Shown here in pieces: positions 1 through 60,525 of a stretch of 60,525 nt of DNA (the first letter of the stretch is position 1; every line of letters starts with the position of its first letter). The stretch is from Patescibacteria group bacterium (GTDB lineage: Bacteria; Patescibacteriota; Minisyncoccia; UBA6257; Colwellbacteraceae). The stretch lies in assembly GCA_022705565.1 (NCBI GenBank), contig JAKJEF010000002.1, forward strand, positions 1-60,525, in the 5' to 3' direction. The translations under genes and the position numbers were made by a program. Under the pieces are notes generated by a model. It did not search any database. It worked only from the letters and a program-made list of their open reading frames with translations, and had not been told where the DNA came from.

Positions 1-111
1 TCGGCTTTCTTCCCGCCCGCAGGAGGGGTCTGGGGAGGAATGCGGGCGGGTTTTTGAACCTTTCCTTTTTCGCTTCCGAATTTCGTATTTTGCAAAGCAA
101 AATGCGCCACC
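1..111. repeat. Left copy of the inverted repeat (may be truncated by the window edge)
   Basis: The reverse complement of 1..111 aligns with 3713..3826 in identical blocks of 8, 35, 17 and 24 nt. It has a 10-bp GC stem (12..21 with 41..50) followed by TTTTT, and a 7-bp hairpin at 87..103. Confidence 0.85.
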
Positions 112-209
112 AAAAGAGATGTTGCCCTTGACCCACCCAACCCATTCGCGGGCAACGCTAAGGAACTCCCTAAAGATTCATTTACAATTTTATAAAAATT
201 AGTTATCAT

Positions 210-255
210 TATAGTATCAAGAAAGAAACCTTTATATTATATTCTATATACTATA
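210..255 (+). promoter_or_regulatory. Possible operator/promoter of the RM operon: inverted repeat TATAGTAT-N30-ATACTATA overlapping a TATAAT at 252..257
   Basis: 8-bp inverted repeat at 210..217 and 248..255, with a TATAAT hexamer 21 nt upstream of the HTH start. The background is AT-rich, so chance matches are likely. Confidence 0.2.
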
Positions 256-277
256 ATGTTATACAATTAGAAAAGAT

Positions 278-481
278 ATGTCAAATAATAAAATTGCTGA
301 AAACATTAAGAAACTGCGGGCTAAAAAGGGGCTATCTCTCGAAAAGATTGCCCGCCTTGCCGATTTATCGCTAAACACCATTGTTAAGGTTGAAAATGGC
401 GTAAATACAAACCCGACTATTGAAACATTAACCAAAATCGCCAAGGCGCTTGAGGTTGGTGTTGATGATTTAATAAAGTAG
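278..481 (+). CDS. XRE-family helix-turn-helix regulator, controller (C)-protein-like
   Basis: 67 aa. The pattern LRAKKGLSLEKIARLADLSLNTIVKVENG is typical of XRE HTH proteins. The gene ends 4 nt before the RM gene. Confidence 0.85.
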   Translation: MSNNKIAENIKKLRAKKGLSLEKIARLADLSLNTIVKVENGVNTNPTIETLTKIAKALEVGVDDLIK

Positions 482-485
482 AAAT

Positions 486-3077
486 ATGACTAAAGAAGAA
501 GCCAAACAACAAATTCAAAAACTCGTTGAGAAATATCAAAGAGTTTTATCAGAGGGGAAAATAAAATCCTACAATGAAGCTCAAAGCAGAAATGAGTTTA
601 TTGAGCCTCTTTTTGAATTTCTCGGTTGGGATATGAGAAATCTAACGACTGACAACGAAGTTACCACCGAAGAAAATGTTTCAGGCGGTAGAGTTGATTT
701 GGCTTTTCGTTTTGGCAACATACCAGTTTTCTTTTTAGAAGCAAAGGCGATGAAAGTTGATTTGGACGAATGGAAATGGGCGGAACAAGCAATAAATTAT
801 AGCTGGAACAAAAATGTTACTTGGGCGGTTTTAACAGATTTTGAAAGTATTAAAATTTTTAATGCCGAAATTCCGCCAAAAAGTATTTCGCAAAATCTTT
901 TTATTGAGCTTAATTGCCGAGATTTTATAAACCGCTTTGACCAGCTTTGGCTTTTATCAAAAGAAAGTTTTGAGCAAAAGCTTTTAGACAAAGAGGCTCA
1001 AAAGTGGGGCAAGCTCACACAAAGAAAACAAGTTGGCGAAAAACTTTTTGAAGATTTGATGTCTTGGCGTATTTCGCTCACAAATGATTTCAAAAAGCAG
1101 AATAATTTGACCGATGAAGAATTAGACGAAGGAGTGCAAAGAATTCTTGATCGTCTTATTTTTATTCGCACCGCCGAAGATAGAAAAATAGAACCCAATA
1201 TTTTAATTGGAATTTTACGAGGTGGAAAATCCGACCAATACAAACAGTTAGTAAAAGTTTTTCGTGATTTTGATGACGGATTTAATTCAAAACTTTTCGC
1301 ACCCCACTATTGCGAAGAGTGGAAAGTGAGTGATAAAACAGTTGGCGAAGTTATAAAAGGGTTGTATGAAACAAAAGACGGCTATCGCTATGATTTTTCT
1401 GTAATTTCCGCCGATGTTTTGGGCGGAATTTATGAGCAGTATTTAAGTTTTGTTCAGGTTCGCAAAGGCGAAGACAAAACAAAATCAAAAAGAAAATCTC
1501 AAGGAATATATTACACGCCAAAATATATCGTTGAATTTATCGTAAAAGAAACTTTGGGCGAGGTTTTGAAAAAGACGAAACCAAAAGAATTAGCAAAAAT
1601 TAAAGTTCTTGATCCTGCTTGCGGTTCAGGCTCTTTCTTAAATATTGCTTACGATAAAATTTTAGAAACTTTGACAAAGCAAAATCCTCAAACTTCGCTT
1701 TTCGCCAAATTTGATATTTTGAAAGAAAATATTTTTGGCGTTGACCTTGACGCACAAGCTGTGGAAATCGCCCAATTAAATCTTTTACTGAAAGTCTTGT
1801 CTCAAAAAACAAAATTGCCTACACTTCTGCATAATTTAACCTCTGGCAATTCACTCGTTTCAGGCGAAACCGAAAATTTGGAAAAATATTTTGGTTCTGA
1901 CTATCGCGAGCAAAAACCTTTTAATTTTGAAAACAAATTTAAGGAAGTTTTTGATCAAGGTGGTTTTGACGTGATTATTGGAAACCCGCCTTATGGTGCC
2001 GCATTATCAAAAACACAACAAGAATATTTCAAAAATATTTATGATATTGGCTCAACAGATACGGCGATTTTGTTTATAAAAAAATCGTTGGAATTATTAA
2101 AAGACGGAGGAAAATTAGGATTCATTGTCCCCAAGGCTCTATGTTTTGCTTCAAATTGGAATAAAATCAGAGAATATATTTGGGATAATACGGAAACAAT
2201 CATTGATTGTGGAAAAGCGTGGAAAGAAGTTAAACTTGAACAGGTTGTCTTTATTTTGAAAAAAGGCAAAAAATCAGCAAGTTATACTTCGGGAAAATTT
2301 GAAAACGGTAATCTTAAAATTTTAGGGAAAATCAACAAAAAAGACGCGGAAGATTTTGGATTTTTCTTGAATAGTATTTTCGAATCGGAATTATCTATTG
2401 CTAAAAAAATAAAATCAAATTCAATATTCTTGAATGATGTAAGCTCCAATCAGCGAGGAGCGATTTTGCAAAAATTCATTTCAGAAACAGGAGATAAAGA
2501 AGTCATTGGCGGAGCGCAAACTCAAAAATTCGGAATCATCGGAATAAAAGGAAAAATTGATAAAAATAAAATTGATAATGATCAAGCTTTTATAAAAAAT
2601 AATTCGGTTCTTATCCAAAATATCGTAGCTCATATTGAAAATCCGATTGACCATATAAAAATAATCGCTTGTGTTCCAGAAAGAAATGATTACATTATCG
2701 TTGACACAATAAACCAAATTTCTCTTAATGGCGATATTGATAAAAATGTGATCTGGTATTTGCTTAATTCCAAGTTGATGAGTTGGTATGCCTATCGCTT
2801 TATTTTTGGTAAAGCAATTCGCACCATGCATTTTGATAACTCAATAACAGCTCGTCTGCCAATTCCAAAAGATATTAAAAGTTTGCAAAATGAATTAGCA
2901 AAGCCGATCAATGAATTTCTAAAACTTGGCAAAGAATTTCAAAATACGCCAGCAAAAACCGATAAATCAAATAATTTGAAAATTGAAATGGAAAAAATGG
3001 AAAAGGAAATTGATGGGGTAATTTATAAATCTTATGGACTTACAATTGATGAAATCGAAATAATTGAAAAAATATGA
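486..3077 (+). CDS. Type IIG restriction enzyme / N6-adenine DNA methyltransferase (single-chain REase-MTase-TRD)
   Basis: 863 aa. N-terminal PD-(D/E)xK-like segment GGRVDLAF..FFLEAK, SAM motif I VLDPACGSGSFL, motif IV IIGNPPYG, and a long C-terminal region consistent with a target-recognition domain. Confidence 0.85.
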   Translation: MTKEEAKQQIQKLVEKYQRVLSEGKIKSYNEAQSRNEFIEPLFEFLGWDMRNLTTDNEVTTEENVSGGRVDLAFRFGNIPVFFLEAKAMKVDLDEWKWAEQAINYSWNKNVTWAVLTDFESIKIFNAEIPPKSISQNLFIELNCRDFINRFDQLWLLSKESFEQKLLDKEAQKWGKLTQRKQVGEKLFEDLMSWRISLTNDFKKQNNLTDEELDEGVQRILDRLIFIRTAEDRKIEPNILIGILRGGKSDQYKQLVKVFRDFDDGFNSKLFAPHYCEEWKVSDKTVGEVIKGLYETKDGYRYDFSVISADVLGGIYEQYLSFVQVRKGEDKTKSKRKSQGIYYTPKYIVEFIVKETLGEVLKKTKPKELAKIKVLDPACGSGSFLNIAYDKILETLTKQNPQTSLFAKFDILKENIFGVDLDAQAVEIAQLNLLLKVLSQKTKLPTLLHNLTSGNSLVSGETENLEKYFGSDYREQKPFNFENKFKEVFDQGGFDVIIGNPPYGAALSKTQQEYFKNIYDIGSTDTAILFIKKSLELLKDGGKLGFIVPKALCFASNWNKIREYIWDNTETIIDCGKAWKEVKLEQVVFILKKGKKSASYTSGKFENGNLKILGKINKKDAEDFGFFLNSIFESELSIAKKIKSNSIFLNDVSSNQRGAILQKFISETGDKEVIGGAQTQKFGIIGIKGKIDKNKIDNDQAFIKNNSVLIQNIVAHIENPIDHIKIIACVPERNDYIIVDTINQISLNGDIDKNVIWYLLNSKLMSWYAYRFIFGKAIRTMHFDNSITARLPIPKDIKSLQNELAKPINEFLKLGKEFQNTPAKTDKSNNLKIEMEKMEKEIDGVIYKSYGLTIDEIEIIEKI

Positions 3078-3589
3078 GTAGCGAAAATTTAGATTTAATT
3101 TTTCAAGAAGTAAAAGATCGATTAAAAGATCAGCTTCTTACAGCGGATCAATTAGCAACAAAGTTAAATTTTCTTTTGGGCTTTAATACTATTGTGATAG
3201 CTGCAATATTTCCAGGGTTGTTTGACAAAGTTCAAATAGACAAATTGGATATTCATCCGATTATTATTTTTGTCATTGCTTTTTTCCTGTTATCTATTTA
3301 CTTTGATTTAAAAGGATTAAAAATCCAAAAATATAGAAGAGATCCAGACCCCGAACAACTTTATAAAAAATATATAAATTCTGAGGCAGATGATACAAAA
3401 AAAGTTCTTATTTCTAATTATATTGCATCGTTTAAAGAAAACCTTTGTAAATTATCACCTGTTAGAAAATGTTTTCGTGCTTCGGTTATATTATCATCAA
3501 TAGCACTAATGCTAATATTTATATTTTTTGCTAAAGATAGTATACTTACAATATGGCAAATATTAACAACAACAATATGTCAAAAATAG
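3074..3589 (+). CDS. Hypothetical 3-TM membrane protein, translationally coupled to the RM gene
   Basis: 171 aa. Its ATG overlaps the RM stop (ATGA). Hydrophobic segments lie at about residues 33-50, 62-78 and 137-153. I recognise no family with certainty. Confidence 0.6.
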   Translation: MSSENLDLIFQEVKDRLKDQLLTADQLATKLNFLLGFNTIVIAAIFPGLFDKVQIDKLDIHPIIIFVIAFFLLSIYFDLKGLKIQKYRRDPDPEQLYKKYINSEADDTKKVLISNYIASFKENLCKLSPVRKCFRASVILSSIALMLIFIFFAKDSILTIWQILTTTICQK

Positions 3590-3711
3590 ATGATGACGAG
3601 AAGAAGCCCGTAACTCCCGCAGTAGAACCTGATACGGATTTGCAAAGTTACGAAGAAAAAGGATTTACCCCAGAAAAGAAAGACGACGGTAACTCCGATA
3701 ATAAAAAGTAA
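3577..3711 (+). CDS. Small acidic/lysine-rich ORF (44 codons), below the ORF-track cutoff
   Basis: My translation is MSKIDDDEKKPVTPAVEPDTDLQSYEEKGFTPEKKDDGNSDNKK. It overlaps the preceding ORF by 13 nt and its stop lies 2 nt before the right repeat. Confidence 0.25.
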   Translation: MSKIDDDEKKPVTPAVEPDTDLQSYEEKGFTPEKKDDGNSDNKK

Positions 3712-3712
3712 A

Positions 3713-3826
3713 GGTGGCGCGCCAGTTTTCAACTGGCACGAAATTCGGAAGCGAAAAAGGAAAGGTTCAAAATCCCGCCCGCATTCCTCCTCGAGACCTC
3801 GCTCCTGCGGGCGGGAAGAAAGCCGA
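3713..3826. repeat. Right copy of the inverted repeat
   Basis: See 1..111. It has a hairpin gccagtt-ttc-aactggc at 3721..3737 and a GC stem (3774..3783 with 3806..3815). Confidence 0.85.
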
Positions 3827-3988
3827 GGCGAGGCAATTCTATTTCCCCAGAAAAATAGTTTGCCCCGCCGAGTCCAAATTAGTTTTCGGGATTTTGCTCA
3901 AAAAATATTCGAACTTCGTCCAAAAAACACCGCCACAATGATTAAAGGCCCTGGTGCTCGATAAAACCCGCCTGAACCGCGAAACAAA

Positions 3989-5074
3989 ATGACCGACGAA
4001 ACAACCAAAATCAAACTTGAAGACCTTGGCTACGATGAATTTTTCGATTCGAAATACAGGTCTTCGGGACTCGAAGGCTTATCGATCGGCCGAGTCGTTG
4101 CCGAACACAAAGAAGCTTACAGGGTGAAAAGCCCGAATGGCGAGTATCTGGCCAAGATTACAGGGAAACAGATATTTAAAGCCGTGAAAAGAGCGGACTA
4201 TCCCGCTGTCGGCGACTGGGTGGCGATTTCCGAATTGGACGGGAAAAAGGCGGTCATCCGTCATATTTTGCCGAGAAAAACCATACTCAAGAAAAAGTAC
4301 AGCGACAAACAGGACGCGCAGGTTATCGCTGCGAATATCGACACGGCCTTTATCGTGGAAGCGATGGACCGGGATTATAATCTCAACCGCTTGGAAAGAT
4401 ATCTGGTTTTAACGAACGAAGCCGGCATCGAACCGGTTATCGTGTTGAATAAAACCGATTTGATTCCGGAAATCGAACTGGACCAAAGAATAAAAGAAAT
4501 CAAAAACAGATTCGGCGAAATCGACGTTCTCCGGACGAGCGCCGTTGAGAACCGCGGGCTCGACGAGCTCACGAATCGCATCTCCAAAGGGAAAACATAT
4601 TGCTTCCTCGGATCATCGGGAGTCGGAAAATCTTCTTTGATAAACAAATTACTGAAGAAAAATGCCATCGAAACAAGGGAAATAAGCGGATCCACCGGCA
4701 AAGGCAGACACACGACTACGACGAGAGAAATGTATTTTTTGGAAAGCGGCGGGATCGTGATCGACAATCCGGGCACGAGAGAGGTCGGGATAACGGAAGC
4801 AGGCACCGGCATCGAACATGTATTCGACGAAATAATCTCCTTGTCCCAAAAATGTAAATACGTCGATTGCGCGCATGTCCGCGAACCGGGATGCGCTGTC
4901 CTCCAAGCCCTTCGGGAAGGAAAACTGGACAAAGCCAAATATGAAAACTACATCAAGCTGAGAAAAGAAAACGAATTCTACGAAATGACCGACGCGGATA
5001 AGAAAAAGAAAGAGCGCCGGTTCGGGAAATTCCTGAAAAAAGCGATAGACCAGCTGAAAGAACTCGAGTCTTAA
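3989..5074 (+). CDS. rsgA: Ribosome small-subunit-dependent GTPase A
   Basis: Circularly permuted GTPase motifs VLNKTDL, GSSGVGKSSLIN and GRHTTT, plus a C-terminal Zn knuckle CKYVDCAHVREPGCAV. Confidence 0.9.
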   Translation: MTDETTKIKLEDLGYDEFFDSKYRSSGLEGLSIGRVVAEHKEAYRVKSPNGEYLAKITGKQIFKAVKRADYPAVGDWVAISELDGKKAVIRHILPRKTILKKKYSDKQDAQVIAANIDTAFIVEAMDRDYNLNRLERYLVLTNEAGIEPVIVLNKTDLIPEIELDQRIKEIKNRFGEIDVLRTSAVENRGLDELTNRISKGKTYCFLGSSGVGKSSLINKLLKKNAIETREISGSTGKGRHTTTTREMYFLESGGIVIDNPGTREVGITEAGTGIEHVFDEIISLSQKCKYVDCAHVREPGCAVLQALREGKLDKAKYENYIKLRKENEFYEMTDADKKKKERRFGKFLKKAIDQLKELES

Positions 5075-5079
5075 AAAAA

Positions 5080-5970
5080 TCAAAGGCTCATCTCCCGCAG
5101 TCTTTGGATTCTTTCTTCGATCGGAGGATGGGTGGAAAAAAGATTCGATACCATTTCTTTCGATTTAAGAGGGTTGACTATCCAAAGATGGGCCGTGGCC
5201 GAACCAGCCGATCGAAGCGGGGTTCGATCGTTCGAGATTTTTTGGAGGGCGGAGGCCAAACCTTCGGGATAACGCGTCAAAAGTGCGGATGAAGCATCGG
5301 CCAGAAATTCCCTTTTCCGGGAAATGGCGAGTTGGATCAGGTTGACGGCGATCGGCGCGAGTATGGCAAAAATAAGTCCTACCAAATACAGAACTCCCCG
5401 GAGCTCCCGATCGTCGTCGCTCCTCCGTGATCTTTGGGGCAGACGCATGAAAATGTCCGCGAGTATGGCGACAAATCCGACAAGCACGGCGGCCGTGGTC
5501 GCGATCAAAGTGTCGCGGTTCTCTATGTGGCTCAACTCGTGGCCCAAAACCCCTTCCAATTCCTGTCTGTCCAATTTTTGAAGCAAGCCGGTGGTGACGG
5601 CGATCGCCGAATGGTCCGGGCTCCGGCCGGTCGCGAAAGCGTTGGGGCTCGGATCGTCCACGATGTATATTTCCGGCTGGGCCGCGCCGGCGGCGATAGC
5701 CAAATTTTCCACCAGACGATGGAGTTCGGGGTTGTCTCGCCGCGCGACCGGTTTAGCGCCAGCAAGTCTGAGGGCGATATTGTCGGAGAAAAGAAAACTC
5801 CCGGCGCTCATGAAGACGCTGAAAACGATCGCTCCGAGCAGTATGGCCGGATTGTCGTAAAAATATCCGAATCCCCAGCCGAGACCGATGACCACAGCAA
5901 TGAAAACCGTGAAAAGCATCCACGTTCTTTTCACGTTCGCCTCTTTTTCCGTATAAATGTTTCTGGCCAT
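5080..5970 (-). CDS. htpX: Zinc metalloprotease HtpX (M48 family)
   Basis: 296 aa with N-terminal TM helices and the HEXXH motif HELSHIENRD. Confidence 0.9.
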   Translation of the reverse strand: MARNIYTEKEANVKRTWMLFTVFIAVVIGLGWGFGYFYDNPAILLGAIVFSVFMSAGSFLFSDNIALRLAGAKPVARRDNPELHRLVENLAIAAGAAQPEIYIVDDPSPNAFATGRSPDHSAIAVTTGLLQKLDRQELEGVLGHELSHIENRDTLIATTAAVLVGFVAILADIFMRLPQRSRRSDDDRELRGVLYLVGLIFAILAPIAVNLIQLAISRKREFLADASSALLTRYPEGLASALQKISNDRTPLRSAGSATAHLWIVNPLKSKEMVSNLFSTHPPIEERIQRLREMSL

Positions 5971-6023
5971 TGTATTCGTTAAATCCGCGGATGGTAAAAA
6001 AGCGCCTTCCGTTTTAAATAAAG

Positions 6024-6569
6024 TTAAAACTGGACTTTAACCGGTTCTTTTTCTCCGGCCTCGGTTTCGAAGAACGGCTCCGCTTTGAATCCGAAAACTC
6101 CGGCGATCAGATTGGTCGGAAACCTCTGAACTCTGATATTCATTTCCCTGACGTTGCTGTTGTAGAATCGACGGGCCGCCTGGATTTTGTTTTCGGTGTC
6201 GGCGAGCTCGCGCTGAAGCTCCACGAAATTGGTGTTGGCTTTAAGTTCGGGATAGTTCTCGGAAACCGCGAAAAGGGTTTTCAAGGTCCCGCTCAAGGCG
6301 CTTTCGGCCTTATCCCTTTCCAAGGGATTTCCCTTGCTTTGGGCGACGCTCGCCCTCGCCTCGGTTACCTTTTCCAAAACATTGGCTTCGTGCGACATAT
6401 AGCCTTTAACCGTTTCCACCAGATTGGGGATCAGATCAAAACGTCTTTTTAATTGGACATCGATGTCGGACAAAGCCTCCTTGACCCTGGTTTTCAGGGT
6501 CACCAGGCTGTTGTAAGAACCGACCAACCAGAGAAAGATTACCGCGATTACACCTAATAAAAGATACAT
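6024..6569 (-). CDS. lemA: LemA family protein
   Basis: 181 aa with an N-terminal TM helix and a typical LemA sequence (NSLVTLKTRVKEALSDIDVQLKRRFDLIPNLVETVKGY). Confidence 0.85.
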   Translation of the reverse strand: MYLLLGVIAVIFLWLVGSYNSLVTLKTRVKEALSDIDVQLKRRFDLIPNLVETVKGYMSHEANVLEKVTEARASVAQSKGNPLERDKAESALSGTLKTLFAVSENYPELKANTNFVELQRELADTENKIQAARRFYNSNVREMNIRVQRFPTNLIAGVFGFKAEPFFETEAGEKEPVKVQF

Positions 6570-6623
6570 ATTGATTGCTTTATTTGTTTTTAACGACTGT
6601 TTTGATTATAACACGAAGGCTAA

Positions 6624-6646
6624 AACCGCGCTTTTTGGGCGCGGTT
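6624..6646 (-). terminator. Stem-loop downstream of groEL
   Basis: 8-bp stem aaccgcgc/gcgcggtt with a 7-nt loop. The minus strand has only a short T-run after it. Confidence 0.4.
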
Positions 6647-6656
6647 AAAAGGCAAA

Positions 6657-8276
6657 CTAGTATTCCGGCATTTCCGGATGGTTGTGTTCTTCTTTTTTCG
6701 GAATGTCGGTGATGGCCGAACCAATGGTGAGATAATTGCTCGCCACGGAAACGGCGTTCACGAAGGCGGTTTTCGTCACTTTGAGTGGATCAATAATCCC
6801 TTTTTCCTTGAGATCGCAGAATTCGTTCGTCAAAGCGTTGAATCCCCACCATTTCTTGCCTTCGGCTTCTTTTTTTAATTGCGGGACGATCTCGTCCGGC
6901 TTTTCTCCGCTGTTTAGGACAATGGCGTTTATCGGCGCTTGAAGGGCTTTGGAGATCACCTTGGCGGCCGCGGCCTCAACCGCTCCGCCCGAAATGGATA
7001 TCTTCCCCTCGACATTGAAAAGCGCCATGCCGCCTCCGGGAATAATACCTTCTTCCATGGCCGCCTTGGTGGCGGCAACGGCGTCTTCCACCCTTTGCTT
7101 CAATTCTTTCTGGCTCGATTCCGTGGGCGCTCCGACTTTAATGACCGCCACGCCGCCGGAAAGCTTGCCCAAACGCTCTTCCAGTTTTTCTTTGTCGTAA
7201 TCAGAATCGGTTTTCTGGATTTGCGCCTTGAGCTGGCTGATACGGGAATCGATGGCTTTCTTGTCTCCGGCTCCGCCGACGATCGTCGTATTGTCTTTGG
7301 TCGACACCACGCGATGGGCCCGTCCCAAAGCGGTCACATCCACTCCCTCGATCTTTCTTCCGAGCTCTTCGGAGATAAACTCCGCTCCGGTAACGGTGGC
7401 GATATCCTGGAGCATTTCTTTTCTCCTGTCGCCGAATCCCGGCGCCTTCACCGCCAAGACGTTAAAGATCCCTCTCAATTTATTGACCACGAGCGTGGCC
7501 AAAGCTTCGCCGTCCACGTCGTCGGCGACGATCACTAATTCCTTTTTGCCGACTTTGATCAGTTTTTCCAAAAGCGGCAAAAGATCGTTGATGGCCGAAA
7601 TCTTCTGATCGGTGACAAGGATATAGGGGTCTTCGAGTACCGCCTCCATTCTTTCCGGATTGGAAATCATGTACTGCGAGATATATCCTTTATCGAACTG
7701 CATTCCCTCGACGATCTCGTAGGAATTGCTCACCGTATTCGAATCCTCTATGGTGACGACGCCTTCCTTGCCGATTTTCTTCATCACTTCGGCGATCAAC
7801 TTTCCGATTTCATTATTTTTCGCCGACAGCGTGGCCACTTCTTCCACTTTCTTGTCGTCGTCGATCAATTCTTTCTGATCTTCCAGAGCCTTGATCACCG
7901 CATCGCTTCCTTTTTTCAAAGCTTCGGAAAGCTGGATGACATTGAATCCTTTGTCGCTTATCTGACGCTCGCCTTCCTCGATCATGGCGTGGGCCAAGAC
8001 CACGGCCGTGGTCGTGCCGTCCCCGACATTATCGTTCGTCTTGTCGGCCGCCTGTTTCAGCAAATCGGCTCCGAGATTCTCGTATTTGTCTTCGAGCTCG
8101 ATTTCCTTGGCGACGGTGACGCCGTCAAACGTCACCTGCGGGGCACCGTATCCTTTTTCGATGACCATCGCCCGTCCGCGCGGACCCAAAGTCATGGTGA
8201 CGGCTCGCGCCAATTTGTCTATTCCTTTTTTCAAGGATTTTCTCGCTTCTTCGTCGAATAAAATTTGTTTAGCCAT
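6657..8276 (-). CDS. groL: Chaperonin GroEL
   Basis: 539 aa that reads as GroEL along its full length (AVKAPGFGDRRKEMLQDIA and more). Confidence 0.97.
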   Translation of the reverse strand: MAKQILFDEEARKSLKKGIDKLARAVTMTLGPRGRAMVIEKGYGAPQVTFDGVTVAKEIELEDKYENLGADLLKQAADKTNDNVGDGTTTAVVLAHAMIEEGERQISDKGFNVIQLSEALKKGSDAVIKALEDQKELIDDDKKVEEVATLSAKNNEIGKLIAEVMKKIGKEGVVTIEDSNTVSNSYEIVEGMQFDKGYISQYMISNPERMEAVLEDPYILVTDQKISAINDLLPLLEKLIKVGKKELVIVADDVDGEALATLVVNKLRGIFNVLAVKAPGFGDRRKEMLQDIATVTGAEFISEELGRKIEGVDVTALGRAHRVVSTKDNTTIVGGAGDKKAIDSRISQLKAQIQKTDSDYDKEKLEERLGKLSGGVAVIKVGAPTESSQKELKQRVEDAVAATKAAMEEGIIPGGGMALFNVEGKISISGGAVEAAAAKVISKALQAPINAIVLNSGEKPDEIVPQLKKEAEGKKWWGFNALTNEFCDLKEKGIIDPLKVTKTAFVNAVSVASNYLTIGSAITDIPKKEEHNHPEMPEY

Positions 8277-8306
8277 GGTGTTGATTTTTTTTAAACGCGA
8301 TCCGAC

Positions 8307-8597
8307 CTATTCCACGATCGCCAGAACGTCGTCTTCGTCTCCGACCAAATATTTTTTCCCGTCGATTTCGATTTCGTCGGGACCGTATTTTTTGAATAGA
8401 ACCGTGTCGCCGACCTTGACCGACATCGGCGTCCGTTCGCCTTTTTCGTTCAATTTTCCCGATCCCACGGCGATAACTTTGCCTTTGACCGGTTTTTCTT
8501 TGTCGGCCGTATCCGGGATGATGATGCCCGACTCCGTGGCCTTTTCTTCTTCGACCGGCTCAAGGAAAATATGGTTTGATAGAGGTTTTATGTTCAT
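8307..8597 (-). CDS. groS: Co-chaperonin GroES
   Basis: 96 aa (IKPLSNHIFLEPVEEE..GKVIAVGSG), located upstream of groEL. Confidence 0.95.
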   Translation of the reverse strand: MNIKPLSNHIFLEPVEEEKATESGIIIPDTADKEKPVKGKVIAVGSGKLNEKGERTPMSVKVGDTVLFKKYGPDEIEIDGKKYLVGDEDDVLAIVE

Positions 8598-8607
8598 TTC
8601 GACTTAT

Positions 8608-8638
8608 ATTATATCATATCTTGCCGCGGTTTTGTCAA
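8608..8638 (-). promoter_or_regulatory. Putative groES promoter: TTGACA-N19-TGATATAAT (extended -10)
   Basis: On the minus strand: TTGACA at 8638..8633, TG-n-TATAAT at 8616..8608, and only 10 nt between the -10 and the ATG at 8597. Confidence 0.5.
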
Positions 8639-8683
8639 GCCGTTTTAAGACGACCTCCGATTGCTTGACGGCTTTCCCGAAGG

Positions 8684-9715
8684 TCATTCCTCGGCTTCGG
8701 GCTTTTCCAAGACCATCGGCTCGATATTTGCCGTCGAACCGCTGATCCGCAAAACGTCTTTGTCTATTTTCCCGAATTCCTTGTAGGCCTGGTTGTACAT
8801 TCCGACCGAGGTCCCGAGATGGCTTCCCAGCTTTTTCATGTATCCTTCGTAGCTCGCCAGATGCTTGCCGAGCTCCTCCACCCGTTTTTTGATCTCCTTG
8901 GCCGATTCCTCTATCTGCAGAGCTTTGAGACCCTGGAGCACGGTTTGGAGATAGGCGAGAAAGCTAGTCGGAGAAACGATGATCACGTGTTTTTCCTTGA
9001 AAGCGTATTCGATCAAATCCCTCGTGTTCGTTTTAACCGCACCCACTTTATTCACCAGGAGATCGTAATAAATCGCCTCCGAAGGAATGAACATGAAAGC
9101 GAAATCCATGGTGTTCTCCTCCGGACGCACGTATTTCGAGGTTTCGTCGATGCGGTTTTTCAGATCGTCCCTGAATTGTTTTTCCAACTCCTCCCTTCTC
9201 TGGGAATCGTTTTCTGACAATATCCTTTCGTAGTTCTCCAAGGAGAACTTGGAATCCACCGGAATGATCTTGTCCTTCACGAAAACCGCGGCGTCCACCA
9301 TTTCGCCGTCTTTGAACTTGTACTGCATTTCGTAGGAATTCGGCGGCAGGACGTTCTTAAGGGTCTCTTCCAAAAAATACTCTCCGAGCACTCCCCTTTG
9401 CTTCGGGTTTTTGAGGATATCCTGGAGATCTTTCAGCTGATCGGCCAAACTCACCACCTGTTTCTGGCCTTCGCCCACCTTGGTCAGCTCCTCGGTGATC
9501 TCTTTGATCATCCGGCTGCTTTCGCCGAACTGCGACTGCATCACCTTTGGCAGTTCTCCGAGTTTCGCGTCCAAAACCCGGCTCATTTCGTTGATCTGGT
9601 TTTGAAGCAATATCAAAGAATTGTCGGCCGGTTTCGACTTTCTCAAGAGCAAAAACAAAGCAACGCCCAAAAGCGACAAGAACAAAATTATGACCGCCCA
9701 GAAAACTATTTCCAT
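8684..9715 (-). CDS. rmuC: DNA recombination protein RmuC
   Basis: N-terminal TM helix, coiled-coil region and RmuC C-terminal region. The ORF opens at a TTG (9781), but I prefer the ATG at 9715 (MEIVFWAVII..). The start is uncertain. Confidence 0.8.
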   Translation of the reverse strand: MEIVFWAVIILFLSLLGVALFLLLRKSKPADNSLILLQNQINEMSRVLDAKLGELPKVMQSQFGESSRMIKEITEELTKVGEGQKQVVSLADQLKDLQDILKNPKQRGVLGEYFLEETLKNVLPPNSYEMQYKFKDGEMVDAAVFVKDKIIPVDSKFSLENYERILSENDSQRREELEKQFRDDLKNRIDETSKYVRPEENTMDFAFMFIPSEAIYYDLLVNKVGAVKTNTRDLIEYAFKEKHVIIVSPTSFLAYLQTVLQGLKALQIEESAKEIKKRVEELGKHLASYEGYMKKLGSHLGTSVGMYNQAYKEFGKIDKDVLRISGSTANIEPMVLEKPEAEE

Positions 9716-9761
9716 GGGTTCTATTTTAGACCAAAAAAAGCCGGCTCGCCACCCGATGGTT

Positions 9762-11096
9762 TCAGGGGTTTTCGGCGGCAAAAGGGTTGATCAGGCAAAA
9801 ATCCGCGTCGCTCTGATCCGTTGCCGATTCCTTGAACCGGCAATCGCTAAGGCAATTTTCGTCGCAGCAGCCAAAATAATCGTAGGCGTAGCTCAGAGCG
9901 ATTCTGTAATCCGATCCGACCGGGCGCTCCGGTCGCAGGATCACGGTTTCCGTGCCGTCGTTCTCGGTGATAATCGAACTCATGACCGAGTTTCCTTTGA
10001 GTAAACTGATGCGGATGGATTTATCGTCGGAAACGAGATTGGTTCCGCTGCTTCGCCAGTTTATGGTCAGCCGGTCTCCGGGAGCGAAGCTTTCCCTGCC
10101 GTTCGGATAATCGACTTTCACCCAGGCTCTTTTGTCGGCCGCGGTCTCCGGTCTTTTCTCTCCGCCCAAGCAAACGGCGTTCCTTATTGGAGCCGGATCC
10201 GCTCTTTTTTCTCCATTCACATCGGCTTCCGCCAGAGCCGCGATTCCGGCCCTCGAGATTAGGCCGTCAATGACAAAATCGGAAAGATCGAAATTTAATC
10301 CAAGCCCGGATGCGGAAACCATTCCGCGCAGTTCTTCCGAACCCAAAGTCTTATCGGTTAAATAGATTCCCTTGGAAAGAAAAAAACTTTCGACATTTTT
10401 CTTATAGTCGTCGGAAAGTGTTTGGCTTATCAGGTTTTTGTCTTTGGTCAGCCGCATAATAATCGCTCCGGCTTCGCGCATGTCTACCGGAGTTTCCAGG
10501 ATGACGGAAGCTGTTTCTTCGAGTTCTCCGGTTAGGCGGATCTCCGGGTCGGGAAAATTATCGACGGATATTTCCGCTCCGTAGATATAAGGATCGATCC
10601 AGGCTATAAACCAACGGCCGTCGATTTTCTCCAAATAAAAAACATTCCGGTCGATTTTGATTTCCGGCAACAATCCCCAAATATTGCTTTTGGTCTCGAC
10701 CGCCGCGAAAACAACCGCCTTGTCCGAAGAATGATCCAGGATTTTGACGTTCAAAATATCGATTATTTCGAAATGCCGCTGTTTCGCGTTCAAGCTGTCC
10801 TTGATAAAACCATTCGCTTCCGCGATCAAAAGCTCTATTCCATTGTCGACGGCGTAAGCCTCTATGAAATCCCGCCAATTTTTGTTGATGTTGATGCTCC
10901 TCGCGTAATCGGCGTAATAATCCGATACAAACCTATCGATGGCGGCCCTATCGTATTTGGGAAGATAGCCGAACAATCCGAAATCCCAGATCACCCAAAC
11001 GATTCCGGCGAAAAAGACGAATAAAATCAGAATCAAGAATATTCTCCGTTTTAGCGGAGATTCCGAAGATGCCGAACGTCCCGTCTTGCGGCTCAT
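9762..11096 (-). CDS. Membrane-anchored hypothetical protein, last gene of the minor-pilin operon
   Basis: ORF 9762..11171. The ATG at 11096 (MSRKTGRS..) lies 1 nt after the upstream stop. It has one N-terminal TM helix, and its C-terminal segment VDYPNGRESFAPGDRLTINWRSSG resembles a segment of the protein at 31037..32725. Confidence 0.6.
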   Translation of the reverse strand: MSRKTGRSASSESPLKRRIFLILILFVFFAGIVWVIWDFGLFGYLPKYDRAAIDRFVSDYYADYARSININKNWRDFIEAYAVDNGIELLIAEANGFIKDSLNAKQRHFEIIDILNVKILDHSSDKAVVFAAVETKSNIWGLLPEIKIDRNVFYLEKIDGRWFIAWIDPYIYGAEISVDNFPDPEIRLTGELEETASVILETPVDMREAGAIIMRLTKDKNLISQTLSDDYKKNVESFFLSKGIYLTDKTLGSEELRGMVSASGLGLNFDLSDFVIDGLISRAGIAALAEADVNGEKRADPAPIRNAVCLGGEKRPETAADKRAWVKVDYPNGRESFAPGDRLTINWRSSGTNLVSDDKSIRISLLKGNSVMSSIITENDGTETVILRPERPVGSDYRIALSYAYDYFGCCDENCLSDCRFKESATDQSDADFCLINPFAAENP

Positions 11097-11097
11097 C

Positions 11098-11550
11098 TCA
11101 TCTTGTTTCTTCGGTAAAGGTAATTTCCAAGGTGCGCACGATCTGACCGGTTTCGTCCTTGCCGACGGCATACCATCTTTCGATTAAAGGATCTTCCGGC
11201 CGTCGGGCAGGCCTACAATCCTCCGGAGGATGCCTGATATCTGAACATTTTATATAAACCTGGAAGCTTTGTCCGTCCAGGCTTCCATCTCTGTTGTTCG
11301 CTTCCGGAAAACAAGAACAAAGATCTCCGTCTTCCGAAGCGCAGCAGCCGAACCGGCCCATCAATATCCTTTCGATGCCGGCGTCGGCCGAAAAAAGGGC
11401 TTGGGTCGACTGGCTGATGCTCGATGCTTGCCGCAGTTCGTAAACCACAAGCAAATTGGCCAAAGCCGTCGCTCCGAGAATGACGATCGACATGGTGAAA
11501 ACCATGAAAAGCATGGTTTGTCCTTTGGGTATTTTTCTCCGGATATCCAT
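11098..11550 (-). CDS. PilX-N-terminal-like pilus assembly protein
   Basis: 150 aa. The N-terminus KGQTMLFMVFTMSIVILGATALANLLV is hydrophobic and PilX_N-like but lacks Glu at +5. It sits in the pilin operon. Confidence 0.5.
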   Translation of the reverse strand: MDIRRKIPKGQTMLFMVFTMSIVILGATALANLLVVYELRQASSISQSTQALFSADAGIERILMGRFGCCASEDGDLCSCFPEANNRDGSLDGQSFQVYIKCSDIRHPPEDCRPARRPEDPLIERWYAVGKDETGQIVRTLEITFTEETR

Positions 11551-11551
11551 A

Positions 11552-12076
11552 TTATGATTCGGGTGGCCGATAATAGAACAACCTTTCGCTGACCGTTGTT
11601 TGGAAAGTGAGCGGACCCTTGAACAAAGAGCTTTCTACCTGAATTTTGATCGTTACCCTCGGCGGATAATAAGATAGCTGCGGCTGGATAATATCGAACT
11701 TCAAATCCGTCACTTGAACGTCGTCGGCGGTCAAACGTTTCGGAAAATCGCTGCCGGTTTTTTTGGTGATGTAATCTCCGTCCGGCGCTTTGGCGTAAGT
11801 CACTTCCTGTTGCTGATAATTGGTGAATCTCAATGAACTGTCCCCCTCAAGCGTGCTGTAATTCGTACCCGTTCTTATTTCTCGCGCCATTTGCTCTATC
11901 ACTAAAGCGAGATTGTCGAGGATGGCCGTCTGATTGGCCACGTTCCGTTCCGCTTTCAAGGAATTGGTGAAAATGGAGAGGATCATGAAAACGACTCCCA
12001 CGAAAATTCCCAAAGTGACGGTGACTTCCACCAGGGTGAATCCGGATTTTTTGGAAAAATTCGTCATATTTGTCAT
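11552..12076 (-). CDS. Prepilin-type N-terminal cleavage/methylation domain protein (minor pilin)
   Basis: The signal reads SKKSG-FTLVEVTVTLGIFVGVVF. Confidence 0.8.
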   Translation of the reverse strand: MTNMTNFSKKSGFTLVEVTVTLGIFVGVVFMILSIFTNSLKAERNVANQTAILDNLALVIEQMAREIRTGTNYSTLEGDSSLRFTNYQQQEVTYAKAPDGDYITKKTGSDFPKRLTADDVQVTDLKFDIIQPQLSYYPPRVTIKIQVESSLFKGPLTFQTTVSERLFYYRPPES

Positions 12077-12594
12077 TCCGCGCGCCAGCCGACGAAGTCC
12101 GTGGCTATTGTCGACGAACTAAGCGTGGTCGGATGCCTCGGATCGCGCCAAGCAACGGTGGCCGTCGCCCTGATTTTATAACTGGATATAGGCGTGATGA
12201 CGATCCACCTTTTGAAAATCGTCGGCTCGCCCGAGTCATAACTGTATAAGTTGTTATTATCGATATTCAAGAACCTCGTTTTCTCGAAAGCTCTTTCATC
12301 ATCGCAAGGCTTTAAATCGTTTCCGATATCTGCCGCGTCATACTGTACTTCAAAGCATTTGGATTCGGAAAAATCGTGATTCCAAGCGGCCCCTCTGACG
12401 ACATTGCTGTCCAGAATGTTTTTCGTCACCTCTAGGCCTTCGGCCGCCAGATTGGCGGCGATGAATTGGTCGGTGACGACCGAACTTGTCCGAAGGGCGC
12501 TTACCGCCAAGCTAAAAATACCGAGAACGCTCGAAACGATGATCCCCATGGCGATCATACCCTCGACGATGAATTGCCCTTTGGCGCTTCTCAT
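12073..12594 (-). CDS. Pilin-like protein (atypical prepilin signal)
   Basis: The N-terminus reads MRSAKG-QFIVEGMIAMGIIVSSVLGIF with Glu at +5. It overlaps the next gene by 4 nt. Confidence 0.6.
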   Translation of the reverse strand: MRSAKGQFIVEGMIAMGIIVSSVLGIFSLAVSALRTSSVVTDQFIAANLAAEGLEVTKNILDSNVVRGAAWNHDFSESKCFEVQYDAADIGNDLKPCDDERAFEKTRFLNIDNNNLYSYDSGEPTIFKRWIVITPISSYKIRATATVAWRDPRHPTTLSSSTIATDFVGWRAE

Positions 12595-12614
12595 ATTGTT
12601 TGATTATAGCCGGT

Positions 12615-13184
12615 TTAACGGACTATCGAAACCATACCCGAAGAGAGAACCCTCACTTGCCGCGGGGTTCCGGATCCGTCCCTCGCCCTGATAACTATGG
12701 TCTTTCCGCCTTCCTCATCGGCTCCGGGATCGAACGCCACCGCCGGATCCGGAGGAATAAACGATATTTTCTGTTCTCCACTTTCGAAGACTACAAGCGG
12801 ATCAAGGGTCATCGAATAAAGCGATCCCTCCGAAGACAAATCAGACGGCAAGCCAATGGCATTTTCTAAACACACCCCTCCTTCCCCTTGATCCCTGAAG
12901 ATATAAGCGCGGTTTTCTCCGGGGACGATATGCACGCCGTACCCGCAGACAAGCCCACCCTCGGGATCGGCCAAAGTGGCGACACTCAAAAATCTGGCGT
13001 AAGTGATAAGACTCCTTAATTCTTCCTGACTTTTGGAAAGGGTGAATTCTCTTTTGATCGAACTTCCCGAAATGCTTATCGACATCAAGAGCAATGAAGT
13101 GATGCCGATCGTCACCACCATTTCAACCAACGTGAATCCTTGCGCCGATTTTTTAGGCGAGGTTGAAAAACCGGAAATAGCCAT
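12615..13184 (-). CDS. Prepilin-type N-terminal cleavage/methylation domain protein (minor pilin)
   Basis: The signal reads KKSAQG-FTLVEMVVTIGITSLLL. Confidence 0.8.
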   Translation of the reverse strand: MAISGFSTSPKKSAQGFTLVEMVVTIGITSLLLMSISISGSSIKREFTLSKSQEELRSLITYARFLSVATLADPEGGLVCGYGVHIVPGENRAYIFRDQGEGGVCLENAIGLPSDLSSEGSLYSMTLDPLVVFESGEQKISFIPPDPAVAFDPGADEEGGKTIVIRARDGSGTPRQVRVLSSGMVSIVR

Positions 13185-13998
13185 TACATATATTAAAGCC
13201 CAAAAAAACGATTAAGAGAATCCCGGCTGCCATGAACGGACCGAAGGGCAGCATGTCTTTCATCTTTTTTCTCCGTAAAAACAGACTTATTCCGCCGAAA
13301 AATCCGCCGAGAATAAAAGAAAGCATCAAAGCTAAAACTATATCCGGCCAGCCGATAAAAAGTCCGGCGGCCGCGCCGAGCTTCATGTCGCCCATACCCA
13401 TTCCCCTACCTCGGGTTAAGAAAATCAATCCCATAAAAAGCAATCCTCCGAATAGCGCGGCTGCCAAGTGATTCAAAAAAATATTCTGCCGCAGTCCCAA
13501 AACGCTCGCGTAATATCCAATAAACGACCCTTCGGTCAGGCCGAAGGCTTTAGTCTGCCACCCGAGCAAAACGTACAATACTCCCAAGAGTCCGATAAAG
13601 AGATTCAGCTCGTCCGGAATCACCTGGAAATAAAAATCGATGAAAGACAGAACAAGAAGGCTTAATGCGAAAAGCGCGATCAAAAGCGCTTTCAAAGTCA
13701 GCCCCCATTTGAGATAAGCCGCGACGAGAATAATTCCAGATAAGATCTCGACGATCGGATATTGCCAAGATATTTTCCTATGGCAAGTTCGACACCTTCC
13801 TTTCTGTACAAAAAAGCTGAAAATCGGAATAAGCTCGAACCATCGAAGCGTCTTACCGCAAGAACGGCATTTTGACCTGCCGCCGAGATGTTTGCCGACC
13901 AAAGCGGTTTTATCCGGATCGTATCGCAAAATCACGACATTCAAAAAACTGCCGATGCAAATGCCGAAAAAAAACAGAATCAGAGAATTAACGATCAC
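13153..13998 (-). CDS. pilD: Prepilin peptidase (A24 family)
   Basis: 281 aa and polytopic. It has CxxC..CxxC (CRSCGKT..CRTCHRK) and the Asp-containing motif GMGMGDMKL. Confidence 0.9.
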   Translation of the reverse strand: MIVNSLILFFFGICIGSFLNVVILRYDPDKTALVGKHLGGRSKCRSCGKTLRWFELIPIFSFFVQKGRCRTCHRKISWQYPIVEILSGIILVAAYLKWGLTLKALLIALFALSLLVLSFIDFYFQVIPDELNLFIGLLGVLYVLLGWQTKAFGLTEGSFIGYYASVLGLRQNIFLNHLAAALFGGLLFMGLIFLTRGRGMGMGDMKLGAAAGLFIGWPDIVLALMLSFILGGFFGGISLFLRRKKMKDMLPFGPFMAAGILLIVFLGFNICNGYFRFFNLA

Positions 13999-14005
13999 TA
14001 TCGGA

Positions 14006-14467
14006 TTATTTCAAGCAGTAAAGCTTATTCTGGCCACAAGCAATTCCGAAAGTGGCCACTTCTATGCCGCCGGCCGGGATACCTCTTTCCATGGTCGCCC
14101 CCAAAACGTAATCGAAACCCCTTGGAGTCTCCACGCCATATTGATAAGGATTTCCTTGCGGGTCCTCTTCAGGAATATCATCCGCATCAGCTACGGCGGG
14201 AATAAGTGCTGTTCTTAATTGTTCCCAACTAACTGGACTAGTGACGTCCGCCGAACAGCTGGCGCCGCCCGCCCCCGGATAATGATTACATTTATTATAA
14301 TAAAGCTCCAAATAGGTCTGGACTTTTTTTAAATCCGCCATCCTTTTGGTATCTCTCGCATTCGATTGAACACTCTGTGTGCCGCTAAAGACCAACCCCA
14401 TCAAAATGCCGATGACCGCGATAACGATCACCATTTCGATCAATGTAAAACCTTTTTGCGATTTCAT
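14006..14467 (-). CDS. pilA: Type IV pilin (probable major pilin)
   Basis: 153 aa. The signal reads MKSQKG-FTLIEMVIVIAVIGILMGLV. It is the first pilin gene after pilC. Confidence 0.8.
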   Translation of the reverse strand: MKSQKGFTLIEMVIVIAVIGILMGLVFSGTQSVQSNARDTKRMADLKKVQTYLELYYNKCNHYPGAGGASCSADVTSPVSWEQLRTALIPAVADADDIPEEDPQGNPYQYGVETPRGFDYVLGATMERGIPAGGIEVATFGIACGQNKLYCLK

Positions 14468-14535
14468 GTTTTTAAATTGATTTGCGACTTTTATTTTTAT
14501 CGTTGACCCGAGTTTATGTATTTATTCTACCCGAA

Positions 14536-15744
14536 TTAGAGCGTGGAGACAAACTGGAACATCGGCAGGAGAATCGAGGCGAAAAGCCCGGCCACGGCGC
14601 CGCCGATGACGATCATCAAGACCGGCTGGATAAGCTCCACCAGGTTGCCGACGGTTTCGTCGACCTCGCGGCTGTAAAATCCGGAAAGTTTGGATAAAAG
14701 CTCGTCCAAACGGCCGGTGGTCTCTCCAACCGCCACCATCTGGCTCACGAGCGGAGGGAAAAGATCCTGGTTCTTGGCGAGAGACTGCGACAGCAGTTCT
14801 CCCCGTCTGATATCTTCGGCCGAGGATTTCAGGGCCTCGCCGTAAATCATGTTGCCGATCGTGTCTCCGCTGATCTCCAAGGCTTGGGCGATCGGAACGC
14901 CGCCCTTAATAAGGATACTCGCCGATTCCCCAAATTGGGCAATGGCGATATAACGGAACAATCTTCCGAAAACCGGCATCCGGAAAACCAATTCGTCGTA
15001 AACGATTTTTCCCTCGGCCGACCGGAAATAATCCGCGAAAAAGAAAACCAGGGCGATAATGGCAAAGAAAACCATAAACCACCATCGGGACAGAAATTGC
15101 CCGAAAACCACCAAGGCGTGGGTAAAGCCCGGCATCTGGATCCCCGAAGAGACAAACATGTCTTCGATCTGCGGCAAAACGCCGATGATAAGATAGCCGG
15201 CGACGCCGAGAAAAAGGAAAATCGTCACCATCGGATAAGTCATCGAGTTCTTGATTTTGCCGGACAAAGTCGCCTGACGCTCGTAATAATCCGCCAAGTA
15301 GTTGGCCGCCTCCTCCAGCCGGCCGGTGATTTCCGCGGACCTGATCATGTTCACGTAAAAATTCGAAAAAACATTCTCGTATTTTTCAAGGGCCTGCGAA
15401 AGCGCCAATCCGGAATCGATGTCCTGACGCACTTCTTCAATGGTTCTTTTGAGAAGGGTGTTCCTCGTTTGATCGACCAAGGTCGTAAACGTCTTGTCGA
15501 GCGGTACCTGGGCCGAAAGCAAGGTGGCGAATTGCCTCGTAAAAACCATGATGTCGCGAAGTCCTACCCGTTCGCCGAAAAACGGCAAACCGGCGAGGAA
15601 AGATTTCTTTTCCTCGCTTTCCAAAGTGAGAATGAAAAGCTCGTGTCCGGTCAGAATGCCGATGGCCGACTCCCTGGTCGGCGCTTCGACAAAACCGGCT
15701 TGAAGCTCTCCTTCTTTGGTTCTCGCTGAATACTTGAATCTCAT
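14536..15744 (-). CDS. pilC: Type IV pilus platform protein PilC (GspF family)
   Basis: 402 aa with a duplicated T2SSF-type architecture and three TM regions. Confidence 0.9.
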   Translation of the reverse strand: MRFKYSARTKEGELQAGFVEAPTRESAIGILTGHELFILTLESEEKKSFLAGLPFFGERVGLRDIMVFTRQFATLLSAQVPLDKTFTTLVDQTRNTLLKRTIEEVRQDIDSGLALSQALEKYENVFSNFYVNMIRSAEITGRLEEAANYLADYYERQATLSGKIKNSMTYPMVTIFLFLGVAGYLIIGVLPQIEDMFVSSGIQMPGFTHALVVFGQFLSRWWFMVFFAIIALVFFFADYFRSAEGKIVYDELVFRMPVFGRLFRYIAIAQFGESASILIKGGVPIAQALEISGDTIGNMIYGEALKSSAEDIRRGELLSQSLAKNQDLFPPLVSQMVAVGETTGRLDELLSKLSGFYSREVDETVGNLVELIQPVLMIVIGGAVAGLFASILLPMFQFVSTL

Positions 15745-15747
15745 GGC

Positions 15748-16818
15748 TTACATCCGCTCGAGCAGAATCCTCAACTCCGAAGGATTCAAGGAATAAAGCT
15801 CGGCGTTTTCCAAAGAAATTTCCCTTTTCTTGACGAGGTCGGCCAACGACCGGTTCAAAGTGGTCATGCCTTCCTGCAGGCTTGTCTCGATAACGAGATC
15901 GATCTGGTAGATCTTCCTTTCCCTGATCAGATTCCTGATGGCGGAATTGACGAACATGATTTCGCAGGCCGGGACGCGGCCGCCGTCGATGCGCGGCACG
16001 AGCCTCTGGGAAACGATGCCGACCAAAGTGGCGGCGAGCTGGGACGTTATCTGGCCCTGCTGGTTCGCCGGGAAAGAATCGATGATGCGGTCGACGGTCT
16101 GGGCCGCGGAATTGGTGTGGAGGGTGGAGAAAACCAAATGTCCGGTTTCCGCCGAAGTCATGGCCGTGGCGATGGATTCGGAATCCCTCATTTCTCCGAT
16201 CATCACCACGTCCGGATCCTGACGGAGCAAAGATTTTAGAGCCTGGTGGAAATTAAGGCTGTCGGTTTTAACCTCACGTTGGGAAACGATACATTTATCC
16301 TGGACAAATAAATACTCGATCGGGTCCTCGATCGTAATGATATGGTCCATCCTCTTGTGGTTGATCTCGTCGACCAAAGCCGCCAAGGTGCTTGATTTTC
16401 CGTGTCCGGCCGGACCGACGACCAAGACAAATCCCTGGGAAAGACCGGTGAATTTATGGAGGATCGACGGCAGATGCAGCTCCTCGAGAGTTTTGATCTG
16501 CGCCGGGATCAAACGGAGCGAAGCGGCCATGAATCCGCGCTGGAAAAAAACATTGACGCGGAAACGGGCCTTGTCCTCGAAAGCGTAAGAAAGATCGAGG
16601 TCGCGGTAAGTCAGGAATTTTTCTTTTTGTTCGTCGGTAAGTAGGGCGCCGATCAGGCCGGCGGTCATTTCCGGAGTCAAGATCTGCTCTTTCGGCATGT
16701 CGATCAGGCTGCCGTCGATGCGCATCATCGGCCTCCGGCCGACCGCTAAGTGCAGATCCGAAGCATTGCTCCGGGCGGTCGCGAGAAGCAATTCGTTCAT
16801 TTTTTGCCTGTAATCCAT
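15748..16818 (-). CDS. pilT: Twitching-motility (retraction) ATPase PilT
   Basis: 356 aa with Walker A GPAGHGKSSTL. It reads as PilT/PilU along its full length. Confidence 0.9.
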   Translation of the reverse strand: MDYRQKMNELLLATARSNASDLHLAVGRRPMMRIDGSLIDMPKEQILTPEMTAGLIGALLTDEQKEKFLTYRDLDLSYAFEDKARFRVNVFFQRGFMAASLRLIPAQIKTLEELHLPSILHKFTGLSQGFVLVVGPAGHGKSSTLAALVDEINHKRMDHIITIEDPIEYLFVQDKCIVSQREVKTDSLNFHQALKSLLRQDPDVVMIGEMRDSESIATAMTSAETGHLVFSTLHTNSAAQTVDRIIDSFPANQQGQITSQLAATLVGIVSQRLVPRIDGGRVPACEIMFVNSAIRNLIRERKIYQIDLVIETSLQEGMTTLNRSLADLVKKREISLENAELYSLNPSELRILLERM

Positions 16819-16864
16819 GATGTTTGTTTTATTCCTCGGAAGTTGATTTTTATTATAACACGCC

Positions 16865-18598
16865 CTATTCCGTCTCCCTCAAAACTTCTTCGATCGAGAC
16901 CAATCCGTCCAGCACCTTCAATATGCCGTCCTGCCTCAAAGTGATCATTCCCTGGCGCTCGCCTTCGTCGACGACATCGGCTTCGGTCGGATTGCCGGCG
17001 ACGATCTTTTCGAGCTCCCTCGTCATTTTCATGATCTCGAAAATGGCGATGCGGCCGGAGGTTCCCTTCCCCTTGCAGGCCGGGCATCCCGGAGAATGGA
17101 AAATCTGATAAGGTTCTTTGTAAATCAATTTCGATCTGACGTCTTCCGGAAGCTTGGCGATCTCTTCTTTGATGATCTTTTGGATTTCCGGAGAAGCGAT
17201 TTCGGTTTCGCGGCACTGTTGGCAAAGCCGTCCCAAAAGCCTTTGGGACATCATCAGGTTCAAAGCCGACGGCAGAAGAAAAGGAGGAACTTTCATGTCG
17301 ATCAGCCTCGGAATGACTCCGGCGGCGTTATTCGTATGAAGCGTGGACAAGACGATATGTCCGGTCAAAGCGGCGTTTACCGCGAGGCCCGCGGTTTCGT
17401 TATCGCGGATCTCACCGACCATGATTATGTCCGGGTCTTGTCTCAATATCTGGCGAAGGCCGGAGGCGAAATCATATCCGATTTCCGGCTTCACCTGCGA
17501 TTGATTGATCCCTTCGACAAAATACTCGACCGGGTCTTCCAAGCTGACGATATTCACGTCCTCCTGGTTCAAAATCTTCAAAAGCGCGTAAAGGGTGGTT
17601 GTTTTTCCGGATCCGGTCGGTCCGGTGACGAGGACCATCCCGAAAGGCTTCCTGATTCCCTCTTGGATGATGTCGGCATTCTTGCCGACGATTCCCAGGT
17701 TATCGAGGCCTTTCAGGCCGATGCTCGGATCGAGAACGCGGAGCGCCACTTTTTCGCCCATGGGCGTCGGGAAAGTGGCGACGCGGAAATCGATGTCCCG
17801 CCCGAAAATCACCGTCCGGAAACGACCGTCCTGCGGAATTCTTGTTTCGTCTATTTTCAGATCGGAAAGGATCTTGATCCTCGAAACGAGCGGCTGCTGG
17901 AGTTCTATGGGCAAAGAAGCCACTTCTTCCAAATCACCGTCCATCCTGAATCTGACGCGAACCCTGTTTCTCATCGGTTCCACGTGGATATCCGAAGCTT
18001 TGCGTTCGACCGCTTCCCTGAAAGTCGAAGCGACCAATTTGATGACCGGCGCTTCCTCGGCCACTCCTTTGGCTTCTTCGAGCGCCACCGGCCGCTGCAA
18101 CGAAGACAAGCCGTCGCCGGATTTGATTCCCAAAGATTTTATCGCCGCTTCGACTTCGGATTTGTAAGGATTGTATCTCCGAAGCACCAACTCCAGATCC
18201 GCCGGGGTGATGATGAAAACTCCCAAATTCAAACGATTGGCTTTGGCGATGAATCTCAAAGCGTCCTGGGCCCGGCTGTTTTGCGGATCGACCATGCCGA
18301 CGACGAGCATGTCTTTGGTCCGCGAAATCGGAGCCACCTTATAGGCTTGGACCGTTTCCTTCGGCACCAGGGCCAAAAGATCGTCGGTCAAAGAGCCCAC
18401 GTTTATTTTTTGATAAGGAATGCCGATGATCTCGCTTTTGACTTCGGCGATCTTTTCTTCGGGCACGGTTCGCCGCAGATAAAGCAGATCTTCGACCGGC
18501 TTTTGGGAAACCGCCGATTCTTTCAAAATCTGCTCGCCGGCTTCTTTGGTGAGCAGATTTTTCTTAACAAGGGCTGCCGTTAAAACCTGGGAATCCAT
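16865..18598 (-). CDS. pilB: Type IV pilus assembly ATPase PilB (GspE family)
   Basis: 577 aa with an N-terminal T2SSE_N-like region, Walker A GPTGSGKTTTLY and a C-terminal CxxC..CxxC. Confidence 0.9.
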   Translation of the reverse strand: MDSQVLTAALVKKNLLTKEAGEQILKESAVSQKPVEDLLYLRRTVPEEKIAEVKSEIIGIPYQKINVGSLTDDLLALVPKETVQAYKVAPISRTKDMLVVGMVDPQNSRAQDALRFIAKANRLNLGVFIITPADLELVLRRYNPYKSEVEAAIKSLGIKSGDGLSSLQRPVALEEAKGVAEEAPVIKLVASTFREAVERKASDIHVEPMRNRVRVRFRMDGDLEEVASLPIELQQPLVSRIKILSDLKIDETRIPQDGRFRTVIFGRDIDFRVATFPTPMGEKVALRVLDPSIGLKGLDNLGIVGKNADIIQEGIRKPFGMVLVTGPTGSGKTTTLYALLKILNQEDVNIVSLEDPVEYFVEGINQSQVKPEIGYDFASGLRQILRQDPDIIMVGEIRDNETAGLAVNAALTGHIVLSTLHTNNAAGVIPRLIDMKVPPFLLPSALNLMMSQRLLGRLCQQCRETEIASPEIQKIIKEEIAKLPEDVRSKLIYKEPYQIFHSPGCPACKGKGTSGRIAIFEIMKMTRELEKIVAGNPTEADVVDEGERQGMITLRQDGILKVLDGLVSIEEVLRETE

Positions 18599-18599
18599 T

Positions 18600-18902
18600 T
18601 TAGAAAGCGGCGAAGGGATTTTCTCTTCCGAGGCTGTTCGGTCCGATTACCGGGAGATTGATCGACCTTCCCGGATCTTCCGAAGAGAAGAATTCGTCTT
18701 GGAGCACTTCCTGCGGATTGAATTGCAAGCCGCTCAAATCGGCCACGGACTGGAGGTTGGCCGGCAGGATCGCCTCGATCAGCGGCGCCGGAGTGAAGAA
18801 AAGATAATAGGCGCCGATCGCGAGAATAGCGAGCGCCGCCGCGACGGAAATGATGATGAACGTTCTCGACCCCCTTTGATTCGGTTGAATGATGACCGCC
18901 AT
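18600..18902 (-). CDS. Small membrane-anchored pilus-locus protein (unknown)
   Basis: 100 aa with one TM helix and 1-nt gaps to both pilB and the pilO-like gene. Confidence 0.55.
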   Translation of the reverse strand: MAVIIQPNQRGSRTFIIISVAAALAILAIGAYYLFFTPAPLIEAILPANLQSVADLSGLQFNPQEVLQDEFFSSEDPGRSINLPVIGPNSLGRENPFAAF

Positions 18903-18903
18903 T

Positions 18904-19464
18904 TTATTGGTAATATGTGTTGATGATTAATTGGAGGGAATAAATATTGGCTCTTCCCGAGGCGCTGATATTCATCGAAACAATGTCCATCAGCCTCATG
19001 TTGTTCTCGACGTCGCCGATAAAAGCTTTAAGACCGTCGTAAGAGCCTTCGGCCCTGACCGTGGCTCGCAAAACCCCGTAAGCGGAAACGAGAGGGCTTC
19101 CGTTCGACTGCATCGGCGGATGCTGGAAATTGACGCTCGCCACCACCATTTGATTCGTGGACGCGAGACCGTAAATCTGCGCCAAAACATGGGGAATGTC
19201 GTCATTCAAAGGCAAGGAGCGGTCGAGATCGTCTTTGTATTGGAAGCTGTCTTCGTATTGCTGCGCCAAATTGGCGAAAGCTTCCACCTGGGCCTCCGCC
19301 ATCCGCAGAACAACGGCCGCGGCGTCCCTGTCCGCCCGAAGCTGCTTCACGCCGTTGTCGCCTTCGAATTCCGGCCTGATGAAATTGGTGAACACGAAAA
19401 CGGCCGCGACCAAAAGGGCGATGCCTCCCAAAATACTCAAAAATCTTTTAAAGGAAAAAGCCAT
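18904..19464 (-). CDS. pilO: PilO-like pilus assembly protein
   Basis: 186 aa with an N-terminal TM helix, a coiled region and the C-terminal segment GSYDGLKAFIGDVENNMRLMDIVSMNIS. Its position is after the pilN-like gene. Confidence 0.65.
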   Translation of the reverse strand: MAFSFKRFLSILGGIALLVAAVFVFTNFIRPEFEGDNGVKQLRADRDAAAVVLRMAEAQVEAFANLAQQYEDSFQYKDDLDRSLPLNDDIPHVLAQIYGLASTNQMVVASVNFQHPPMQSNGSPLVSAYGVLRATVRAEGSYDGLKAFIGDVENNMRLMDIVSMNISASGRANIYSLQLIINTYYQ

Positions 19465-19993
19465 TGTTGAAAATTATTTGCATTTGGAAAGATACTCCGG
19501 TCTGGCCGAGAGTCGCTCCGCCTATGGAAACGCTTTCCACTTCCTGAAGATTCTGGAAAACGTCGAGTTGGCTTGCTAAAGATTCGTAGGTTGAGGCTGT
19601 TCCACCGAGATTCGCCGTCAGGCTCGGAATATCGAGGTCCATCGAGCTGTAAGAAATGTCTTGTCTAGTATTCGTCTCGAGAAACGAAAATATGTTGGAA
19701 GAGAAAACATGTCTCGAAATTAATGTTTTCAGGTTTTCTATCTGGGAATAGAAATCTATGAACGTCTGCCTGTCTTGCGGCGATACTTGTTCGTTAAGCG
19801 CGTCGATCTGCGCCTGGATACTCTCCGTGTCGCTCAAGAGAAAAGGCTTATACCCGTAAGCCAATCCGAAATAGCTTACTCCCAAGAGAATGAGAATAAA
19901 CAGAGAAAATATCAAAAGTCTTGTCGGCCAACCGGCGGGCTCCCGGCCGACATTGAATCTTTGATCGATATTTGTCGGGTATTGCGGTGGCAT
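19448..19993 (-). CDS. pilN: PilN-like pilus assembly protein
   Basis: 181 aa with one TM helix, located directly downstream of pilM. Confidence 0.6.
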   Translation of the reverse strand: MPPQYPTNIDQRFNVGREPAGWPTRLLIFSLFILILLGVSYFGLAYGYKPFLLSDTESIQAQIDALNEQVSPQDRQTFIDFYSQIENLKTLISRHVFSSNIFSFLETNTRQDISYSSMDLDIPSLTANLGGTASTYESLASQLDVFQNLQEVESVSIGGATLGQTGVSFQMQIIFNNGFFL

Positions 19994-19996
19994 TTT

Positions 19997-21085
19997 TTAA
20001 AATTGCCTTAATCCGAGGCCGATCGCGACCGCGAGCGTTCCGCCCAATTCGTTCACCACGGGCTGGAGCGTCGGCGCGTAGCTCAAAGCGGAAAATGGGC
20101 TCGGCCTTTCGACTTTCATTTGCAGGAAATCCGCGGCGTATTTATCCAAGCCGGCAAGCTCGCCGCCTCCGCCGGAAAGAATCACCTTTCCGATTTGGCC
20201 GCGATAGTTCTTCTCAAAATTGTCTTTCACTCGTCTTACTTCATTAAGTATAACATCGACGTAAGGCAGCATTAAAGTGGACAACTCGTATTCTCCGCCC
20301 ATTCCGAGCAAGCCTCGGCGTTTTTTCAGTTCTTCGGCTCTTTTGACGTTGATATTCAAGCCGTTCGCGATCGCCTGGCTCATGGAACCGCCGGCGTAAT
20401 CGAGATAGGCGCTCGACAGAAGATGGCCGTCTCTCGCGACATAGAGACTGGTCGATCTTCCGCCGATATCGAGGATCAAAGAAAGCTCCGCGTCCCCTTT
20501 CGTGAAAACCCTGGCCAGGCTCATTCCTTCGATCTCGATCACCCTCAAATTAAGACCGGCGGCCTGGAAAACGCTTTTGTATTTCTCGACGATGTTGTTC
20601 GGCACCGCCGAAAGAAAGACCTGCTGCTTTTTCTGGCCTTTTTCGTCTTCGAATTCTCCGACCACCGACCATTCGGTCGCCACCGAGGCGATGGCCGCCG
20701 GCACCAAGGCTCGCGCCTGGTAAGACATGATCTGATCCATTTCGTTTTTAGGCATCATCGGCAGTTCGAGTAAAGTGGTGAAAGCGGAAAAAGGCGGCAG
20801 AGAAGCGAAAACCGCGGCCGCTCCGGGCTTCACTTCCCTGACGAGGGTCTGGAGCATGCTCGCCGCTTCTTTGTCGTCCATTTTCAAACTGCTCGTTTGG
20901 ATGGCGCTGTTCTGCCGGGAAAGATGGCTGTAAGTTTCCAGTAGTCCGTAGTTTTTGAAATGCGGCCGATCGGCGACAATGGCCAGTTCGACGAGTTTAA
21001 TCGAAGTTGTTCCGATGTCGACCCCGATGGCCGACTGGAAAGAAAGCAAAGGTTTTAGGGGTTTCAAAAAATCGAGTATCGCCAT
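19997..21085 (-). CDS. pilM: Type IV pilus assembly protein PilM (actin-like ATPase fold)
   Basis: 362 aa with VGVDIGTTSIKLVEL and a second nucleotide-binding segment ILDIGGRSTSL. Confidence 0.9.
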   Translation of the reverse strand: MAILDFLKPLKPLLSFQSAIGVDIGTTSIKLVELAIVADRPHFKNYGLLETYSHLSRQNSAIQTSSLKMDDKEAASMLQTLVREVKPGAAAVFASLPPFSAFTTLLELPMMPKNEMDQIMSYQARALVPAAIASVATEWSVVGEFEDEKGQKKQQVFLSAVPNNIVEKYKSVFQAAGLNLRVIEIEGMSLARVFTKGDAELSLILDIGGRSTSLYVARDGHLLSSAYLDYAGGSMSQAIANGLNINVKRAEELKKRRGLLGMGGEYELSTLMLPYVDVILNEVRRVKDNFEKNYRGQIGKVILSGGGGELAGLDKYAADFLQMKVERPSPFSALSYAPTLQPVVNELGGTLAVAIGLGLRQF

Positions 21086-21112
21086 GAATTGCTATTATTA
21101 ATGATAGCACGA

Positions 21113-21799
21113 ATGCCGAGCTTCACGAATATCAAAAATCAGCTTTTGGATCTTGTTTTTCCGAAGCTTTGCTTGAATTGCCGTTGCCTTCTAGAAAAAC
21201 CGATCGACAAAGAAAATCTTTTGTGCGGCCGCTGTTTCGGTTCGATCGTCGTCAATCGTCTGATATTCCCGGAACCGGGATTTTTCCTCGGTAGCGCCAC
21301 CCTTTACAGGATAGACGCCGCGAGGAATCTGGTGCATTTCCTGAAATACGAAGATTTTCCCGGGGTAAAACACCCGATCGCAAAAATAATCGAAGCCTAT
21401 CTCCGAAAATCCGCTTTCATCCATCTTTTTCGCAATGTAAAGCCGGAAATCGTTCCTATTCCCCTTCATTTCATGAAATCCATAAGCCGTGGGTTCAACC
21501 AAGCCGAAGACATCGCCGAAGTTTTGGCGAGCGGAACCGGCTGGCCAATTAATACTCGCCTGCTCCTAAGAACCAAAAATACACAGCCCCAAGCCAAACT
21601 CGAACAAAAATCGGAAAGAATGGAAAACATGGCTGGCGCTTTTCGCATAAAAAACGGCTTGGAAGAATACGTTTCCGGGAAAAGCTTCGTTGTTGTCGAC
21701 GACGTCTATACTTCCGGCGCCACCATGTCCGAAGCGATCAAGATATTGAAATCCGGCGGCGCCAAAAGCGTCGCCGGATTCGTATTCGCGAAAGGTTAA
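21113..21799 (+). CDS. comF: ComF family protein (phosphoribosyltransferase-like competence protein)
   Basis: N-terminal Cys pairs CLNC..CGRC and the PRTase motif VVVDDVYTSGATMSE. The ORF opens at a TTG (21089), but I prefer the ATG at 21113 (MPSFTNIKNQLLDLVFP). Confidence 0.85.
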   Translation: MPSFTNIKNQLLDLVFPKLCLNCRCLLEKPIDKENLLCGRCFGSIVVNRLIFPEPGFFLGSATLYRIDAARNLVHFLKYEDFPGVKHPIAKIIEAYLRKSAFIHLFRNVKPEIVPIPLHFMKSISRGFNQAEDIAEVLASGTGWPINTRLLLRTKNTQPQAKLEQKSERMENMAGAFRIKNGLEEYVSGKSFVVVDDVYTSGATMSEAIKILKSGGAKSVAGFVFAKG

Positions 21800-21801
21800 A
21801 A

Positions 21802-23241
21802 CTAACAGGGTCCGTCTACGCAGCTCCAAGATCCGCTCCAACCGCCGTGAGACGAACATCTGCTAAGGCATGTTTCGGGGCCTCCAACGTATTGGCATTT
21901 TACTCCGGCGCCCAAACTTCCTGACGGCGTATAACCGTCGTTGCAGGTGCAGCTCCAACTTCCCGGACTGCATGATTCGCATATAAAGATCCAGTTGCAG
22001 AACTTTCCGGATGAACAATCGGAATCGCTGCAACATTGACAGCAAGAAGTGCTACACCCCAAAGACGTTTCCGAACCGGTTCCGGAACAACTGCCGCCGC
22101 TACAGACTTGAGTGACTTGCATCCTGTTGCAGAAAGAGCAAGTATACCCGGTTCCGCAATAATTGCCATCCGTGTCTCTCGAACATCCGCAAGAGCCGGA
22201 TCCTCCGGTAAAAGTTCCGTCGGCGTTGCAGGTGCTTGTCGTTGTCGTGCCGCTGGCCGATTCGTCGCAACTCGATGAATAATTGCAAGAGCAGCCTCCC
22301 GTGGTGACTGTTCCCGGATAAATGCTCGCGCTATTGTCGTTGCAGTCGATGCCGCCGGCATTCAAAGTATTTCTGCGTTTTCCGTTGGTCGGGGCCGTAT
22401 CTTGAAGATATTGGGTGGCGTTCGCGGGATAAGTGTCGTTATCAAAATCCACCATCCAGATATTGGTTTTTCTAAGCGCCCCGTCTTCTCCCAAGGCAAT
22501 CGCTCCGTTTACGGTGATTGTTTTACCGGAATTGAAGGCGAAAGTTGAATTCAAGGTCAAGGTGACGCCCGGATTGATAATCAAATTACCGTTATCCACT
22601 CCGTCTGGCGTGGAAATCGAGCAGTTGCTGCTCAAGGTGGCGTTCCCGCCCATGGGAATGCCGCAAGCGTCGCTCCAAGCTAAGGTGATTGTGTTTTCCC
22701 GGCCGGCCGCGTCTTTAGCAATGAAAACCGTGTGATAAGTATTGTCGTGGGTGTCTTTGACGATCCATGATCCTTCGTACAGAGACGCCTTGCGCCGTTT
22801 CGGCATTGATTGGAATCGCCTTAAGAATTCTTTGAATATATTTTTCTCTCCGATTTCTTCTGGGGATAACGACTCCGATTCTGTTTGCTTTACGAATTCC
22901 AAAGGTAGGACCACGACATCGTTGTCGGTCTCGATATGGGCTTCGACCGAGACGATTTCCGCGTCATCATCGATGATTACCGAAAGTTTTTGCGTGTTTC
23001 CGATATGGACGTCGACTGGATCAATAATCGCTTCGATGAGTTTGGGCCAGATTTCTTCGGCCTGGCTGATATGATAAATCTGTCTGCCTTCCGGAAGAGT
23101 GAATCTTCTTCCGTTTTCGCCGACGCTCAACGGTTCCGGGCTTCTCTTCATAATGGCGCCGATGGCGAAAACGGCGAGAACGATCAACAAAACGACAGCG
23201 GCGATTTTTCCGGCGTCGATCTTCTTGAAATCAAATTTCAT
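21802..23241 (-). CDS. Membrane-anchored Cys-rich surface protein ending in the shared six-Cys module
   Basis: 479 aa with an N-terminal TM helix. I count 28 Cys in the last ~190 residues. The C-terminus CTCNDGYTPSGSLGAGVKCQYVGGPETCLSRCSSHGGWSGSWSCV aligns with the C-termini of 31037..32725 and 33909..36167. Confidence 0.7.
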   Translation of the reverse strand: MKFDFKKIDAGKIAAVVLLIVLAVFAIGAIMKRSPEPLSVGENGRRFTLPEGRQIYHISQAEEIWPKLIEAIIDPVDVHIGNTQKLSVIIDDDAEIVSVEAHIETDNDVVVLPLEFVKQTESESLSPEEIGEKNIFKEFLRRFQSMPKRRKASLYEGSWIVKDTHDNTYHTVFIAKDAAGRENTITLAWSDACGIPMGGNATLSSNCSISTPDGVDNGNLIINPGVTLTLNSTFAFNSGKTITVNGAIALGEDGALRKTNIWMVDFDNDTYPANATQYLQDTAPTNGKRRNTLNAGGIDCNDNSASIYPGTVTTGGCSCNYSSSCDESASGTTTTSTCNADGTFTGGSGSCGCSRDTDGNYCGTGYTCSFCNRMQVTQVCSGGSCSGTGSETSLGCSTSCCQCCSDSDCSSGKFCNWIFICESCSPGSWSCTCNDGYTPSGSLGAGVKCQYVGGPETCLSRCSSHGGWSGSWSCVDGPC

Positions 23242-23250
23242 ATTTTTGTT

Positions 23251-25329
23251 TTATTTGACCTTTAGACCGGTTCCCGGTTCCGCGTCTTTCGGGACGTTCG
23301 GCCAATTCAGATAGTCGAATCTCGGCGCGGTCAATCGGTAGGAAACTTCGAAACCCCCGTCTGTTTCATCGGTATTACCGACGATCAGAATACGATTGTT
23401 TGCGCTATCCTTTTTATAAGAAACACTACCCTCGAATCCGGGCGTGAGGAGAATAATCAAGTTTTTCCATTGTTCTCCGAAATTAGTCGTGCTGCGGAAA
23501 AGCCAGAAATCAGATCCCTTGTTTGCGAACGAGAAATTGATTTCTCCGGACAATTTGCCGTCTTCGGCCAAGTTTAATTTCAAAACGCCGGCCGTTTCTT
23601 CTTTCACTCCGGTCATACCCGGAGTATAAGTCGAATATTGTTCGCCGTTGATGTTGAAAAGCGGGTCAACCGTACCCACGGTGAGCTTTCCTGATCCGCC
23701 GCCGATAACAACCGTGTCTCCGGCTGCCGTGCCGAATCGAGCCGTGGTCGCGCCTCCGCTTACGACATCGAGTTTATATCCCGGCGCGGTAGTTCCGATG
23801 CCGACTTTACTCGCATCGTCGATGCTGATCGCCGCCGCCGAAAGTGATCCGTCGGTTTGAATAACGCCGATGTCTCCGAACGAATTATCGCCGGTCCGAC
23901 GACCGCCTTTGATGTAAATACCTCTGTCGTTCGAATGGTTGATTCTCACTATCGCCGCCGAATTATCGGTGTCGTTCCCTCCTTGAAAACGCGCCACTTC
24001 GACTTCTCCGGCGATCGTGGCAGCCAGCACGTGCAGTTTGGTTCCCACAAAACCTGTTTCGTTTTTCTCTTGCGGCGCCAATATACCGATGCCGAAATTG
24101 CCCGGCCCCATGAAAGATACGTTGTTTCTGGTTGCTGTATTTTCAACTGTTGCCGGCGCCGTTACCGTAATGACGTTTACCAAGTTATCCGGATTGGTAG
24201 CGAATATCCTGACTTTGGCGTAAATAGTGTTTGAAGCGGCGGCATTAATTTGATAAATCGGAATCCGGACTTTGGATGTCTCATAAATTTCGGCGTCTCC
24301 GATGGCGTAATTACTGGCTAGACCTCCCGAAGCATCCACCACTTCGGTCGTATAATTGCTCAAAGACGTACCGCCGACGGCATGATGGAAACTAAACCTT
24401 CTGGTAAGAGCTCCGAAAGCCGTGTTGTGGTTCCAACCTCCTATTAACTCCACTTCTATTTGTCCGTTCCAGGCGATGTCTCCAAAATTGATATAGCCGA
24501 CCTGGTTTGCCGCTAGCGCGAAGTTGCCGATGGTACCCGTCCACAAAATCATCCTGCCTTGTTTGATGTTGCCGTTTATTTCCAATTTTTGACTCGGCGT
24601 GGAAACGCCGATACCGACGTTGCCCGCGAAATAAGCCGTACCGTTGACGTTCAAATTCTGCCATCTCAAGGCGCTTGTGCCTATGCTCCGGGTATTGGTC
24701 GTGTCCGGCAGCAAATCCGAATCAAAAGTGGCGGCCGAAACCCGGCCGATGGCCGAAGTCAAAGTGCGGGAAATCGCGTATTTCGGATTGGTGGAGTTGT
24801 AGGTCATGCTCATATCGATATTGACCACCGAATGACCAACCAATTCCCTACCCTCTGCTTCCGAATAACGGATATTGTCGATTTTGGTGAAAGTCAAAGA
24901 ATTCGTCACCACACTGCCGGTCGTCAAGCTGGTTTTCGTGGTCGAGCACTCGTCGGCCGGCGTTCCCGGACCCTGGGCTATTTTGATCACGCCCGATTCC
25001 AAAGTGATGCAGGTAGGATCGGACGCCGGAGCGGACATTCTCAATTTCAAAGTCGATCCGCTGGCGGATTCGATGTTACTCGATTGCTGGATCAAAGCCT
25101 GAATCGTTTCGAGCGTCGCGTCGAGCTGGCTCGAAACTTCCCTCGAGGCGGATTCGCGGCCGGTGATATCCGTCACGGTCAAAAGAATATTGGTGAGAAA
25201 AACCGAGGCGATCGAAAAAACTCCCAAATAAACCAAAAGCTCCATCAAGGTAAATCCCCGTATTTTCGCTTTTAAAATCCGGCCCGCCGCATTTTTAAAA
25301 GACAAATCTCCTTTTTTTATATTGAGCAT
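23251..25329 (-). CDS. Large pilin-headed protein with tail-fibre-like repeats
   Basis: 692 aa. A 25-aa leader precedes G-FTLMELLVYLGVFSIASVFL. Internal motifs are GNVGIGVSTPSQKLEING and KVGIGTTAPGYKLDVVSG. Confidence 0.7.
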   Translation of the reverse strand: MLNIKKGDLSFKNAAGRILKAKIRGFTLMELLVYLGVFSIASVFLTNILLTVTDITGRESASREVSSQLDATLETIQALIQQSSNIESASGSTLKLRMSAPASDPTCITLESGVIKIAQGPGTPADECSTTKTSLTTGSVVTNSLTFTKIDNIRYSEAEGRELVGHSVVNIDMSMTYNSTNPKYAISRTLTSAIGRVSAATFDSDLLPDTTNTRSIGTSALRWQNLNVNGTAYFAGNVGIGVSTPSQKLEINGNIKQGRMILWTGTIGNFALAANQVGYINFGDIAWNGQIEVELIGGWNHNTAFGALTRRFSFHHAVGGTSLSNYTTEVVDASGGLASNYAIGDAEIYETSKVRIPIYQINAAASNTIYAKVRIFATNPDNLVNVITVTAPATVENTATRNNVSFMGPGNFGIGILAPQEKNETGFVGTKLHVLAATIAGEVEVARFQGGNDTDNSAAIVRINHSNDRGIYIKGGRRTGDNSFGDIGVIQTDGSLSAAAISIDDASKVGIGTTAPGYKLDVVSGGATTARFGTAAGDTVVIGGGSGKLTVGTVDPLFNINGEQYSTYTPGMTGVKEETAGVLKLNLAEDGKLSGEINFSFANKGSDFWLFRSTTNFGEQWKNLIILLTPGFEGSVSYKKDSANNRILIVGNTDETDGGFEVSYRLTAPRFDYLNWPNVPKDAEPGTGLKVK

Positions 25330-25385
25330 TGTTTTAAAAATCCCGACAATTCTATTGGATTAATTATAACATAACGCTTCCCGAA

Positions 25386-25991
25386 TCAGGGCATGTCGTT
25401 GCTCCGCCACAGAGCCAGACATCCGTAAGTTTTGTAAGGCGCCCAAGCGCTCGTGATTTTTTCCACTTTTTTCTCCGGCGGATATTCGTCGAATCCGTAA
25501 ACCTTCATCAGTCCTTTCCGCAATCCCAAATCCCCGGCCGAAAAAACATTCTCCCTTCCCAAAGTGGACATGAGGAACATCTCGGCAGTCCAGCGGCCGA
25601 TGCCCTTGATGCGGGTAAGTTCGGTGATCACTTCTTCATCCGTCATCTTGTCGAAATCCTTTATTCTGATTTTCTTCCCGCAAAAATGCTCGGCCAGGCT
25701 TTTCAGGTATTTTGCTTTTTGCGCCGAAATACCGGCTGCCCGGATTTCCGGTTCTCCGAGAGCCAGAAATTTTTTGGCCGAGATTCTCTTTTTGGGGAAA
25801 AGCGATCGGAACTTGGCAAGAATGGCGTCTCCGGCTTTTCCGGAAATCTCCTGGAAGATGATATCCACGCAAAGACGGCTAAAATAATCTTTTCGGTCTT
25901 TCGGTTTCAGCCGCTCGATCTTCGGGTCGGTTTGGAGATAAAAGTATATTTTCGGATCGTTTTTCTTGAAATGCGCGAGAACTTTTCGCAT
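25386..25991 (-). CDS. HhH-GPD family DNA glycosylase (DNA-3-methyladenine glycosylase II-like)
   Basis: 201 aa with the helix-hairpin-helix IKGIGRWTAEMFLM followed by SAGDLGLRKG. Confidence 0.75.
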   Translation of the reverse strand: MRKVLAHFKKNDPKIYFYLQTDPKIERLKPKDRKDYFSRLCVDIIFQEISGKAGDAILAKFRSLFPKKRISAKKFLALGEPEIRAAGISAQKAKYLKSLAEHFCGKKIRIKDFDKMTDEEVITELTRIKGIGRWTAEMFLMSTLGRENVFSAGDLGLRKGLMKVYGFDEYPPEKKVEKITSAWAPYKTYGCLALWRSNDMP

Positions 25992-25997
25992 GATCGA

Positions 25998-26579
25998 CTA
26001 TTGGATTTCGTATTTCACCTCGTCCGGAAAAAGCAACGCGAAAGGATAACCGACAAAATTCCTTTTGATCTTTCCGCAGCCAAGTTTTTTCAAGAAACCG
26101 ACCATTTCCTCGATCGTTTTCGCCGGATCGATTTTTTCGTCTTCACCGATATATTCGATTTCCACGAAATCTCCGAGGTTTTTGACCGCGTCGACGGCGA
26201 TTTCGTAATCTTTATAACTCCAAGTTTTTCTCAACTTATCGACCACCATCAACGATTTGAAATCAAGGACCGAAAAAATATTCTTTACCGTTTCCAGATT
26301 TTCAATCTTGGTTTCGAATTCGTCGCAATAAAGACTTTTACCAAGATCGTCATAATGCCATTTTTTGTAATTCAAAGAGTATTTTCCTTCAGCGTCCCGC
26401 AATCTCAACCATTCCTCGACCGGCCGGCTGGAAAGAAAATCCCGGTGGGTCGGAGAAAAATATTCGTCCAGCTGGCGTTTCTCCGACTGGAAAACGCCGT
26501 TCTTTTCCAAAAACTTTAAAAGTGGCTCGACTTTTTCGACGTTGACTTGTATTTCTATTTCGATATTCTTACAGGCCAT
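25998..26579 (-). CDS. CYTH domain protein (class IV adenylate cyclase / triphosphate tunnel metalloenzyme)
   Basis: 193 aa with an N-terminal EIEIQ (ExExK-type) motif and overall CyaB-like length and pattern. Confidence 0.65.
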   Translation of the reverse strand: MACKNIEIEIQVNVEKVEPLLKFLEKNGVFQSEKRQLDEYFSPTHRDFLSSRPVEEWLRLRDAEGKYSLNYKKWHYDDLGKSLYCDEFETKIENLETVKNIFSVLDFKSLMVVDKLRKTWSYKDYEIAVDAVKNLGDFVEIEYIGEDEKIDPAKTIEEMVGFLKKLGCGKIKRNFVGYPFALLFPDEVKYEIQ

Positions 26580-26580
26580 A

Positions 26581-27075
26581 TCAGAAACTCTCGATGATAT
26601 TTATTTCCTTATCTTCCACTATATCGTTTTCTCCAAACTGGATCATCGCCCGAAGGAGACTACCTTTAAGCGCTTCCGGCAGCCAGAAAATATCGGCTGG
26701 CCACATATTCTCAAAAGGTATCTCGCTTGTGGAAAACCATTTCGGATTCATCTCTTCGCTTTCTTTTGGCTCGCCTTCCCAGTTTTCGGAAAAATAAACA
26801 TGGACCAACTGGTCCCATGCCGGATTATGGGGAAAATGGAAAGACAGTTCGGCGGTTTTCCGGAGATCGTGTATGGAAACCCCGATTTCTTCTCTGGCTT
26901 CCCTTTTGGCCGCTTCTTCGATCGTTTCTTCCGTAATCACTTTGCCGCCGACTCCGTTCCATCTGTTCGCCCCGAAACCCCGTTTTTTCATGGCAAGACA
27001 TATATCGACGACTCTGTCTTCGGACTTCTTGATAAGGAACACGAGCGTAGCGTCCCTTAATTTGACATTCTCCAT
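26581..27075 (-). CDS. NUDIX hydrolase (MutT-like)
   Basis: NUDIX box GGKVITEETIEEAAKREAREEIGV. Confidence 0.85.
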   Translation of the reverse strand: MENVKLRDATLVFLIKKSEDRVVDICLAMKKRGFGANRWNGVGGKVITEETIEEAAKREAREEIGVSIHDLRKTAELSFHFPHNPAWDQLVHVYFSENWEGEPKESEEMNPKWFSTSEIPFENMWPADIFWLPEALKGSLLRAMIQFGENDIVEDKEINIIESF

Positions 27076-27236
27076 TTGACTATCTTAACAGAAATCAATC
27101 TAATCCGTAATTGAACTCGTCTTTCTATTCGAGACCGTGATTTCGGAATTCTTCTTTTAATCTCGATCGGGTAAATGTCTTTAACCGGCGACAGACGCAG
27201 ATTTCTACTACTCCTTTCCCTGATTACTAACCAAGC

Positions 27237-28472
27237 TTATCTCACAATCTTATATATCTTCCCCGCATTCCCCGCGGGGCCGGCTTCCCCGGACGTAAGA
27301 AGATACAATTCTCCATTTTTGTCTTCACCAAATCCCAAGACAAAAGAATCGATCTCTTTTGTCTGGGTTATGCTCCAGCCGTCGCTTTCTCCTTGAGCCG
27401 GCGGTTCGGCCACGAATATTTTTCCGGCGGCACTGGTGAAGCTTCCGCTCCAATCTCCGAAAACATACTTTCCGTACAAGGCGGGAATCTTTTCTCCCCT
27501 ATAGACAAAGCCGCCTATAAGAGATATGCCCTCCGTATGGCTGTATTCCAAAATGGGAGCCACCAATTCTTCTCCGTTGTAGCCGGTATTCCGGCAATCG
27601 GCCGGCGATTCATCGGGACTTTCGTGGCTGAAGCAGTGATTTCCTTCTTTGATGTTCCAGCCGTAATTTTTTCCTTTCTCGACAATATCGACTTCTTCCC
27701 ACAGATTCTGCCCCACATCGCCTACGAACAATTCTCCGGTCTTTCTGTCGAATGACATCCTGAACGGATTCCTGAATCCATAGGCGTAAATCGCGTTATG
27801 GAAAGGATTGTCCGAAGGAACTCCTCCGTTCGCGTCGATTCGCAGAATTTTCCCTAAAGGACTTTTAAGGTCTTGACCATTACCCATGGCCGGATGTCCC
27901 AAACCGAAATCGTCCGCGTTCCCGCCATCACCGACGCCGACATAGAGATAGCCGTCCGGCCCGAAGATTATTTCTCCGCCGTTGTGGTTAAATTGCGGCT
28001 GATCGATCTCCATAATGATTTTTTCCGAGTTCAAATCCGCCTTGTCCGGATTGCTTTCGGAAACCGTGAATTCCGAGATCCTGCTCGTATGATCGAATCC
28101 CGCGGGAGCGCCTCCCCGGAGCGGAGCGCTGTAATAAACATAAAATTTCCTGTTGGTTTCGAAATTTGGGCTGAAAGCCATTCCCAAAAGTCCGCGTTCG
28201 TCATAATTCTCCTGCAGCTCCACCAGATTTGCCTTCAAATCCAAAAACGGTTCATCCAAAACCTTTTTGTTTTTGATTATCTTGATCACGCCGATTCTGT
28301 CGGCGACGAACAGCCTTCCCGTGTCATCCGGCGACTCAACCAGTTTTACGGGAGAAACGAAATTATCGGCGACCAATTGTAAATTAAGCATTCCCGTTTT
28401 TTTTGAAGAATTGATAATAAAAAATAAAACCACTAACGCGACGGCGACAATTAGAATGTTTTTGTATTTCAT
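27237..28472 (-). CDS. Soluble glucose/sorbosone dehydrogenase-family beta-propeller (PQQ-dependent sugar dehydrogenase family)
   Basis: 411 aa with an N-terminal signal/anchor, HNGGEIIFGPDGYLYVGVGDGG and FRNPFRMSFD. Confidence 0.8.
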   Translation of the reverse strand: MKYKNILIVAVALVVLFFIINSSKKTGMLNLQLVADNFVSPVKLVESPDDTGRLFVADRIGVIKIIKNKKVLDEPFLDLKANLVELQENYDERGLLGMAFSPNFETNRKFYVYYSAPLRGGAPAGFDHTSRISEFTVSESNPDKADLNSEKIIMEIDQPQFNHNGGEIIFGPDGYLYVGVGDGGNADDFGLGHPAMGNGQDLKSPLGKILRIDANGGVPSDNPFHNAIYAYGFRNPFRMSFDRKTGELFVGDVGQNLWEEVDIVEKGKNYGWNIKEGNHCFSHESPDESPADCRNTGYNGEELVAPILEYSHTEGISLIGGFVYRGEKIPALYGKYVFGDWSGSFTSAAGKIFVAEPPAQGESDGWSITQTKEIDSFVLGFGEDKNGELYLLTSGEAGPAGNAGKIYKIVR

Positions 28473-28477
28473 GTTTT

Positions 28478-28846
28478 TTATTGAACAACGATTTTACCCG
28501 TCATAAATGGATGCGGCGCGCAGTGATAGGGATATTCTCCCGCCCGATCGAAAGTATGCGTATAGCTCTCGTTTTGGCCAAGTAGATCCGCCGCCAACTC
28601 ATTCCCGCTGTCGGAAACGACGTTATGTCTCACCGAATCCCTGTTTGTCCAGATGACCGTCTCGCCGACGGAAATCGTCAGTTCTTTGGGAGAATACGCG
28701 AAATTTTCTATAAAAATAGCGTTTTCCCCTTGCGGTTGCTGTATTTCTTCCGAGCCCGACCTTTGCGTTGTTAGCAAATAATAAGAAGCGATGCCGATAA
28801 CGGCGACGGCCACTATCGTAATCGCGATCCGTATGGATTTTTTCAT
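28478..28846 (-). CDS. Cupredoxin (plastocyanin/amicyanin-like blue copper protein)
   Basis: 122 aa with an N-terminal anchor. Type-1 Cu ligand pattern: H in VRHNVV, then C-x2-H-x2-M in YHCAPHPFM. Confidence 0.8.
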   Translation of the reverse strand: MKKSIRIAITIVAVAVIGIASYYLLTTQRSGSEEIQQPQGENAIFIENFAYSPKELTISVGETVIWTNRDSVRHNVVSDSGNELAADLLGQNESYTHTFDRAGEYPYHCAPHPFMTGKIVVQ

Positions 28847-28850
28847 GTTT

Positions 28851-29231
28851 TTATTTTGTTTTTTTCCGCCAGCCGACGATAACCGGCAGAAGAAGGGTCA
28901 GCGCGTAATAAAGATAGACGTCGGGCTTGTAATAATCGGTCGAATTGAAGAGTCTCACGATAAAGATATAATCCAAGACCATGGCCATCGCTGTCCAAAT
29001 AAGGCCGAGGTTCACATAATCTTTAAACGATTCCCGTTTGATTCTCTTCAGCAATACCCAAAGGCTCGCCACTATTCCGAGCGGCAAAACAAACCAGCCG
29101 ATCATATTTGAGGGAACGAGGTAGAAAAAAGCAATGCCCAAGATATATCCGAAAAACCACAGACCAAATCCCCACAACAACGTATTTACAAAAATTTTTC
29201 TTTTGCCTTCCTGTCGGTAATTTGTATCCAT
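28851..29231 (-). CDS. Hypothetical 4-TM membrane protein
   Basis: 126 aa and hydrophobic, located 4 nt upstream of the cupredoxin gene. Confidence 0.55.
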   Translation of the reverse strand: MDTNYRQEGKRKIFVNTLLWGFGLWFFGYILGIAFFYLVPSNMIGWFVLPLGIVASLWVLLKRIKRESFKDYVNLGLIWTAMAMVLDYIFIVRLFNSTDYYKPDVYLYYALTLLLPVIVGWRKKTK

Positions 29232-29401
29232 GATTTCATTATAACAAATCCGCCCTCGAATCTCCGATATTTCTCAAACATATAATTTGAAACTCCTTAA
29301 CAGGAGCTTGTTTTTTTGAAAATACCTAAATCACCGAGGGTTCGTCGAGCGCCCTCCCTTTTTTTCCGCCCGCCTCGCCTTAAACTGGAACGGGTACGAT
29401 T

Positions 29402-29557
29402 TTAAGTCTTTCTTTGAAAATCAGCCCAAAGTGATAACATGCCCAAGGTTAGAAAAAGGACCACCTCTATCCAATTCTGTTTTTGAAACGCCTGAAAAAG
29501 TGTTGCTCCAAAAAAGATTATAAACACCGTCAGATTAATAAATTTATATTTCCCCAT
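29402..29557 (-). CDS. Small 2-TM ORF (51 codons), below the ORF-track cutoff
   Basis: My translation is MGKYKFINLTVFIIFFGATLFQAFQKQNWIEVVLFLTLGMLSLWADFQRKT. Confidence 0.3.
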   Translation of the reverse strand: MGKYKFINLTVFIIFFGATLFQAFQKQNWIEVVLFLTLGMLSLWADFQRKT

Positions 29558-29597
29558 ATTTATATCTTAACAATTTTATTTTTGGCGGCAAATTCTT

Positions 29598-29999
29598 TTA
29601 AGGTTTTAATGTTAGCCCAAATAAAATCCCTAGCACTAACATTTCCACCAAACCCGTAACAAGCGAATAACCTAAAGTGCTTACCGGGACATTAAACGTC
29701 ATCCAAGAAGAAACGACCGACATTACAACACGAAAGAACCAAGCAATACCGGCGAAACTTAAACCTTTTAATAAACCTGTTTCCCCGGGCAAACTCTTGT
29801 AAAGCAACAAAAACAAACCGGCCATTATAAAACCATAAATGAGGTCTATTATTATTCCCGCGGGTGCGCTGATTGAAGTTTTGGCAATTGGTTTATAAAC
29901 CTCAAAAAGTTTCTTGGCGTAAGAATTGGCATTAATTACGCCGTCCATAGTTCCGAACAAAAATCCGCCAACTATGCTGGCAATAATGTATCTAATCAT
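29598..29999 (-). CDS. Hypothetical 4-TM membrane protein
   Basis: 133 aa in an AT-rich stretch. Its start overlaps the stop of the HTH remnant (ATGA). Confidence 0.55.
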   Translation of the reverse strand: MIRYIIASIVGGFLFGTMDGVINANSYAKKLFEVYKPIAKTSISAPAGIIIDLIYGFIMAGLFLLLYKSLPGETGLLKGLSFAGIAWFFRVVMSVVSSWMTFNVPVSTLGYSLVTGLVEMLVLGILFGLTLKP

Positions 30000-30115
30000 A
30001 ATTTTGAATTGGTTGTATGTATTATTTTAACAATTCTTCTATTGGTGGGTGTTGTATAGTTTATATCCGCTTTCTTGGCTAAATCGTCTTGTGTCAGGCC
30101 AAGTTTTGCCCGCAT
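29996..30115 (-). pseudogene. Truncated or degenerate XRE-type HTH ORF (39 codons)
   Basis: MRAKLGLTQDDLAKKADINYTT.. matches the first half of XRE HTH proteins (compare 278..481) and then loses the pattern. Its start lies 20 nt from the tRNA-Ser 3' end. Confidence 0.35.
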
Positions 30116-30134
30116 TTTCTTATCTTTTTCCAAC

Positions 30135-30224
30135 TGGCGGAGGGTACAGGATTTGAACCTGTGATCCCGTTTCCGGGAAACCGCATTTCGAGTGCGGCGC
30201 ACTAGACCACTATGCGAACCCTCC
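30135..30224 (-). tRNA. tRNA-Ser (anticodon CGA), CCA encoded
   Basis: Hand-folded cloverleaf: acceptor GGAGGGT/ACCCTCC, anticodon loop CTCGAAA, long variable arm (CCCG-GAAA-CGGG), T-loop TTCAAAT, 3' GCCA. Confidence 0.9.
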
Positions 30225-30231
30225 ATCAAAG

Positions 30232-30304
30232 TGGACCCGATCGGACTCGAACCGATGACCTCCACATTGCAAATGTGGCGCTCTACCAACTAAGCTACAG
30301 GCCC
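30232..30304 (-). tRNA. tRNA-Ala (anticodon TGC)
   Basis: Acceptor GGGCCTG/CGGGTCC with the G3:U70 pair, anticodon loop TTTGCAA, T-loop TTCGAGT. Confidence 0.9.
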
Positions 30305-30361
30305 GAAGGATCAGGATCATAATAGCGAGTTTTTACGACTCGGACAATAAGTAAATTCTTG

Positions 30362-30434
30362 TGGACCTAAGGGGATTCGAACCCCTCGCCTCTTCTATGC
30401 CATAGAAGCGCTCTACCAAATGAGCTATAGGCCC
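30362..30434 (-). tRNA. tRNA-Ala (anticodon GGC)
   Basis: Acceptor GGGCCTA/TAGGTCC with the G3:U70 pair, anticodon loop ATGGCAT, T-loop TTCGAAT. Confidence 0.9.
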
Positions 30435-30528
30435 ATCAAAACAATGTCTATTGTAAAGGATTTTCCGGGAAAAACAAATATAAACCGCTTGTAAACAAGG
30501 TTTCTAGAATATAAGCTGAAATGGAACA

Positions 30529-30615
30529 GGAAGCGTGCCAGAGTGGTCGAATGGGCCTGTCTTGAAAACAGGTATGCCCGAAAGGGCATCAGAGGTTCGA
30601 ATCCTCTCGCTTCCG
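30529..30615 (+). tRNA. tRNA-Ser (anticodon TGA)
   Basis: Acceptor GGAAGCG/CGCTTCC, anticodon loop CTTGAAA, long variable arm (TGCCC-GAAA-GGGCA), T-loop TTCGAAT. Confidence 0.9.
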
Positions 30616-30653
30616 CCCTATGTTTTTATTCATAAACGAATAGAATATAAGTA

Positions 30654-30992
30654 ATGGTTACTTTAAAACGGATTTACGAACCATACGGTAAAGGCGACGG
30701 CTTCCGGATCTTGGTCGACAGACTTTGGCCGAGGGGCGTGAGCAAAGAAAAGGCCAAAATCAATCTATGGCTCAAGGACATCGGGCCGAGCAATGAACTC
30801 CGCAAATGGTTTAATCACGAAGTGGAAAAATGGCCCGAGTTCAAGAAAAGATACAAGCAAGAACTCAAAAGCAAAAAAGAGCTCGTGGAAGAGCTGAGGA
30901 GCGCACATCGCAAGCACAAGACGATAACGCTCCTTTACGCCGCCAAAGACGAAAAACGCAACGAAGCGATAATCATCAAAGACTTGCTGTAA
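30654..30992 (+). CDS. DUF488 family protein
   Basis: 112 aa. RILVDRLWPRGVSKEKAKINLWLKDIGPSNELRKWFNH is the typical DUF488 pattern. Confidence 0.8.
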   Translation: MVTLKRIYEPYGKGDGFRILVDRLWPRGVSKEKAKINLWLKDIGPSNELRKWFNHEVEKWPEFKKRYKQELKSKKELVEELRSAHRKHKTITLLYAAKDEKRNEAIIIKDLL

Positions 30993-31000
30993 ACCAAAAA

Positions 31001-31023
31001 AGACTCTCCCCGCGGGAGAGTCT
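31001..31023. terminator. Bidirectional intrinsic terminator between convergent genes
   Basis: 9-bp stem agactctcc/ggagagtct flanked by an A-run (30995..31000) and a T-run (31023..31026). Confidence 0.75.
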
Positions 31024-31036
31024 TTTGATTCTCGAC

Positions 31037-32725
31037 TCAATAGTTCACGCAAGTGAAATCATTGGTTCCCCCTCTCCATCCGCCGTAGGAAGAACATCTA
31101 CTGACGCAAGTTTCTACATTGCCTACATATTGGCACCGCACTCCGGAAGCAAGAGATCCGCTAATTATGCTGCCGTTGTTGCAAACGCAAGTAAACGAAC
31201 CATTGATCGGAGTCTGGGTCGATGCCTGTATATTGACATATGAAGTGTCCGATTTGCCGATACTATTGTACGCGGAATTAGTCATATAGTCGGCATTCTG
31301 ATAATTAGACATCGCACCGATCTCGCTCGGTCTAAAACATCGCAGGCTTACTGCATACGTTCCGGCCGGGACACCGAGCGTGGAAAAACTAACGCTGGTA
31401 TTTCCGCTTATCGCAAGATTAGGTTTGGTCTCGTTCGTGCCCTGGAACCAGACGCGGCATCCCTGGAAATGAGACGAAACTTGCCAGCTTACCGAGAAAG
31501 TTTGGCCTTGTGTTATGGACGAAGGATAAACACTCGCAATTCTCACGGATTCGCTACTATCCGAATAATAAGAATAGGAAGAGCTCGAGGGAATCAAAAC
31601 CGAAACTTCGTTGGAGAAACCGCTTTCGCCGCTGGCGTTCACCGCCTTCACGCGATAATAGTAGGTTACGCCTCTTGCCACACTCGAATCGGTATAGTTG
31701 GTGAATTGGGTGGTGGCGAGTAAAGAAAGATTACCCGAAGAAGTTCCCCGATAAACCTTATAATTCTGGATCAAGCTTCCGCCATTATAGGGAGAATCCC
31801 AATTTAAAAGAGCGTAGCCGGAGCTGTTTTGGGCGGTCAAATTGGTGATTTGGCCGGGAGCGGAACTCGAAGTATTGGAACTGCTCGAGTCATAAGAATT
31901 TTGGTAGGTCGGTTCGTACGGATCGAGAACAGTCACATAATTATCGCTTTCATCGTAGATGTTGGGATTATTAGCGTCGGAGACTCTTATTCTTATTCGA
32001 CTTACTCCGGCGTAAAACGGATTATTGGGATCAACATACCATGACCGATAACCCAATCCGGCGTCGGTCTCACCATAACCGGATAGTGGTTCACAAGTAT
32101 ACGGCGGATTTAAACGTGGCGTATCGGCGCATTCGGTCACTATTACTTTATTGATTCCATTCGATCTCCAGGTAATGTTGTAAGTCTGGCCGGTGGTAAA
32201 AGTCTCTCCCCCATTCGGATAGATAACAGTAATATAAGGAATCGATGTCGACGCGGACGAAATTCCGCATCCGTAGAGCGCGTTTAATTTGGCTCTGGTC
32301 GAGCTACCCACGAAACCGGTTCCCCGCGTAAGTCCTACCGGAGAAAGGACATCCGCTCTGTATTTTTCCTGGAGCCTCGTGACAGCCGAAGCGGTTGACT
32401 CGTTGAACACGTTATCGGGATAGCTCAAAAGCCCTTCTTTCTGTAAGGCGGTTTCGAGCGCCAGAACATCCTGGCTAATAGTCCCGACTCCGAAATTGGT
32501 GCTGAAGTTGTAACACCAACCGGTCGCGGTTGCCGTCGTCTGCGTTGGTGTTTGGCGCAAAGACGACAATTGCTGTTGGAGTTGGCTGATCTGTTGCTGC
32601 AACGACTGCATTAATGTTTGTATTTCCGCAGCTGTCATGGCCGCTTCAGTTTTTGGCGGGTTAAAACCAAAAAGACCGAAAACAGCCAAGAAGGTTGCTG
32701 CTAAGAATATCTTTTTATGATTCAT
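31037..32725 (-). CDS. Secreted modular surface protein: PG-binding-like domain, FN3 domain, shared six-Cys C-terminal module
   Basis: 562 aa with a signal peptide and a Q-rich coiled segment. It has a peptidoglycan-binding-like repeat ([20 protein letters not shown]), one FN3 ([24 protein letters not shown]) and the C-terminus [31 protein letters not shown]. Confidence 0.75.
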
Positions 32726-32906
32726 GTTTTTTATATCGACTTTAAATTAAGATGATCCGACCCTTTGTTTATATGATAACATAACTTCCCCAGAGGCTCC
32801 CGAAAAAAAGACGTGGAACGCCGGTTTGAAAAAATGTGAAAGTCAGCGGCGGCAATTGTGCTATAATCAAATAAAGCGTCGATACATTAAAAATAAATAA
32901 ATCATC

Positions 32907-33047
32907 ATGTGGTTAATCATAGGCATTGTCTCGCTCGCGGCCTGGATCGCCGGCTTTTTTGTATTTAAGGTCGCCGGGCTCTTTATCCACCTGCTTCTCA
33001 TCGTGGCGGTGGTTTCTTTCCTTGTCCGCATAATCAAAGGAAAATAA
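32907..33047 (+). CDS. lmo0937-family small membrane protein (46 aa), below the ORF-track cutoff
   Basis: My translation is MWLIIGIVSLAAWIAGFFVFKVAGLFIHLLLIVAVVSFLVRIIKGK, which has the typical pattern of this small-protein family. TG-n-TATAAT lies at 32859..32867. Confidence 0.65.
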   Translation: MWLIIGIVSLAAWIAGFFVFKVAGLFIHLLLIVAVVSFLVRIIKGK

Positions 33048-33056
33048 ATAATTATC

Positions 33057-33392
33057 ATGGCAAAAATAACCAAAGCAAAAATCAAAAGCAGCGCCCGCAA
33101 AATTCGTAACGCGACCGAAGAACAATTCAACGAGATGGAGAAAAATTACGAGAAGCTCATGGGAAGCGTCAACAACATGAGCGCTCCAGGGCTTTTGTTC
33201 GTTTCTTTCATCGGAATAGCCATCATCCTCTTGCTCGACAGCGCCCTATTCGATCTTATCGGATTACTGGTATTGATTTATCCGTTCTACCTTTTCGTGC
33301 AGAAAACCGGACATCATGACGGTTATTGCGAAGGATATTACGATCACATGACCAAGGATAAAGACACCGGCAGGAGCGACAAAAAAGACTAA
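33057..33392 (+). CDS. Hypothetical 2-TM protein
   Basis: 111 aa with a basic N-terminus, two hydrophobic helices and a His/Asp-rich tail. Confidence 0.5.
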   Translation: MAKITKAKIKSSARKIRNATEEQFNEMEKNYEKLMGSVNNMSAPGLLFVSFIGIAIILLLDSALFDLIGLLVLIYPFYLFVQKTGHHDGYCEGYYDHMTKDKDTGRSDKKD

Positions 33393-33453
33393 ACTCGACA
33401 TCGTTCTGACTTGGGGATTTTTTCCTTTACCTGTTCTGTATTACAATTACACC

Positions 33454-33855
33454 ATGAAAAAAGGTTTCAAAAACAATATCGAGAAATTAACCCTTGAGAA
33501 CGACAATTTCCGAAAGGTCCTCTACACCGCCGGACACTGCCAGCTCGTTTTGATGAGCCTCAAGCCCAAAGAAGACATCGGCGTCGAGATCCATCCGGAC
33601 AACGATCAATTCTTCAGGTTCGAAGCCGGTCACGGCAAAGCGATCATCGACGGTAACGAATACGACCTCGAGGACGGCGACGCGGTCATTGTTCCGGCCG
33701 GAGCCGAACATAACATCATGAACGTTTCCGAAACCGAGGGATTGAAACTATACACCATCTATTCCCCGGCCCATCACAAAGACGGAATCGTGCGGCTGAC
33801 CAAAGAAGAAGCGATGGCGAACGAAGCGGATTTCGACGGCGTGACAACGGAATAA
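33454..33855 (+). CDS. Cupin domain protein
   Basis: 133 aa with cupin motifs (GVEIHPDNDQFFRFEAGHG ... GDAVIVPAGAEHNI). Confidence 0.75.
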   Translation: MKKGFKNNIEKLTLENDNFRKVLYTAGHCQLVLMSLKPKEDIGVEIHPDNDQFFRFEAGHGKAIIDGNEYDLEDGDAVIVPAGAEHNIMNVSETEGLKLYTIYSPAHHKDGIVRLTKEEAMANEADFDGVTTE

Positions 33856-33868
33856 CACCGGATTCAAA

Positions 33869-33894
33869 ATCTCCCCCGCTTAGACGGGGGAGAT
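33869..33894. terminator. Intrinsic terminator after the cupin gene (convergent junction)
   Basis: 10-bp stem atctcccccg/cgggggagat with a 6-nt loop, followed by a T-run (7 T after the stem, 33895..33901). Confidence 0.8.
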
Positions 33895-33908
33895 TTTTTT
33901 GTTTCGGC

Positions 33909-36167
33909 TTAATAGTTCACACAAGTGAACCCGCTGGTTCCACCTTTCCATCCGCCATAAGGAAGGCATTTACTGACGCAAGTTTCTACACCGCCAACAT
34001 TGGAACACAATACGCCGGAAGATAAAGCTCCACCCAATACGGTGCCGTCGTTGCAAACGCAACTATAGGAACCGTTGATCGAGCTCGTCGAGGTCTGACC
34101 ATAAGCTTTAATAACAACAATATTTTTACCGTCACGCTTACCGATGCTGTTATACGCTGAATTGGTCATATAGTCGTCTTCTTTATAATTAGACATCGAA
34201 TCGATTTCGTAAGGCCTGAAGCACCTGACGCCGACTTCGTACGTTCCGGCCGGAATGCCGGATGTGGAAAAACTGGCGCTGCCGTTTGTCGGAAGACTGT
34301 CTTTGGTGATATTCGATCCCTGGAACCAGACGCGGCATCCTTGGAAATGGGACGAAGACTGCCAGCTGACCGAGAAAGTCTGACCTTCGGTTACGGACGA
34401 AGGAAGACTCGTGATTCTCACGTATTCGCTCGAATACGAAGGCACATAGACGTAATCGTCATCATCATCGTCGTCATAATAATAAGTCTGGGAAGGAATC
34501 TTCACTGAAGCCTGATTCGACAAGATGCCTTCTCCGTAAGAGTTCACGGCCGAAACTTTATAGTAATAATTTTTACCACTTGAAACACTCGAATCGGTAT
34601 AGTTGGTGAATTGGGTGGTCGCAAGCAAGGAAAGATTACCCGAAGAAGTGCCTCTGTAAATCTTGTAATTCTGGATCGAGCTTCCGCCGTTATATGGAGT
34701 GCTCCAGGACAAAAGAGCGTAACCAGAGCTGTTTTGGGCGGTCAAATTGGTGATCTGGCCAGGAGCGGTCTTTGGATTGGAAGGCGGATAATAGACGTAG
34801 GTCGAGTAAGGCGTTGCCGAGACCCTGTTCGATAGACTTCCTTCACCCACGGAGTTTACGGCCGAGACGCGGTAATAATAAGTCGTGCCGTTAGAAACCG
34901 AAGCGTCGATAAAACTCGTCGATCCGGCAGTCGTATAAAAGCTGTCGCCGTAATAATCGGTCGAACGATAGATTTTGTAATAGGAAACCGAGGTCGAGCC
35001 GGAAGACGGCGTTGACCACGAGAGATAAACCTGGTTGTTGCCGGGATTCGCCGAAAGTCCGGTAACCTGTCCCGGAATCTGGTTGTAGTTGTAGTAATAG
35101 TAAGACGAAGCGACCGGGGTGGCGCCGACCTCGGCCGACATCGGGCCTTCACCCGTGGAGTTAACGGCGGAGACTCTAAAGTAATACGTCTGGCCGTTAC
35201 TCAAACCGTAGTTCACGAAAGAATTCGTGGACACGGTCGAGACATAGGCCGAATTGCCGTAATAATCCCTCCGATAAATCTTGTATCCGGTGATGGCGGA
35301 TCCGCTTGTCGCGGACCAAGAAAGAGAAACCTGACCGTCTCCGGGAATGGCCGTCAAATTGGAAATCTGTCCGGGCAATCCGGCATTGTAGACATAATTA
35401 TAGGCCGTCGGATTGGCCGAGACCCTGTTCGATAGACTTCCTTCACCCACGGAGTTCACGGCCGAGACACGATAATAATAGGCGGTGTTATTCGACAAAT
35501 TGGTGTCGGTAAAAGCCGAAGAATTCGTGGAAGTGAGAAAAGTTTCTCCGCCGGCCCAAGTGCCGCGGTAAATCTTGTAGAGACTGATCGGTCGGCCGCC
35601 ATTATAAGGAGCGGACCAAGCCAAAGAAACCAGATTGTTTCCGGAAACCGCCACCAAGCTGTTGATGGCCGAGGGAACCGAAACCGCGGGCGCGACAACA
35701 GCGCCACCATTGTCGTTCTTCGAAATCGGCTGGGATCCCGAAATGCTCGGCAAAGCATTCACCGCGTCGGACATCGGGCCTTCGCCCATGATGTTCACGG
35801 CCGCCACCTTGTAGTAATAAGTCGTGCCGTTTTTGACTGCGCTGTCGGTGAAAGACTCGCGCGAAATCGCGGTCAAGAAATCCAGATTATTCGAAGACTC
35901 TCCGCGATAAATCCGATAAGCGGTGATTTTGCTGCCTCCATCGATCGGCGCGGCCCAGGCGAGCGAAACTTGTTCGTCTCCGGAAACGGCCACCAGATTG
36001 GAGATCTTCTGGGGAACGGTGACCACTCCTCCTTCGAGACTCGAAAGAATGGTGGCGGAAAACCTTCTGAAAATCAGATTGGCTCTGTTCGCCAAGTAAA
36101 AAATACCGACCAGAATCAAGGCGATAATAATCGCGATCAAGACCTTTCTATTGATGGTAATAGTCAT
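33909..36167 (-). CDS. Membrane-anchored surface protein with five tandem FN3 domains and the shared six-Cys C-terminal module
   Basis: 752 aa with an N-terminal TM helix and five repeats of the type P..I..L.A..G...V.L.W..P...G..I..Y.IYR......YYY.V.AVN..GEG. It also has a poly-Asp run (YYYDDDDDDDYVY) and the C-terminus YSCVCNDG..CVSKCLPYGGWKGGTSGFTCVNY. Confidence 0.8.
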   Translation of the reverse strand: MTITINRKVLIAIIIALILVGIFYLANRANLIFRRFSATILSSLEGGVVTVPQKISNLVAVSGDEQVSLAWAAPIDGGSKITAYRIYRGESSNNLDFLTAISRESFTDSAVKNGTTYYYKVAAVNIMGEGPMSDAVNALPSISGSQPISKNDNGGAVVAPAVSVPSAINSLVAVSGNNLVSLAWSAPYNGGRPISLYKIYRGTWAGGETFLTSTNSSAFTDTNLSNNTAYYYRVSAVNSVGEGSLSNRVSANPTAYNYVYNAGLPGQISNLTAIPGDGQVSLSWSATSGSAITGYKIYRRDYYGNSAYVSTVSTNSFVNYGLSNGQTYYFRVSAVNSTGEGPMSAEVGATPVASSYYYYNYNQIPGQVTGLSANPGNNQVYLSWSTPSSGSTSVSYYKIYRSTDYYGDSFYTTAGSTSFIDASVSNGTTYYYRVSAVNSVGEGSLSNRVSATPYSTYVYYPPSNPKTAPGQITNLTAQNSSGYALLSWSTPYNGGSSIQNYKIYRGTSSGNLSLLATTQFTNYTDSSVSSGKNYYYKVSAVNSYGEGILSNQASVKIPSQTYYYDDDDDDDYVYVPSYSSEYVRITSLPSSVTEGQTFSVSWQSSSHFQGCRVWFQGSNITKDSLPTNGSASFSTSGIPAGTYEVGVRCFRPYEIDSMSNYKEDDYMTNSAYNSIGKRDGKNIVVIKAYGQTSTSSINGSYSCVCNDGTVLGGALSSGVLCSNVGGVETCVSKCLPYGGWKGGTSGFTCVNY

Positions 36168-36203
36168 TTCTATGGTTTATTGGATTTTTGACTCAATATA
36201 TTA

Positions 36204-36232
36204 ATTATATAACATTTTGGCATTTTAGTCAA
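36204..36232 (-). promoter_or_regulatory. Consensus sigma70-type promoter for the FN3 protein gene
   Basis: On the minus strand: TTGACT (36232..36227), a 17-nt spacer, then TATAAT (36209..36204), 36 nt upstream of the ATG at 36167. Confidence 0.6.
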
Positions 36233-36285
36233 GAAAGCCGCTTTTTATAAGCAAAAGGCGGCTTTTTCGGCTTATGTTCTTGATT

Positions 36286-38664
36286 TCAGACTACGATGTT
36301 GATCAAACGTCCTTCGACGAAAATCACCCTGATCGGTTTTGATCCTTTGAGAAAGGCCCTGACTTTCGGCCTTCCCAAAGCGATTTTTTCCGCTTCTTTG
36401 GCCTCTATTCCGGATTCCACCTCCACCCTATCCCTCACCCGGCCGTTCACCTGAATCACCAACTCGAAACTTCCGGACTCGATACCGCTTTCTTCGTAGG
36501 AAGGCCAGGGTTTGGAATGGATACTCGGTTTGTTTCCGATCATCAGCCACGCCTCTTCGCTCAAAAACGGAGCGAAAGGCGCGAGCATTAGGATAAATGT
36601 TTCCAAATCTTTTTTACTCACTTCGTCCGGCCGCTCGGAAAACTTGTTCATGATAATCATCAATTCGGCGATGGCGACGTTGTAGCGGAGATCGGAAACA
36701 CTCTTGGTGATTTTCTTCACGGAAGCGTGGAGCCATGGAGAAAGGTCTTTTCTCCCGCGCGGTTTGAAATGAACGACGAGATTCCAGACCCGGTCCAAAA
36801 ACCTGGTGATGCCGACAATACCCGCATCGCGGAAATCCCCTCCTTCCTCGAGCGGACCCAAAAACATCAAATGCATTCTGAAAGCGTCGGCGCCGAATCT
36901 TTTGATGTAATCGTCCGGATTGATGACATTGCCTTTGGATTTGGAGATCTTCGCTCCGTTTCGTAAAAGCAATCCATGGGCGTGGAAAACGGAAAATGGC
37001 TCTTCGAAATCAATGTGCCCGAGGTCTTTCAAAGCCATGGTCAGAAATCTCGAATATAAAAGATGGAGCACGGCGTGTTCGGCGCCTCCCAAATACATGT
37101 CGACCGGCAGCCATTTTTTGGTTAGCTTGGAATCGAAAGCGCGTTTTTTGTCGTTCACCGAAGGATAACGCAAAAAATACCAAGCCGAATCGAGAAAAGT
37201 ATCCGAAACATCTGTTTCCCTGTGCCCGATCCGGCCGCAACGCGGACATTTGGTTTCGTAAAAGCTTTTGACCGAGGCCAAAGGCGAGGATCCGGATCCG
37301 GTCGGCCGGAAATCCTTCACAAAAGGCAAAACAACCGGCAGATCTTTTTCCTTCACCGGAATCCAACCGGGATTCTCGATTTCTCCCCTACTCCATCCTT
37401 TGGTTTTGGCTCGCTTCGGACCGATCTTCTTCAAAGCCTCGGCGCAATGTTCGCAATAAATCAAAGGAATGGGCGGACCCCAATAACGCTGTCTCGAAAT
37501 AAGCCAGTCGCGAAGCCGGTATTCGGTTGTTCTTTTGGCTTTGGTTTGTCTGATCGCCTGACTTTCCGGAATTAAAGGAGCTTTCACGACCGGCAATCCG
37601 AATCTTTCGGAAAAAGCAAAGTCGCGTTCGTCGTAAGCCGGCACCGCCATGATCGCTCCCGTGCCGTAGCCCTGAACCACGTAATCAGAAACCCAAATCG
37701 GGATTTCCATGTTGTTTCCCGGATTGATCGCTTTCACGCCTTTGAGTTCGACGCCGGTTTTTTCCCTTTCCTCGCTGATTCTTTCGGCTTCGGATTTTCC
37801 GGCGGCTTTGGCAACGTATTTTTCGACTTCTCCCCAGTTTTTGATCTTCTTTTGTAACGACTGGATGATCTCGCTCTCCGGAGCGAGTACCAGATAAGTC
37901 GCGCCGAGGATGGTGTCCGGCCTTGTCGTGAAAACAACTATCGGCGACTTCAGCCCGGAAACGCCGAATTTGATCAGAGCTCCTTCGGAGCGGCCGATCC
38001 AGTTCTTTTGGGCGATTTTCACCTTTTCCGACCAATCCAGTTTATCGAGATTGTTCAACAACCTCTCGGCGTATTTGGTGGTCTTGAAAAACCATTGTTC
38101 CAAGTCTTTTTTGACGACTTCGCTGTCGCAGCGTTCGCATTTTCCGGAAATCACCTGCTCGTCCGCCAAAACCGTTTTGCAGGACGGACACCAATTCACC
38201 GGAGATTTTTTCCGGAAAGCCAAACCGGCCTTGAAAAGCTCCGTGAAAATCCACTGGGTCCAACGGTAATATTCCGGATCGTAGGTCTCGAGACGATTAT
38301 CCCAGGCGAATCCGTTGCCGATCATCAAAAGCTGTCGGTAGAAATTCTTTTCCGTTTTTTTCGCTTGCTTCATCGGGTGCGCTCCGATTTTGATGGCGTA
38401 GTTTTCCGAATGGATTCCGAAGCCGTCGAGCCCGATCGGCTCGAAAACATCATGTCCTTGCATGCGCGTGAACCGGCCGTAGATGTCGCTGCCGGTAAAA
38501 GCGTACATATTACCGACATGTAACCCTTCGGCCGAAGGGTAAGGAAACATCATCAGGTTGTAAAAAGGCTTTTTGGCCTTTTTGAGATCTGGCTGAAAAA
38601 CCTTCTTTTTGAGCCAGAAAGCGGTCCATTTCTTCTCGATTTTCCGAAACGGATAATTCTTCAT
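36286..38664 (-). CDS. leuS: Leucine--tRNA ligase
   Basis: 792 aa with a HIGH-type motif (GLHVGNMY) and a KMSKS-type motif (KISKSKGN). It reads as LeuRS along its full length. Confidence 0.95.
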   Translation of the reverse strand: MKNYPFRKIEKKWTAFWLKKKVFQPDLKKAKKPFYNLMMFPYPSAEGLHVGNMYAFTGSDIYGRFTRMQGHDVFEPIGLDGFGIHSENYAIKIGAHPMKQAKKTEKNFYRQLLMIGNGFAWDNRLETYDPEYYRWTQWIFTELFKAGLAFRKKSPVNWCPSCKTVLADEQVISGKCERCDSEVVKKDLEQWFFKTTKYAERLLNNLDKLDWSEKVKIAQKNWIGRSEGALIKFGVSGLKSPIVVFTTRPDTILGATYLVLAPESEIIQSLQKKIKNWGEVEKYVAKAAGKSEAERISEEREKTGVELKGVKAINPGNNMEIPIWVSDYVVQGYGTGAIMAVPAYDERDFAFSERFGLPVVKAPLIPESQAIRQTKAKRTTEYRLRDWLISRQRYWGPPIPLIYCEHCAEALKKIGPKRAKTKGWSRGEIENPGWIPVKEKDLPVVLPFVKDFRPTGSGSSPLASVKSFYETKCPRCGRIGHRETDVSDTFLDSAWYFLRYPSVNDKKRAFDSKLTKKWLPVDMYLGGAEHAVLHLLYSRFLTMALKDLGHIDFEEPFSVFHAHGLLLRNGAKISKSKGNVINPDDYIKRFGADAFRMHLMFLGPLEEGGDFRDAGIVGITRFLDRVWNLVVHFKPRGRKDLSPWLHASVKKITKSVSDLRYNVAIAELMIIMNKFSERPDEVSKKDLETFILMLAPFAPFLSEEAWLMIGNKPSIHSKPWPSYEESGIESGSFELVIQVNGRVRDRVEVESGIEAKEAEKIALGRPKVRAFLKGSKPIRVIFVEGRLINIVV

Positions 38665-38691
38665 ACAGAAGAATGATAAGGCTTTTCAGGC

Positions 38692-39507
38692 TTAGATTGC
38701 AAAAATCCGCAGGGCGTTTTTCGTGGTTTCCCTCGCCACTTCTTCCAAGCTCAAGCTTTTGACTTTGGCGATATGTTCCGCCACGTGAACGACAAAACTC
38801 GGTTCGTTTCTTTGCCCGCGGAAAGGAACCGGCGCCACGTACGGCGCGTCGGTTTCGAGAAGCAGACGATCGAGCGGGATGCGCCGCAGAACCTCATCGT
38901 AATTTCCCGCGAAAGTGATGGCTCCGCCGAAAGAAAAAGAAAAACCCATCTTAAGGAGTGTTTCGGCGTCTTGAAGGCTTCCCGTGAAAAAATGACTGAT
39001 TCCCGGCCGATCCGGAAGAAGCCGCGAGCGTTCGCTCCGAAGAATCTCGATTAGATCGGGATAAGCGTCACGGCAATGAACCATCAAAGGCTTACTTGTT
39101 TCTTCCGCCAATTTGATTTGAGCCAAAAAAATCTCTTTCTGTTTGTCTTTGGCGGCGTTCTTTAAGTGAAAATAATCCAAACCGCACTCACCTATGGCTA
39201 CCACTTTCGGGTTTTGCGCGAGCCGACAGAAAAAATCATAGTCGAATTCTTCGCTTTTTGAAACCGATTCTTCCAGATCTTCTTTTTCCGCGGCTTCGGC
39301 GTGGATCGGATGGAAACCGACAGTGGCGTAAACTCCTTTTTCGTGATCTTCGGCGATCATCACCGCTTTTTCCGAAGTCTCTTTCTGTGAGCCGACGTTA
39401 TTCAACCACACGCCTTTATCCAGAGCGCGCCGGATTACTTCTTCGTGATCGTCTTTAAAGGCAACGAACTGGACATGGGTGTGAGAATCGAAAAAAAGAG
39501 GCTTCAT
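38692..39507 (-). CDS. tatD: TatD family metal-dependent hydrolase
   Basis: MKPLFFDSHTHV.. is the typical TatD start. This ATG overlaps the upstream stop (ATGA). The ORF track extends to 39552. Confidence 0.85.
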   Translation of the reverse strand: MKPLFFDSHTHVQFVAFKDDHEEVIRRALDKGVWLNNVGSQKETSEKAVMIAEDHEKGVYATVGFHPIHAEAAEKEDLEESVSKSEEFDYDFFCRLAQNPKVVAIGECGLDYFHLKNAAKDKQKEIFLAQIKLAEETSKPLMVHCRDAYPDLIEILRSERSRLLPDRPGISHFFTGSLQDAETLLKMGFSFSFGGAITFAGNYDEVLRRIPLDRLLLETDAPYVAPVPFRGQRNEPSFVVHVAEHIAKVKSLSLEEVARETTKNALRIFAI

Positions 39508-40721
39508 CTCGAAAAAATGTTTAGTCTGTCGAGAGGGGCATGACCGCTCCATTTTTGGATGGCTGTTCCGTCGATCGCGGTGACGGTCGACATCATCGGC
39601 TGATTATACGCGTTATACGGAGTCGGAGAGTTATATAAAATACAAGTGCCGCAACAACTGGTATTGAAGTACGCCAGACCGTTGGTGCAAGTGTTCCAGT
39701 TATAACTGCTTAGGGAGTTAAGTGCCGCCGCCGGGTCTGATCCCGAGTAAGTGAATCCGGTCTGGGGACCATTAATCCCCGTAAGGGAAAAAGTGGCTGA
39801 CTTATTAAATGTAGCCTTGCCTTCGGCGGTGGTGATGGCCATTTTGGACCAGCTCGTATTCGGTATCATGTACCAATACTTCATCGCTAACCTATACGGG
39901 GAATCAAGTGAAGGAACGCCGATGGTTTGATCGAGTTGGGAGGTAAACGGCAGCGCCCATCTCGTATCGACGGGCTGCCCCTTAATCGTGGTTTGCACAA
40001 GGGTCCAGCCTCCTCCGTCGGTAGTCATATCGCAATAAACCGGAAAAGCTGGTTCGACGCCGCCACTGTCAACATCTATGAGATATAATCCGCTGGCTCC
40101 GTTCGGAAAAAGAGAATGGATGTTGTTGCAGCTTGTTCCCAGAACCGCCAAAGGGGTTAAGTCTGATCGGGAACCCGCTTCGTAGGCCAGGACGTTGTCG
40201 CCGCCGTCTTTCGAGGCTCTTTCAAGACCGATCCTCCTCGATTCGATATTCGAAGAAATTTCCCATTGCGTTCCGTCGGTGACGTACGAATAATAAAGCG
40301 TGTCTCTCGCCGAATTTACGGGATCAATCGGAAGCTGCAGTATTGTCGAACCTCCGGGTATATTGTCGAGATTGACCGGCAACCAGCCGGTTCCGTTGGT
40401 TTTCTTGAGATTCGCCGCGGTGGCGCAGTTATAAGTATATCCGGGAATTTCCGGCAGAAACGAAATATGGGTGGGACAGCTTGCCGTCGTATCTGGCAAC
40501 GATATATAGATTTTGTTCGCTTGTCCCATAGAGCCCCGGACTTTCAAGTCATAAAGACTAACGGCCGTGTTAAGTCTTTCGATATCGGCGATTCTTTGGG
40601 CGTCGCGCCCCTGACTCAAGAATTCGACCGGGTTCAAATACATGACAACCGTCGCCGAAAGCACGGCGATGATGGAAACGGTAATGAGAACTTCGATCAG
40701 CGTAAAGCTTTTTTTGCTCAT
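39504..40721 (-). CDS. Pilin-headed protein with a fibrinogen-related (FReD-like) C-terminal domain
   Basis: 405 aa. The signal reads MSKKS-FTLIEVLITVSIIAVL, and the internal segment is GLYLIDVDSGGVEPAFPVYCDMTTDGGGWTLVQT. Confidence 0.7.
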   Translation of the reverse strand: MSKKSFTLIEVLITVSIIAVLSATVVMYLNPVEFLSQGRDAQRIADIERLNTAVSLYDLKVRGSMGQANKIYISLPDTTASCPTHISFLPEIPGYTYNCATAANLKKTNGTGWLPVNLDNIPGGSTILQLPIDPVNSARDTLYYSYVTDGTQWEISSNIESRRIGLERASKDGGDNVLAYEAGSRSDLTPLAVLGTSCNNIHSLFPNGASGLYLIDVDSGGVEPAFPVYCDMTTDGGGWTLVQTTIKGQPVDTRWALPFTSQLDQTIGVPSLDSPYRLAMKYWYMIPNTSWSKMAITTAEGKATFNKSATFSLTGINGPQTGFTYSGSDPAAALNSLSSYNWNTCTNGLAYFNTSCCGTCILYNSPTPYNAYNQPMMSTVTAIDGTAIQKWSGHAPLDRLNIFSR

Positions 40722-40727
40722 TTTTTA

Positions 40728-42185
40728 TTATGATTCTATCCTCGGGAAAAGCGGTTTGATTTTGGAAACGCGAAGATATCCTCCTCGCCGACGGAAGCAT
40801 TTTTTTATTTTTTTCGACGTCTCCGGTAGAAACGGTTCGAGCAGTCCGGCCGCGTTTTCCAAGATCATCAGCAAATCGAAGATGACTTTCTTGTCTTTAG
40901 TTTTCCAGGGCTTGGTTTCGTTCGTGTAGCCGTCGCCGAATTTCAGGAGCTCCCAGATCGAAGCCATCGCCTCGTGGATTCTGAATTCTTCCATGTGTTT
41001 ATCCACCATAGCCTTGGCCCTTTTTATCTGAAGTTCCGTCGCCTCGGATATACGCTCTCCGCGGAAAGCCGATTCCGCTCCGAGGTTCAAAACCCTCGAA
41101 GCGAAATTGCCGAGCCCGTTCGCAAGATCGGCCGTGTAGCGCTCGACGAATTTTTCTTCGCTGAAATCACCGTCCTCGTTCGAAGGGATTTCCCGCAAGA
41201 GATAATACCGCGTCGGATCGACGCCGTATTTTCTCACGATCTCTCCGGGATAAACGACGTTGCCGAGGCTTTTCGACATCTTGACTCCTCCCGCGGTGAT
41301 GAATCCGTGGACCAGGAGTTTTTTCGGCAAAGGAAGCTTGGCGGACATAAGCATCGCCGGCCAGATGACGGCGTGGAATCTCAAGATATCCTTGCCGATC
41401 AGATGGATATCGGCCGGCCAAAACTTGTTGAATCGGCGGAGACTACCGCCTTTCCGGCCGAAACCGAGGGCCGAGATGTAATTGGAAAGCGCGTCGCACC
41501 AGACGTACATTGTCTGGTCGCTTTTCGGGATCGGGATTCCCCAGGAAAGATTCTCCCGCGAACGGCTGAAGCTTATGTCTTCGAGCCCGGTGGAGAGAAA
41601 CGACAAAACCTCGTTTTTACGCGACTCTGGCAAAATCAGATATTTGCCGCTCTCGATAAGCTTGTAAACTTCATCGCGGTAGTTCGACAACTTGAAGAAA
41701 TAATTCTCTTCTTCGATGATCTCGGGTTCGGTTTTGTGGATCGGGCAGCGTCCGTCCACCAATTCTTTTTTGGTGATGAATTTTTCGCAGCCAACGCAAT
41801 AAAGCCCTTTGTATTTTTTCTTGTAAATGTCTCCGTTTTCTTCGATCCGCTTCCAAAGAGCCAAGGCTCCGGGCCAATGACGCTTCTTGTCCGAAGTCCT
41901 GATGAAATCGTCAGGAGAAAGATTGAGTTCGGTTTTGAGCGACCGGAATTCCTTGGAAATCTTGTTGGTAAAAGCTTTGGGAGTCATTCCTGAAGAACAA
42001 ACCACGCGGCTGATCTTTTCGCCGTGTTCGTCGGTTCCGGTTAGAAAGAAAACGTCGTCGCCGAAGCTTCGTCGGTATCTCGCAATGGCATCGGCTTCCA
42101 CCAGCTCCAAAGCGAACCCGATATGCGGAGACGCGTTCGCGTAAGCGATCGACGTCGTGATATAAAATTTCTTTCTTTTCTTCAT
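40728..42185 (-). CDS. metG: Methionine--tRNA ligase (short form)
   Basis: 485 aa with a HIGH-type motif (ASPHIGFA) and KMSKS (VKMSKSLGN). Confidence 0.93.
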   Translation of the reverse strand: MKKRKKFYITTSIAYANASPHIGFALELVEADAIARYRRSFGDDVFFLTGTDEHGEKISRVVCSSGMTPKAFTNKISKEFRSLKTELNLSPDDFIRTSDKKRHWPGALALWKRIEENGDIYKKKYKGLYCVGCEKFITKKELVDGRCPIHKTEPEIIEEENYFFKLSNYRDEVYKLIESGKYLILPESRKNEVLSFLSTGLEDISFSRSRENLSWGIPIPKSDQTMYVWCDALSNYISALGFGRKGGSLRRFNKFWPADIHLIGKDILRFHAVIWPAMLMSAKLPLPKKLLVHGFITAGGVKMSKSLGNVVYPGEIVRKYGVDPTRYYLLREIPSNEDGDFSEEKFVERYTADLANGLGNFASRVLNLGAESAFRGERISEATELQIKRAKAMVDKHMEEFRIHEAMASIWELLKFGDGYTNETKPWKTKDKKVIFDLLMILENAAGLLEPFLPETSKKIKKCFRRRGGYLRVSKIKPLFPRIES

Positions 42186-43211
42186 TTAACGGCCGGACGC
42201 CTCCGCGGCCTTGCGCCGCAGCTTATCCTCGACGATTTCCTGAACAACGACCGCCACTGGCACCGCCAGGATGGCGCCGACAACGCCGGACGCTTCGAAT
42301 CCGGCCATCAAGGCGATAATGACGATCACCGGATGGATGTTCACGGCCTTGCGCATCAGAACAGGAACAAGAATGTTATTCTCGAGCTGCTGGATGACCA
42401 CGAAAAAGACAAAGACGATGATGGCGAGAGACATGGACTCGGAAAAGGCGACGGCCACGGCAATGGCTCCGGCCAGAATCGGACCGACCATGGGCACGAT
42501 TTCGAAAAGCCCGGCCAACACTCCTATCAAAAGACTGTAATCGACGCCCATTAGCCAAAGCCCCGCGAAAACCATGAGGCCGATGACGAGACTCAAAATC
42601 ATTTGGACCTGCATCCAGCGGCCGATCCTCTTTTTGACGCGGAGATAGATTTTAATGATGTATTCTTCGGCCTGGGCCGGGAAAACGACTCGCAAAAGTC
42701 TTTCCACTCCGTCGCGGCTCAAGGTGAGATAAAAAGAAGCGATAAAAACCGTCGCCAGAAAGACGACTCCGCCGAGCAAGCCGCCGACGGCCGAAATAAA
42801 GGGGCTCGCGCCTTCCAAGATCGCGTCCACCACCCGGCTGCCGAAATCCTCGGTCATCAGGGTTTTGTTCATTCCTTCCAGAAAAACGCTATTCTCCCCA
42901 AAAAAGTCGCCGATTCCCTGGTAAGACTCGACCAGTTTGGCTGTCTCCCAGAAGATCAACGGGACGACTTCGTACAATATGAAAACAAGAACGGCCGATA
43001 CCGCGAGAAAAATGAAAATCGTTCCGAGAAGACGCGGGATTTTCCTTTCTTCGAGCCAGGAGACCAATCCGTCGAGGGCTGAAGAAATGATGAGCGCGAA
43101 AACGAGCACGAGTAGAGCTTCGTGCGCCGCGTACAAAAAGGCGACGGCGGCGATCGTCGCCACCACTCTCCAGAGAGTGCCCCAGGAAATTTCGAGTTCC
43201 CGTTTTTCCAT
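42186..43211 (-). CDS. AI-2E family transporter (PerM-like permease)
   Basis: 341 aa and polytopic, with the typical UPF0118 layout (..IPMVGPILAGAIAVAVA..). Confidence 0.8.
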   Translation of the reverse strand: MEKRELEISWGTLWRVVATIAAVAFLYAAHEALLVLVFALIISSALDGLVSWLEERKIPRLLGTIFIFLAVSAVLVFILYEVVPLIFWETAKLVESYQGIGDFFGENSVFLEGMNKTLMTEDFGSRVVDAILEGASPFISAVGGLLGGVVFLATVFIASFYLTLSRDGVERLLRVVFPAQAEEYIIKIYLRVKKRIGRWMQVQMILSLVIGLMVFAGLWLMGVDYSLLIGVLAGLFEIVPMVGPILAGAIAVAVAFSESMSLAIIVFVFFVVIQQLENNILVPVLMRKAVNIHPVIVIIALMAGFEASGVVGAILAVPVAVVVQEIVEDKLRRKAAEASGR

Positions 43212-43214
43212 TGA

Positions 43215-44498
43215 TTAAATCTTAGTGGATTGCAGGATATCCCGCAATGCCTTTTCTTCGAAATCCGGACCGATGGCGGCCAGGTTCAAACGATTTTTTT
43301 GGAAAATTTCCCGAGCCAAAGAACGAATATCTTCGGGAGTCACTTCTTTGATCTTCCGTAGGGCCTCGGCCGGAGCGAGAACCTTGCCGGTTACTATTTC
43401 TTCGCTACCGAAGAAAAGGGCGATGTCGTCCGACGTTTCGAGCTGTAGGATCAAGTTTCCCGATAGATGCTCTTTGGCCTTGGCGAGCTCGTCCTCGGAA
43501 ACCAAATTGATTTTCAGGTCCTCGAATTCGGCGAGAATGGCTCGGCAGACCTCGGTTGTTTTCGATCTGTCGATGCCGGCGGCGACGAAAATCGAACCGT
43601 GGTCGGATGATTCGTCGGTTCCGCTCCTCACGTAATAGGCGGCTCCCATTTCGTCCCTGATTTTCACGAACATCCTCGAAGACATGCCGCCGCCCAAAAT
43701 CTCGGCGATAAGCGCCAAGGCGTATCTCCGCGGATCGAAAATATCTATCCCCCGGCTTCCGAGCACGAGGTGGAACTGATCGGTCTGTTTTGTTCGGAGA
43801 TCGATTTGCGGTTCTGATTGCTCGTCGACGGTTTTCTCTTTTTTCAAGGCTTCGCCCCGGGGCATGGATTCGAAATGCTTCCAGACGATCTTCTCCGGAT
43901 CTTCCTCGATCCCTCCGCAGACGACCACCGTTGTTTTCGAAGCGAGATAATGTTTACCTCTGTAAGCCACGACGTCTTCCCTTTTGATCTTCCGGATCAC
44001 TTCTTTGTCTCCGGCGACAGACCAGCCGGCCGGCTGGTCTCCGTAAAGGAGTTCGGAAAAATTCTCTTTGACTTTTTCCATCGGCAGATCTTCGTACATG
44101 TTTATTTCTTCGAGAATCACTCCCCTTTCCTTGTCCATTTCTCCCTGGTCGATCGTCGGATGGAGATAAAGGTCGGCCACGATCTCGAGAATCCGCTCGA
44201 AATTCTTGTTGGCCGCCTTGGCGAAATATCCGGTCATTTCGTTGGCAGTGAAAGCGTTGTATCTGGCGCCCAAGGCGTCAAGTTCGGAAGCGATCAATCC
44301 GCTTTTCGGACGCTTGGTCGTTCCTTTAAAGCAAAGATGCTCCAAAAAGTGGGAAACGCCGCTTATGTCTTTGGTCTCGTATTCCGATCCGGCGGCGACG
44401 AGAACCAAAACCGTGGTCGCCAGGCTTTGCGGCCGGGGAATGAATATGTATCTCAAACCATTCGGGAAAATGGTCTTTTTATGATTGATGTCGGACAT
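43215..44498 (-). CDS. M16 family (pitrilysin-like) zinc peptidase
   Basis: 427 aa with the inverted zinc motif HFLEHLCFKGT. Confidence 0.85.
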   Translation of the reverse strand: MSDINHKKTIFPNGLRYIFIPRPQSLATTVLVLVAAGSEYETKDISGVSHFLEHLCFKGTTKRPKSGLIASELDALGARYNAFTANEMTGYFAKAANKNFERILEIVADLYLHPTIDQGEMDKERGVILEEINMYEDLPMEKVKENFSELLYGDQPAGWSVAGDKEVIRKIKREDVVAYRGKHYLASKTTVVVCGGIEEDPEKIVWKHFESMPRGEALKKEKTVDEQSEPQIDLRTKQTDQFHLVLGSRGIDIFDPRRYALALIAEILGGGMSSRMFVKIRDEMGAAYYVRSGTDESSDHGSIFVAAGIDRSKTTEVCRAILAEFEDLKINLVSEDELAKAKEHLSGNLILQLETSDDIALFFGSEEIVTGKVLAPAEALRKIKEVTPEDIRSLAREIFQKNRLNLAAIGPDFEEKALRDILQSTKI

Positions 44499-44501
44499 GA
44501 T

Positions 44502-45842
44502 TTACTGTTCTTTGAACCGCTCCAAAAGATAACTCTTGATTTCGGCAATGGCAACCCTTTCCTGCTTCATGGTGTCGCGGTCGCGGATGGTCGCCTTCTT
44601 ATCCTCCAAGGAATCGAAGTCGATAGTGACGCAATACGGCGTGCCGATCTCGTCTTGCCGGCGGTAGCGCTTGCCGATCGATTGGGTTTCGTCGTAATCG
44701 ACGAAAAGATCATTTCTTAAATCGTCGGCTAATTTCTTCGCCACCGAAGACAATTCTTCTTTTTTGGATAAAGGAAGCACGGCCGCTTTCACCGGAGCGA
44801 GCCATTTCGGGAATTTCATAACCACTCGCGTCTCCTCTTCTCCTTTTTCCGCCGTTGGCGCCGATTCTTCGGTATAAGCCGAACACATGGCCGCCAAAAT
44901 ACTTCTTTCGACTCCGAAAGTGGGTTCGATGACGTGCGGATAGAACTCTTCACCGGAAACCGGATCTTTGTATTTCAAATCGGCTCCGGAAGTCTCGCCG
45001 TGATTTTTAAGATCGAAATCTCCGCGATAAGCCAAACCGTAAAGCTCCTCTTCTCCGAAAGGAAAAGCGTATTCGAAATCGACGGTCCGCTTTGAATAAT
45101 GGGCGCGGTCTTTTTCCGGCACTTCGAGTTCACGGATTTCTTTTTTGACGTCAACGCCGAGCGAAGAAATCCACTCGAGCATTTCTTTCCGCCAGTATTC
45201 GAAATAATTGTTCCAGTCTTTGTCTTTTTCGGGGACCGGAATAAAATACTCTATTTCCATTTGTTCGAATTCGCGCGTGCGGAAAATAAAGTTTCCCGGA
45301 GTGATTTCGTTCCGGAAAGCCTTGCCGATTTGGCCGACTCCGAAAGGCAGGCTCATCCGCTCCGTGTCCATGATGTTTTTGAAATTGACGAATATGCCCT
45401 GGGCCGTTTCCGGACGGAAATAAACCTCGGAGGCTTTGTCTTCGGTCGCGCCGAGGCGGGTTTTCAGCATCATATTGAATTGCTTGGCTTCTCCGAGTTT
45501 GCCCCCACATTCGGGACAGCCGTCTTCTGTCTTTATCCGGTCGCCGCGGAACCGCTTGTGGCATTTAACGCATTCGACGAGCGGGTCGGAAAACTTTTTC
45601 AAATGCCCGGAAGCTTCCCAAACCTTGGTATTCATGAGAATCGAAGCGTCGAGGCCGACCATGTCCGGACGCCTGCGGATAAACCTATCCCACCAGGCGG
45701 CTTTGATGTTTCTTTTGAGCTCCACTCCCAAAGGCCCGAAATCCCACGAGTTTTGGAGGCCGCCGTAGATTTCGCTTCCCGGAAAAACAAAACCCCGGCG
45801 TTTGGCCAGGCTTAAGATTTTATCCATCAAATCAATCTCCAT
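44502..45842 (-). CDS. glyQS: Glycine--tRNA ligase (alpha2 type)
   Basis: 446 aa that reads as class II GlyRS (FRNEITPGNFIFRTREFEQMEIEYF). Confidence 0.93.
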   Translation of the reverse strand: MEIDLMDKILSLAKRRGFVFPGSEIYGGLQNSWDFGPLGVELKRNIKAAWWDRFIRRRPDMVGLDASILMNTKVWEASGHLKKFSDPLVECVKCHKRFRGDRIKTEDGCPECGGKLGEAKQFNMMLKTRLGATEDKASEVYFRPETAQGIFVNFKNIMDTERMSLPFGVGQIGKAFRNEITPGNFIFRTREFEQMEIEYFIPVPEKDKDWNNYFEYWRKEMLEWISSLGVDVKKEIRELEVPEKDRAHYSKRTVDFEYAFPFGEEELYGLAYRGDFDLKNHGETSGADLKYKDPVSGEEFYPHVIEPTFGVERSILAAMCSAYTEESAPTAEKGEEETRVVMKFPKWLAPVKAAVLPLSKKEELSSVAKKLADDLRNDLFVDYDETQSIGKRYRRQDEIGTPYCVTIDFDSLEDKKATIRDRDTMKQERVAIAEIKSYLLERFKEQ

Positions 45843-45863
45843 GATCTTCTTATATATATGATA

Positions 45864-47564
45864 TTATCCCCGGATCAACCCGTCTAACGGACTGACCGTC
45901 GGATCATCGGTCAGAAAGCTGTTCAAGGGAAGGCCCGTGGCCGACACCGAGACTCCGGCGAAATCGTCTAAAGCCGTCGCCCTCGTCTCCCGGAGAAGCG
46001 GCATGTACGAACCGGTGAATTCGTCTATCGGCGTCGCTCTTATCTGGAAGATCGCCTCGAGCGGTTTGTCGACAACGCCGGTATTGGCGAGCATCTTCGG
46101 TATTTTCCAGACGACTTCGTTGGAATTCGGGTCGAGGCTGAACTCACCGACCGGAATTTTCTGGTTGCCGGTTAAACTCACGCCGACCGGCAAAACAGCC
46201 CGCACCTCGATATTGCTCATGTCGGAGGCCTGATTCGATAGCGCCCAATGGACGGTAAAGTCTGTTGGGCTTCCCACTTTCAAGGGAAGGTTGCCGCTAT
46301 TGATGATTCCCGAAGCCGCGTCGCGGAAGTAGATCTTCGGACTGATTTTCAAAACTCCGACCAGCTTGGCGTCGAAAACAACGACGCTCGTCAATTTTAT
46401 TCCGGTCGAAGCCACTACGGCTTCGGCGTTCGCCGTCATCGTTCCCGTGAAATCTTTGTCGCTCGCCTGCCTCACCGCGTAATCGGATTTAAGCGGAACC
46501 TCCGCGATGATCTCCCTCGATTCGCCCGGATCCAAAGCCGCGAGATCGGGGTCGGTCGCGTAATTCCAAAAAATCGTTCCGTTGTTCAAGCTGGCGTTTC
46601 CGGATACCGCAAGACCGGCAAACTCGTACATGTTTCCTTTGAGGCTTGCCCGGACAATGACGTTCCTGAAAACTTCGTTGCTGAAGTTGGAGCAGACGAG
46701 ACGGTATCTCAAAACGCTTCCGGGCTTGACCGCTCCGGACGAGGATTCGGCATTCAAAAGGTCTATTTTCAAAGAAAGCGGCGATGCCTTGATGGCGATA
46801 TCCTTGGAAACGTCGCTTACGACGTAATCGCGACCGTTCAATTCTCCTCTGGTTTCGACGCGCAGGCTAAAAACACTCATGTCCGGCAGATTGGCCGAGC
46901 CCTTGAAAGAGACTTCTCCTTTTTCTCCGGGCTTAACCGTGATCGGAGATTCCGAGAAATTACTCGAGAAATCCTTGGGCGCGGTCAGGTTGAAAAGCAG
47001 AATCCATTCTTGGTCGCTAGTATTCTCGTAGTTCAAGGACCAGTTGAATTCTTCGCCGGCCATGACTTCGTTCGGAACGACAAGCTCGGTTTTGACCGGC
47101 GTTTCCACGCTCACGATGAAATCCTTGCTGACGATCAGGCTCTTGTTCAAAGTCGCCGGCAGATAAGAAACACTCGCCTCGAAGCTCTTCTCGGCTTCGG
47201 CCGCATCAAGCACTCTTATATTGAAGGTTTCTTTATACTCCTCGCCCACGTCCATGGTCCCGGCTTCGCGCATCCTTCTCACTTCGTTTTTTCCGTCGCT
47301 AAACATGGCGCCGTTCGGAACGGTCATCGATATCTCCACGTTTCTGATCAAAACCTCGGAATTATTGACGAAAACGACCGTCAGCGGAAAATCTTCTCCG
47401 AGAACGACGTTTGGCGGAGCCTCGAAAGAAATGGCCGGCCTTCTCGCGGATCCGGCGAAAAACAGCTCGTAAACGACAAAAGCGGCCGCGATACCGACGG
47501 CCGCGAAGAGAATCCATTTCACTAAGGTCAATATCCGTATCTTTTCTTTCCGCATTGACGGCAT
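45864..47564 (-). CDS. Large membrane-anchored hypothetical protein
   Basis: The ORF opens at a GTG (47627). ATG candidates are at 47564 and 47555. It has one N-terminal TM helix and then a beta-rich sequence with no motif I recognise. It overlaps recO by at least 28 nt. Confidence 0.6.
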   Translation of the reverse strand: MPSMRKEKIRILTLVKWILFAAVGIAAAFVVYELFFAGSARRPAISFEAPPNVVLGEDFPLTVVFVNNSEVLIRNVEISMTVPNGAMFSDGKNEVRRMREAGTMDVGEEYKETFNIRVLDAAEAEKSFEASVSYLPATLNKSLIVSKDFIVSVETPVKTELVVPNEVMAGEEFNWSLNYENTSDQEWILLFNLTAPKDFSSNFSESPITVKPGEKGEVSFKGSANLPDMSVFSLRVETRGELNGRDYVVSDVSKDIAIKASPLSLKIDLLNAESSSGAVKPGSVLRYRLVCSNFSNEVFRNVIVRASLKGNMYEFAGLAVSGNASLNNGTIFWNYATDPDLAALDPGESREIIAEVPLKSDYAVRQASDKDFTGTMTANAEAVVASTGIKLTSVVVFDAKLVGVLKISPKIYFRDAASGIINSGNLPLKVGSPTDFTVHWALSNQASDMSNIEVRAVLPVGVSLTGNQKIPVGEFSLDPNSNEVVWKIPKMLANTGVVDKPLEAIFQIRATPIDEFTGSYMPLLRETRATALDDFAGVSVSATGLPLNSFLTDDPTVSPLDGLIRG

Positions 47565-48043
47565 AAAAACATTATATCCTGACTGGAAAAATAGGCAATT
47601 TTTCTGCTTCCGCACACGGCGCAACACGCCTTGTCCGGATCAAGACCGATTATTTTCAAAAGCCCGCGGTAGGCCATCTTTTCCGAAAACTCCGGGTCTT
47701 TGATCACTTCCCGGCAGAACATGAAAAGCACCTCGTCTTTGGCCGAAGCCGGAACCATCTTGTCGAGAAACATAAGGAATCTGATCGTCTCCGGATCAGA
47801 CCGCTTGGCTTCGGCCAGGGCCTCGACTATCCGGAAGTTGTCGCCGACGCTTTTCCTCGCCAATCTGATTTTGGCGAGCGTTCCGGGCTCGAGATGGCTC
47901 GCCAGCTTCGAAGTGATCTTCCGGCTGCTCGTCGCTTTTCCGTAAACCTTGCCGAGATTCCGGCTGAAAACCGTGAAAACAGCGTCCAGATTCTTGTCCG
48001 GCCGCTTGTCAAGGATTATGGCTTCGGTCAGATACTCAACCAT
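47528..48043 (-). CDS. recO: DNA repair protein RecO-like (short)
   Basis: 171 aa with an OB-fold-like N-terminus (EAIILDKRPDKNLDAVFTVFSRNLGKV) and C-terminal CxxC..CxxC. Confidence 0.6.
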   Translation of the reverse strand: MVEYLTEAIILDKRPDKNLDAVFTVFSRNLGKVYGKATSSRKITSKLASHLEPGTLAKIRLARKSVGDNFRIVEALAEAKRSDPETIRFLMFLDKMVPASAKDEVLFMFCREVIKDPEFSEKMAYRGLLKIIGLDPDKACCAVCGSRKIAYFSSQDIMFLCRQCGKKRYGY

Positions 48044-48117
48044 AAGCCTATTATAGGCTTTGGCCGCCGGCCGGAAAACCCCGAATTTGGCTAGATTTCA
48101 AGCGTTTTTCCGCCATC

Positions 48118-48146
48118 TTGACAAAACAGGGCTAATCGGCTAAGCT
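48118..48146 (+). promoter_or_regulatory. Putative promoter TTGACA-N17-TAAGCT for the 3D-domain gene
   Basis: TTGACA at 48118..48123 and a weak -10 at 48141..48146. Confidence 0.35.
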
Positions 48147-48192
48147 TAAAGAGTAATAAATTTCCCCTGTGAGGGGGTTTTTTATTACGACA

Positions 48193-48639
48193 ATGGGTAA
48201 ATTCCTATTGGGAACGATGCTGATGAGTCTGGTCGTGTCCGCTCAGGGACGTCTAACCGACGTCGCGGCGAACACTGCTCCTAATACTCCGGACCATCCG
48301 TACGTCGTTCTCGGAGGCGATTCGCTCTTAGCTTCAAATGAGCCTGCTTCGACTAGGTCGATCGTGACGACAATCACCGCCTACTCCAGCACTCCTGACC
48401 AGACCGATGATACTCCGTTTATCACCGCCTCTGGGAAGTTTGTCGGAGACGGAATTGTTGCCGCGAACTGGTTGCCCTTCGGAACCAAAATCCGTATCCC
48501 GGAAATCTTCGGAGACAAAGTCTTCGAGGTCCAGGATAGAATGGCTCCGAAACACGATGAGAAATTAGACATTTGGTTTAAAACAAGAGAAGAGGCTCTC
48601 AAGTTTGGAGTTAGAAAGAGTAGGATCGAAATCCTCTAA
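48193..48639 (+). CDS. 3D domain-containing secreted protein (cell-wall-active, MltA/RlpA-like fold)
   Basis: Signal peptide MGKFLLGTMLMSLVVSAQG, and ITAYSSTPDQTDDTPFITASGKFV..IRIPEIFGDKVFEVQDRM is the typical 3D pattern. The ORF track begins at a GTG (48169). Confidence 0.75.
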   Translation: MGKFLLGTMLMSLVVSAQGRLTDVAANTAPNTPDHPYVVLGGDSLLASNEPASTRSIVTTITAYSSTPDQTDDTPFITASGKFVGDGIVAANWLPFGTKIRIPEIFGDKVFEVQDRMAPKHDEKLDIWFKTREEALKFGVRKSRIEIL

Positions 48640-48660
48640 ACAAATTGCGATTGTAAATAA

Positions 48661-48686
48661 AACCTCCCGCCGATTGGTGGGAGGTT
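48661..48686. terminator. Bidirectional intrinsic terminator between convergent genes
   Basis: 8-bp stem aacctccc/gggaggtt flanked by an A-rich 5' side and a T-rich 3' side. Confidence 0.7.
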
Positions 48687-48702
48687 TTATTTTATCCGCG
48701 GC

Positions 48703-48945
48703 TTACCTGAAAATATTCCAAAACCGATTTTTCTTATTTTCTTTTTCGAAATAAGAAATCCACACCGAAAGATTATTTTTTGAATCCGCTTCATCGATCA
48801 GAATACCGAGATACTGAGAATCTTCTTTATTGGTTCTAATCTCCTTTATGATGTCTTCAAAATACTTTTTCTCGAACCTAACCCCCACCAGCCAAAAAAG
48901 CGCCATGATTTGATCGTCCCGCAGTTTTAAAATTTGTTTTTCCAT
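48703..48945 (-). CDS. Hypothetical protein (80 aa, AT-rich gene)
   Basis: ORF only, with no recognisable motif. Confidence 0.4.
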   Translation of the reverse strand: MEKQILKLRDDQIMALFWLVGVRFEKKYFEDIIKEIRTNKEDSQYLGILIDEADSKNNLSVWISYFEKENKKNRFWNIFR

Positions 48946-49019
48946 AAAATAAAGTTATTTGATGATCCGCACGATCACAAATACGTATTCTTATATATCA
49001 TATAACTTATCCAAATAAA

Positions 49020-49230
49020 AAAGGAAAAGACCCGTTGGGACGAGTCTAATCTTGCAGTTATTGAACGAAGGAGGAGATCCTTTTCCTGTGGGGACCCCTA
49101 GAAACACAGTATAGTAAGAAAGGAAGTGATTTCCTCCTTCGTCCTGATAGGAAGGACCAAACGAGACAGGTGCTCGGTGAGGAAGGAGGTGATGTCGCCC
49201 CGATGTCCCCACAAGTTAATTATGGGGCAT
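49020..49230. ncRNA. Candidate structured non-coding RNA of unknown class (orientation unresolved)
   Basis: About 370 nt without a credible ORF. GAAGGAGG occurs at 49057..49064 and 49172..49179, with its complement CCTCCTTC at 49123..49130. An 11-bp hairpin spans 49190..49223, and 49078..49085 can pair long-range with 49195..49202. Confidence 0.4.
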
Positions 49231-49315
49231 CGGCTCTGCGCGTCAACACCCAGAGCAAAGCCCGAATCCGCCTTTATTTATCTCCCGAAACTCGATCCTG
49301 TGGAAAACTCTCTTG

Positions 49316-49397
49316 TGCCCAGGGAGGGATTTGAACCCTCAAGGATTGCTCCATACGCCCCTCAAACGTACGCGTATACCAGTTCCGCCACCTGGGC
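49316..49397 (-). tRNA. tRNA-Leu (anticodon GAG)
   Basis: Acceptor GCCCAGG/CCTGGGC, D-arm GCGGAACTGGTATACGC, anticodon loop TTGAGGG, long variable arm, T-loop TTCAAAT. Confidence 0.88.
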
Positions 49398-49493
49398 AAA
49401 CTAAAAGCATTATAGGGAAACCAAGCCGATTCTTCAAGAAAACCATATGGCTTAACATATGGTTTTCTGAACTTACAAACTTATGAACTTAAA

Positions 49494-49820
49494 CTATATC
49501 CCCTGTCCGATTTTCTCTCTGGTCTTTTTGACCGAAAGATTTCTCACGAAATAAAGTTTGGATTTTTTGACTTTCTTCGGAGTGTTCATCACTTCCACTT
49601 TGCTTATAAGCGGAGAATTGATCGGGTATGTTTTTTCCAAAGCGTAATCGCCGAGCCTGCCCCTAACGGTGAAAGTGGCGCCGGCTTCATTGCCGTGTTT
49701 ACGGCCGATAACCACGCCCTCGAAAGCGCTCGTGCGCTCCTTGTCTCCTTCCTTAAAGATTTCCCAGACCTTGACTCTGGCTCCGGTCTTTATTTTTCCT
49801 TTGTATTCCTCGTTAATCAC
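49494..49820 (-). CDS. rplS: 50S ribosomal protein L19
   Basis: 108 aa (GARVKVWEIFKEGDKERTSAFEGVVIGRKHG..). Confidence 0.92.
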   Translation of the reverse strand: MINEEYKGKIKTGARVKVWEIFKEGDKERTSAFEGVVIGRKHGNEAGATFTVRGRLGDYALEKTYPINSPLISKVEVMNTPKKVKKSKLYFVRNLSVKKTREKIGQGI

Positions 49821-49828
49821 GGAACTAT

Positions 49829-50524
49829 TTAAATGGATTTGAGAGCCTTTGTCAAATCATCCGGCATCTTGGTTTCGAACCTGAAACGGGTCTTGTCCGG
49901 CCCAACGAATTCGATCGATGAGGCGTGCAGGAATTGCCGCGAAAGACCCAAAGAATCATTCTTGGCTTTTTTCCCGGCGTATAAAGCGTCGCCGACAACC
50001 GGATGATTTATCGAAGCGAGATGGACCCTGATCTGATGCGTTCGTCCGGTTTTCGGTTTCGCTTCGATTAAAGAAAATCCGTCGTAGTCTTTTAGGACTT
50101 TGTATTCGGTGATCGCTGTTTTTACCATTTTGCCGCCGTGGATCGTACGCTTCACGGTGCCGGATTTCAAACCGATCGGCTTGTCGATAACGCCTTCCTT
50201 CGGTTCGATGTTTCCATAAACGAGGGCGAGGTAGGTTTTTTCGACTTGGCCGTCCTGGAAAAGCTTCTTCAGATATTCTAAAGCATTCTGGTTCTTGGCA
50301 ACGACGATTATGCCCGAAGTGTCCTTGTCGAGCCGATGGACTATTCCCGGACGGATTTGCGGATCGTCGCCAACGTTTTTTATCTCCGGACGATTCTTCA
50401 AAATCCAATCGGCCAACGTCTCTTCTTTTTCTTTGGCCGCGGTTCGATGCATCAAAATCCCGGCGGGTTTGGCGATCGCCAAGAGATCTTTATCTTCGTA
50501 AACCACCGGCATGTCCTGCTTCAT
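49829..50524 (-). CDS. RluA-family pseudouridine synthase (no S4 domain)
   Basis: 231 aa with the catalytic motif HRLDKDTSGIIVVAKN. Confidence 0.88.
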   Translation of the reverse strand: MKQDMPVVYEDKDLLAIAKPAGILMHRTAAKEKEETLADWILKNRPEIKNVGDDPQIRPGIVHRLDKDTSGIIVVAKNQNALEYLKKLFQDGQVEKTYLALVYGNIEPKEGVIDKPIGLKSGTVKRTIHGGKMVKTAITEYKVLKDYDGFSLIEAKPKTGRTHQIRVHLASINHPVVGDALYAGKKAKNDSLGLSRQFLHASSIEFVGPDKTRFRFETKMPDDLTKALKSI

Positions 50525-50539
50525 GGTGCAATTTTGGTG

Positions 50540-50613
50540 TGGGCGATACTGGACTCGAACCAGTGACCTTCACAATGTCAATGTGACGCTCTAACCAGCT
50601 GAGCTAACCGCCC
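50540..50613 (-). tRNA. tRNA-Val (anticodon GAC)
   Basis: Acceptor GGGCGGT/ATCGCCC, anticodon loop TTGACAT, T-loop TTCGAGT. Confidence 0.9.
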
Positions 50614-50635
50614 GGCGTTTCATCAAGTGAAACTG

Positions 50636-50707
50636 TGGGCGCACTAAGAATCGGACTTAGGACCTCTGTCTTATCAGGACAGCGTTCTACCACTGAACTA
50701 TGCGCCC
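50636..50707 (-). tRNA. tRNA-Ile (anticodon GAT) with an atypical T-loop
   Basis: Acceptor GGGCGCA/TGCGCCC, anticodon loop CTGATAA, T-arm CTAAG-TCCGATT-CTTAG with C at position 55. Confidence 0.8.
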
Positions 50708-50733
50708 GACCGGTAAAAATATACTACTATCTT

Positions 50734-50943
50734 TTATCTGATTTGTAAATTTAAGGCATGGTATCCTTCGAAATTGAAGAAAATACCCGTGCCGCCGACC
50801 ATAGTCGGCGCTTCGAAAGCCTGGACGAGCAATCCGCCGAGAACGCCGATGCCCCAGAAAGCACCAATCAGCAAAACAACGAGCAGCATCACGTTGACCG
50901 CGATCAGTATGATTTCTTTTTGGCCTTGGGACAGTTTAGGCAT
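50734..50943 (-). CDS. Small membrane protein (69 aa)
   Basis: One long hydrophobic segment, 6 nt downstream of the PilO-like gene. Confidence 0.45.
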   Translation of the reverse strand: MPKLSQGQKEIILIAVNVMLLVVLLIGAFWGIGVLGGLLVQAFEAPTMVGGTGIFFNFEGYHALNLQIR

Positions 50944-50949
50944 GTCGTT

Positions 50950-51477
50950 TTAATGGAAGAAGACCACTCCCTGAAGAATGGCTCGGTATTGGTCGTCGGT
51001 TCCGCCGACCAGATCGAAGTTCCTGATATCGGTAACATAAGAAGAGTCTTCGAGGTCTTTCAGAAAATTGACGATATCGTCGTAGGAGCCGGTCAGATTG
51101 AGCTCGAAGGCGATTTCTCCAGGAGTTCCCGGAGTCGGAGCTATTTCGCTGCCGCTGAATTTGAAGCTGGTCGGCAAGTTGTTGTCTCTTTCGAGATCAA
51201 AAACCTCCGAGTTGAATTCGGGAAGATCCTCCTTGGTCGGAAGGCTGAAGTTCAGAACATCGGTGTAAACACGCGCCTCTTCCGCGTCTTCTTTGAGTTC
51301 GGCCAAAGACGTGATCGCCCTCGAACGCGACAAAAAATCCACTCTCATCAGTTTGATTTCCGAACTCGAAGCGGCAATACTCTTTTTTAATTGGAAAACG
51401 GCAAAAATGAGGACGCTACCGGCGACCAAAGTGATGCCGATGACGACGGCCATTTTAACCCTGAAATCCTTAAGCAT
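50950..51477 (-). CDS. Second PilO-like protein
   Basis: N-terminal TM helix, a coiled segment and the C-terminal segment GSYDDIVNFLKDLEDSSYVTDIRNFDL, as in PilO. I prefer the ATG at 51477 to the GTG at 51480. Confidence 0.55.
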   Translation of the reverse strand: MLKDFRVKMAVVIGITLVAGSVLIFAVFQLKKSIAASSSEIKLMRVDFLSRSRAITSLAELKEDAEEARVYTDVLNFSLPTKEDLPEFNSEVFDLERDNNLPTSFKFSGSEIAPTPGTPGEIAFELNLTGSYDDIVNFLKDLEDSSYVTDIRNFDLVGGTDDQYRAILQGVVFFH

Positions 51478-51485
51478 CACGTACT

Positions 51486-51495
51486 ATTATATAAT
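51486..51495. promoter_or_regulatory. Palindromic ATTATATAAT giving a TATAAT on both strands (shared divergent -10)
   Basis: TATAAT on the plus strand at 51490..51495 is 8 nt before the dprA GTG. TATAAT on the minus strand at 51491..51486 is 8 nt before the PilO-like ATG. Confidence 0.45.
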
Positions 51496-51503
51496 AAGTC
51501 AAA

Positions 51504-52310
51504 GTGATTCCGAAACTATTGCAAAATATTCCCGATCCTCCGGCCGAATTGTTCGTGAAAGGAAGTCTTTCCGACGATTTCAAAATCGCCGTTGTCGGCA
51601 CGAGAAAATCGACTTCCGAAGGTCGGCTGATCGCGAGGACCATCGCCGCCGAACTGGCGAAAGCGAAGATCACGATTGTGAGCGGCCTTGCCTTGGGCAT
51701 CGACACGGCGAGCCACGAAGGCTGCCTCGAAGCCAAAGGCAAAACCATCGCCGTTTTGGGAACGGGCATCGACAACATCTACCCCAAAGAGAATAAACCA
51801 CTGGCGGAAAGGATTTTGGCAAAAGGCGGCGCCATCGTTTCCGAATATCCCGGAGACACTCCGGGATACAAAGAAAATTTCTTGAGAAGGAATCGGATCA
51901 TCAGCGGACTTTGCGAAGCCATTGTTGTCGTCGAAGCGCCGATAAGATCCGGCAGCATTTCGACGGCCAACTTTGCGGCTGAACAAGGCCGCGAGGTTTT
52001 CGTGATTCCCGGGCCGATAAATCACCCGAATTACGCGGGATCGCACAAACTGATCCGCGACGGAGCGAGGCTCGTCGCCTCGGCCAAAGACATTCTGGAA
52101 GACCTGGGTATCGAGGTTCTTGACCGCGCGGCGGATTTGGATGATTCGGAAAAAACGATCGTCGAAGCTGTCCGCGTTCGAGCCCTTCCGATTGACAAGA
52201 TCATGGAAATCACTAAACTTGAGCCGTCAAAGGCGCTCCCCGCGATTGCCGGACTCGTCCTCAAGAAAATAATCCGGGAATCGGACGAAGGCTATGTTTT
52301 GAATCAATGA
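51504..52310 (+). CDS. dprA: DNA-processing protein DprA (Smf), short form
   Basis: 268 aa with VVGTRKST..IVSGLALGIDTASHEG..RRNRIISGL, and a GTG start. Confidence 0.88.
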   Translation: MIPKLLQNIPDPPAELFVKGSLSDDFKIAVVGTRKSTSEGRLIARTIAAELAKAKITIVSGLALGIDTASHEGCLEAKGKTIAVLGTGIDNIYPKENKPLAERILAKGGAIVSEYPGDTPGYKENFLRRNRIISGLCEAIVVVEAPIRSGSISTANFAAEQGREVFVIPGPINHPNYAGSHKLIRDGARLVASAKDILEDLGIEVLDRAADLDDSEKTIVEAVRVRALPIDKIMEITKLEPSKALPAIAGLVLKKIIRESDEGYVLNQ

Positions 52311-52342
52311 GCGCCTATGGCTTACAATAATAAAATACTCCA

Positions 52343-54322
52343 ATGAATCTGGTAATAGTCGAATCGCCGACCAAGGCGAAAACCATCGGAAAATTCTTGG
52401 GCTCCAAATACAAAGTGGAGTCTTCTTTCGGCCATATCCGCGATCTGCCCAAAAGCAAACTCGGCATCGATCTTGAACGCGATTTCGAACCGCAATACGT
52501 CATTCCGACAAAGAATCGGAAGCGCGTCAACGAATTGAAAAAACTCTCCGGTAAAACCGAGGCCGTCATTCTCGCGACCGATGAAGACCGCGAAGGAGAA
52601 GCCATCGCTTGGCATCTGGCGACCGCGCTCGGCCTTGACCCGCAAAAGACAGAAAGGATAGTTTTCCACGAAATCACCGATGAAGCCATCAAAGAGGCGC
52701 TCAAGCAGCCACGCATCATCGACATGAATTTAGTTAACAGCCAGCAGGCCAGGCGCGTCCTCGACCGACTGGTCGGCTACAAGCTTTCGCCGTTTCTCTG
52801 GAAAAAAGTGATGAGTCATCTTTCCGCCGGCCGGGTGCAATCGGTGGCCGTCCGACTGATCGCCGAACGGGAAAAAGAAATAAGGGCTTTCAAGTCCGAA
52901 GCCTATTATACGATCGAAGCGCTTTTTGAAGGCAATCCGAATTTTTCCGCGAACCTCGTCAGGGTGAACAACGAACCGATACCAACGCCCGGGATAAAAG
53001 ACAAGGCCGAATCCGAAAAAATCGTTTCCGACCTTGAAAAGTCCGATTTCCGCGTGGAAAAAATCGAGGAGAAAACCCTGAAGCGTTCTCCGCTTCCGCC
53101 TTTCACCACGAGCACTCTTCAGCAGGAAGCCTCGAAAAGGATGCGGCTTTCGGCCAAACAAACAATGATGATCGCCCAATCCCTTTACGAAAACGGCCAT
53201 ATCACCTATATGCGAACCGATTCGGTGAATCTCTCCAAGGATTCGGTGACGGCGGCCGCCGCTTGGCTCCGCGCCAATTTGGGCGAAAAATACGCCGAAA
53301 GTTCACCGCGGTTTTTCAAAACCAAATCAAGAATGGCCCAGGAAGCCCACGAAGCCGTGAGGCCGACCAATCCCCTGCTTACACCCGACCAGATCAAAGT
53401 CGAGGGCCGCGAACAAAAACTCTACGAATTGATTTGGAGAAGATTCATCGCTTCCCAGATGCCGGCGGCCGTCTGGAACCAGGGCCGGATCGATATCGAA
53501 GCCAAATCGAAAAACGATTCTTATCTTCTCGCTTCTAACGGCAGTGTTTTGAAATTCGACGGCTATCTTAAAATCTGGCCGAGCCAGTTCACCGAAAAAG
53601 AATTGCCGAAGGTAAAAGAAAACGAAAAGCTCGACCTCATCGAAGCCAAATCCGCGGAGCATTTCACCGAACCGCCGCCGAGATACAACGAAGCGAGTCT
53701 GATCAAAACTCTGGAGGAAGCGGGTATTGGCCGGCCGTCGACCTACGCGCCGATCATCTCGGTCATCCAGGGAAGGAACTACGTGACGAAGAACCCCGAC
53801 CGCCGATTCGAGCCGACGGAAATCGGCGAATTGGTTAACTCCGTGCTCACGGAGCATTTCCCCCAGATCGTCGACATCGATTTCACCGCCAAAATGGAAA
53901 ATGACCTCGACGAAATCGCCGAGGGAAAAATCGAATGGCAGAAAGTGGTCAAGAATTTTTACGATCCTTTTGCGAAAACCCTCGAGGAAAAATACGAATC
54001 CGTGGAAAAACAAAAGCCCGTGGAAACGACCGACGAGGTTTGCGAAAAATGCGGCAAACCCATGGTCGTCAAATACGGCCGCTTCGGAAAATTCCTCGCC
54101 TGTTCCGGATATCCCGAATGCAAAACCACCAAAAAAATCCCCGGATCAGATTCGGTCAAAACCAAAGAAGGATTGGAGATTAAATGTCCCGAATGCAAAG
54201 AAGGCCAGGTCATCCGGCGCCGCACCAAAAAAGGCAGGTTCTTCTACGGCTGCAGCCGGTATCCGGAATGCAAATTCGCCTCTTGGACCAAGCCGAAGTC
54301 AGCGGAAGACGAGAATCAGTAA
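52343..54322 (+). CDS. topA: DNA topoisomerase I
   Basis: 659 aa with the Toprim start LVIVESPTKAKTIGKFLG and C-terminal Cys4 fingers (CEKCGKPM..CSGYPEC; CPECKEG..CSRYPEC). Confidence 0.95.
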   Translation: MNLVIVESPTKAKTIGKFLGSKYKVESSFGHIRDLPKSKLGIDLERDFEPQYVIPTKNRKRVNELKKLSGKTEAVILATDEDREGEAIAWHLATALGLDPQKTERIVFHEITDEAIKEALKQPRIIDMNLVNSQQARRVLDRLVGYKLSPFLWKKVMSHLSAGRVQSVAVRLIAEREKEIRAFKSEAYYTIEALFEGNPNFSANLVRVNNEPIPTPGIKDKAESEKIVSDLEKSDFRVEKIEEKTLKRSPLPPFTTSTLQQEASKRMRLSAKQTMMIAQSLYENGHITYMRTDSVNLSKDSVTAAAAWLRANLGEKYAESSPRFFKTKSRMAQEAHEAVRPTNPLLTPDQIKVEGREQKLYELIWRRFIASQMPAAVWNQGRIDIEAKSKNDSYLLASNGSVLKFDGYLKIWPSQFTEKELPKVKENEKLDLIEAKSAEHFTEPPPRYNEASLIKTLEEAGIGRPSTYAPIISVIQGRNYVTKNPDRRFEPTEIGELVNSVLTEHFPQIVDIDFTAKMENDLDEIAEGKIEWQKVVKNFYDPFAKTLEEKYESVEKQKPVETTDEVCEKCGKPMVVKYGRFGKFLACSGYPECKTTKKIPGSDSVKTKEGLEIKCPECKEGQVIRRRTKKGRFFYGCSRYPECKFASWTKPKSAEDENQ

Positions 54323-54327
54323 ACAAA

Positions 54328-55827
54328 TTACCGGCTGCAGCGGAATCCAACAGTGTGGCTCGCAGATTCAGCCGTGCCCCAAACTAAGGATAAGCTGAAG
54401 GCCCCCGCGTCCGTGCTAGTGCTCCAATAGCCGCCGCGCAGGAAGACGGTGGTTCCCATGCTAGTACCGTTTTTGTAAGTGTAAACGCGGCCCATACCGT
54501 GGTTAGCGTACCAGGTATTATTCGGTGGCGCGACTTTTTCTTTTACCACCGCTGACGACCAGGCGGAAATATAAGGGCTGGCTGTCACAAAATCACAATA
54601 GCCTATGGCCGCTGCTCCGTCCGAACAAGCTGGTAATGTCATGGCGGTCATGAGATCTCCCGCATTGTTTTCGCTTCTCTGAACATGTTCATGTACGTTA
54701 CCGGCTAGATCGTAGATAACCGAACTGTTCGACAGAGTAAGAGTTCTAAGATGAGTGAAGTCATTGTAACCGGTACCGTACAAACTTGATCCGTCCTGGG
54801 CCGCCAAAGCATTGGAATTGCCGCGGGGTAGATAATCCGAGCCGACCGAGTTGTCCGACCAATTCGAATCGACCAAAGAGGCGTCTGTTGCAATCGTCAT
54901 ATATTCGTCGTTGGTCAATAAGTGGGCGCCGATAGCCTCGCAATAAGCTTTGGCGTTATTGTGGCTGATATTGGCGATCGGATAACCACCCGAGGTAGAG
55001 GCGATGTAATAATTACCGGTACAGGGTTGAACGGTATTATTGTAAGTATGGGAGCCGGAATCCGGCGTGGTTAGAGGCGTGGTTCCGGCAACGCATTTGG
55101 CTTCGTATTTCATCACCCAGAATCCGGCGGTCCCAAAGTCCGAATTCCGGGGCACATAGACCCAGCCTTCGGGGAAGTTGCCGCCTGTAAGCTTAGTGGT
55201 CGGTCCGCCGACTGCGACAAAACCCTCCGACTCGGCTGCGTATTTATCCGATTCCGGATGAGCGGATAAGGTAAAGCCTTGGCCGTCGACCGTGTAGCTG
55301 TAATACGAGTTTCCAGAATTTACGGGATCAACAGGCAGAACACTCAAGGCGGTGGTGATTGCGGTAAAATCTAAAGGAATCCAGCCGTTCGAGTCTGCTT
55401 TGCGATAATTCTCCGAAGTGGCGCAGCGGTAAGAACCGTTTGGTAAAGATAAGTTCGCACAAGCGGCGCTCGAATCCGGGATGGAGATATATGAAACTCC
55501 GGGAGTTCCCATGGAGCTCCCGGAGTGTTCGATGAAATAAGCTTGGAGTCCGATCTTTAGAGCCCGGATATCGCTCGCTCTCGAAGCGTCTCTGGCTTGA
55601 GCCAAAAGTTCAGCCGGGTTAAGGATAACGACCGTGGCTGCGGTTAAGATTCCGAGAATTCCGATCACAAGCAATAGTTCGACGAGGGTAAACCCCGTAT
55701 GAATTCCGGTTAAAGGCTCTCTTTGGAGTCGAGACCGATTCCTAAACAATAAGAAAGATTCTTGGGTGATTTTAACCGGAACTTCCAATAGGGCAAAACC
55801 TCGTTTTCCAAAACGATCCAAAACCAT
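54328..55827 (-). CDS. Pilin-headed protein with an FGE-sulfatase (SUMF1/C-type-lectin-fold) C-terminal domain
   Basis: 499 aa. The prepilin motif HTG-FTLVELLLVIGILGIL follows a 45-aa leader. C-terminal motifs are AKAYCEAIGAHLLTNDEY, GNVHEHV and RGGYW..HTVGFRC. Confidence 0.7.
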   Translation of the reverse strand: MVLDRFGKRGFALLEVPVKITQESFLLFRNRSRLQREPLTGIHTGFTLVELLLVIGILGILTAATVVILNPAELLAQARDASRASDIRALKIGLQAYFIEHSGSSMGTPGVSYISIPDSSAACANLSLPNGSYRCATSENYRKADSNGWIPLDFTAITTALSVLPVDPVNSGNSYYSYTVDGQGFTLSAHPESDKYAAESEGFVAVGGPTTKLTGGNFPEGWVYVPRNSDFGTAGFWVMKYEAKCVAGTTPLTTPDSGSHTYNNTVQPCTGNYYIASTSGGYPIANISHNNAKAYCEAIGAHLLTNDEYMTIATDASLVDSNWSDNSVGSDYLPRGNSNALAAQDGSSLYGTGYNDFTHLRTLTLSNSSVIYDLAGNVHEHVQRSENNAGDLMTAMTLPACSDGAAAIGYCDFVTASPYISAWSSAVVKEKVAPPNNTWYANHGMGRVYTYKNGTSMGTTVFLRGGYWSTSTDAGAFSLSLVWGTAESASHTVGFRCSR

Positions 55828-55850
55828 TTATTCATAATAGACTATAAAAA

Positions 55851-55874
55851 ACACCCCGCAAAATATGGGGGTGT
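55851..55874 (-). terminator. Second of two tandem intrinsic terminators after the GGDEF gene
   Basis: On the minus strand: ACACCCC-loop-GGGGTGT followed by TTTTTT. Confidence 0.7.
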
Positions 55875-55877
55875 AAA

Positions 55878-55903
55878 AGCGCCGCGGCTTTCGCTGCGGC
55901 GCT
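55878..55903 (-). terminator. First of two tandem intrinsic terminators after the GGDEF gene
   Basis: On the minus strand: AGCGCCGC-loop-GCGGCGCT followed by TTTT. Confidence 0.7.
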
Positions 55904-55911
55904 TGTGTTGC

Positions 55912-56676
55912 TCAAAGAACTGATTTTCTGGCGGCTTTGGTTTTTTTCATTGCCTCGCCCGCCTTTTCTATTCCTGCGTCGATCGGCATTTCCGAATCGA
56001 CGAAGAAGATCCCGAGAGAGACGGGTAGACCTTTGGCCGCCGATTGAAGGCGGTGGAGAACTATCTCCGTCTCCTCTCTGGTTTGGTTCGGAAGTAGCAC
56101 GACGAATTCGTCTCCGCCGTAGCGGAAAACGAGATCGCTTTCGCGCAGCGTCTTTTTGAAGACGTCGGCGATTCTTTGGATCAAAGCGTCGCCGGCGGCG
56201 TATCCTTTGATATCGTTGGTCTTTTTGAGACCATCGATGTCTCCGAATATAACTCCCACCTCAAATGCCGTCTGGTGATGACGACGTTGGCGGCGTCGCA
56301 GCGACTCCAACCATTCTACTTCGGTTATCAGGAAGTGTCTGTTAAAGATGCCTGTCAAAGCGTCTTTACAGGCGGCGTCTTCGCAGACAAGAAGCAGACG
56401 ATAATAATCGTCCGGTCTTTTATCGCATCGGATGCCGATCAATCCCCCGCCCGGAGAGAACATAAAGGGCGGTATTTCGTACACCGCGTCTCCCTTACTC
56501 CCCGATGCGGACGTCCATCCACTAAAAATTTCTCGATACGAACGTCCGGAGAACTCACCGCAACTAATCCTGACCGCGGAGTCGTTCATAAAAACGACTC
56601 TGCCTCGATCATCGATGAGAATAACTCCTTCATCGAGACCGTCTAATAGAAGAGAAAGGCTTTCTCTTGCTAACAC
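55912..56676 (-). CDS. Diguanylate cyclase (PAS-like N-terminus plus GGDEF domain)
   Basis: 254 aa with RYGGDEFVVLL and FGDIDGLKKTND. A strong AAGGAGG lies 7 nt before the GTG start. Confidence 0.85.
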   Translation of the reverse strand: MLARESLSLLLDGLDEGVILIDDRGRVVFMNDSAVRISCGEFSGRSYREIFSGWTSASGSKGDAVYEIPPFMFSPGGGLIGIRCDKRPDDYYRLLLVCEDAACKDALTGIFNRHFLITEVEWLESLRRRQRRHHQTAFEVGVIFGDIDGLKKTNDIKGYAAGDALIQRIADVFKKTLRESDLVFRYGGDEFVVLLPNQTREETEIVLHRLQSAAKGLPVSLGIFFVDSEMPIDAGIEKAGEAMKKTKAARKSVL

Positions 56677-56823
56677 GTTTCTTCCTCCTTGATCGTATTT
56701 CCGGCACTCCTTTACCGGATTTTGTGAAGCTACTATATATTATTACAACATAAATTAGCTGATTTGTCAAAGACATTCGGAAAGAAATGGACAAATAAAG
56801 CTTTTGAAGTTTAATATAAGCCC

Positions 56824-58509
56824 ATGGAGCGGAAAAGAGATGTCAAAAAACAAGCTTTGGAAAACCGGGCCTCCCTTATTTCCCGGGCTTATTTTTTCGC
56901 GGAATCTTGCCATAAGAATCAGAAAAGAGCCTCCGGAGAGCTCTATGTCAACCACTGCTTGAAGACCGCCCAAAACCTCGCGGACTGGAATCTCGACGAG
57001 ACAACCGTTAGCGCCGGGCTTTTGCACGACGTTGTCGAAGACACCGGTTGCTCGCTCGAAGAGATCGACAAGAACTTCGGACCGCAAATCGCGAACCTGG
57101 TCGACGGCACGACCAAGCTCGGACGCATTAAATATCGCGGAGACGAGAAGCAAAAAGACAACATCAAAAAGCTGATTTTGGCCACCTCGAAAGACCTTCG
57201 GGTGATTTTCGTGAAACTCGCCGACAGGCTGCACAACATGCAAACCCTAAAATCCCTGCCTCCGGATAAACAAAAACGGATCAGTCTCGAAACCTACGAA
57301 ATATACTCTTCGCTCGCCTATAGGCTCGGCATGCAAAGACTCGCCGGCGAACTCGAGGATCTCGCTTTCCCCTATCTTTATCCGGAGGAATACAAATGGC
57401 TTATCTCCAATATGAAAACCCGCTACGCCGAACGGGAAAAATATCTGAAAAGAATAAAACCGGTTGTTATCAAAGAACTGACGCTCGCGAATATCAAACC
57501 TCTGAAAGTCGATTTCCGGGCCAAGCGGTATTCGAGCCTATACAAAAAACTCCTGCGGTACGACATGGACATCGATAAAATCTACGACTTGGTCGCTTTC
57601 CGCATCATTGTCGAAAACATCCAGGATTGCTACGCCGCTCTCGGCGTCATCCACAAGCTTTGGCCGCCTCTTCCCGGACGGATCAAAGACTACATCGCCA
57701 TGCCCAAACCGAACGGCTACCGTAGCCTGCACACCGTTGTCTTCTGCGTCGGGCAGAAAATAGTCGAGTTCCAAATCAGAACCATGGAAATGCACGAAGA
57801 GGCGGAAAACGGCGTGGCCGCCCACTGGGCTTACGAAGAATCGAAATCCTCGGGGAAAAAGAGAGTCTCCTTCGCCAAGAATCAGGATATTTCCTGGGTG
57901 GAGCGGCTTCGCGCCTGGCAAGAGGAAGAAGCCGATTCGCCGGATTTCATCGACGCCTTGAAAATGGATTTTTTCAAAGACCGCATTTTCGCCATCACCC
58001 CCAAAGGCCAGGTGGTCGATTTGCCGGCCGGAGCCACTCCGATCGATTTCGCCTACCAGATACACACCGATCTCGGAAACCAATGCGTCGGCGCCAAGGT
58101 GAACGGCAAGATAGTGCCCCTGAACCACGAACTCCGATCGAGCGACATCGTGGAGATTGTCGTCCACAAAGGGAAAAAGCCCTCGATTTCCTGGCTCGAA
58201 TTCGTCAAAACCTCGTCGGCCATAAGTCGCATCAAAAAAGCCCTCAAAGACAAAGGGCCGCTTTTCGAGCCGAAGCAGACGGAATTACACATCGTCGCCC
58301 AGGCTCGGCCGGACTTGATCAAAGACTTGTCGAACGTCGTAAGCCGCAACCATTTGAGCCTGGTTAATCTTTCGGCCAACCCGACCGGCAGCGGATTCCA
58401 AACGATCAAAATCAGATGCGATTCGTCCGACCGCCGGAAAATCTCTCAGCTCATCGTCAAAATCAAATCCCTCAAAGGGATTAAAGAGATCGATTATCGT
58501 TTTGTCTGA
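56824..58509 (+). CDS. Bifunctional RelA/SpoT-family (p)ppGpp synthetase/hydrolase
   Basis: 561 aa with an HD motif (LLHDVVEDT), a synthetase region (YRSLHTVV), and TGS and ACT-like C-terminal parts. Confidence 0.9.
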   Translation: MERKRDVKKQALENRASLISRAYFFAESCHKNQKRASGELYVNHCLKTAQNLADWNLDETTVSAGLLHDVVEDTGCSLEEIDKNFGPQIANLVDGTTKLGRIKYRGDEKQKDNIKKLILATSKDLRVIFVKLADRLHNMQTLKSLPPDKQKRISLETYEIYSSLAYRLGMQRLAGELEDLAFPYLYPEEYKWLISNMKTRYAEREKYLKRIKPVVIKELTLANIKPLKVDFRAKRYSSLYKKLLRYDMDIDKIYDLVAFRIIVENIQDCYAALGVIHKLWPPLPGRIKDYIAMPKPNGYRSLHTVVFCVGQKIVEFQIRTMEMHEEAENGVAAHWAYEESKSSGKKRVSFAKNQDISWVERLRAWQEEEADSPDFIDALKMDFFKDRIFAITPKGQVVDLPAGATPIDFAYQIHTDLGNQCVGAKVNGKIVPLNHELRSSDIVEIVVHKGKKPSISWLEFVKTSSAISRIKKALKDKGPLFEPKQTELHIVAQARPDLIKDLSNVVSRNHLSLVNLSANPTGSGFQTIKIRCDSSDRRKISQLIVKIKSLKGIKEIDYRFV

Positions 58510-59674
58510 CGAGTTTGTCGATCAAAGACGACAACTCTTCAGACGAATAAAAATTGATGGTGATTTTTCCTTTGTCGCCTTCGGCTCTGATATCCACCTT
58601 GGTTCCCAGGATCTCTTCGAGCCTGCTTTTGATGGCTTCGAGCGTCGGATCGATCGAGCGGATTTCGGTCCTTGGAACCGTTTCTCCCCGAATGCGCTGC
58701 TTCAGTGCGCGAACGCTCGGCTTGTCCGTTAAAATGGAATAGAAAATCTCCATCTGGCGCTTGATGTCGCCCACCTGAAGAAGCAGTCTCCCCTGGCTTT
58801 CGTTCAACTGTCCGGTTTCCAAAGCCGCTTGGATTTCCGAAGGCAAGTTCAAAAGCCTCATGGCGTTCGCCACGGTCTCGCGGCTCTTGCCCAAACGGCT
58901 GGCGATTTCCCGCTGGGTCATCCGGAATTCGTCCTGGAGCCTGGCGTAAGCCCGCGCTTCTTCGATCGGATTCAAATCTGAACGCTGGATGTTCTCGATA
59001 ACGGCCATTTCCAGTTTTTCGCGGCCGACGGAGACGTGTTTGACGATCGCCGGCACGGTCCGAAGCCCCACCATTTTGGCGGCCATCAACCGTCTTTCTC
59101 CGGCGATCAGCTCGTAATAAACTTCGGTGCCGCTTTCCGTTTCGTTGGAAACCTTGGAAACGATCAGTGGTTGAATGATTCCGAATTCCCTGATGGAGCT
59201 CGCGAGCTCTCTTAAAGATTCTTCGTCGAAATGCCTTCTCGGCTGTTCGGGATTCGGAACGATCTTCTCGACTTCGATTTGGAAAACCGCTTCGGATTTT
59301 TTGTCGGCCAAATCATCGTCGTAAACCGGAGTTTTTGTTTCTCGTAAAATCGGCGAGGTTTTGATTTCCGGAATCATCGCCTGGCTACTCATCGACGAGA
59401 CGGGTTCGGGATTATTCTCCGGCCGCGGAATCATTGGCTCCAAATTCTCGATCGGAACGGGAACCGGATTGGCCGCAGGCGTTTCCGGAACTATATTCGT
59501 CATGGGATTCGCGTCGGCGCTCGAAGCGAACGGATCGACGTGGCTGTTCGGATTCATAAAAGCCGGCGCCGGAGGCTGATTCCCCGGAAAAATCGGCGGA
59601 ACCGCGTTTCCGTTGTTTTCTTGTCCGTTTCCCGCTTTCGGCGGAATCAAAGATTCGAGTCCTTTACCCAACAT
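58481..59674 (-). CDS. parB: ParB/Spo0J partition protein with a Pro-rich N-terminal extension
   Basis: 397 aa with MLGKGLESLIP.. and the ParB box ELIAGERRLMAAKMVGL. Confidence 0.9.
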   Translation of the reverse strand: MLGKGLESLIPPKAGNGQENNGNAVPPIFPGNQPPAPAFMNPNSHVDPFASSADANPMTNIVPETPAANPVPVPIENLEPMIPRPENNPEPVSSMSSQAMIPEIKTSPILRETKTPVYDDDLADKKSEAVFQIEVEKIVPNPEQPRRHFDEESLRELASSIREFGIIQPLIVSKVSNETESGTEVYYELIAGERRLMAAKMVGLRTVPAIVKHVSVGREKLEMAVIENIQRSDLNPIEEARAYARLQDEFRMTQREIASRLGKSRETVANAMRLLNLPSEIQAALETGQLNESQGRLLLQVGDIKRQMEIFYSILTDKPSVRALKQRIRGETVPRTEIRSIDPTLEAIKSRLEEILGTKVDIRAEGDKGKITINFYSSEELSSLIDKLVRQNDNRSL

Positions 59675-59675
59675 T

Positions 59676-60479
59676 TCACATATTGTTTCCGGTTTGTTCT
59701 TTCGTTTCGGCCGTAATCGGATTTTCCTGCTGCATCACTTCCGAAGCGAGCCTGCGATAAGCCAAGGCTCCCTGGGAATACGGCGCGTAAAGCAGTATCG
59801 GCTTACCGAAGCTCGGCGCCTCGGCCAGGCTTACCGACCGCGGTATTTCCACCCCGAAAACATAATAAGGGAAATTCCGCCTGATGTTTTTAGCCACTTC
59901 CTGCGAAAGATGTTCCCACTTATCATACATGGTAATCAGGGCTCCTGCCACTTTGAGATCGTGATTCAAATTCGATCGTACGAGTTCGAGCGTCGAAAGA
60001 AGCTGGCTCAATCCTTCGAGTCCGTAATATTCCGCCTGGACCGGAATGATCACCTCGCCCGAAGCGAGCAATCCGTTCAGCATTAAGAGACTCAAGGTTG
60101 GCGGAAGATCGATCAAGATGTAATCGTAAGCGTTCCTTACCTTATCGATGAATTTTTTCAAAAAATATTCCCGCTCCGGCAAATTGACGAATTCCACCAG
60201 AGCGCCGGACAAATGACTGGCCGAAGGGATAAAGTGGCAATTCAGAATCATCGTCGGCCGGATGAGTTTTTGCGGTTCCGCTTCTCCGATAAGGCCCTGG
60301 TAAATGGTTCCGCCGTCATTCGAAGAATACCCCAAAGCCGAACTCGCGTTCGCCTGCGGATCGAAATCGATAAGCAAAACCTTGCGGCCGAAGGCGGCCA
60401 AATACGAACCGAGGTTGACGGCGGTCGTTGTCTTGCCGACACCTCCTTTTTGATTGGCTACTGCGATAACCGTTGGCAT
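59676..60479 (-). CDS. parA: ParA/Soj chromosome-partitioning ATPase
   Basis: 267 aa with the deviant Walker A NQKGGVGKTTTAVNLG. Confidence 0.93.
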   Translation of the reverse strand: MPTVIAVANQKGGVGKTTTAVNLGSYLAAFGRKVLLIDFDPQANASSALGYSSNDGGTIYQGLIGEAEPQKLIRPTMILNCHFIPSASHLSGALVEFVNLPEREYFLKKFIDKVRNAYDYILIDLPPTLSLLMLNGLLASGEVIIPVQAEYYGLEGLSQLLSTLELVRSNLNHDLKVAGALITMYDKWEHLSQEVAKNIRRNFPYYVFGVEIPRSVSLAEAPSFGKPILLYAPYSQGALAYRRLASEVMQQENPITAETKEQTGNNM

Positions 60480-60525
60480 TTCCTCACCTCGGGGTCATTA
60501 ACAGAACTCTATTTCCACAGCTGAC

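Follow-up and report, generated by a model that had tools for sequence, protein, structure and literature searches.

Among the closest described systems are the SCC/SCCmec islands with their Ccr recombinases. Like the locus described here, they are small islands with a large serine recombinase, they occupy the 3' end of one conserved housekeeping gene, and they carry highly variable cargo, which may include restriction-modification (RM) systems but no transfer genes. They differ in their target, rlmH, and in their CcrAB pair, whereas tRNA-Ser and one recombinase are found here. In addition, our elements have a cargo bay with near-identical inverted arms of ~220 nt, end-specific hairpins and a resident XRE regulator, their recombinase gene has inverted repeats of its own, and their hosts are ultra-small CPR bacteria. 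The minimal islands known as phage defence elements reside at tRNA/tmRNA genes, encode tyrosine integrases and are bounded by direct repeats of 14 bp (PMC12595487). They share with our elements the small format of integrase plus defence cargo, the lack of transfer genes, the position at the 3' end of a small-RNA gene and the many cargo variants on a common frame, but here a large serine recombinase and long inverted repeats replace the tyrosine integrase and the short direct repeats.

Inverted repeats also delimit the G segment of Mu (Gin) and the Hin and Cin segments, which lie next to a serine recombinase gene, and the hsdS "epigenetic invertons" are invertible segments linked to RM (PMC7672463). 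In these systems inversion re-wires a promoter or gene fusions. In our elements it would re-wire nothing, the repeats are ten times as long, and the recombinase is of the integrase type; inversion is apparently rare. C-protein-controlled type II RM operons likewise encode a small HTH_3 protein immediately upstream of the nuclease gene, with a match to PADLOC Control_protein; in our family, however, one regulator and promoter precede many unrelated first genes, a few of them non-defence. Integrons resemble the locus in having a constant platform, a resident promoter and interchangeable promoter-less cargo in one direction, but IntI tyrosine recombinase, attI and attC are lacking here, and the bay holds whole operons between long inverted arms. 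We found no published description of an arm-bracketed cargo-bay element at tRNA-Ser in the literature.

The window, that is, the whole stretch of DNA analysed, is the complete contig JAKJEF010000002.1 of 60.5 kb. Its position 1 is therefore an assembly break, which lies inside the left repeat copy. Sliding composition gave a GC content of 0.27-0.36 over positions 200-3600, compared to 0.45-0.59 further right, and this trough is the sole one of its kind in the window. The AT-rich island described in the first-pass annotation was thus borne out, as was its gene content: besides an HTH_3 protein and the type IIG enzyme of 863 aa, the island encodes a protein of 171 aa that has three hydrophobic segments, and an ORF of 44 or 52 codons (Table 1). 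Gene calls and domain searches also agreed with the claim that no recombinase is encoded within the bracketed interval.

Table 1. Features at the left end of the window (window positions unless a contig is named).
Feature	Position	Strand	Remarks
Left arm, inner half	1-111	.	truncated by contig end; complete arm = L003 122-341; arm-profile nhmmer E = 7e-36
Left arm, GC hairpin	12-50		followed by TTTTT (51-55); terminator-like on + strand, toward cargo
Left arm, reverse complement of invariant block	52-86		
Left arm, L-type hairpin	84-106		
Left arm, GCGCCACC	104-111		
L-side leader	112-171	+	GC-rich, ~60 nt; stem GTTGCCC...GGGCAAC; 100% match to leader module
Promoter-like site TTTACA-17-TATCAT	181-209	+	L003 411-439
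XRE/HTH_3 regulator, 67 aa	278-481	+	resembles RM controller (C) protein
Type IIG restriction-methyltransferase, single chain, 863 aa	486-3077	+	cargo; PADLOC REase_MTase_IIG 2.3e-99
171-aa protein, three hydrophobic segments	3074-3589	+	cargo
Small acidic ORF	3553-3711	+	52 codons from ATG 3553; 44 codons from 3577 as called in JGI records
Right arm	3713-3934	.	222 nt; arm-profile nhmmer E = 2.5e-74
Right arm, GGTGGCGC	3713-3720		
Right arm, R-type hairpin	3718-3740		
Right arm, invariant block	3738-3772		
Right arm, GC hairpin	3774-3815		T-run after it on - strand, toward cargo
Right arm, GCCGAGGC	3822-3829		
Right arm, second GC hairpin	3827-3869		
Right arm, outer ~60 nt	to 3934		ends ...GTTCGAAC...CACCGCCA at 3934; resembles tRNA 3' end
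Host flank: 54-nt spacer and rsgA (3989-5074)	3935-5074	+	marks insertion point

A repeat search of the window returned the inverted pairs 34-86/3738-3790 (53 nt, 98%) and 1-25/3802-3826 (25 nt, 100%). The shared 35-mer and 24-mer each occur exactly twice in the 60.5 kb, with zero occurrences expected from 100 shuffles. A contig of the same strain from another sample, L003, extends 230 nt further left than the window and completes the left arm, which measures 220 nt (window -108 to 111), against 222 nt for the right one. The bracketing inverted repeats with their four identical blocks were as first annotated, but not their length of 111/114 nt; the suspicion that the unit extends past the visible 1-3826 proved correct. 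The two arm stretches that do not match have not simply diverged at random. The first is a 10-bp hairpin, which exists in two forms, one per end; the L-type and R-type hairpins differ in all seven upper stem pairs, with pairing preserved. The other is the loop of the GC hairpin. Rfam gave only chance-level matches in 1-4100, even at E <= 10, and ARAGORN called zero tRNAs in the arms. The arm hairpins were missed by a terminator scan whose maximum loop size is smaller than theirs, so that the insulating role proposed for them below is a prediction from sequence.

An exact arm 26-mer recovered 63 stretches in 56 species-representative genomes, mostly Patescibacteria, at about one pair per genome; since all arms studied were picked in this way, their apparent conservation is inflated. 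In all 14 cases with both ends on the same contig, and in the window as well, the ends formed an inverted pair 2-4.4 kb apart, and each of the 15 two-ended elements had one L-type and one R-type end. The repeat is thus neither private to this genome nor a generic REP element. One might still suspect a generic intergenic repeat, such as a REP/MITE pair or a composite transposon, or an assembly artefact at the contig end, given that the repeat reaches that end, that several contigs break inside it, and that the arms are pieced together from short hairpin modules, which can be gained or lost (an extra ~30-nt module in L051, L052 and L063; hairpin 2 missing in L010). We regard this explanation as hardly credible. 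Arm-profile searches found no further match in the 60.5-kb contig beyond the two copies, independently sampled contigs read through both arms (L003) or the right arm (L001, L005) with identical sequence, and the arms lack Rfam and tRNA matches. A composite transposon or MITE pair was rejected because the two flanks differ (host DNA on one side and IR2, a repeat of the recombinase module described below, on the other), because neither a target-site duplication nor a transposase accompanies the single pair per genome, and because no DDE transposase occurs in any cargo examined. A REP/BIME-like repeat was rejected on the basis of the copy number in the contig and the 1-2 matches per contig across the 56 genomes. 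The first-pass annotation had named a multi-copy unit without cargo as the outcome that would count against it; in fact, cargo was always present.

Homology to the other elements ends at window ~480-499 and restarts at ~3703-3712. On one side of this gap, the constant backbone comprises the arm, L-type hairpin, leader, promoter and a small XRE/C-like regulator, and on the other side the R-type hairpin and arm. The leader is conserved in most L ends, with GAGA in its place in five, and the promoter-like site, the top sigma-70-type match of the region, is kept in all elements with the same XRE type. The regulator matches HTH_3 (1.8e-15) and, not as its top match, PADLOC Control_protein (2.4e-10). 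Its gene and promoter share 90-95% nucleotide identity across elements with unrelated cargos, including non-RM cargo (L040, L043), and the gene typically ends 4 nt ahead of the first cargo ATG, the same gap that separates it from the RM gene here. Because one regulator and promoter are fused to so many unrelated first genes, they behave as part of the vehicle and not of a particular RM system, so that the acquired variable part is 486-3711. The AT-rich interval can therefore be equated with the cassette only in this part; judged by sequence comparison, leader (112-171), promoter and XRE gene (to about 485) belong to the conserved backbone.

The 863-aa cargo protein has the predicted parts of a type IIG enzyme: a PD-(D/E)XK-type nuclease, a gamma-class N6-adenine methyltransferase (NPPY) and a specificity region. 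The N-terminus contains an HSDR_N-like nuclease region with a D...EAK motif (Pfam HSDR_N_2, 1.4e-5), the Eco57I/N6_Mtase/MmeI_Mtase domain carries GNPPYG (Pfam Eco57I, 1.9e-31; N6_Mtase, 4e-26), and the C-terminus forms the specificity region. The corresponding enzyme of L042 is 93% identical as far as window 1994 and divergent beyond. Family searches gave no match for the 171-aa protein with its three hydrophobic segments. It recurs 3' of a related IIG enzyme in L080, where it is kept together with the small acidic ORF, the last cargo gene, and the entire operon occurs without the scaffold. Other elements carry EcoRI, NgoPII, DpnII, type I/III/IV, Thoeris-TIR and other genes; altogether, ~50 cargo segments yielded 106 protein clusters, mostly of RM and defence families. 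Cargo genes are transcribed from L to R and have a GC content of 0.31-0.39, irrespective of that of the host (0.29-0.51). The core of the original interpretation, a horizontally acquired defence cassette whose inverted repeats belong to the vehicle, is thus upheld.

While no integrase or transposase lies inside the window, related elements have a large serine recombinase immediately beyond the L arm. In nine loci, the sequence past this arm runs into the gene for a protein of 500-535 aa that carries the domains Resolvase, Recombinase and Zn_ribbon_recom. The same three domains were recognised in the recombinases of L038 and L025. The best NCBIfam match is CcrB, with 93.8 bits versus a cut-off of 900. 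The recombinase module is bounded by its own inverted repeats of 127-134 nt (IR2), and the 3' end of the recombinase gene adjoins the 3' end of tRNA-Ser in all nine loci. In diverged family members, only the outer ~50-60 nt of the arm are kept, beside IR2. L036 provides a complete map: the IR2 copies (134 nt) and the arms (193 nt) are each 100% identical, and the IR2 repeat extends into the last 6 nt of the tRNA. Its junctions read tRNA..CCGCCA/ATTTTCAC (IR2'), arm..CACCGCCA/ATTTTCAC (IR2) and arm..CACCGC/host, a sequence pattern consistent with hybrid attL/attR-type junctions that share halves with the donor site. The only direct repeat is CCGCCA, with one copy closing the tRNA and the other on the outer side of arm R.

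In the genome under study, the recombinase and tRNA-Ser would lie beyond every contig recovered, and four candidate recombinases belonged to other organisms; since the recombinase is off the contig, we infer its presence. The 230 nt gained from L003 include the leader and the inverted repeat of the recombinase module, the latter in the long IR2 form beside the L arm (L003 1-121). Where the sequence could be traced, this long form was followed by the recombinase in nine of nine loci. The element thus exceeds 1-3826 and is probably able to integrate autonomously, and the earlier proposal of possibly non-autonomous mobility is replaced accordingly.

In relatives, rsgA is located directly 3' of the tRNA-Ser gene. 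The closest relative, L076, whose RsgA is 82% identical and is followed by the same downstream gene, has the tRNA 3' end, 415 nt and then rsgA, with no arm detected by nhmmer at E <= 10. In L075, tRNA-Ser(tga) lies 152 nt upstream of rsgA, again without an element. The empty site sought by synteny thus exists, and not the alternative outcome of relatives with the same RM genes at this position. These sites, together with the tRNA-Ser at the recombinase end of all nine loci, point to tRNA-Ser as one specific, conserved target.

We consider it probable that window 1-3934 is the cargo-bay half of a ~6-kb integrative serine-recombinase element at the 3' end of tRNA-Ser, belonging to a Patescibacteria (CPR) family, and that in this genome the element separates tRNA-Ser from rsgA. 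The complete order would be tRNA-Ser (+) ..CCGCCA, IR2', large serine recombinase (-), IR2, arm L, then L hairpin, leader, promoter and XRE regulator, variable cargo, R hairpin, arm R ..CACCGCCA and rsgA, with recombinase and tRNA-Ser just past the contig end. The recombinase would integrate the element at sites in which an IR2 end is joined to a half like the 3' end of tRNA-Ser, supplied by the real tRNA or by the outermost ~50 nt of an arm, giving the junctions B-P', P-P' and P-B'. An intact second P-P'-like junction retained after integration is unusual for serine integrases, which counts against this reading, and no circular junction contig of an excised element was among the loci fetched. 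The stable inner arm hairpins, one of them GC-rich with a T-run only toward the cargo, may shield a self-regulated toxic cargo from outside transcription. The two arms and the XRE gene could serve as flanking homology or as sites for cargo exchange between elements.

Instead of one element there could be two: a separate non-autonomous arm-cargo-arm module, and an IS-like recombinase module within IR2 that is merely co-located, the arm ends being mimics of its tRNA-Ser target. The bay would then move or be exchanged in trans or by homologous recombination after natural transformation, and the cargo boundary within the conserved 3' end of the XRE gene is what homology-driven exchange predicts. 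The two modules can indeed exist apart: L079 has the recombinase module alone, without a cargo bay, between two convergent tRNA-Ser genes, element 1 of L074 lacks the R arm, and in L019, L024 and L055 the L arm adjoins non-tRNA DNA. Furthermore, an arm adjoins tRNA-Ser without a recombinase at five loci (L023, L028, L044, L051, L070), and many metagenome recombinase contigs comprise just ~2 kb. On the other hand, the modules are mostly adjacent and in fixed relative order where sequence exists (nine loci), and the recombinase-less forms resemble deletions of the module: L051 retains a fused IR2 palindrome, L044 a remnant of 21 nt, and in L070 the join falls at GCCGAGGC. Arm identity of at least 95% across CPR classes indicates that the arms travel with the element and are not resident chromosomal homology. 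We regard two independent elements as possible, although unlikely.

L and R arms are 100% identical in five of eight genomes, compared to a between-genome median of ~96 (identity x coverage), and private variants are common to both arms of one element. Even in L074, where the arm sequence has diverged, both arms still pair as a ~295-nt inverted repeat. Such identity would fit frequent exchange, and an invertible, phase-variable segment flipped by the adjacent serine recombinase to switch expression, as with Gin, Hin or Cin, would also explain why long inverted repeats flank the cassette with the recombinase gene just outside. The motif GCC[TC]GGC/GCC[GA]GGC is present in both arms and twice per IR2, and in L024 the R arm instead of the L arm faces the recombinase-side repeat, with remnants of the same state in L049 and L062. 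However, promoter, regulator and all cargo genes are internal and the arms are alike, so that inversion would alter no junction or expression signal, and the 500+ aa recombinase is of the integrase type and not a ~190-aa invertase. L001, L003 and L005, three independent assemblies of the strain across arm R, all match the window orientation (other orientation, 0 of 3), and flipped states, in about 1-3 of ~15 genomes, were seen between genomes only (L024). On the grounds of the single orientation and the internal promoter and genes, a Gin/Hin-type switch was rejected, and invertibility for phase variation appears very improbable. In the integrative element that we favour, gene conversion and occasional inversion may keep the arms identical.

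A further, rather speculative step, which we hold to be quite unlikely, is that the family gives CPR bacteria a platform dedicated to the exchange of defence-gene cassettes. The excised circle would be two-fold symmetric, its recombinase and cargo bay parted by two ~350-nt inverted repeats (arm plus IR2), and would thereby contain two inverted recombination sites, reminiscent of the yeast 2-micron plasmid. The heterospecific L and R hairpins at the bay edges would direct oriented cargo swaps; alternatively, the arms might enable the single-stranded DNA that these naturally competent cells import to fold on itself and so form a double-stranded substrate. If true, this would represent a new kind of cassette system, with a serine recombinase in place of the integron integrase, and would offer a ready-made integration tool for organisms that are nearly intractable genetically.

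A repeat search located the inverted repeat at the left end of the contig where the first-pass annotation had placed it, with 34-86 pairing with 3738-3790 (53 nt, 98% complementary) and 1-25 with 3802-3826 (25 nt, 100%). Its 35-nt and 24-nt blocks occur twice each in the 60.5-kb window, and no occurrence is expected in shuffled sequence. The AT-rich interval was confirmed, with a GC content of 0.27-0.36 at about 200-3600 versus 0.45-0.59 to the right; at 2-kb resolution, the island is the sole deep GC trough of the window. The ORFs listed by the first-pass annotation match those found here (see table). In the 863-aa translation, the motifs D..EAK and GNPPYG are visible. Domain and defence-profile searches returned no family match for the 171-aa and 52-aa products, and hmmscan did not recover a PF18967 tag that had been precomputed for two homologues of the former.

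Since the window is the entire 60,525-nt contig, position 1 is an assembly break. The suspicion that the unit exceeds the visible left edge was borne out by L003, a contig of the same strain from another sample, which runs 230 nt further left and in which the arm identity continues outward to ...CAAAAAACACCGCCA. The repeats do bracket the island as proposed, and the arms are 220 nt and 222 nt long instead of 111 and 114 nt. By exact-protein look-up, the strain was found in six further assemblies, and the majority of these break within the repeat. The inner stretch in which the two arms differ forms a 10-bp stem with a 3-nt loop, and its upper seven pairs all differ with pairing kept; the other differing stretch is the loop of a GC-rich hairpin. 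An ORF to the left of the arm in L003, considered as a "gene X," is not a gene and corresponds to the conserved leader and inverted repeat (IR2) of a recombinase module.

Arms were surveyed with an exact 26-mer from an invariant block against one genome per species (GTDB representatives). This search yielded 63 stretches in 56 genomes, a sample that overstates conservation, the true family being larger and more diverse (L073, L074, L077, and L078 are diverged members). The genomes are mostly Patescibacteria (CPR), namely Paceibacterota, Nomurabacteria, Saccharibacteria, Woesebacteria, Levybacteria, Shapirobacteria, Dojkabacteria (a closed genome), Komeilibacteria, and Moraniibacteriota. A few are labelled as DPANN archaea, Gammaproteobacteria, Bdellovibrionales, and others, which are automatic MAG labels to be read with caution. 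Element contigs including L027/L061, L037, L046, L016, and L024 bear labels such as Pacearchaeota, Altiarchaeales, Nanoarchaeota, Gammaproteobacteria, and Christensenella. The copy in L037 adjoins a run of N in its scaffold, and a bacterial RsgA homologue also bears the label "Pacearchaeota." The non-CPR labels may reflect mis-binned or mis-labelled CPR contigs instead of true cross-domain spread.

The arm copies form one inverted pair per genome, spaced by 2.0-4.4 kb, and no further copy of any arm module was found in the window. The generic, cargo-less REP-like element that the first-pass annotation had allowed for is not compatible with one pair per genome, and copy counts together with the profile search rule out a high-copy REP or MITE. 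An explanation of the repeats as REP or as an assembly artefact is poorly supported. Wherever both ends of an element lie on one contig, one is L-type and the other R-type (the both-ends set comprises the window, 9 pairs in a single locus, and 5 split across two loci). L-type ends carry the hairpin ATTTTGC-TTT-GCAAAAT, usually followed inward by a ~60-nt leader as in the window, and R-type ends carry the hairpin GCCAGTT-TTC-AACTGGC, preceded by variable sequence. When 41 distinct arms were aligned, the seven upper stem positions split 27 versus 14 between these two forms, with pairing kept in both. All arms end outward in ...CACCGC(CA), and the flanks beyond are unrelated. A small RNA or riboswitch had been suggested by the compensatory hairpin and by the GC-rich hairpin with its T-run. 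Searches of the arm with Rfam (gathering thresholds and E<=10) and ARAGORN found nothing, the apparent covariation is that of two fixed, end-specific hairpin forms, and the small-RNA idea was dropped as the primary reading. The 26-mer had no match in IMG/VR, and blastn of the arm had none in PLSDB or GenBank phages; on these searches, phage or plasmid carriage was rejected. Scanning metagenomes with a 22-mer from the outer arm, which varies between elements, returned only two contigs, both of the same strain.

The two arms of an element match perfectly over 191 nt in five of eight genomes and are 95-97% identical in the window strain, L042, and L043, while arms compared between genomes had a median score (identity x coverage) of about 96. 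Variants private to one element occur in both of its arms (CCAATCC in L024, TCTTGC in L036), which requires ongoing homogenisation by gene conversion. Although the arm sequence of L074 is strongly diverged from that of the window, its two copies remain an inverted repeat of ~295 nt (91-99%), indicating that the mirrored layout is maintained and not accidental. Read toward the cargo, each arm contains two GC-rich hairpins, the inner one followed by (T/A)TTTT, and the folds of both strands are more stable than those of shuffled sequences (z = -3.5 and -3.9). A simple terminator scan did not call these hairpins, whose loops exceed its 8-nt limit; the sequence reading and the fold results make them candidate terminators. 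The arms are also mosaics of small hairpin modules (L051, L052, L063, L010). An extra ~30-nt hairpin (CCTGTCCGCCGTAGCTTTAGCGGAGGCGGA) follows GCCCCGCCGA in L051, L052, and L063, and the L010 arm is without the 44-nt second hairpin, which direct GCCGAG repeats flank.

The recombinase-side repeat is faced by the R arm in L024, and remnants of the same state occur in L049 and L062. Thus, in a minority of genomes, the bay between the arms has been inverted or was inserted in the opposite orientation. An expression switch operating by inversion could draw on this state; all three assemblies of the window strain that cross arm R (L001, L003, and L005) have the window's orientation, and a switch is poorly supported.

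The leader is followed in every element by a promoter-like site and an XRE gene (64-72 aa), which belongs to one of a few related types. The window's type, promoter included, shows 90-95% DNA identity across elements and precedes unrelated first genes in L024, L040, L047, L055, L063, and L065. Homology to the window ends at 480-499 (XRE stop/RM start) and resumes at 3703-3712. These break points, together with the sharing of the XRE gene by unrelated cargos, define 486-3711 as the variable cargo. The first cargo ATG lies only 3-4 nt past the XRE stop in about half of the examined elements, whatever the gene, and the junction is most often TA(A/G)AAATATG. Cargo from about 50 elements fell into 106 protein clusters, 81 of them singletons. 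According to Pfam, it includes methylases (N6_N4, N6, D12, C5), nucleases (EcoRI with its methylase, NgoPII, TdeIII, DpnII, Tsp45I), type I HsdR/S, type III Res, GmrSD, AAA_15/AAA_21 ATPases, and ThsB-TIR; a few cargos are unrelated to defence (a Na/Ca exchanger with hemerythrin, an ABC transporter). Nearly all cargo genes run from L to R. The cargo GC content is 0.31-0.39 regardless of that of the host flank (0.29-0.51), which explains why the island is conspicuous in a 50%-GC host.

The window's operon, comprising the genes for the IIG enzyme and the 171-aa membrane protein and the small acidic ORF, recurs in locus L080 with 70-72% nucleotide identity. There it has neither arms nor an XRE gene, adjoins YafQ/ParE/PhdYeFM toxin-antitoxin genes, and contains an extra 110-aa ORF. 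Its occurrence without the scaffold indicates a natural operon that was captured, and the membrane protein and the small ORF look like true accessory parts of the RM family. The IIG gene of L042 shares 93% DNA identity with the window up to 1994 and is then unrelated except for a short C-terminal stretch, a pattern consistent with swapping of target-recognition (specificity) domains.

Coordinates of features in the window and in compared loci
Locus	Feature	Position	Remark
Window	Arm L	-108 to 111	negative positions from L003
Window	~60-nt leader	112-171	
Window	XRE regulator, 67 aa		HTH_3 family
Window	IIG enzyme, 863 aa	486-3077	Pfam-type matches Eco57I, N6_Mtase, MmeI_Mtase, HSDR_N_2; PADLOC REase_MTase_IIG 2.3e-99
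Window	171-aa protein	3074-3589	three hydrophobic segments
Window	Small acidic ORF	3553-3711	
Window	Arm R	3713-3934	
Window	Lower-GC genes	27237-29999	
Window	HTH_3-like frame, truncated	30000-30134	minus strand
Window	tRNA-Ser(cga)	30135-30224	
Window	Tandem paralogous genes	31013-35853	similar stretches 31013-31863 and 33885-34768
Window	99-nt repeat units	34816-35853	
L003	"Gene X" ORF	2-439	IR2 and leader
L003	Pilus/competence-like cluster	8914-15304	window about 8680-15070
L036	tRNA-Ser	539-628	
L036	IR2'	623-756	
L036	Recombinase	590-2125	minus strand
L036	IR2	2249-2382	
L036	Arm L	2379-2571	
L036	Bay	between arms	XRE, NgoPII, C5 methylase, ATPase
L036	Arm R	6635-6827	
L074	Two tandem elements	1-11600	
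L079	Recombinase module	5350-7269	
L080	Operon	1350-4826	

The host flank was examined through rsgA, whose homologues carry names such as Paceibacterota and Yanofskybacteria, which identifies the host as a CPR bacterium. The closest relative recovered, L076, has an RsgA with 82% identity and shares the M48 peptidase downstream of it. The L076 sequence opens with a plus-strand tRNA 3' end (..GGGTTCGAATCCCTGCCTCTCCGCCA), and 415 nt separate this end from rsgA; no RM genes are present, and nhmmer found no arm at E<=10. A decayed arm was considered for an 18/22 match around CACCGC.ACAA.GAT and rejected, as the local alignment falls within the shuffle range. We treat the L076 site as empty, with this local match at the arm/flank junction as a caveat. 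In L075 (71% identity), a tRNA-Ser(tga) lies 152 nt upstream of rsgA. The two arrangements indicate that tRNA-Ser followed by rsgA is ancestral and that the element was inserted between them, which defeats the alternative in the first-pass annotation that relatives carry the same RM genes at this site without repeats.

Elsewhere in the window, a truncated HTH_3-like frame (MRAKLGLTQDDLAKKADI...) lies right past the 3' end of a second tRNA-Ser gene (cga), and after it come lower-GC genes (0.42-0.46) for a cupredoxin, a glucose/sorbosone dehydrogenase, and DUF6789. This neighbourhood may be what is left of a further such element; neither an arm nor IR2 was detectable at the site. Further to the right, tandem paralogous genes about 2.9 kb apart share stretches of 75-79% identity, and four diverged copies of a 99-nt unit lie in the same interval. 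The interval probably encodes surface proteins with repeat domains. A type IV pilus/competence-like cluster follows rsgA, HtpX, LemA, and GroEL/ES in L003, with a PilD-like prepilin peptidase, N_methyl pseudopilins, and a T2SSF platform protein, and RmuC alongside; it bears on DNA uptake as a route of cassette exchange.

Nine loci showed a conserved ~280-nt leader beyond the L arm, the same sequence that makes up the 121 nt preceding the arm in L003. It is followed by a gene, directed away from the cargo, for a protein of 500-535 aa that contains Resolvase, Recombinase, and Zn_ribbon_recom domains. In 9 of 9 cases, the 3' end of this gene runs into a tRNA-Ser of varying anticodon, whose own 3' end faces the element. 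Among serine-recombinase islands, SCC elements are the closest analogue. The match to the CcrB model (93.8 bits) is far below the cut-off, as is that to XisF (85.2 bits). PDB matches cover the N-terminal domains only, and no integrase of the GenBank phages reaches 30% identity. In sequence, the clade is far from characterised integrases. More than 100 metagenome homologues (60-93% identity) were found, many on ~2-kb contigs. Four candidates for the window strain's own recombinase (P0031, P0016, P0033, and P0004) were rejected, all being in other samples or organisms; P0004 had been chosen for its C-terminus, which matches the peptide predicted from the L003 IR2 in 39 of 41 residues. As the strain has the long IR2 form and the gene comes next in all nine followable loci, the recombinase is very probably present in the window genome.

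The recombinase gene is itself enclosed by the inverted repeats IR2 and IR2' (134 nt, 100% in L036; 127 nt, 100% and 134 nt, 99% in L074). Of these, one copy forms the leader upstream of the gene; the last ~45 residues of the recombinase are encoded by the other. The junctions of L036 (marked by slashes) read tRNA..CTCTCCGCCA/ATTTTCAC.., arm..CACCGCCA/ATTTTCAC.., and arm..CACCGC/host, the pattern that would be expected for B-P', P-P', and P-B'. Within the diverged members L073, L074, L077, and L078, the arm profile detected only the outer ~50-60 nt, next to IR2, which makes this part the best candidate for a recombinase half-site. The same part resembles a tRNA 3' end (GTTCGAAC....CCGCCA).

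Several loci depart from this layout. The two IR2 copies of L051 are fused to one perfect palindrome beside tRNA-Ser, without a recombinase; in L044, a 21-nt palindrome alone remains between arm and tRNA-Ser; and in L070, the arm is joined at its GCCGAGGC motif to the IR2' tail. All three look like deletion derivatives. L079 contains the recombinase module within its IR2 repeats, alone between convergent tRNA-Ser genes (gct, gga) and without a cargo bay; a LAGLIDADG ORF lies just upstream, between two tRNA-Ser genes. L074 (GCA_040772285.1, a 1.06-Mb contig) contains two tandem elements at two tRNA-Ser genes. In one of them, which is without an R arm, an HTH gene accompanies methylase, DpnII-like, and methylase genes; the other combines diverged arms of ~295 nt with a cargo unrelated to defence (GreA/Rnk-like, MFS, Na/Ca exchanger). 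Another 7-10 kb on, there are conjugation-like genes (TraC-like, TraG P-loop, PrgI). From these variants, each module end always borders on a real tRNA-Ser 3' end or on a tRNA-like outer arm end, and module and bay can separate. In the main rival reading, the two are separate elements, co-located since the arms mimic the recombinase target. Such an origin could accommodate the solitary module of L079, and the module adjoins the L arm in nine loci; we consider it rather unlikely. The reading we favour, and hold to be somewhat probable, is a serine-recombinase integrative island at the tRNA-Ser 3' end with a mirrored-arm cargo bay. The recombinase would target the tRNA-Ser 3' end, with the outer arm ends serving as its half-sites. 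The inner arm hairpins would insulate a self-regulated, toxic cargo from outside transcription, and the near-identical arms and the XRE gene would provide the flanks for cargo swapping.

A full-text literature search found no description of the element. Small islands combining an integrase with defence genes at tRNA/tmRNA genes are a known general class (PMC12595487). New here are the bay, whose long inverted arms are homogenised and whose hairpins are end-specific; its resident regulator; the nesting of inverted repeats around the recombinase; and the spread over CPR classes. CPR bacteria have tiny genomes, are mostly without CRISPR, and rely on restriction-modification; to our knowledge, the acquisition and turnover of their RM systems are poorly known. 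Long inverted repeats break metagenome assemblies, many contigs ending in them and the recombinase often being left as a ~2-kb orphan, so that such elements are systematically under-seen in MAGs. The locus points to one shared vehicle for CPR defence systems, with a resident regulator and more than 100 cargo protein families. The arms are at least 95% identical in genomes labelled as different CPR classes, which, together with the varied cargo, argues for recent defence-gene flow between very distant CPR lineages. If its sites are as we infer, the recombinase could serve as a means of inserting DNA into CPR genomes.

Follow-up and report, generated by a model that had tools for sequence, protein, structure and literature searches.

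A six-cysteine C-terminal module common to three surface proteins of a Parcubacteria lineage, a candidate adhesive tip

Introduction

Three differently anchored proteins encoded in a 60.5-kb stretch of DNA (the window, meaning the whole stretch that was analyzed) from an uncultivated, ultrasmall member of the Patescibacteria end in the same short, cysteine-rich unit, and the question raised by this locus is what that unit does at the end of each of them. A first-pass annotation had suggested a disulfide-bonded binding head, a surface sorting module, or a tag for export or processing. To our knowledge, host recognition and attachment in Patescibacteria are little understood beyond a few cultivated Saccharibacteria. 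Here, we conclude that the module is real, conserved by selection, and outside any described family and that it is most likely a lineage-specific adhesive tip.

Three surface proteins and their common C terminus

The three open reading frames and their C-terminal sequences were identical to those quoted in the first-pass annotation. The proteins, the module copies, and a cassette common to two of the proteins are as follows.

31037..32725, minus strand: P_A, 562 aa; Sec-type signal peptide, coiled-coil-like Q-rich stretch, PG_binding_1, Ig-like region, fn3, Ig-like domain, module
33909..36167, minus strand: P_B, 752 aa; N-terminal membrane anchor, five fn3 domains, Ig-like domain, module
21802..23241, minus strand: P_C, 479 aa; N-terminal membrane anchor, Parcubacteria-wide conserved region of ~330 aa, Cys-rich region, module
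31037..31195 (stop included), minus strand: module copy A, the final 52 codons of P_A and its stop (FTCVCNNGS...FTCVNY), with six Cys; HMM score of 102 bits
33909..34067 (stop included), minus strand: module copy B, the final 52 codons of P_B and its stop (YSCVCNDGT...FTCVNY), with six Cys
21802..21957 (stop included), minus strand: module copy C, the final 51 codons of P_C and its stop (WSCTCNDGY...SCVDGPC)
31037-31864, minus strand: cassette in P_A (residues 288-562), common to P_B
33909-34769, minus strand: cassette in P_B (residues 467-752), common to P_A

A six-frame motif scan found these three module copies and no more in the window, and the same three were recovered when a local HMM trained on five copies of the module was run on all six-frame open reading frames. 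The module is ~52 aa long (about 50 residues), with its six Cys spaced C-x-C-x15-C-x8-C-x3-C-x11/14-C; copy C has one extra, terminal Cys. The alignment of the five sequences has 21 invariant columns, those of the six Cys among them, and aromatic residues are conserved at several positions. P_A and P_C can be aligned over their last 53 residues only, with 58% identity at an E value of 2e-16 (BLASTP), so the similarity of the modules is far beyond chance. The earlier description of a discrete, conserved six-Cys unit at the extreme C terminus of secreted or anchored proteins therefore stands, as does the pattern written for it in the case of P_C; the pattern misses P_A and P_B, in which the last loop has six residues, and its x(3,5) was widened to x(3,6).

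The three proteins had also been called otherwise different. P_C indeed has only the module in common with the other two, but P_A and P_B have in common a C-terminal cassette of their last 289 residues (66% identity) consisting of an fn3 domain, an Ig-like domain of ~110 aa that contains two Cys, and the module. Pfam confirmed the upstream architectures proposed previously: PG_binding_1, near the N terminus, and fn3 in P_A, and a stalk of five fn3 stretches in P_B (E value of 1e-42). No Pfam domain above threshold was found in the Cys-rich P_C, which has 30 Cys in total; a weak MopE-like motif, DCNDxxxxIYPG, is seen upstream of its module. P_B has only eight Cys in 752 aa, two of them in the Ig-like domain just before the module and the rest in the module itself, and the six Cys of its module are thus able to pair only among themselves. 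On this basis, the module would be a self-contained extracellular mini-domain of ~50 residues held by three disulfide bonds.

AlphaFold models were of low confidence (pLDDT of 35 for P_C alone and of 54 for the module when four aligned sequences were supplied); ETCLSRCSSH was helical in the single-sequence P_C model, and the four-sequence model was all-beta. Foldseek returned no match below an E value of 3.

The C-terminal tail and its placement

The N termini of P_A, P_B, and P_C are hydrophobic (Kyte-Doolittle 17-residue maximum of 2.0 to 3.3), and their last 60 residues contain no hydrophobic segment (maximum of 0.39 to 1.2). By these and other sequence signals, all three proteins are predicted to be anchored at the N terminus. 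Because the anchors are N-terminal and the tail carries no hydrophobic segment, the module is read as a distal head.

These data bear directly on the suggestion that the module is a C-terminal sorting, export, or processing signal, removed or covalently attached by a dedicated sortase-, exosortase-, rhombosortase-, or T9SS-like enzyme. Although an extreme C-terminal position on differing secreted proteins is a hallmark of such tags, the last 60 residues have neither a hydrophobic helix nor a basic tail, and the N-terminal anchors are already present. No NCBIfam model matched the three modules at an E value of ≤10, no NCBIfam sorting model matched the full proteins, and no sorting domain of either NCBIfam or Pfam was matched at an E value of 10. 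There are only one to three cargo proteins per genome. Furthermore, no sortase-, exosortase-, or rhombosortase-type processing enzyme was seen among the open reading frames scanned in the 60-kb window and its flanks; none adjoins the genes, and terminators directly follow P_A and P_B. We regard a sorting or processing signal as very unlikely. Among the three roles originally suggested, the disulfide-bonded binding head appears to fit best, as N-terminal anchors would put the module at the far end.

Distribution among genomes

A module profile was searched against 1.84 billion representative proteins, and pattern scans covered 185,579 species genomes, JGI metagenomes, and viral contigs. Across these searches, the module was confined to close relatives whose housekeeping proteins are 82 to 95% identical, namely, a few genomes from activated sludge and sediment that carry one to three copies each, with a single copy in one relative. 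We conclude that the module is limited to P_A, P_B, P_C, and the orthologues of these paralogues within a clade of genus level.

Within that clade, the module is not fixed in every bearer. In GCA_023380305.1, the P_B orthologue, P0003, has kept it, and it is absent from P0010, the syntenic orthologue of P_C; the module is therefore dispensable for the core function of P_C. The N-terminal ~330 aa are kept in 25 of the 26 P_C homologues listed, P0010 included, with unrelated Cys-rich tails; beyond the immediate clade, P_C homologues end in other tails.

Age and selection

It had been considered that the module might be confined to three paralogues merely through recent duplication. It is confined, once orthologues are counted with them, but the copies are old rather than recent duplicates, with dS values from 0.5 to saturation. 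Even between P_A and P_B, dS in the module is 0.52 and the longest identical DNA run is 35 nt. The module is under purifying selection, with dN/dS values of 0 to 0.23 between orthologues: the comparison of P_C with its L005 orthologue shows zero nonsynonymous change in the module at a pS of 0.42, that with L010 gives a dN/dS of 0.11 for the module against 0.27 upstream, and that of P_B with its orthologue gives 0.22. Between the paralogues P_A and P_B, dN/dS is higher in the module (0.48) than in the upstream cassette (0.18), and their ligands may not be identical.

Fifteen non-Cys columns (G, N, L, V, E, S, and GGW) are invariant across paralogues that are saturated at synonymous sites. Together with the conserved aromatics, this is constraint beyond the need of a generic cap and argues against the module being a passive, disulfide-locked plug that stabilizes the free C terminus or protects it from proteases with no specific ligand. 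The unrelated Cys-rich tails that fill the same position across the P_C family do suggest that some knotted end may suffice, and extracellular proteins of CPR bacteria are generally Cys-rich (PMC4736985); on balance, we consider a passive cap unlikely. In the two genomes compared, surface proteins are 56 to 61% identical versus 82 to 86% for housekeeping proteins and thus diverge much faster. Variable tips on fast-diverging surface proteins are the pattern expected of interaction surfaces.

Genomic surroundings

The features that surround the three genes in the window are as follows.

11552..21085, minus strand: type IV pilus cluster beside P_C (minor pilins, PilD, major pilin, PilC, PilT, PilB, PilO, PilM), given as context only
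23251..25329, minus strand: pilin-like gene, 692 aa, N_methyl motif GFTLMELLV, immediately upstream of P_C; its C terminus ends EVSYRLTAPRFD
30998..31026, minus strand: hairpin resembling an intrinsic terminator, with a 13-bp stem and a T run, 11 nt past the P_A stop codon
33866..33897, no strand assigned: palindromic hairpin with a 13-bp stem and with A and T runs on its flanks, located where the P_B and cupin genes converge; resembles a terminator on either strand

The cluster adjoining P_C and the pilin-like gene is a complete type IV pilus set. P_A and P_B are monocistronic, each with a terminator-like hairpin directly after its stop codon, and the genes downstream of P_A, P_B, and P_C (DUF488, cupin, and ComFC-like, respectively) all lie on the opposite strand. 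No disulfide-forming enzyme was seen among the open reading frames scanned in the 60-kb window and its flanks.

The 692-aa pilin-like gene is the conserved partner of the P_C family, and the gene pair is kept in relatives. This pairing would suit a docking or oligomerization module, a tail that joins the three proteins to a common partner such as the giant pilin, its pilus, or each other, as would the presence of one module on different scaffolds, as with dockerins, and its perfect conservation between P_C orthologues whose remainder is 90% identical. However, the pair is also kept in GCA_023380305.1 and in distant relatives in which the P_C tail lacks the module, and the pairing of P_C with the pilin is therefore independent of it. 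All three proteins have their own N-terminal anchors, and we identified no candidate receptor domain and no Pfam dockerin match. Docking thus seems to us a rather unlikely function.

The gene order also speaks to an effector role. In polymorphic toxins, the variable C-terminal toxin comes with a cognate immunity gene downstream in the same orientation. The layout of the P_C family, with a conserved N-terminal body and hypervariable C termini, recalls such proteins, and the module could be imagined as a defensin- or knottin-like effector or toxin domain delivered to a neighboring cell. No immunity-like gene follows P_A, P_B, or P_C, however, the next genes being of opposite orientation and terminator-like hairpins intervening after P_A and P_B, and both a cleavage motif and a toxin domain are absent. 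In the cysteine-stabilized alpha-beta signature, C..CxxxC..C..CxC, a CxxxC helix is paired to a CxC strand; the module has both elements, but in reverse order, with CxC first. A weak PDB sequence match to 6px8, a 37-aa venom polypeptide, was not significant (E value of 0.47). An effector or toxin is extremely unlikely.

Proposed role and significance

We see roughly even chances that the module, as read from its sequence, is a three-disulfide, ligand-binding head common to the three proteins and of genus-level origin in the Parcubacteria. Extracellular oxidation of its Cys, its distal placement, and its binding of a ligand are inferred. P_A would be secreted and held to the wall through its peptidoglycan-binding domain, P_B would be membrane anchored and extended by its five fn3 domains, and P_C would be membrane anchored and encoded within the type IV pilus locus, next to the gene for the giant pilin, each with the module at its distal tip. 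One adhesive head on stalks that differ in length and anchorage would then address one and the same target, whether on a partner cell or on a substrate.

The module would have arisen and been shuffled inside one genus-level lineage of the Parcubacteria (Patescibacteria, CPR). It may be ancestral in P_B, whose C-terminal cassette would have been duplicated onto a wall-binding N terminus to give P_A; in P_C, it would terminate a tail that is hypervariable among family members. A more specific version, in which the head binds a particular structure of the host bacterium's envelope and sets host range, so that tip swapping amounts to a change of host by a CPR episymbiont, is distinctly unlikely.

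If the adhesive-tip reading is true, an autonomous, constrained tip domain on three surface proteins would offer a tractable handle for expression, structure determination, and use as a ligand probe. The module itself is one more orphan domain in a few close genomes and opens no long-standing question. Of broader value may be the P_C family, in which the body and the pilin-like partner are conserved and the Cys-rich tips are interchangeable.

Comparison with known families

No match to the module above threshold was found in Pfam, NCBIfam, or PDB, which upholds the earlier remark that it is not a named domain. The best Pfam scores, all below threshold, were for cEGF (PF12662; E value of 0.0026, 18.0 bits against a cutoff of 26.6), EGF_3 (PF12947; 14.7 bits against 28.5), and EGF_CA (PF07645; 14.7 against 27), and these matches cover only the first ~20 residues. 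For the full proteins, no EGF family match was listed by Pfam at an E value of ≤1, and the only non-family matches among the 1.84 billion representatives were eukaryotic EGF-repeat proteins.

The module resembles EGF-like domains in being a small, extracellular, disulfide-rich unit with six Cys. The GSYxCxCxxGY beta-hairpin forms the C-terminal half of calcium-binding EGF domains, and the first ~17 residues of the module, GS[FYW][ST]C[VTA]CN[ND]G[Y..], resemble it. By hhalign, module columns 3 to 19 fell on cbEGF columns 21 to 37 (17 columns), a motif-level likeness whose probability is inflated, the EGF sequences having been picked because they had matched the module profile. In the EGF fold, the six Cys are ordered C1..C2..C3..C4-x-C5..C6, so that CxC is the fourth and fifth Cys; the module instead has CxC as Cys 1 and 2. 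P_A and P_B lack three upstream Cys that could complete an EGF domain (the Ig-like pair being the only Cys within ~45 residues upstream in P_B), and the second half of the module, VGxxE[TA]CxSxCxxxGGWxG...C, has no EGF counterpart. EGF family membership was rejected: the hairpin motif is present, but both the score threshold and the Cys order failed.

Sorting domains such as LPXTG, PEP-CTERM, GlyGly-CTERM, and the T9SS CTD likewise occupy the extreme C terminus of secreted proteins. Sortase-type signals consist of a signature motif, then a hydrophobic transmembrane segment, and then a basic tail; the module lacks this tripartite structure, its proteins ending in CVNY or CVDGPC, and differs further in its very few cargo proteins and in having no linked processing enzyme in view. 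Dockerin-type modules are also short C-terminal units reused on differing upstream domains. Unlike them, the module is Cys stabilized and lacks a duplicated calcium-binding loop-helix motif; we identified no partner resembling a cohesin, and its bearers have anchors of their own. Pfam models for hevein/CBM18, CBM1, and dockerin were not listed for the isolated modules at an E value of ≤10.

CPR bacteria encode large, Cys-rich, strain-variable extracellular proteins that have been proposed as attachment factors, and their Cys-rich multi-repeat proteins have a mean length of 1,655 aa (PMC4736985). Compared with these proteins and with Myxococcus-type repeats (MopE-like, PF11617), the module is single and terminal, has a pattern of its own, and has no detectable sequence similarity; what it has in common with them is an extracellular, Cys-rich, and variable character and, with the CPR proteins, the same superphylum.

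Three surface proteins end in the same six-cysteine module

Three minus-strand open reading frames of the window end in the same module of ~52 aa with six cysteines, and their C-terminal sequences are present as quoted in the first-pass annotation:

21802-23241, minus strand: P_C, 479 aa
31037-32725, minus strand: P_A, 562 aa
33909-36167, minus strand: P_B, 752 aa

A six-frame motif scan and a local HMM run over all six-frame ORFs returned these three copies only. The regular expression first proposed for the module is off by one residue in the last loop, so that P_C matches it and P_A and P_B do not. Upstream of the module, Pfam assigned PG_binding_1 and fn3 to P_A, five fn3 domains to P_B, and only a weak MopE-like motif to P_C, bearing out the differing architectures claimed for the carriers, although P_A and P_B proved to have a C-terminal cassette in common. 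Their last 289 residues align with 66% identity and comprise one fn3 domain, a ~110-aa Ig-like domain with two cysteines, and the module. Since the P_A/P_B similarity is this long, it is only relative to P_C that the module stands alone as the common element; the alignment of P_A with P_C is confined to the last 53 residues (58% identity, E 2e-16).

The N-terminus of P_A is a Sec-type signal peptide, and those of P_B and P_C are hydrophobic anchors that look uncleaved. Kyte-Doolittle maxima over 17 residues were 2.0 to 3.3 for the N-termini of the three proteins versus 0.39 to 1.2 for their last 60 residues, which would make the module the anchor-distal end. Of the 8 cysteines in P_B, six belong to the module and the other two to the Ig-like domain; given this count, the six would pair among themselves if oxidised, and the module would be an autonomous three-disulfide unit. 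The suggestion in the first-pass annotation that the C-terminus is a sorting or processing tag is disfavored because the tail lacks a hydrophobic segment, no sorting model of NCBIfam matched, cargo proteins are very few, and the genes for P_A and P_B are each monocistronic and run into a terminator immediately 3' of the stop codon. A role as toxin-like effector is likewise disfavored, as no same-strand gene lies downstream.

Comparison with known families and structures

Neither the full proteins nor the isolated modules matched Pfam or NCBIfam above threshold, and a PDB sequence search with the module returned a single, nonsignificant match to a 37-aa venom peptide (E 0.47), in agreement with the initial impression that this is not a named domain. 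The sole recurrent family signal came, below threshold, from EGF-type Pfam models over the first ~20 residues of the module: cEGF (E 0.0026; score 18 bits, cut-off 26.6), EGF_3 (E 0.036), and EGF_CA (E 0.038). Eukaryotic EGF-repeat proteins were also the only nonfamily matches in the exhaustive search, at profile positions ~2 to 30. When the module was aligned with a small cbEGF alignment using hhalign, 17 columns covering a GSYxCxCxxGY hairpin were matched with 94% probability, a value inflated because the cbEGF sequences had been picked through the module profile itself.

In EGF domains, the CxC pair is formed by the fourth and fifth cysteines, with three others before it. The CxC of the module, in contrast, is formed by its first and second cysteines, the upstream partner cysteines are absent from P_A and P_B, and nothing in EGF corresponds to the second half of the module. 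We conclude that the module resembles an EGF hairpin at the motif level, yet is not an EGF domain. The structure and disulfide prediction called for in the first-pass annotation yielded low-confidence models only: AlphaFold2 reached a pLDDT of 35 for full-length P_C from the single sequence and of 54 for the module with a four-sequence alignment. The latter model was all-beta, and Foldseek found no match in the PDB below E 3.6.

Distribution of the module

A HMMER search of 1.84 billion representative proteins, using a profile built from the three copies, recovered two true relatives, a P_B orthologue of 729 aa (P0003) and a chimeric, frameshifted P_A/P_B-like fragment (P0001). P_C itself was not returned, presumably because the representative of its cluster ends in a different tail; this search can therefore overlook the module on any protein that is represented, at 50% clustering, by a sequence with a tail of another kind. 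Species-representative genomes, JGI/ENA metagenome contigs, and viral contigs were scanned with DNA patterns, which detect close variants only, and matches were confirmed by tblastn. The 185,579 species-representative genomes yielded two loci: a P_B orthologue in the Patescibacteria MAG FK_Sedi_A_Bin.300 (GCA_023380305.1) and a P_C orthologue in MAG JPAS_metabat.84. The metagenome contigs held identical copies of P_A, copies of P_C, one chimeric P_B fragment, and a more diverged P_C orthologue (L010) that retains the module at 86% identity. Another metagenome locus, L012, was rejected as a false positive, being a high-GC 995-aa protein that matches only at SRCDSYGGW and lacks the cysteine pattern. 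The pattern scan of viral contigs gave no relatives, and all PHROGs matches were attributable to fn3 and Ig repeats. A word-indexed search of 5.8 billion proteins with the module and with 180-column Ig-like-plus-module alignments was uninformative, as neither the queries themselves nor P0003 were returned. The word index seems to overlook queries that are short or rich in Cys, Ser, and Gly; the queried proteins do exist in public collections.

LeuRS, MetRS, and PilM of the window are 82 to 86% identical to those of GCA_023380305.1, and PilM is 95% identical to that of the JPAS MAG. The module-bearing genomes are thus very close to each other, and the distribution of the module appears to be genus level.

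Selection and origin of the copies

Pairwise comparisons by the Nei-Gojobori method gave the following values:

P_C and its L005 orthologue: module, zero nonsynonymous changes, pS 0.42
P_C and its L010 orthologue: module dN/dS 0.11; upstream region dN/dS 0.27
P_B and its orthologue: module dN/dS 0.22, dS ~1.5
P_A and P_B: module dS 0.52, dN/dS 0.48; upstream dS 1.07, dN/dS 0.18

The first-pass annotation had raised the prospect that the module is confined to these proteins and reflects only recent duplication. It was indeed found only in them and close relatives; its copies, however, are heavily diverged at synonymous sites, and no DNA stretch longer than 35 nt is identical between P_A and P_B. 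The similarity accordingly stems neither from recent duplication nor from recent gene conversion, and the module is kept by selection. A three-residue insertion in the last loop is present in P_A and P_B and missing from P_C and the P_B orthologue, and the syntenic site of GCA_023380305.1 lacks P_A. Together, these observations suggest that P_A was formed from the C-terminal cassette of P_B once the two lineages had separated.

In P0001 and a metagenome locus (L011, 9-999), a hybrid ORF has a P_A-like start, continues as P_B, and carries a frameshift inside the module (…CLPWRMERW…). It comes from other assemblies, from an activated-sludge metagenome at a coverage of ~3, and probably reflects faulty assembly or a sequencing error within the cassette common to both genes, although it may be a real recombinant pseudogene.

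P_C belongs to a two-gene cassette beside a pilus cluster

When full-length P_C was used as the query, 26 Parcubacteria homologues were listed, with source names that include Candidatus Colwellbacteria and Liptonbacteria. The N-terminal ~330 residues are common to them, whereas the Cys-rich C-terminal tails are quite different. In the family members P0010 to P0033, tails of 60 to >400 aa differ completely between lineages, and the body carries the motifs IDPxDVHVGDTQ, KDTHxxxYHTxF, LAWSDACGIP, and a MopE-like DCND. Among these homologues, the module HMM matched only P0008, a 90%-identical orthologue. The syntenic orthologue in GCA_023380305.1 (P0010, 56% identical) has another Cys-rich end; a degenerate module was considered for it, as a W-x-C-x-C-x-G-Y-T start is shared, but the cysteine spacing differs and the HMM gave no match. 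We treat this tail as apparently not homologous to the module, or not recognizable as such.

The gene immediately upstream of P_C encodes a 692-aa pilin-like protein with an N_methyl motif, and P_C adjoins a full type IV pilus cluster (PilB, PilT, PilC, pilin, PilD, PilM, PilO). The partner gene also lies upstream of P_C homologues in more distant genomes, its marker being a conserved C-terminus that ends ...EVSYRLTAPRFD..W.N across the following pairs:

Window 23251-25329, minus strand (partner), and 21802-23241, minus strand (P_C)
L001 (syntenic region of GCA_023380305.1) 15102-18616
L005 2617-6162
L013 4499-7191
L014 1519-5298

In this lineage the partner is a pilin-like protein of 670 to 700 aa with the prepilin motif GFTLMELLV, whereas in more distant Parcubacteria it has an ordinary signal or anchor sequence without that motif. 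No Pfam domain was found in either family. The picture is of a conserved two-gene surface cassette with an interchangeable Cys-rich tip on its P_C member, the tip in this lineage being the module that also caps P_A and P_B.

Other features of the window

486-3077: Eco57I/MmeI-type restriction-modification methylase fusion, 863 aa
27237-28846, minus strand: glucose/sorbosone dehydrogenase (GSDH) gene beside a small cupredoxin (plastocyanin/azurin-like) gene
30135-30617: four-tRNA cluster just downstream of P_A (Ser-CGA, Ala-TGC, Ala-GGC; Ser-TGA on the opposite strand)
39504-40721, minus strand: pilin-like protein, N_methyl motif, unusual C-terminal domain
54328-55827, minus strand: pilin-like protein, N_methyl motif, unusual C-terminal domain

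Positions 1-3000 have 34% G+C versus 44 to 52% elsewhere and look like a horizontally acquired island. In a reduced Patescibacteria genome, GSDH and cupredoxin form an uncommon redox pair, one that the syntenic region of GCA_023380305.1 (L001) lacks. A 97-aa ORF at 29996-30289 overlaps the tRNA genes and is a spurious translation. Of the two pilin-like proteins, one has a fibrinogen-C/COLFI-like region and the other an FGE-sulfatase (formylglycine-generating-enzyme-like) domain.

Interpretation

The best-supported reading takes the module as an autonomous domain with three disulfides, specific to this lineage, that would sit at the distal end of surface proteins anchored by their N-termini and most probably serve them as a shared ligand-binding head. 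This reading is supported by the position of the module relative to the anchors, by strong conservation of noncysteine residues, including aromatics and the GGW motif, by the fast evolution of the carriers relative to housekeeping genes, and by the pilus context together with the precedent of Cys-rich proteins put forward for attachment in CPR bacteria (PMC4736985). Besides the tag and the effector disfavored above, rival readings are a module that docks onto a partner of the cell itself and a passive stabilizing cap. Our confidence is high that the module is a genuine extracellular domain, terminal and under constraint, and moderate at best that it binds an external ligand.

The CPR-specific Pam pilus system described in a recent preprint involves different proteins and classes, and the module is not covered there. 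What is new is the sequence family of the module, which has not been described before; as a type of object it is familiar, namely, a small Cys-rich extracellular module shuffled among the surface proteins of a CPR bacterium.

Follow-up and report, generated by a model that had tools for sequence, protein, structure and literature searches.

Modular pilins, as defined by Raynaud et al. 2021 (PMC8179133), have a pilin module at the N-terminus and, C-terminal to it, a domain with no specific link to the biology of type IV pili (T4P). Dataset S1 of that study includes 8 proteins in which a pilin motif is joined to a fibrinogen C-terminal domain (architecture IPR012902 - IPR002181), and 2 proteins with a three-domain variant of it. 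In Streptococcus sanguinis the modular pilins PilB and PilC carry a vWA and a ConA-like lectin module respectively; PilC is a proven lectin and modular pilins have been proposed to sit at the pilus tip (PMC8179133, PMC9934059). CofB and TcpB, the tip minor pilins of the type IVb pili of ETEC and Vibrio cholerae, place β-rich, lectin-like domains C-terminal to a pilin module and present them at the tip (PMC8179133). Within the Patescibacteria, Nanosynbacter lyticus TM7x (Saccharibacteria) has two T4P minor pilins, PilX1 and PilX2, with lectin-like C-terminal accessory domains; deletion of pilX2 halves binding to the host, and sugars inhibit binding (PMC11623550). What is understood of the way in which ultrasmall, host-dependent bacteria select and hold on to their partners comes largely from a few cultured Saccharibacteria. 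No experimental study of any pilin with a fibrinogen-related domain (FReD) was found in the searched literature, nor was anything found on FReD pilins in bacteria or on fibrinogen domains with DPANN pili; a search for Patescibacteria and fibrinogen returned a single mention in passing, which concerned giant surface proteins with fibrinogen-C domains.

The window, by which is meant the whole 60,525-nucleotide stretch of DNA analysed here, encodes a 405-residue protein in three parts: a prepilin signal (MSKKS/FTLIE, the slash marking the predicted cut), a pilin stalk and a 210-residue C-terminal FReD head (Table 1). Given that an N-terminal pilin module is followed by a domain that is not T4P-specific, the protein is a modular pilin in the above sense and, as pilin and fibrinogen-C fusions are already known as a kind, it is a further case of that kind. 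Like PilB and PilC of S. sanguinis it begins with a class III signal and a pilin module and ends in a ligand-binding module; it differs in that the host belongs to the Patescibacteria, that the stalk is larger (~185 residues) and CPR-specific, and that the head is a divergent FReD rather than a vWA or ConA-like module. PilX1 and PilX2 of TM7x are also Patescibacteria pilins with heads that resemble lectins, and the biology proposed for them is the same as that proposed here. Their heads, however, are a β-jelly roll and a 7-bladed β-propeller, their genes lie in pilus loci rather than between metG and tatD, and they lack the predicted PilD signal that the FReD pilin has. The heads of CofB and TcpB are unrelated to this one in sequence and in fold, and those proteins initiate assembly as trimers. 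In view of these comparisons and of the evidence below, the FReD pilin most likely serves an ultrasmall bacterium of the Patescibacteria as an adhesin carried on its pili.

Table 1. Features of the FReD pilin gene, its neighbours and the type IV pilus locus (positions in the window; res, residues of the 405-residue protein)
Feature	Positions	Strand	Basis
Modular type IV pilin gene	39504..40721	minus	ORF of 405 aa, ATG start; Pfam and NCBIfam matches; 14 full-length homologue clusters
Leader peptide MSKKS, res 1-5	40707..40721	minus	sequence; predicted prepilin-peptidase cut after Ser5
Mature pilin stalk, res 6-190	40152..40706	minus	AF2 full-length model, conserved columns, pilin α1 profile matches
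GGGWT / A-subdomain core, res 197-242	39996..40133	minus	NF040941, Fibrinogen_C; invariant in 23/23 family members
Rest of head, B and P subdomains of divergent FReD, res 243-405	39507..39995	minus	Foldseek, alignments, invariant positions
Pilin stop (TGA) / tatD start (ATG) overlap, ATGA	39504..39507	minus	sequence; gap = -4
metG, methionyl-tRNA synthetase (upstream neighbour of pilin gene)	40728..42185	minus	tRNA-synt_1g 1.9e-102
tatD-family hydrolase (downstream, overlaps pilin gene)	38692..39507	minus	TatD_DNase 1e-78
Type IV pilus locus	11098..21085	minus	Pfam matches and class III motifs
PilM	19997-21085	minus	Pfam
PilO	18904-19464	minus	Pfam
PilB	16865-18598	minus	Pfam
PilT	15748-16818	minus	Pfam
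PilC	14536-15744	minus	Pfam
Candidate major pilin, 153 aa	14006-14467	minus	class III motif MKSQKG/FTLIEMV
PilD prepilin peptidase	13153..13998	minus	A24_N_bact 4.7e-29, Peptidase_A24 2.2e-11
Pilin-like genes	12615-13184, 11552-12076	minus	in pilus locus
Pilin-like genes	12073-12594, 11098-11550	minus	position only; without Pfam match or class III motif

The pilin gene lies within a tight housekeeping array (M16 peptidase, AI-2E permease, metG, pilin, tatD, leuS). The initial annotation placed its start 6 nt after the metG stop and its own stop across the tatD start, and both junctions read so in the sequence: TAAAAA separates metG from the pilin ATG, and the real tatD start, MKPLFFDS, is at 39507. 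No compositional island signal was detected at the pilin gene, its GC content of 50% being that of the flanks. A scan of the metG-pilin-tatD run for promoters and terminators returned no convincing site and counts near the shuffled expectation, the sole promoter-like match, a weak one, lying inside the pilin ORF. Parts of the gene and of its junction with tatD are covered by contigs from RNA libraries at an identity of at least 99%, and a 151-nt contig from a metatranscriptome run maps to 39470-39620, spanning the junction. Of the words sampled from the gene, 73-91% are present in sequencing runs X1-X4. On the basis of the gene spacing and this one short contig, the pilin is probably transcribed together with the housekeeping array. 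Among relatives the slot between metG and tatD is a hot spot of pilin replacement, with a different pilin there in close relatives. The gene is outside the pilus locus and 25 kb away from the T4P machinery. A type IV pilin requires a prepilin peptidase and an assembly machinery, and the window encodes both; the PilD of this locus is the enzyme expected to process the FReD pilin, and the locus as a whole presumably handles it.

The N-terminus of the protein reads MSKKS/FTLIEVLITVSIIAVL, in which a short, positively charged leader ends in the small residue Ser; the region of Phe +1, Glu +5 and the hydrophobic α1N residues (about 20 in type IV pilins) reads FTLIEVLITVSIIAVLSATVV. A prepilin signal, marked by Glu at +5 and by Ser at -1, had been proposed from the sequence, and it is matched by Pfam N_methyl (24.2 bits against a cut-off of 21.2) and by TIGR02532 (17.9 against 16.3). 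The Ser had been singled out as a departure from the usual Gly; it is present, but it is not peculiar to this protein, given that among 106 stalk homologues with a locatable class III motif (Glu at +5 being part of the search pattern) the -1 residue is Gly in 44, Ser in 39 and Ala in 22, so that 105 of the 106 have one of the three. In a stalk alignment of 105 sequences F+1, T+2, L+3 and E+5 (F6, T7, L8 and E10) each reach a conservation of 90% or more. Full-length homologues form 14 clusters at 50-100% identity, the ORF is intact and the head is even better conserved than the protein as a whole. An N-terminal segment that stays in the membrane as an uncleaved anchor, or a gene in decay, with no pilus-related function in either case, is very improbable: a Ser rather than a Gly at -1 and an N_methyl score barely above the cut-off would fit such a view, but Ser or Ala is common at -1 in a family whose signal is otherwise so well kept, the 13 other clusters retain 50-88% identity and fragments of the gene are present in RNA libraries. 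An ordinary uncleaved transmembrane anchor, the outcome that the initial annotation had named as counting against its reading, is at odds with the conserved signal, with the matches of the stalk profile to the α1 of pilins, with the modelled stalk and with the T4P machine in the window.

In the full-length AF2 model (pLDDT 93-98 over residues 11-200) the stalk runs from F1-T-L-I-E5 into helix α1 at residues 8-60, modelled as helices 8-29 and 31-60 (53 residues in all) with a kink at P31, and then into a globular β-sheet part of five strands (70-76, 96-100, 144-148, 153-158 and 179-183). The conserved stalk columns are F6, T7, L8, E10, P31, D40, R43, C82, C99, G112 and W113, with Cys82 and Cys99 forming a conserved pair. 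A search of the PDB with the stalk profile matched the α1 of solved pilins (geopilin at 3e-10, PilA, GspG and PilE1). The first 50 Foldseek matches of the full-length model were all FReDs and so lend the pilin fold of the stalk no structure-search support; because FReDs filled this list, the fold was judged from the secondary-structure layout and the profile matches. On these, the modelled stalk fits the lollipop fold of pilins, a long α1 helix packed on an antiparallel β-sheet.

The C-terminal half had been taken for a fibrinogen-related domain, and this assignment was upheld. The A-subdomain core follows the pattern SC..I....G.Y.ID......VYCDMTTDGGGWTLV, and the FReD A-subdomain motif C..(I/L)...G.Y.I....VYCDM..GGGWTV.Q is present at residues 198-243 (GLYLIDVDSGGVEPAFPVYCDMTTDGGGWTLVQT being residues 211-244), with an invariant pair, Cys198 and Cys230, in this subdomain. 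Pfam Fibrinogen_C matches residues 207-249 (E 4.8e-7, 30.3 bits against a cut-off of 22), a match confined to profile positions 13-53 of 221, no match to the full-length Pfam FReD profile being obtained. The NCBIfam model NF040941 (GGGWT_bact, 'fibrinogen-like YCDxxxxGGGW domain-containing protein'), which describes the same motif in a model of only 46 residues, matches residues 197-242 (E 1.2e-17, 63.6 bits against a cut-off of 30), and its name is the one that NCBI gives to HOB89888.1 of Candidatus Colwellbacteria, which falls into the 90%-identity cluster of the present protein. Beyond the motif, an AF2 model of residues 186-405 (model 1) reached a pLDDT of 82 and a pTM of 0.82; FReDs, four canonical or near-canonical ones, were among the sequences of the head alignment behind it and may have helped to draw the model to that fold. 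Against the PDB the best 50 Foldseek matches listed for this model are all FReDs (E to 1.6e-9, probability 1.0, TM 0.51-0.65 over ~230 columns against FReDs of ~215 residues), comprising ficolins, FIBCD1, tachylectin-5A (TL5A), angiopoietin, tenascin, fibrinogen and FGL1. Many of these were solved with bound sugars or acetylated ligands, and the best are ficolins with sugars. The profile of the head family matched tenascin-R (2e-25) and FIBCD1 (2e-23, over positions 9-219 of 226) in the PDB. The profile search and the comparison with ficolin and tachylectin FReDs that the initial annotation had suggested therefore recovered a fibrinogen-like fold across the head, and the modelling supports a whole A/B/P FReD fold rather than the YCDM..GGGWT motif alone, with low confidence in the P subdomain. 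The head does match the FReD folds of animals, in which such domains are best known, but GGGWT FReD-like domains are not mainly animal: the genomes of 514 or more bacterial and archaeal species encode them, and a curated NCBIfam model exists for them.

Around 90 homologues carry other modules on the same stalk (LamG, FGE-sulfatase/C-type-lectin-like, CBM4_9, Fib_succ, NHL, Kelch and dCache), so that the FReD head looks like exchangeable ligand-binding cargo. The complete head is rare, occurring in two 50%-identity clusters among 1.84 billion representatives; this count comes from an exhaustive search of representatives, a search for head-only homologues having missed the bacterial full-length ones. 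Across the 23 family members, bacterial and archaeal, 63 head positions are invariant, and the head keeps an identity of 73-76% between genomes in which that of metG, leuS and tatD is no more than 49-66%, a degree of conservation that indicates strong constraint. An archaeal pilus locus, which also encodes a FlaI-like ATPase, has the same head (~61% identity) on pilins of archaeal type. This ATPase bears on an alternative in which the protein is a surface-displayed binding protein, its pilin-type signal serving only as an anchor or giving a short pseudopilus (archaeal bindosome or T2SS-like), and its FReD supplying an auxotrophic cell with captured soluble or polymeric substrates, such as sugars and acetylated compounds. 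Sugar-binding proteins with class III signals are established in Sulfolobus, and the archaeal ATPase does score on the BasE bindosome model (3.4e-63), although the FlaI model scores higher; it would also suit this alternative that the bacterial gene is separate from the pilus locus and has housekeeping and transport genes around it, the second gene upstream being an AI-2E family permease. Such a role is nevertheless unlikely: the stalk is no bare anchor but carries the full ~185-residue pilin globular domain common to ~100 modular pilins, the archaeal carriers of the head are found among headless pilins in a pilus-type locus, and those proteins of this architecture that have been studied experimentally are adhesins on pili.

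What the pilus-borne head would bind is a separate question, on which a comparison with the animal FReD lectins (ficolins, FIBCD1, tachylectin-5A and intelectins) bears. The head shares with them the overall fold (TM 0.55-0.65), the A-subdomain disulfide and the YCDM..GGGWT motif, and has a Cys pair at the position of their P-subdomain disulfide; it differs in its low identity to them (14-21%), in extra invariant cysteines (CCxxC) and in having a pilin stalk in place of their collagen or coiled-coil oligomerisation stalk. A further difference emerged when the Ca2+ residues were compared with those of canonical FReDs, as the initial annotation had recommended. The canonical acidic loop is deleted, with an 8-residue gap opposite T-K-D-x-D-x-D on which the MAFFT and HMM alignments agree, and the D-x-D-x-D Ca2+ site before the first P-subdomain Cys is absent from the head in both. 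The reference residues that face the gap are T-K-D-N-D-N-D and S-T-E-D-R-D-N-D, where the head has ALNSLSSYNWNTC. C345 and C356/C357, all invariant, align with the canonical P-subdomain Cys pair (~13 residues apart in canonical FReDs), and C357 and C360 are extra to that pair. In the B/P part the invariant positions are C345, C356, C357, C360, NQPM at 373-376 and the C-terminal R-L-N-x-F strand. The P subdomain is the least confident part of the models, with a pLDDT of 60-78 in model 1 (head alignment) and below 50 for residues 339-374 in model 2 (full-length, stalk-rich alignment), and the region of the acetyl/sugar pocket after the second Cys (the S1 site of ficolins, TL5A and FIBCD1) allows no residue-by-residue alignment. 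Because the Ca2+ loop is deleted and the ligand-binding P subdomain is poorly modelled, lectin activity is regarded here as a presumptive property of the head.

FReDs also bind proteins, as in angiopoietin-Tie2, tenascin-PTPRZ and the fibrin knobs, so that a glycan ligand is not guaranteed. It is thus possible, if rather unlikely, that the same architecture is displayed on the pilus with a head that binds a protein of the partner (an S-layer, porin or pilus protein), in which case the FReD pilin would be an adhesin but not a lectin. The missing Ca2+ loop and the unalignable pocket region are compatible with this, as are the family-specific invariant surface and six invariant cysteines of the head, and many of the Foldseek matches (angiopoietins, tenascins, FGL1 and fibrinogen) bind proteins. 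On the other hand, the best structural matches are the sugar-bound ficolins, the other heads found on this stalk are for the most part folds that bind carbohydrates (LamG, CBM4_9, FGE/C-type-lectin-like), and an identity of 61% between bacterial and archaeal carriers is more easily reconciled with a chemically simple, widespread ligand than with a protein peculiar to one lineage.

The reading favoured here, with a probability of roughly 0.6, is that the protein is a modular type IV pilin that is cleaved by PilD, assembled by the PilB/PilC/PilM-O machine and placed as a minor subunit at the tip, where its FReD head is adhesive. In this scheme, the PilD of the genome would remove the 5-residue leader after Ser5, and the hydrophobic N-terminal helix would allow the PilB/PilC/PilM-O machine to draw the stalk out of the membrane and polymerise it. 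Because the 210-residue head is bulky, the FReD pilin would most likely be a low-abundance (minor) subunit at or near the pilus tip, with the head as the adhesive end that binds a surface ligand on another cell or in a biofilm matrix. The ligand would most likely be a glycan, or an acetylated or other small polar group, of the kind bound by ficolins, FIBCD1 and tachylectin-5A, and would be bound through a P-subdomain site specific to this family that dispenses with the canonical Ca2+ loop. Retraction of the pilus by PilT could then pull the ultrasmall cell onto its partner. If so, a fibrinogen-type head is added to the repertoire of pilus-borne adhesin modules in Patescibacteria, and a small, highly conserved head family that is also found on archaeal pilins, together with a variable slot, offers a testable handle on partner specificity. 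A compact prokaryotic FReD lacking the Ca2+ loop also bears on the evolution of an otherwise animal-centred lectin fold.

A more speculative proposal, and one that we hold to be doubtful, concerns the sharing of the head between ultrasmall episymbiotic Patescibacteria and ultrasmall archaea. The head may be a horizontally exchanged host-recognition cartridge, mounted on the pilin stalk of each domain and recognising the same surface ligand, possibly on the same kind of host. The metG-tatD slot would then be a dedicated swap site in this bacterial lineage, at which pilin-adhesin genes are exchanged as a whole or accumulate, one to three to a genome, so that partner specificity is changed on constitutive housekeeping transcription. 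Separately, a two-gene cassette, consisting of a head like that of the FReD pilin and a second GGGWT head, was considered as shared between a bacterium (L083) and an archaeon (L002) and was rejected; the second heads have in common only their GGGWT start of ~50-100 residues, at 31% identity. A structure search of BFVD gave weak matches only (TM 0.3-0.4), to cyanophage tail-fibre-like proteins with fibrinogen-C-like domains. Most other NF040941 carriers (Myxococcota, Bdellovibrio, Bacteroidota and Auribacterota) share with the head only the 46-residue piece, and giant NF040941 proteins contain up to 15 repeats.

The initial annotation had proposed a prepilin signal at the N-terminus of the query protein, and this is borne out by the sequence MSKKS/FTLIEVLITVSIIAVL, by the Pfam model N_methyl (24.2 bits against a cut-off of 21.2) and by the NCBIfam model TIGR02532, which exceeds its cut-off. 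The Ser at -1 is indeed present but is not peculiar to the query: given that Ser occurs in 39 of the 106 stalk homologues with a locatable signal motif (Gly in 44, Ala in 22, with a search pattern that demanded Glu at +5), it is a trait of the family. Of the 239 proteins that a search for homologues brought up, the full-length relatives (P0002-P0014) are 50-84% identical to the query; about 90 more match over the first ~185 residues only and carry differing C-terminal modules, most frequently LamG (PF13385) and otherwise FGE-sulfatase-like, Fib_succ, CBM4_9, NHL, Kelch or dCache. In its N-terminal half the query is thus a pilin stalk, of a family with many members in Patescibacteria. A 105-sequence stalk alignment shows conservation of at least 90% at F6, T7, L8, E10, P31, D40, R43, C82, C99, G112 and W113, the stalk profile recovers helix alpha1 of pilins with known structures (geopilin first at 3e-10, followed by PilA, GspG and PilE1), and the full-length AF2 model (pTM 0.81) has a helix at residues 8-60 followed by five beta-strands (pLDDT 93-98). 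By every feature testable here, the query belongs to the type IV pilins and the modular pilins, and set beside these features an uncleaved N-terminal anchor, or a decaying gene remnant, is very improbable.

Positions of the query gene, its neighbours and related loci
Feature	Position	Description
Query gene	window 39504-40721 (-)	405 aa
Head-coding part	window 39507-40151	
metG	upstream of query gene	methionyl-tRNA synthetase; stop 6 nt from query start
tatD	downstream of query gene	TatD hydrolase; start overlaps query stop as ATGA
RNA-library matches	window 39595-39845, 40188-40350	wastewater, activated sludge; at least 99% identity
Metatranscriptome contig	window 39470-39620	151 nt; pilin/tatD junction
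Type IV pilus locus	window 11098-21085	PilM, PilO, PilB, PilT, PilC, 153-aa pilin, PilD, several pilin-like genes
469-aa ORF	window 9762-11171 (-)	distal end of pilus locus
Second modular pilin	window 54328-55827 (-)	499 aa
Seven tRNA genes (Rfam)	window 30138-30615, 49316-49397, 50540-50707	four clustered at 30138-30434 (-)
L083 slot	L083 3641-7507	metG-tatD interval with three modular pilins in tandem
Slot pilin, LamG head	L083	457 aa
Slot pilin, query-type FReD head	L083	414 aa
Slot pilin, GGGWT start	L083	416 aa; different Cys-rich remainder
Slot pilin P0027	L087 4577-5746	389 aa
Archaeal pilus-type locus	L002 7394-14388 (GCA_040961635.1)	two tandem FReD-headed pilins, headless pilins, FlaI-like ATPase, T2SSF membrane protein
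Query-type FReD-headed pilin	L002 8001-9218	
FReD-headed pilin of another type	L002 9215-10459	
Headless pilins	L002 10534-11034, 11012-11548	

The best-supported reading is that the query is a PilD-processed modular minor pilin with a ligand-binding head formed by a fibrinogen-related domain (FReD). Since the window encodes PilD as well as PilB, PilT, PilC, PilM and PilO, it supplies the enzyme for processing and the machinery for assembly; the 153-aa pilin of the same locus begins MKSQKG/FTLIEMV. PilD would process the query prepilin and the stalk would enter the filament, probably at its tip on steric grounds, the argument made for PilB and PilC of S. sanguinis (PMC8179133, PMC9934059). The head would then bind a ligand displayed by a partner cell or by matrix, and PilT-driven retraction would draw the cells together. 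In Saccharibacteria TM7x, host binding needs lectin-like minor pilins with accessory domains and is inhibited by sugars (PMC11623550). Bindosome-like surface display for substrate capture is quite unlikely. The 469-aa ORF, which has no Pfam match and a single predicted membrane helix, is possibly an accessory protein or adhesin specific to the locus. The second modular pilin joins a class III signal (HTG/FTLVELLLVIGILG) to an FGE-sulfatase-like head of C-type-lectin-like fold (PF03781 at 2.2e-9); counting the query, the genome therefore has no fewer than two differently headed pilins away from the pilus locus.

A fibrinogen-related core, likewise claimed for the C-terminal half, was recovered by Fibrinogen_C of Pfam (E 4.8e-7, over residues 207-249 only, or profile positions 13-53 of 221) and by NF040941, the NCBIfam 'fibrinogen-like YCDxxxxGGGW domain' (1.2e-17, residues 197-242); GLYLIDVDSGGVEPAFPVYCDMTTDGGGWTLVQT forms residues 211-244, and every domain match in the query cleared the curated cut-offs of these models. 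A PDB sequence search returned MFAP4, intelectins, tenascins, fibrinogen beta and ficolins. When an AF2 model of residues 186-405 (model 1, from a 31-sequence alignment; pLDDT 82, pTM 0.82) was compared with the PDB in Foldseek, as a check of the proposed fibrinogen-like fold, the best 50 matches were all FReDs, including H-, L- and M-ficolin, FIBCD1, tachylectin-5A, angiopoietins, tenascins, FGL1 and fibrinogen, with E down to 1.6e-9, probability 1.0, TM 0.51-0.65 and ~230 aligned columns that cover the whole domain. The head family profile also matches tenascin-R (2e-25) and FIBCD1 (2e-23, residues 9-219 of 226). These comparisons support the C-terminal half as a complete but divergent FReD.

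Two sequence-level traits of canonical FReDs are lacking in the head. One is a profile match over the full length; the other is the acidic Ca2+-binding loop (T-K-D-x-D-x-D), opposite which the query family has an 8-residue gap in both MAFFT and HMM alignments. C345 and either C356 or C357 align with the disulfide that is canonical in the P subdomain, the ligand-binding part of FReDs, and are followed by two more invariant cysteines (CCGTC). The P subdomain is the least confident part of the head, with pLDDT 60-78 in model 1 and below 50 at residues 339-374 in the stalk-rich model 2. The head alignment also contained four FReDs of canonical or near-canonical type, and these may have biased the model towards the fold. 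Taken together, the fold class is supported and the binding chemistry only putative: the modelled head has a FReD fold and putatively works like a FReD. That its ligand is a protein, not a glycan, is unlikely. Weak structural matches in BFVD (TM 0.3-0.4) fall on cyanophage tail-fibre-like proteins with annotated fibrinogen C-terminal or collagen NC1 domains, which hints at FReD-like modules as receptor-binding parts in phages too.

The ~46-residue GGGWT piece is widespread: it has at least 514 matches in species-representative genomes, chiefly of Myxococcota, Bdellovibrio, Bacteroidota and Auribacterota, and 2,781 matches at E <= 0.001 among 1.84 billion 50%-identity cluster representatives. 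Many of the top matches are giant proteins in which the piece occurs up to 15 times; since P0156-P0162 (2,400-4,900 aa) have 6-15 tandem copies of a ~50-100-residue GGGWT subdomain, the piece can exist as a repeat unit outside a full FReD. Whole-length head matches number only two among the same 1.84 billion representatives, bacterial P0004 and archaeal P0018, and judged by these sequence searches the complete head is rare; 23 90%-identity clusters with it are known in total, among which 63 positions are invariant. The kind is already known, given that Dataset S1 of Raynaud et al. 2021 lists 8 proteins of IPR012902 - IPR002181 architecture (PMC8179133) and that HOB89888.1 of Candidatus Colwellbacteria, in the query's 90%-identity cluster, is named 'fibrinogen-like YCDxxxxGGGW domain-containing protein' at NCBI. 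In the literature searched, no study of FReD pilins, whether experimental or descriptive, was found, nor any mention of archaeal counterparts or of the slot between metG and tatD; it is the cross-domain sharing of the head and this swap slot that are worth following.

The archaeal carriers (P0015-P0023) match the query in the head only, at 56-68% identity (mean 61%; 60% over 214 residues for P0018). At the N-terminus they have class III signals of archaeal type, KRG/LSTIVVTLILVVL and KRA/ISVVIGYVLLIA among them, and the UpsA pilin model scores weakly in two of them. The carrier genome is archaeal, with pheT_arch at 490 bits (cut-off 283), an archaeal-type PheS at 517 (cut-off 350) and RNase P component 3. 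Because a neighbour-joining tree splits the heads into a bacterial and an archaeal clade, with one archaeal outlier, the sequences fit one or a few transfers of the head rather than ongoing exchange. An archaeal pilus-type locus is present at L001 and L003 as well as L002, where the stalks of a 178-aa headless pilin and a 414-aa headed one are almost the same.

The query gene lies, as initially annotated, between metG and tatD, within an array of M16 peptidase, AI-2E permease, metG, pilin, tatD and leuS genes spaced by 3, 0, 6, -4 and 27 nt. The same gene order and FReD pilin recur in two distant relatives (L004 and L083), whose flanking proteins (M16, AI-2E, metG, tatD and leuS) are 44-66% identical to those of the window and whose pilins are 56-58% identical to the query in the stalk and 73-76% in the head. 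The head is thereby more conserved than metG (57-61%), leuS (66%) and tatD (49%), which may be due either to strong constraint or to lateral spread of the head. In a close relative (L087), tatD is 84% and the other four flanks 92-94% identical to the window, yet the slot pilin P0027 has a stalk only 56% identical and an unrelated head, rich in Gly, Trp, Tyr and Cys and without a Pfam match. Given that L004 and L083 share the pilin, that L083 stacks three and that L087 differs, the slot is kept for modular pilins while its content turns over, and it resembles a replacement hot spot for pilins. P0008, a more distant homologue, is placed elsewhere in its genome, and GC content gives no island signal at the query gene.

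The proposed co-expression with housekeeping genes agrees with the tight spacing and with the lack of a convincing promoter or terminator within the array from M16 peptidase to leuS. RNA-library contigs and a junction-spanning metatranscriptome contig provide weak evidence, since DNA carry-over is possible, that the query gene is expressed and co-transcribed with tatD. Its sequence also occurs in wastewater, activated-sludge, digester, landfill and groundwater metagenomes.
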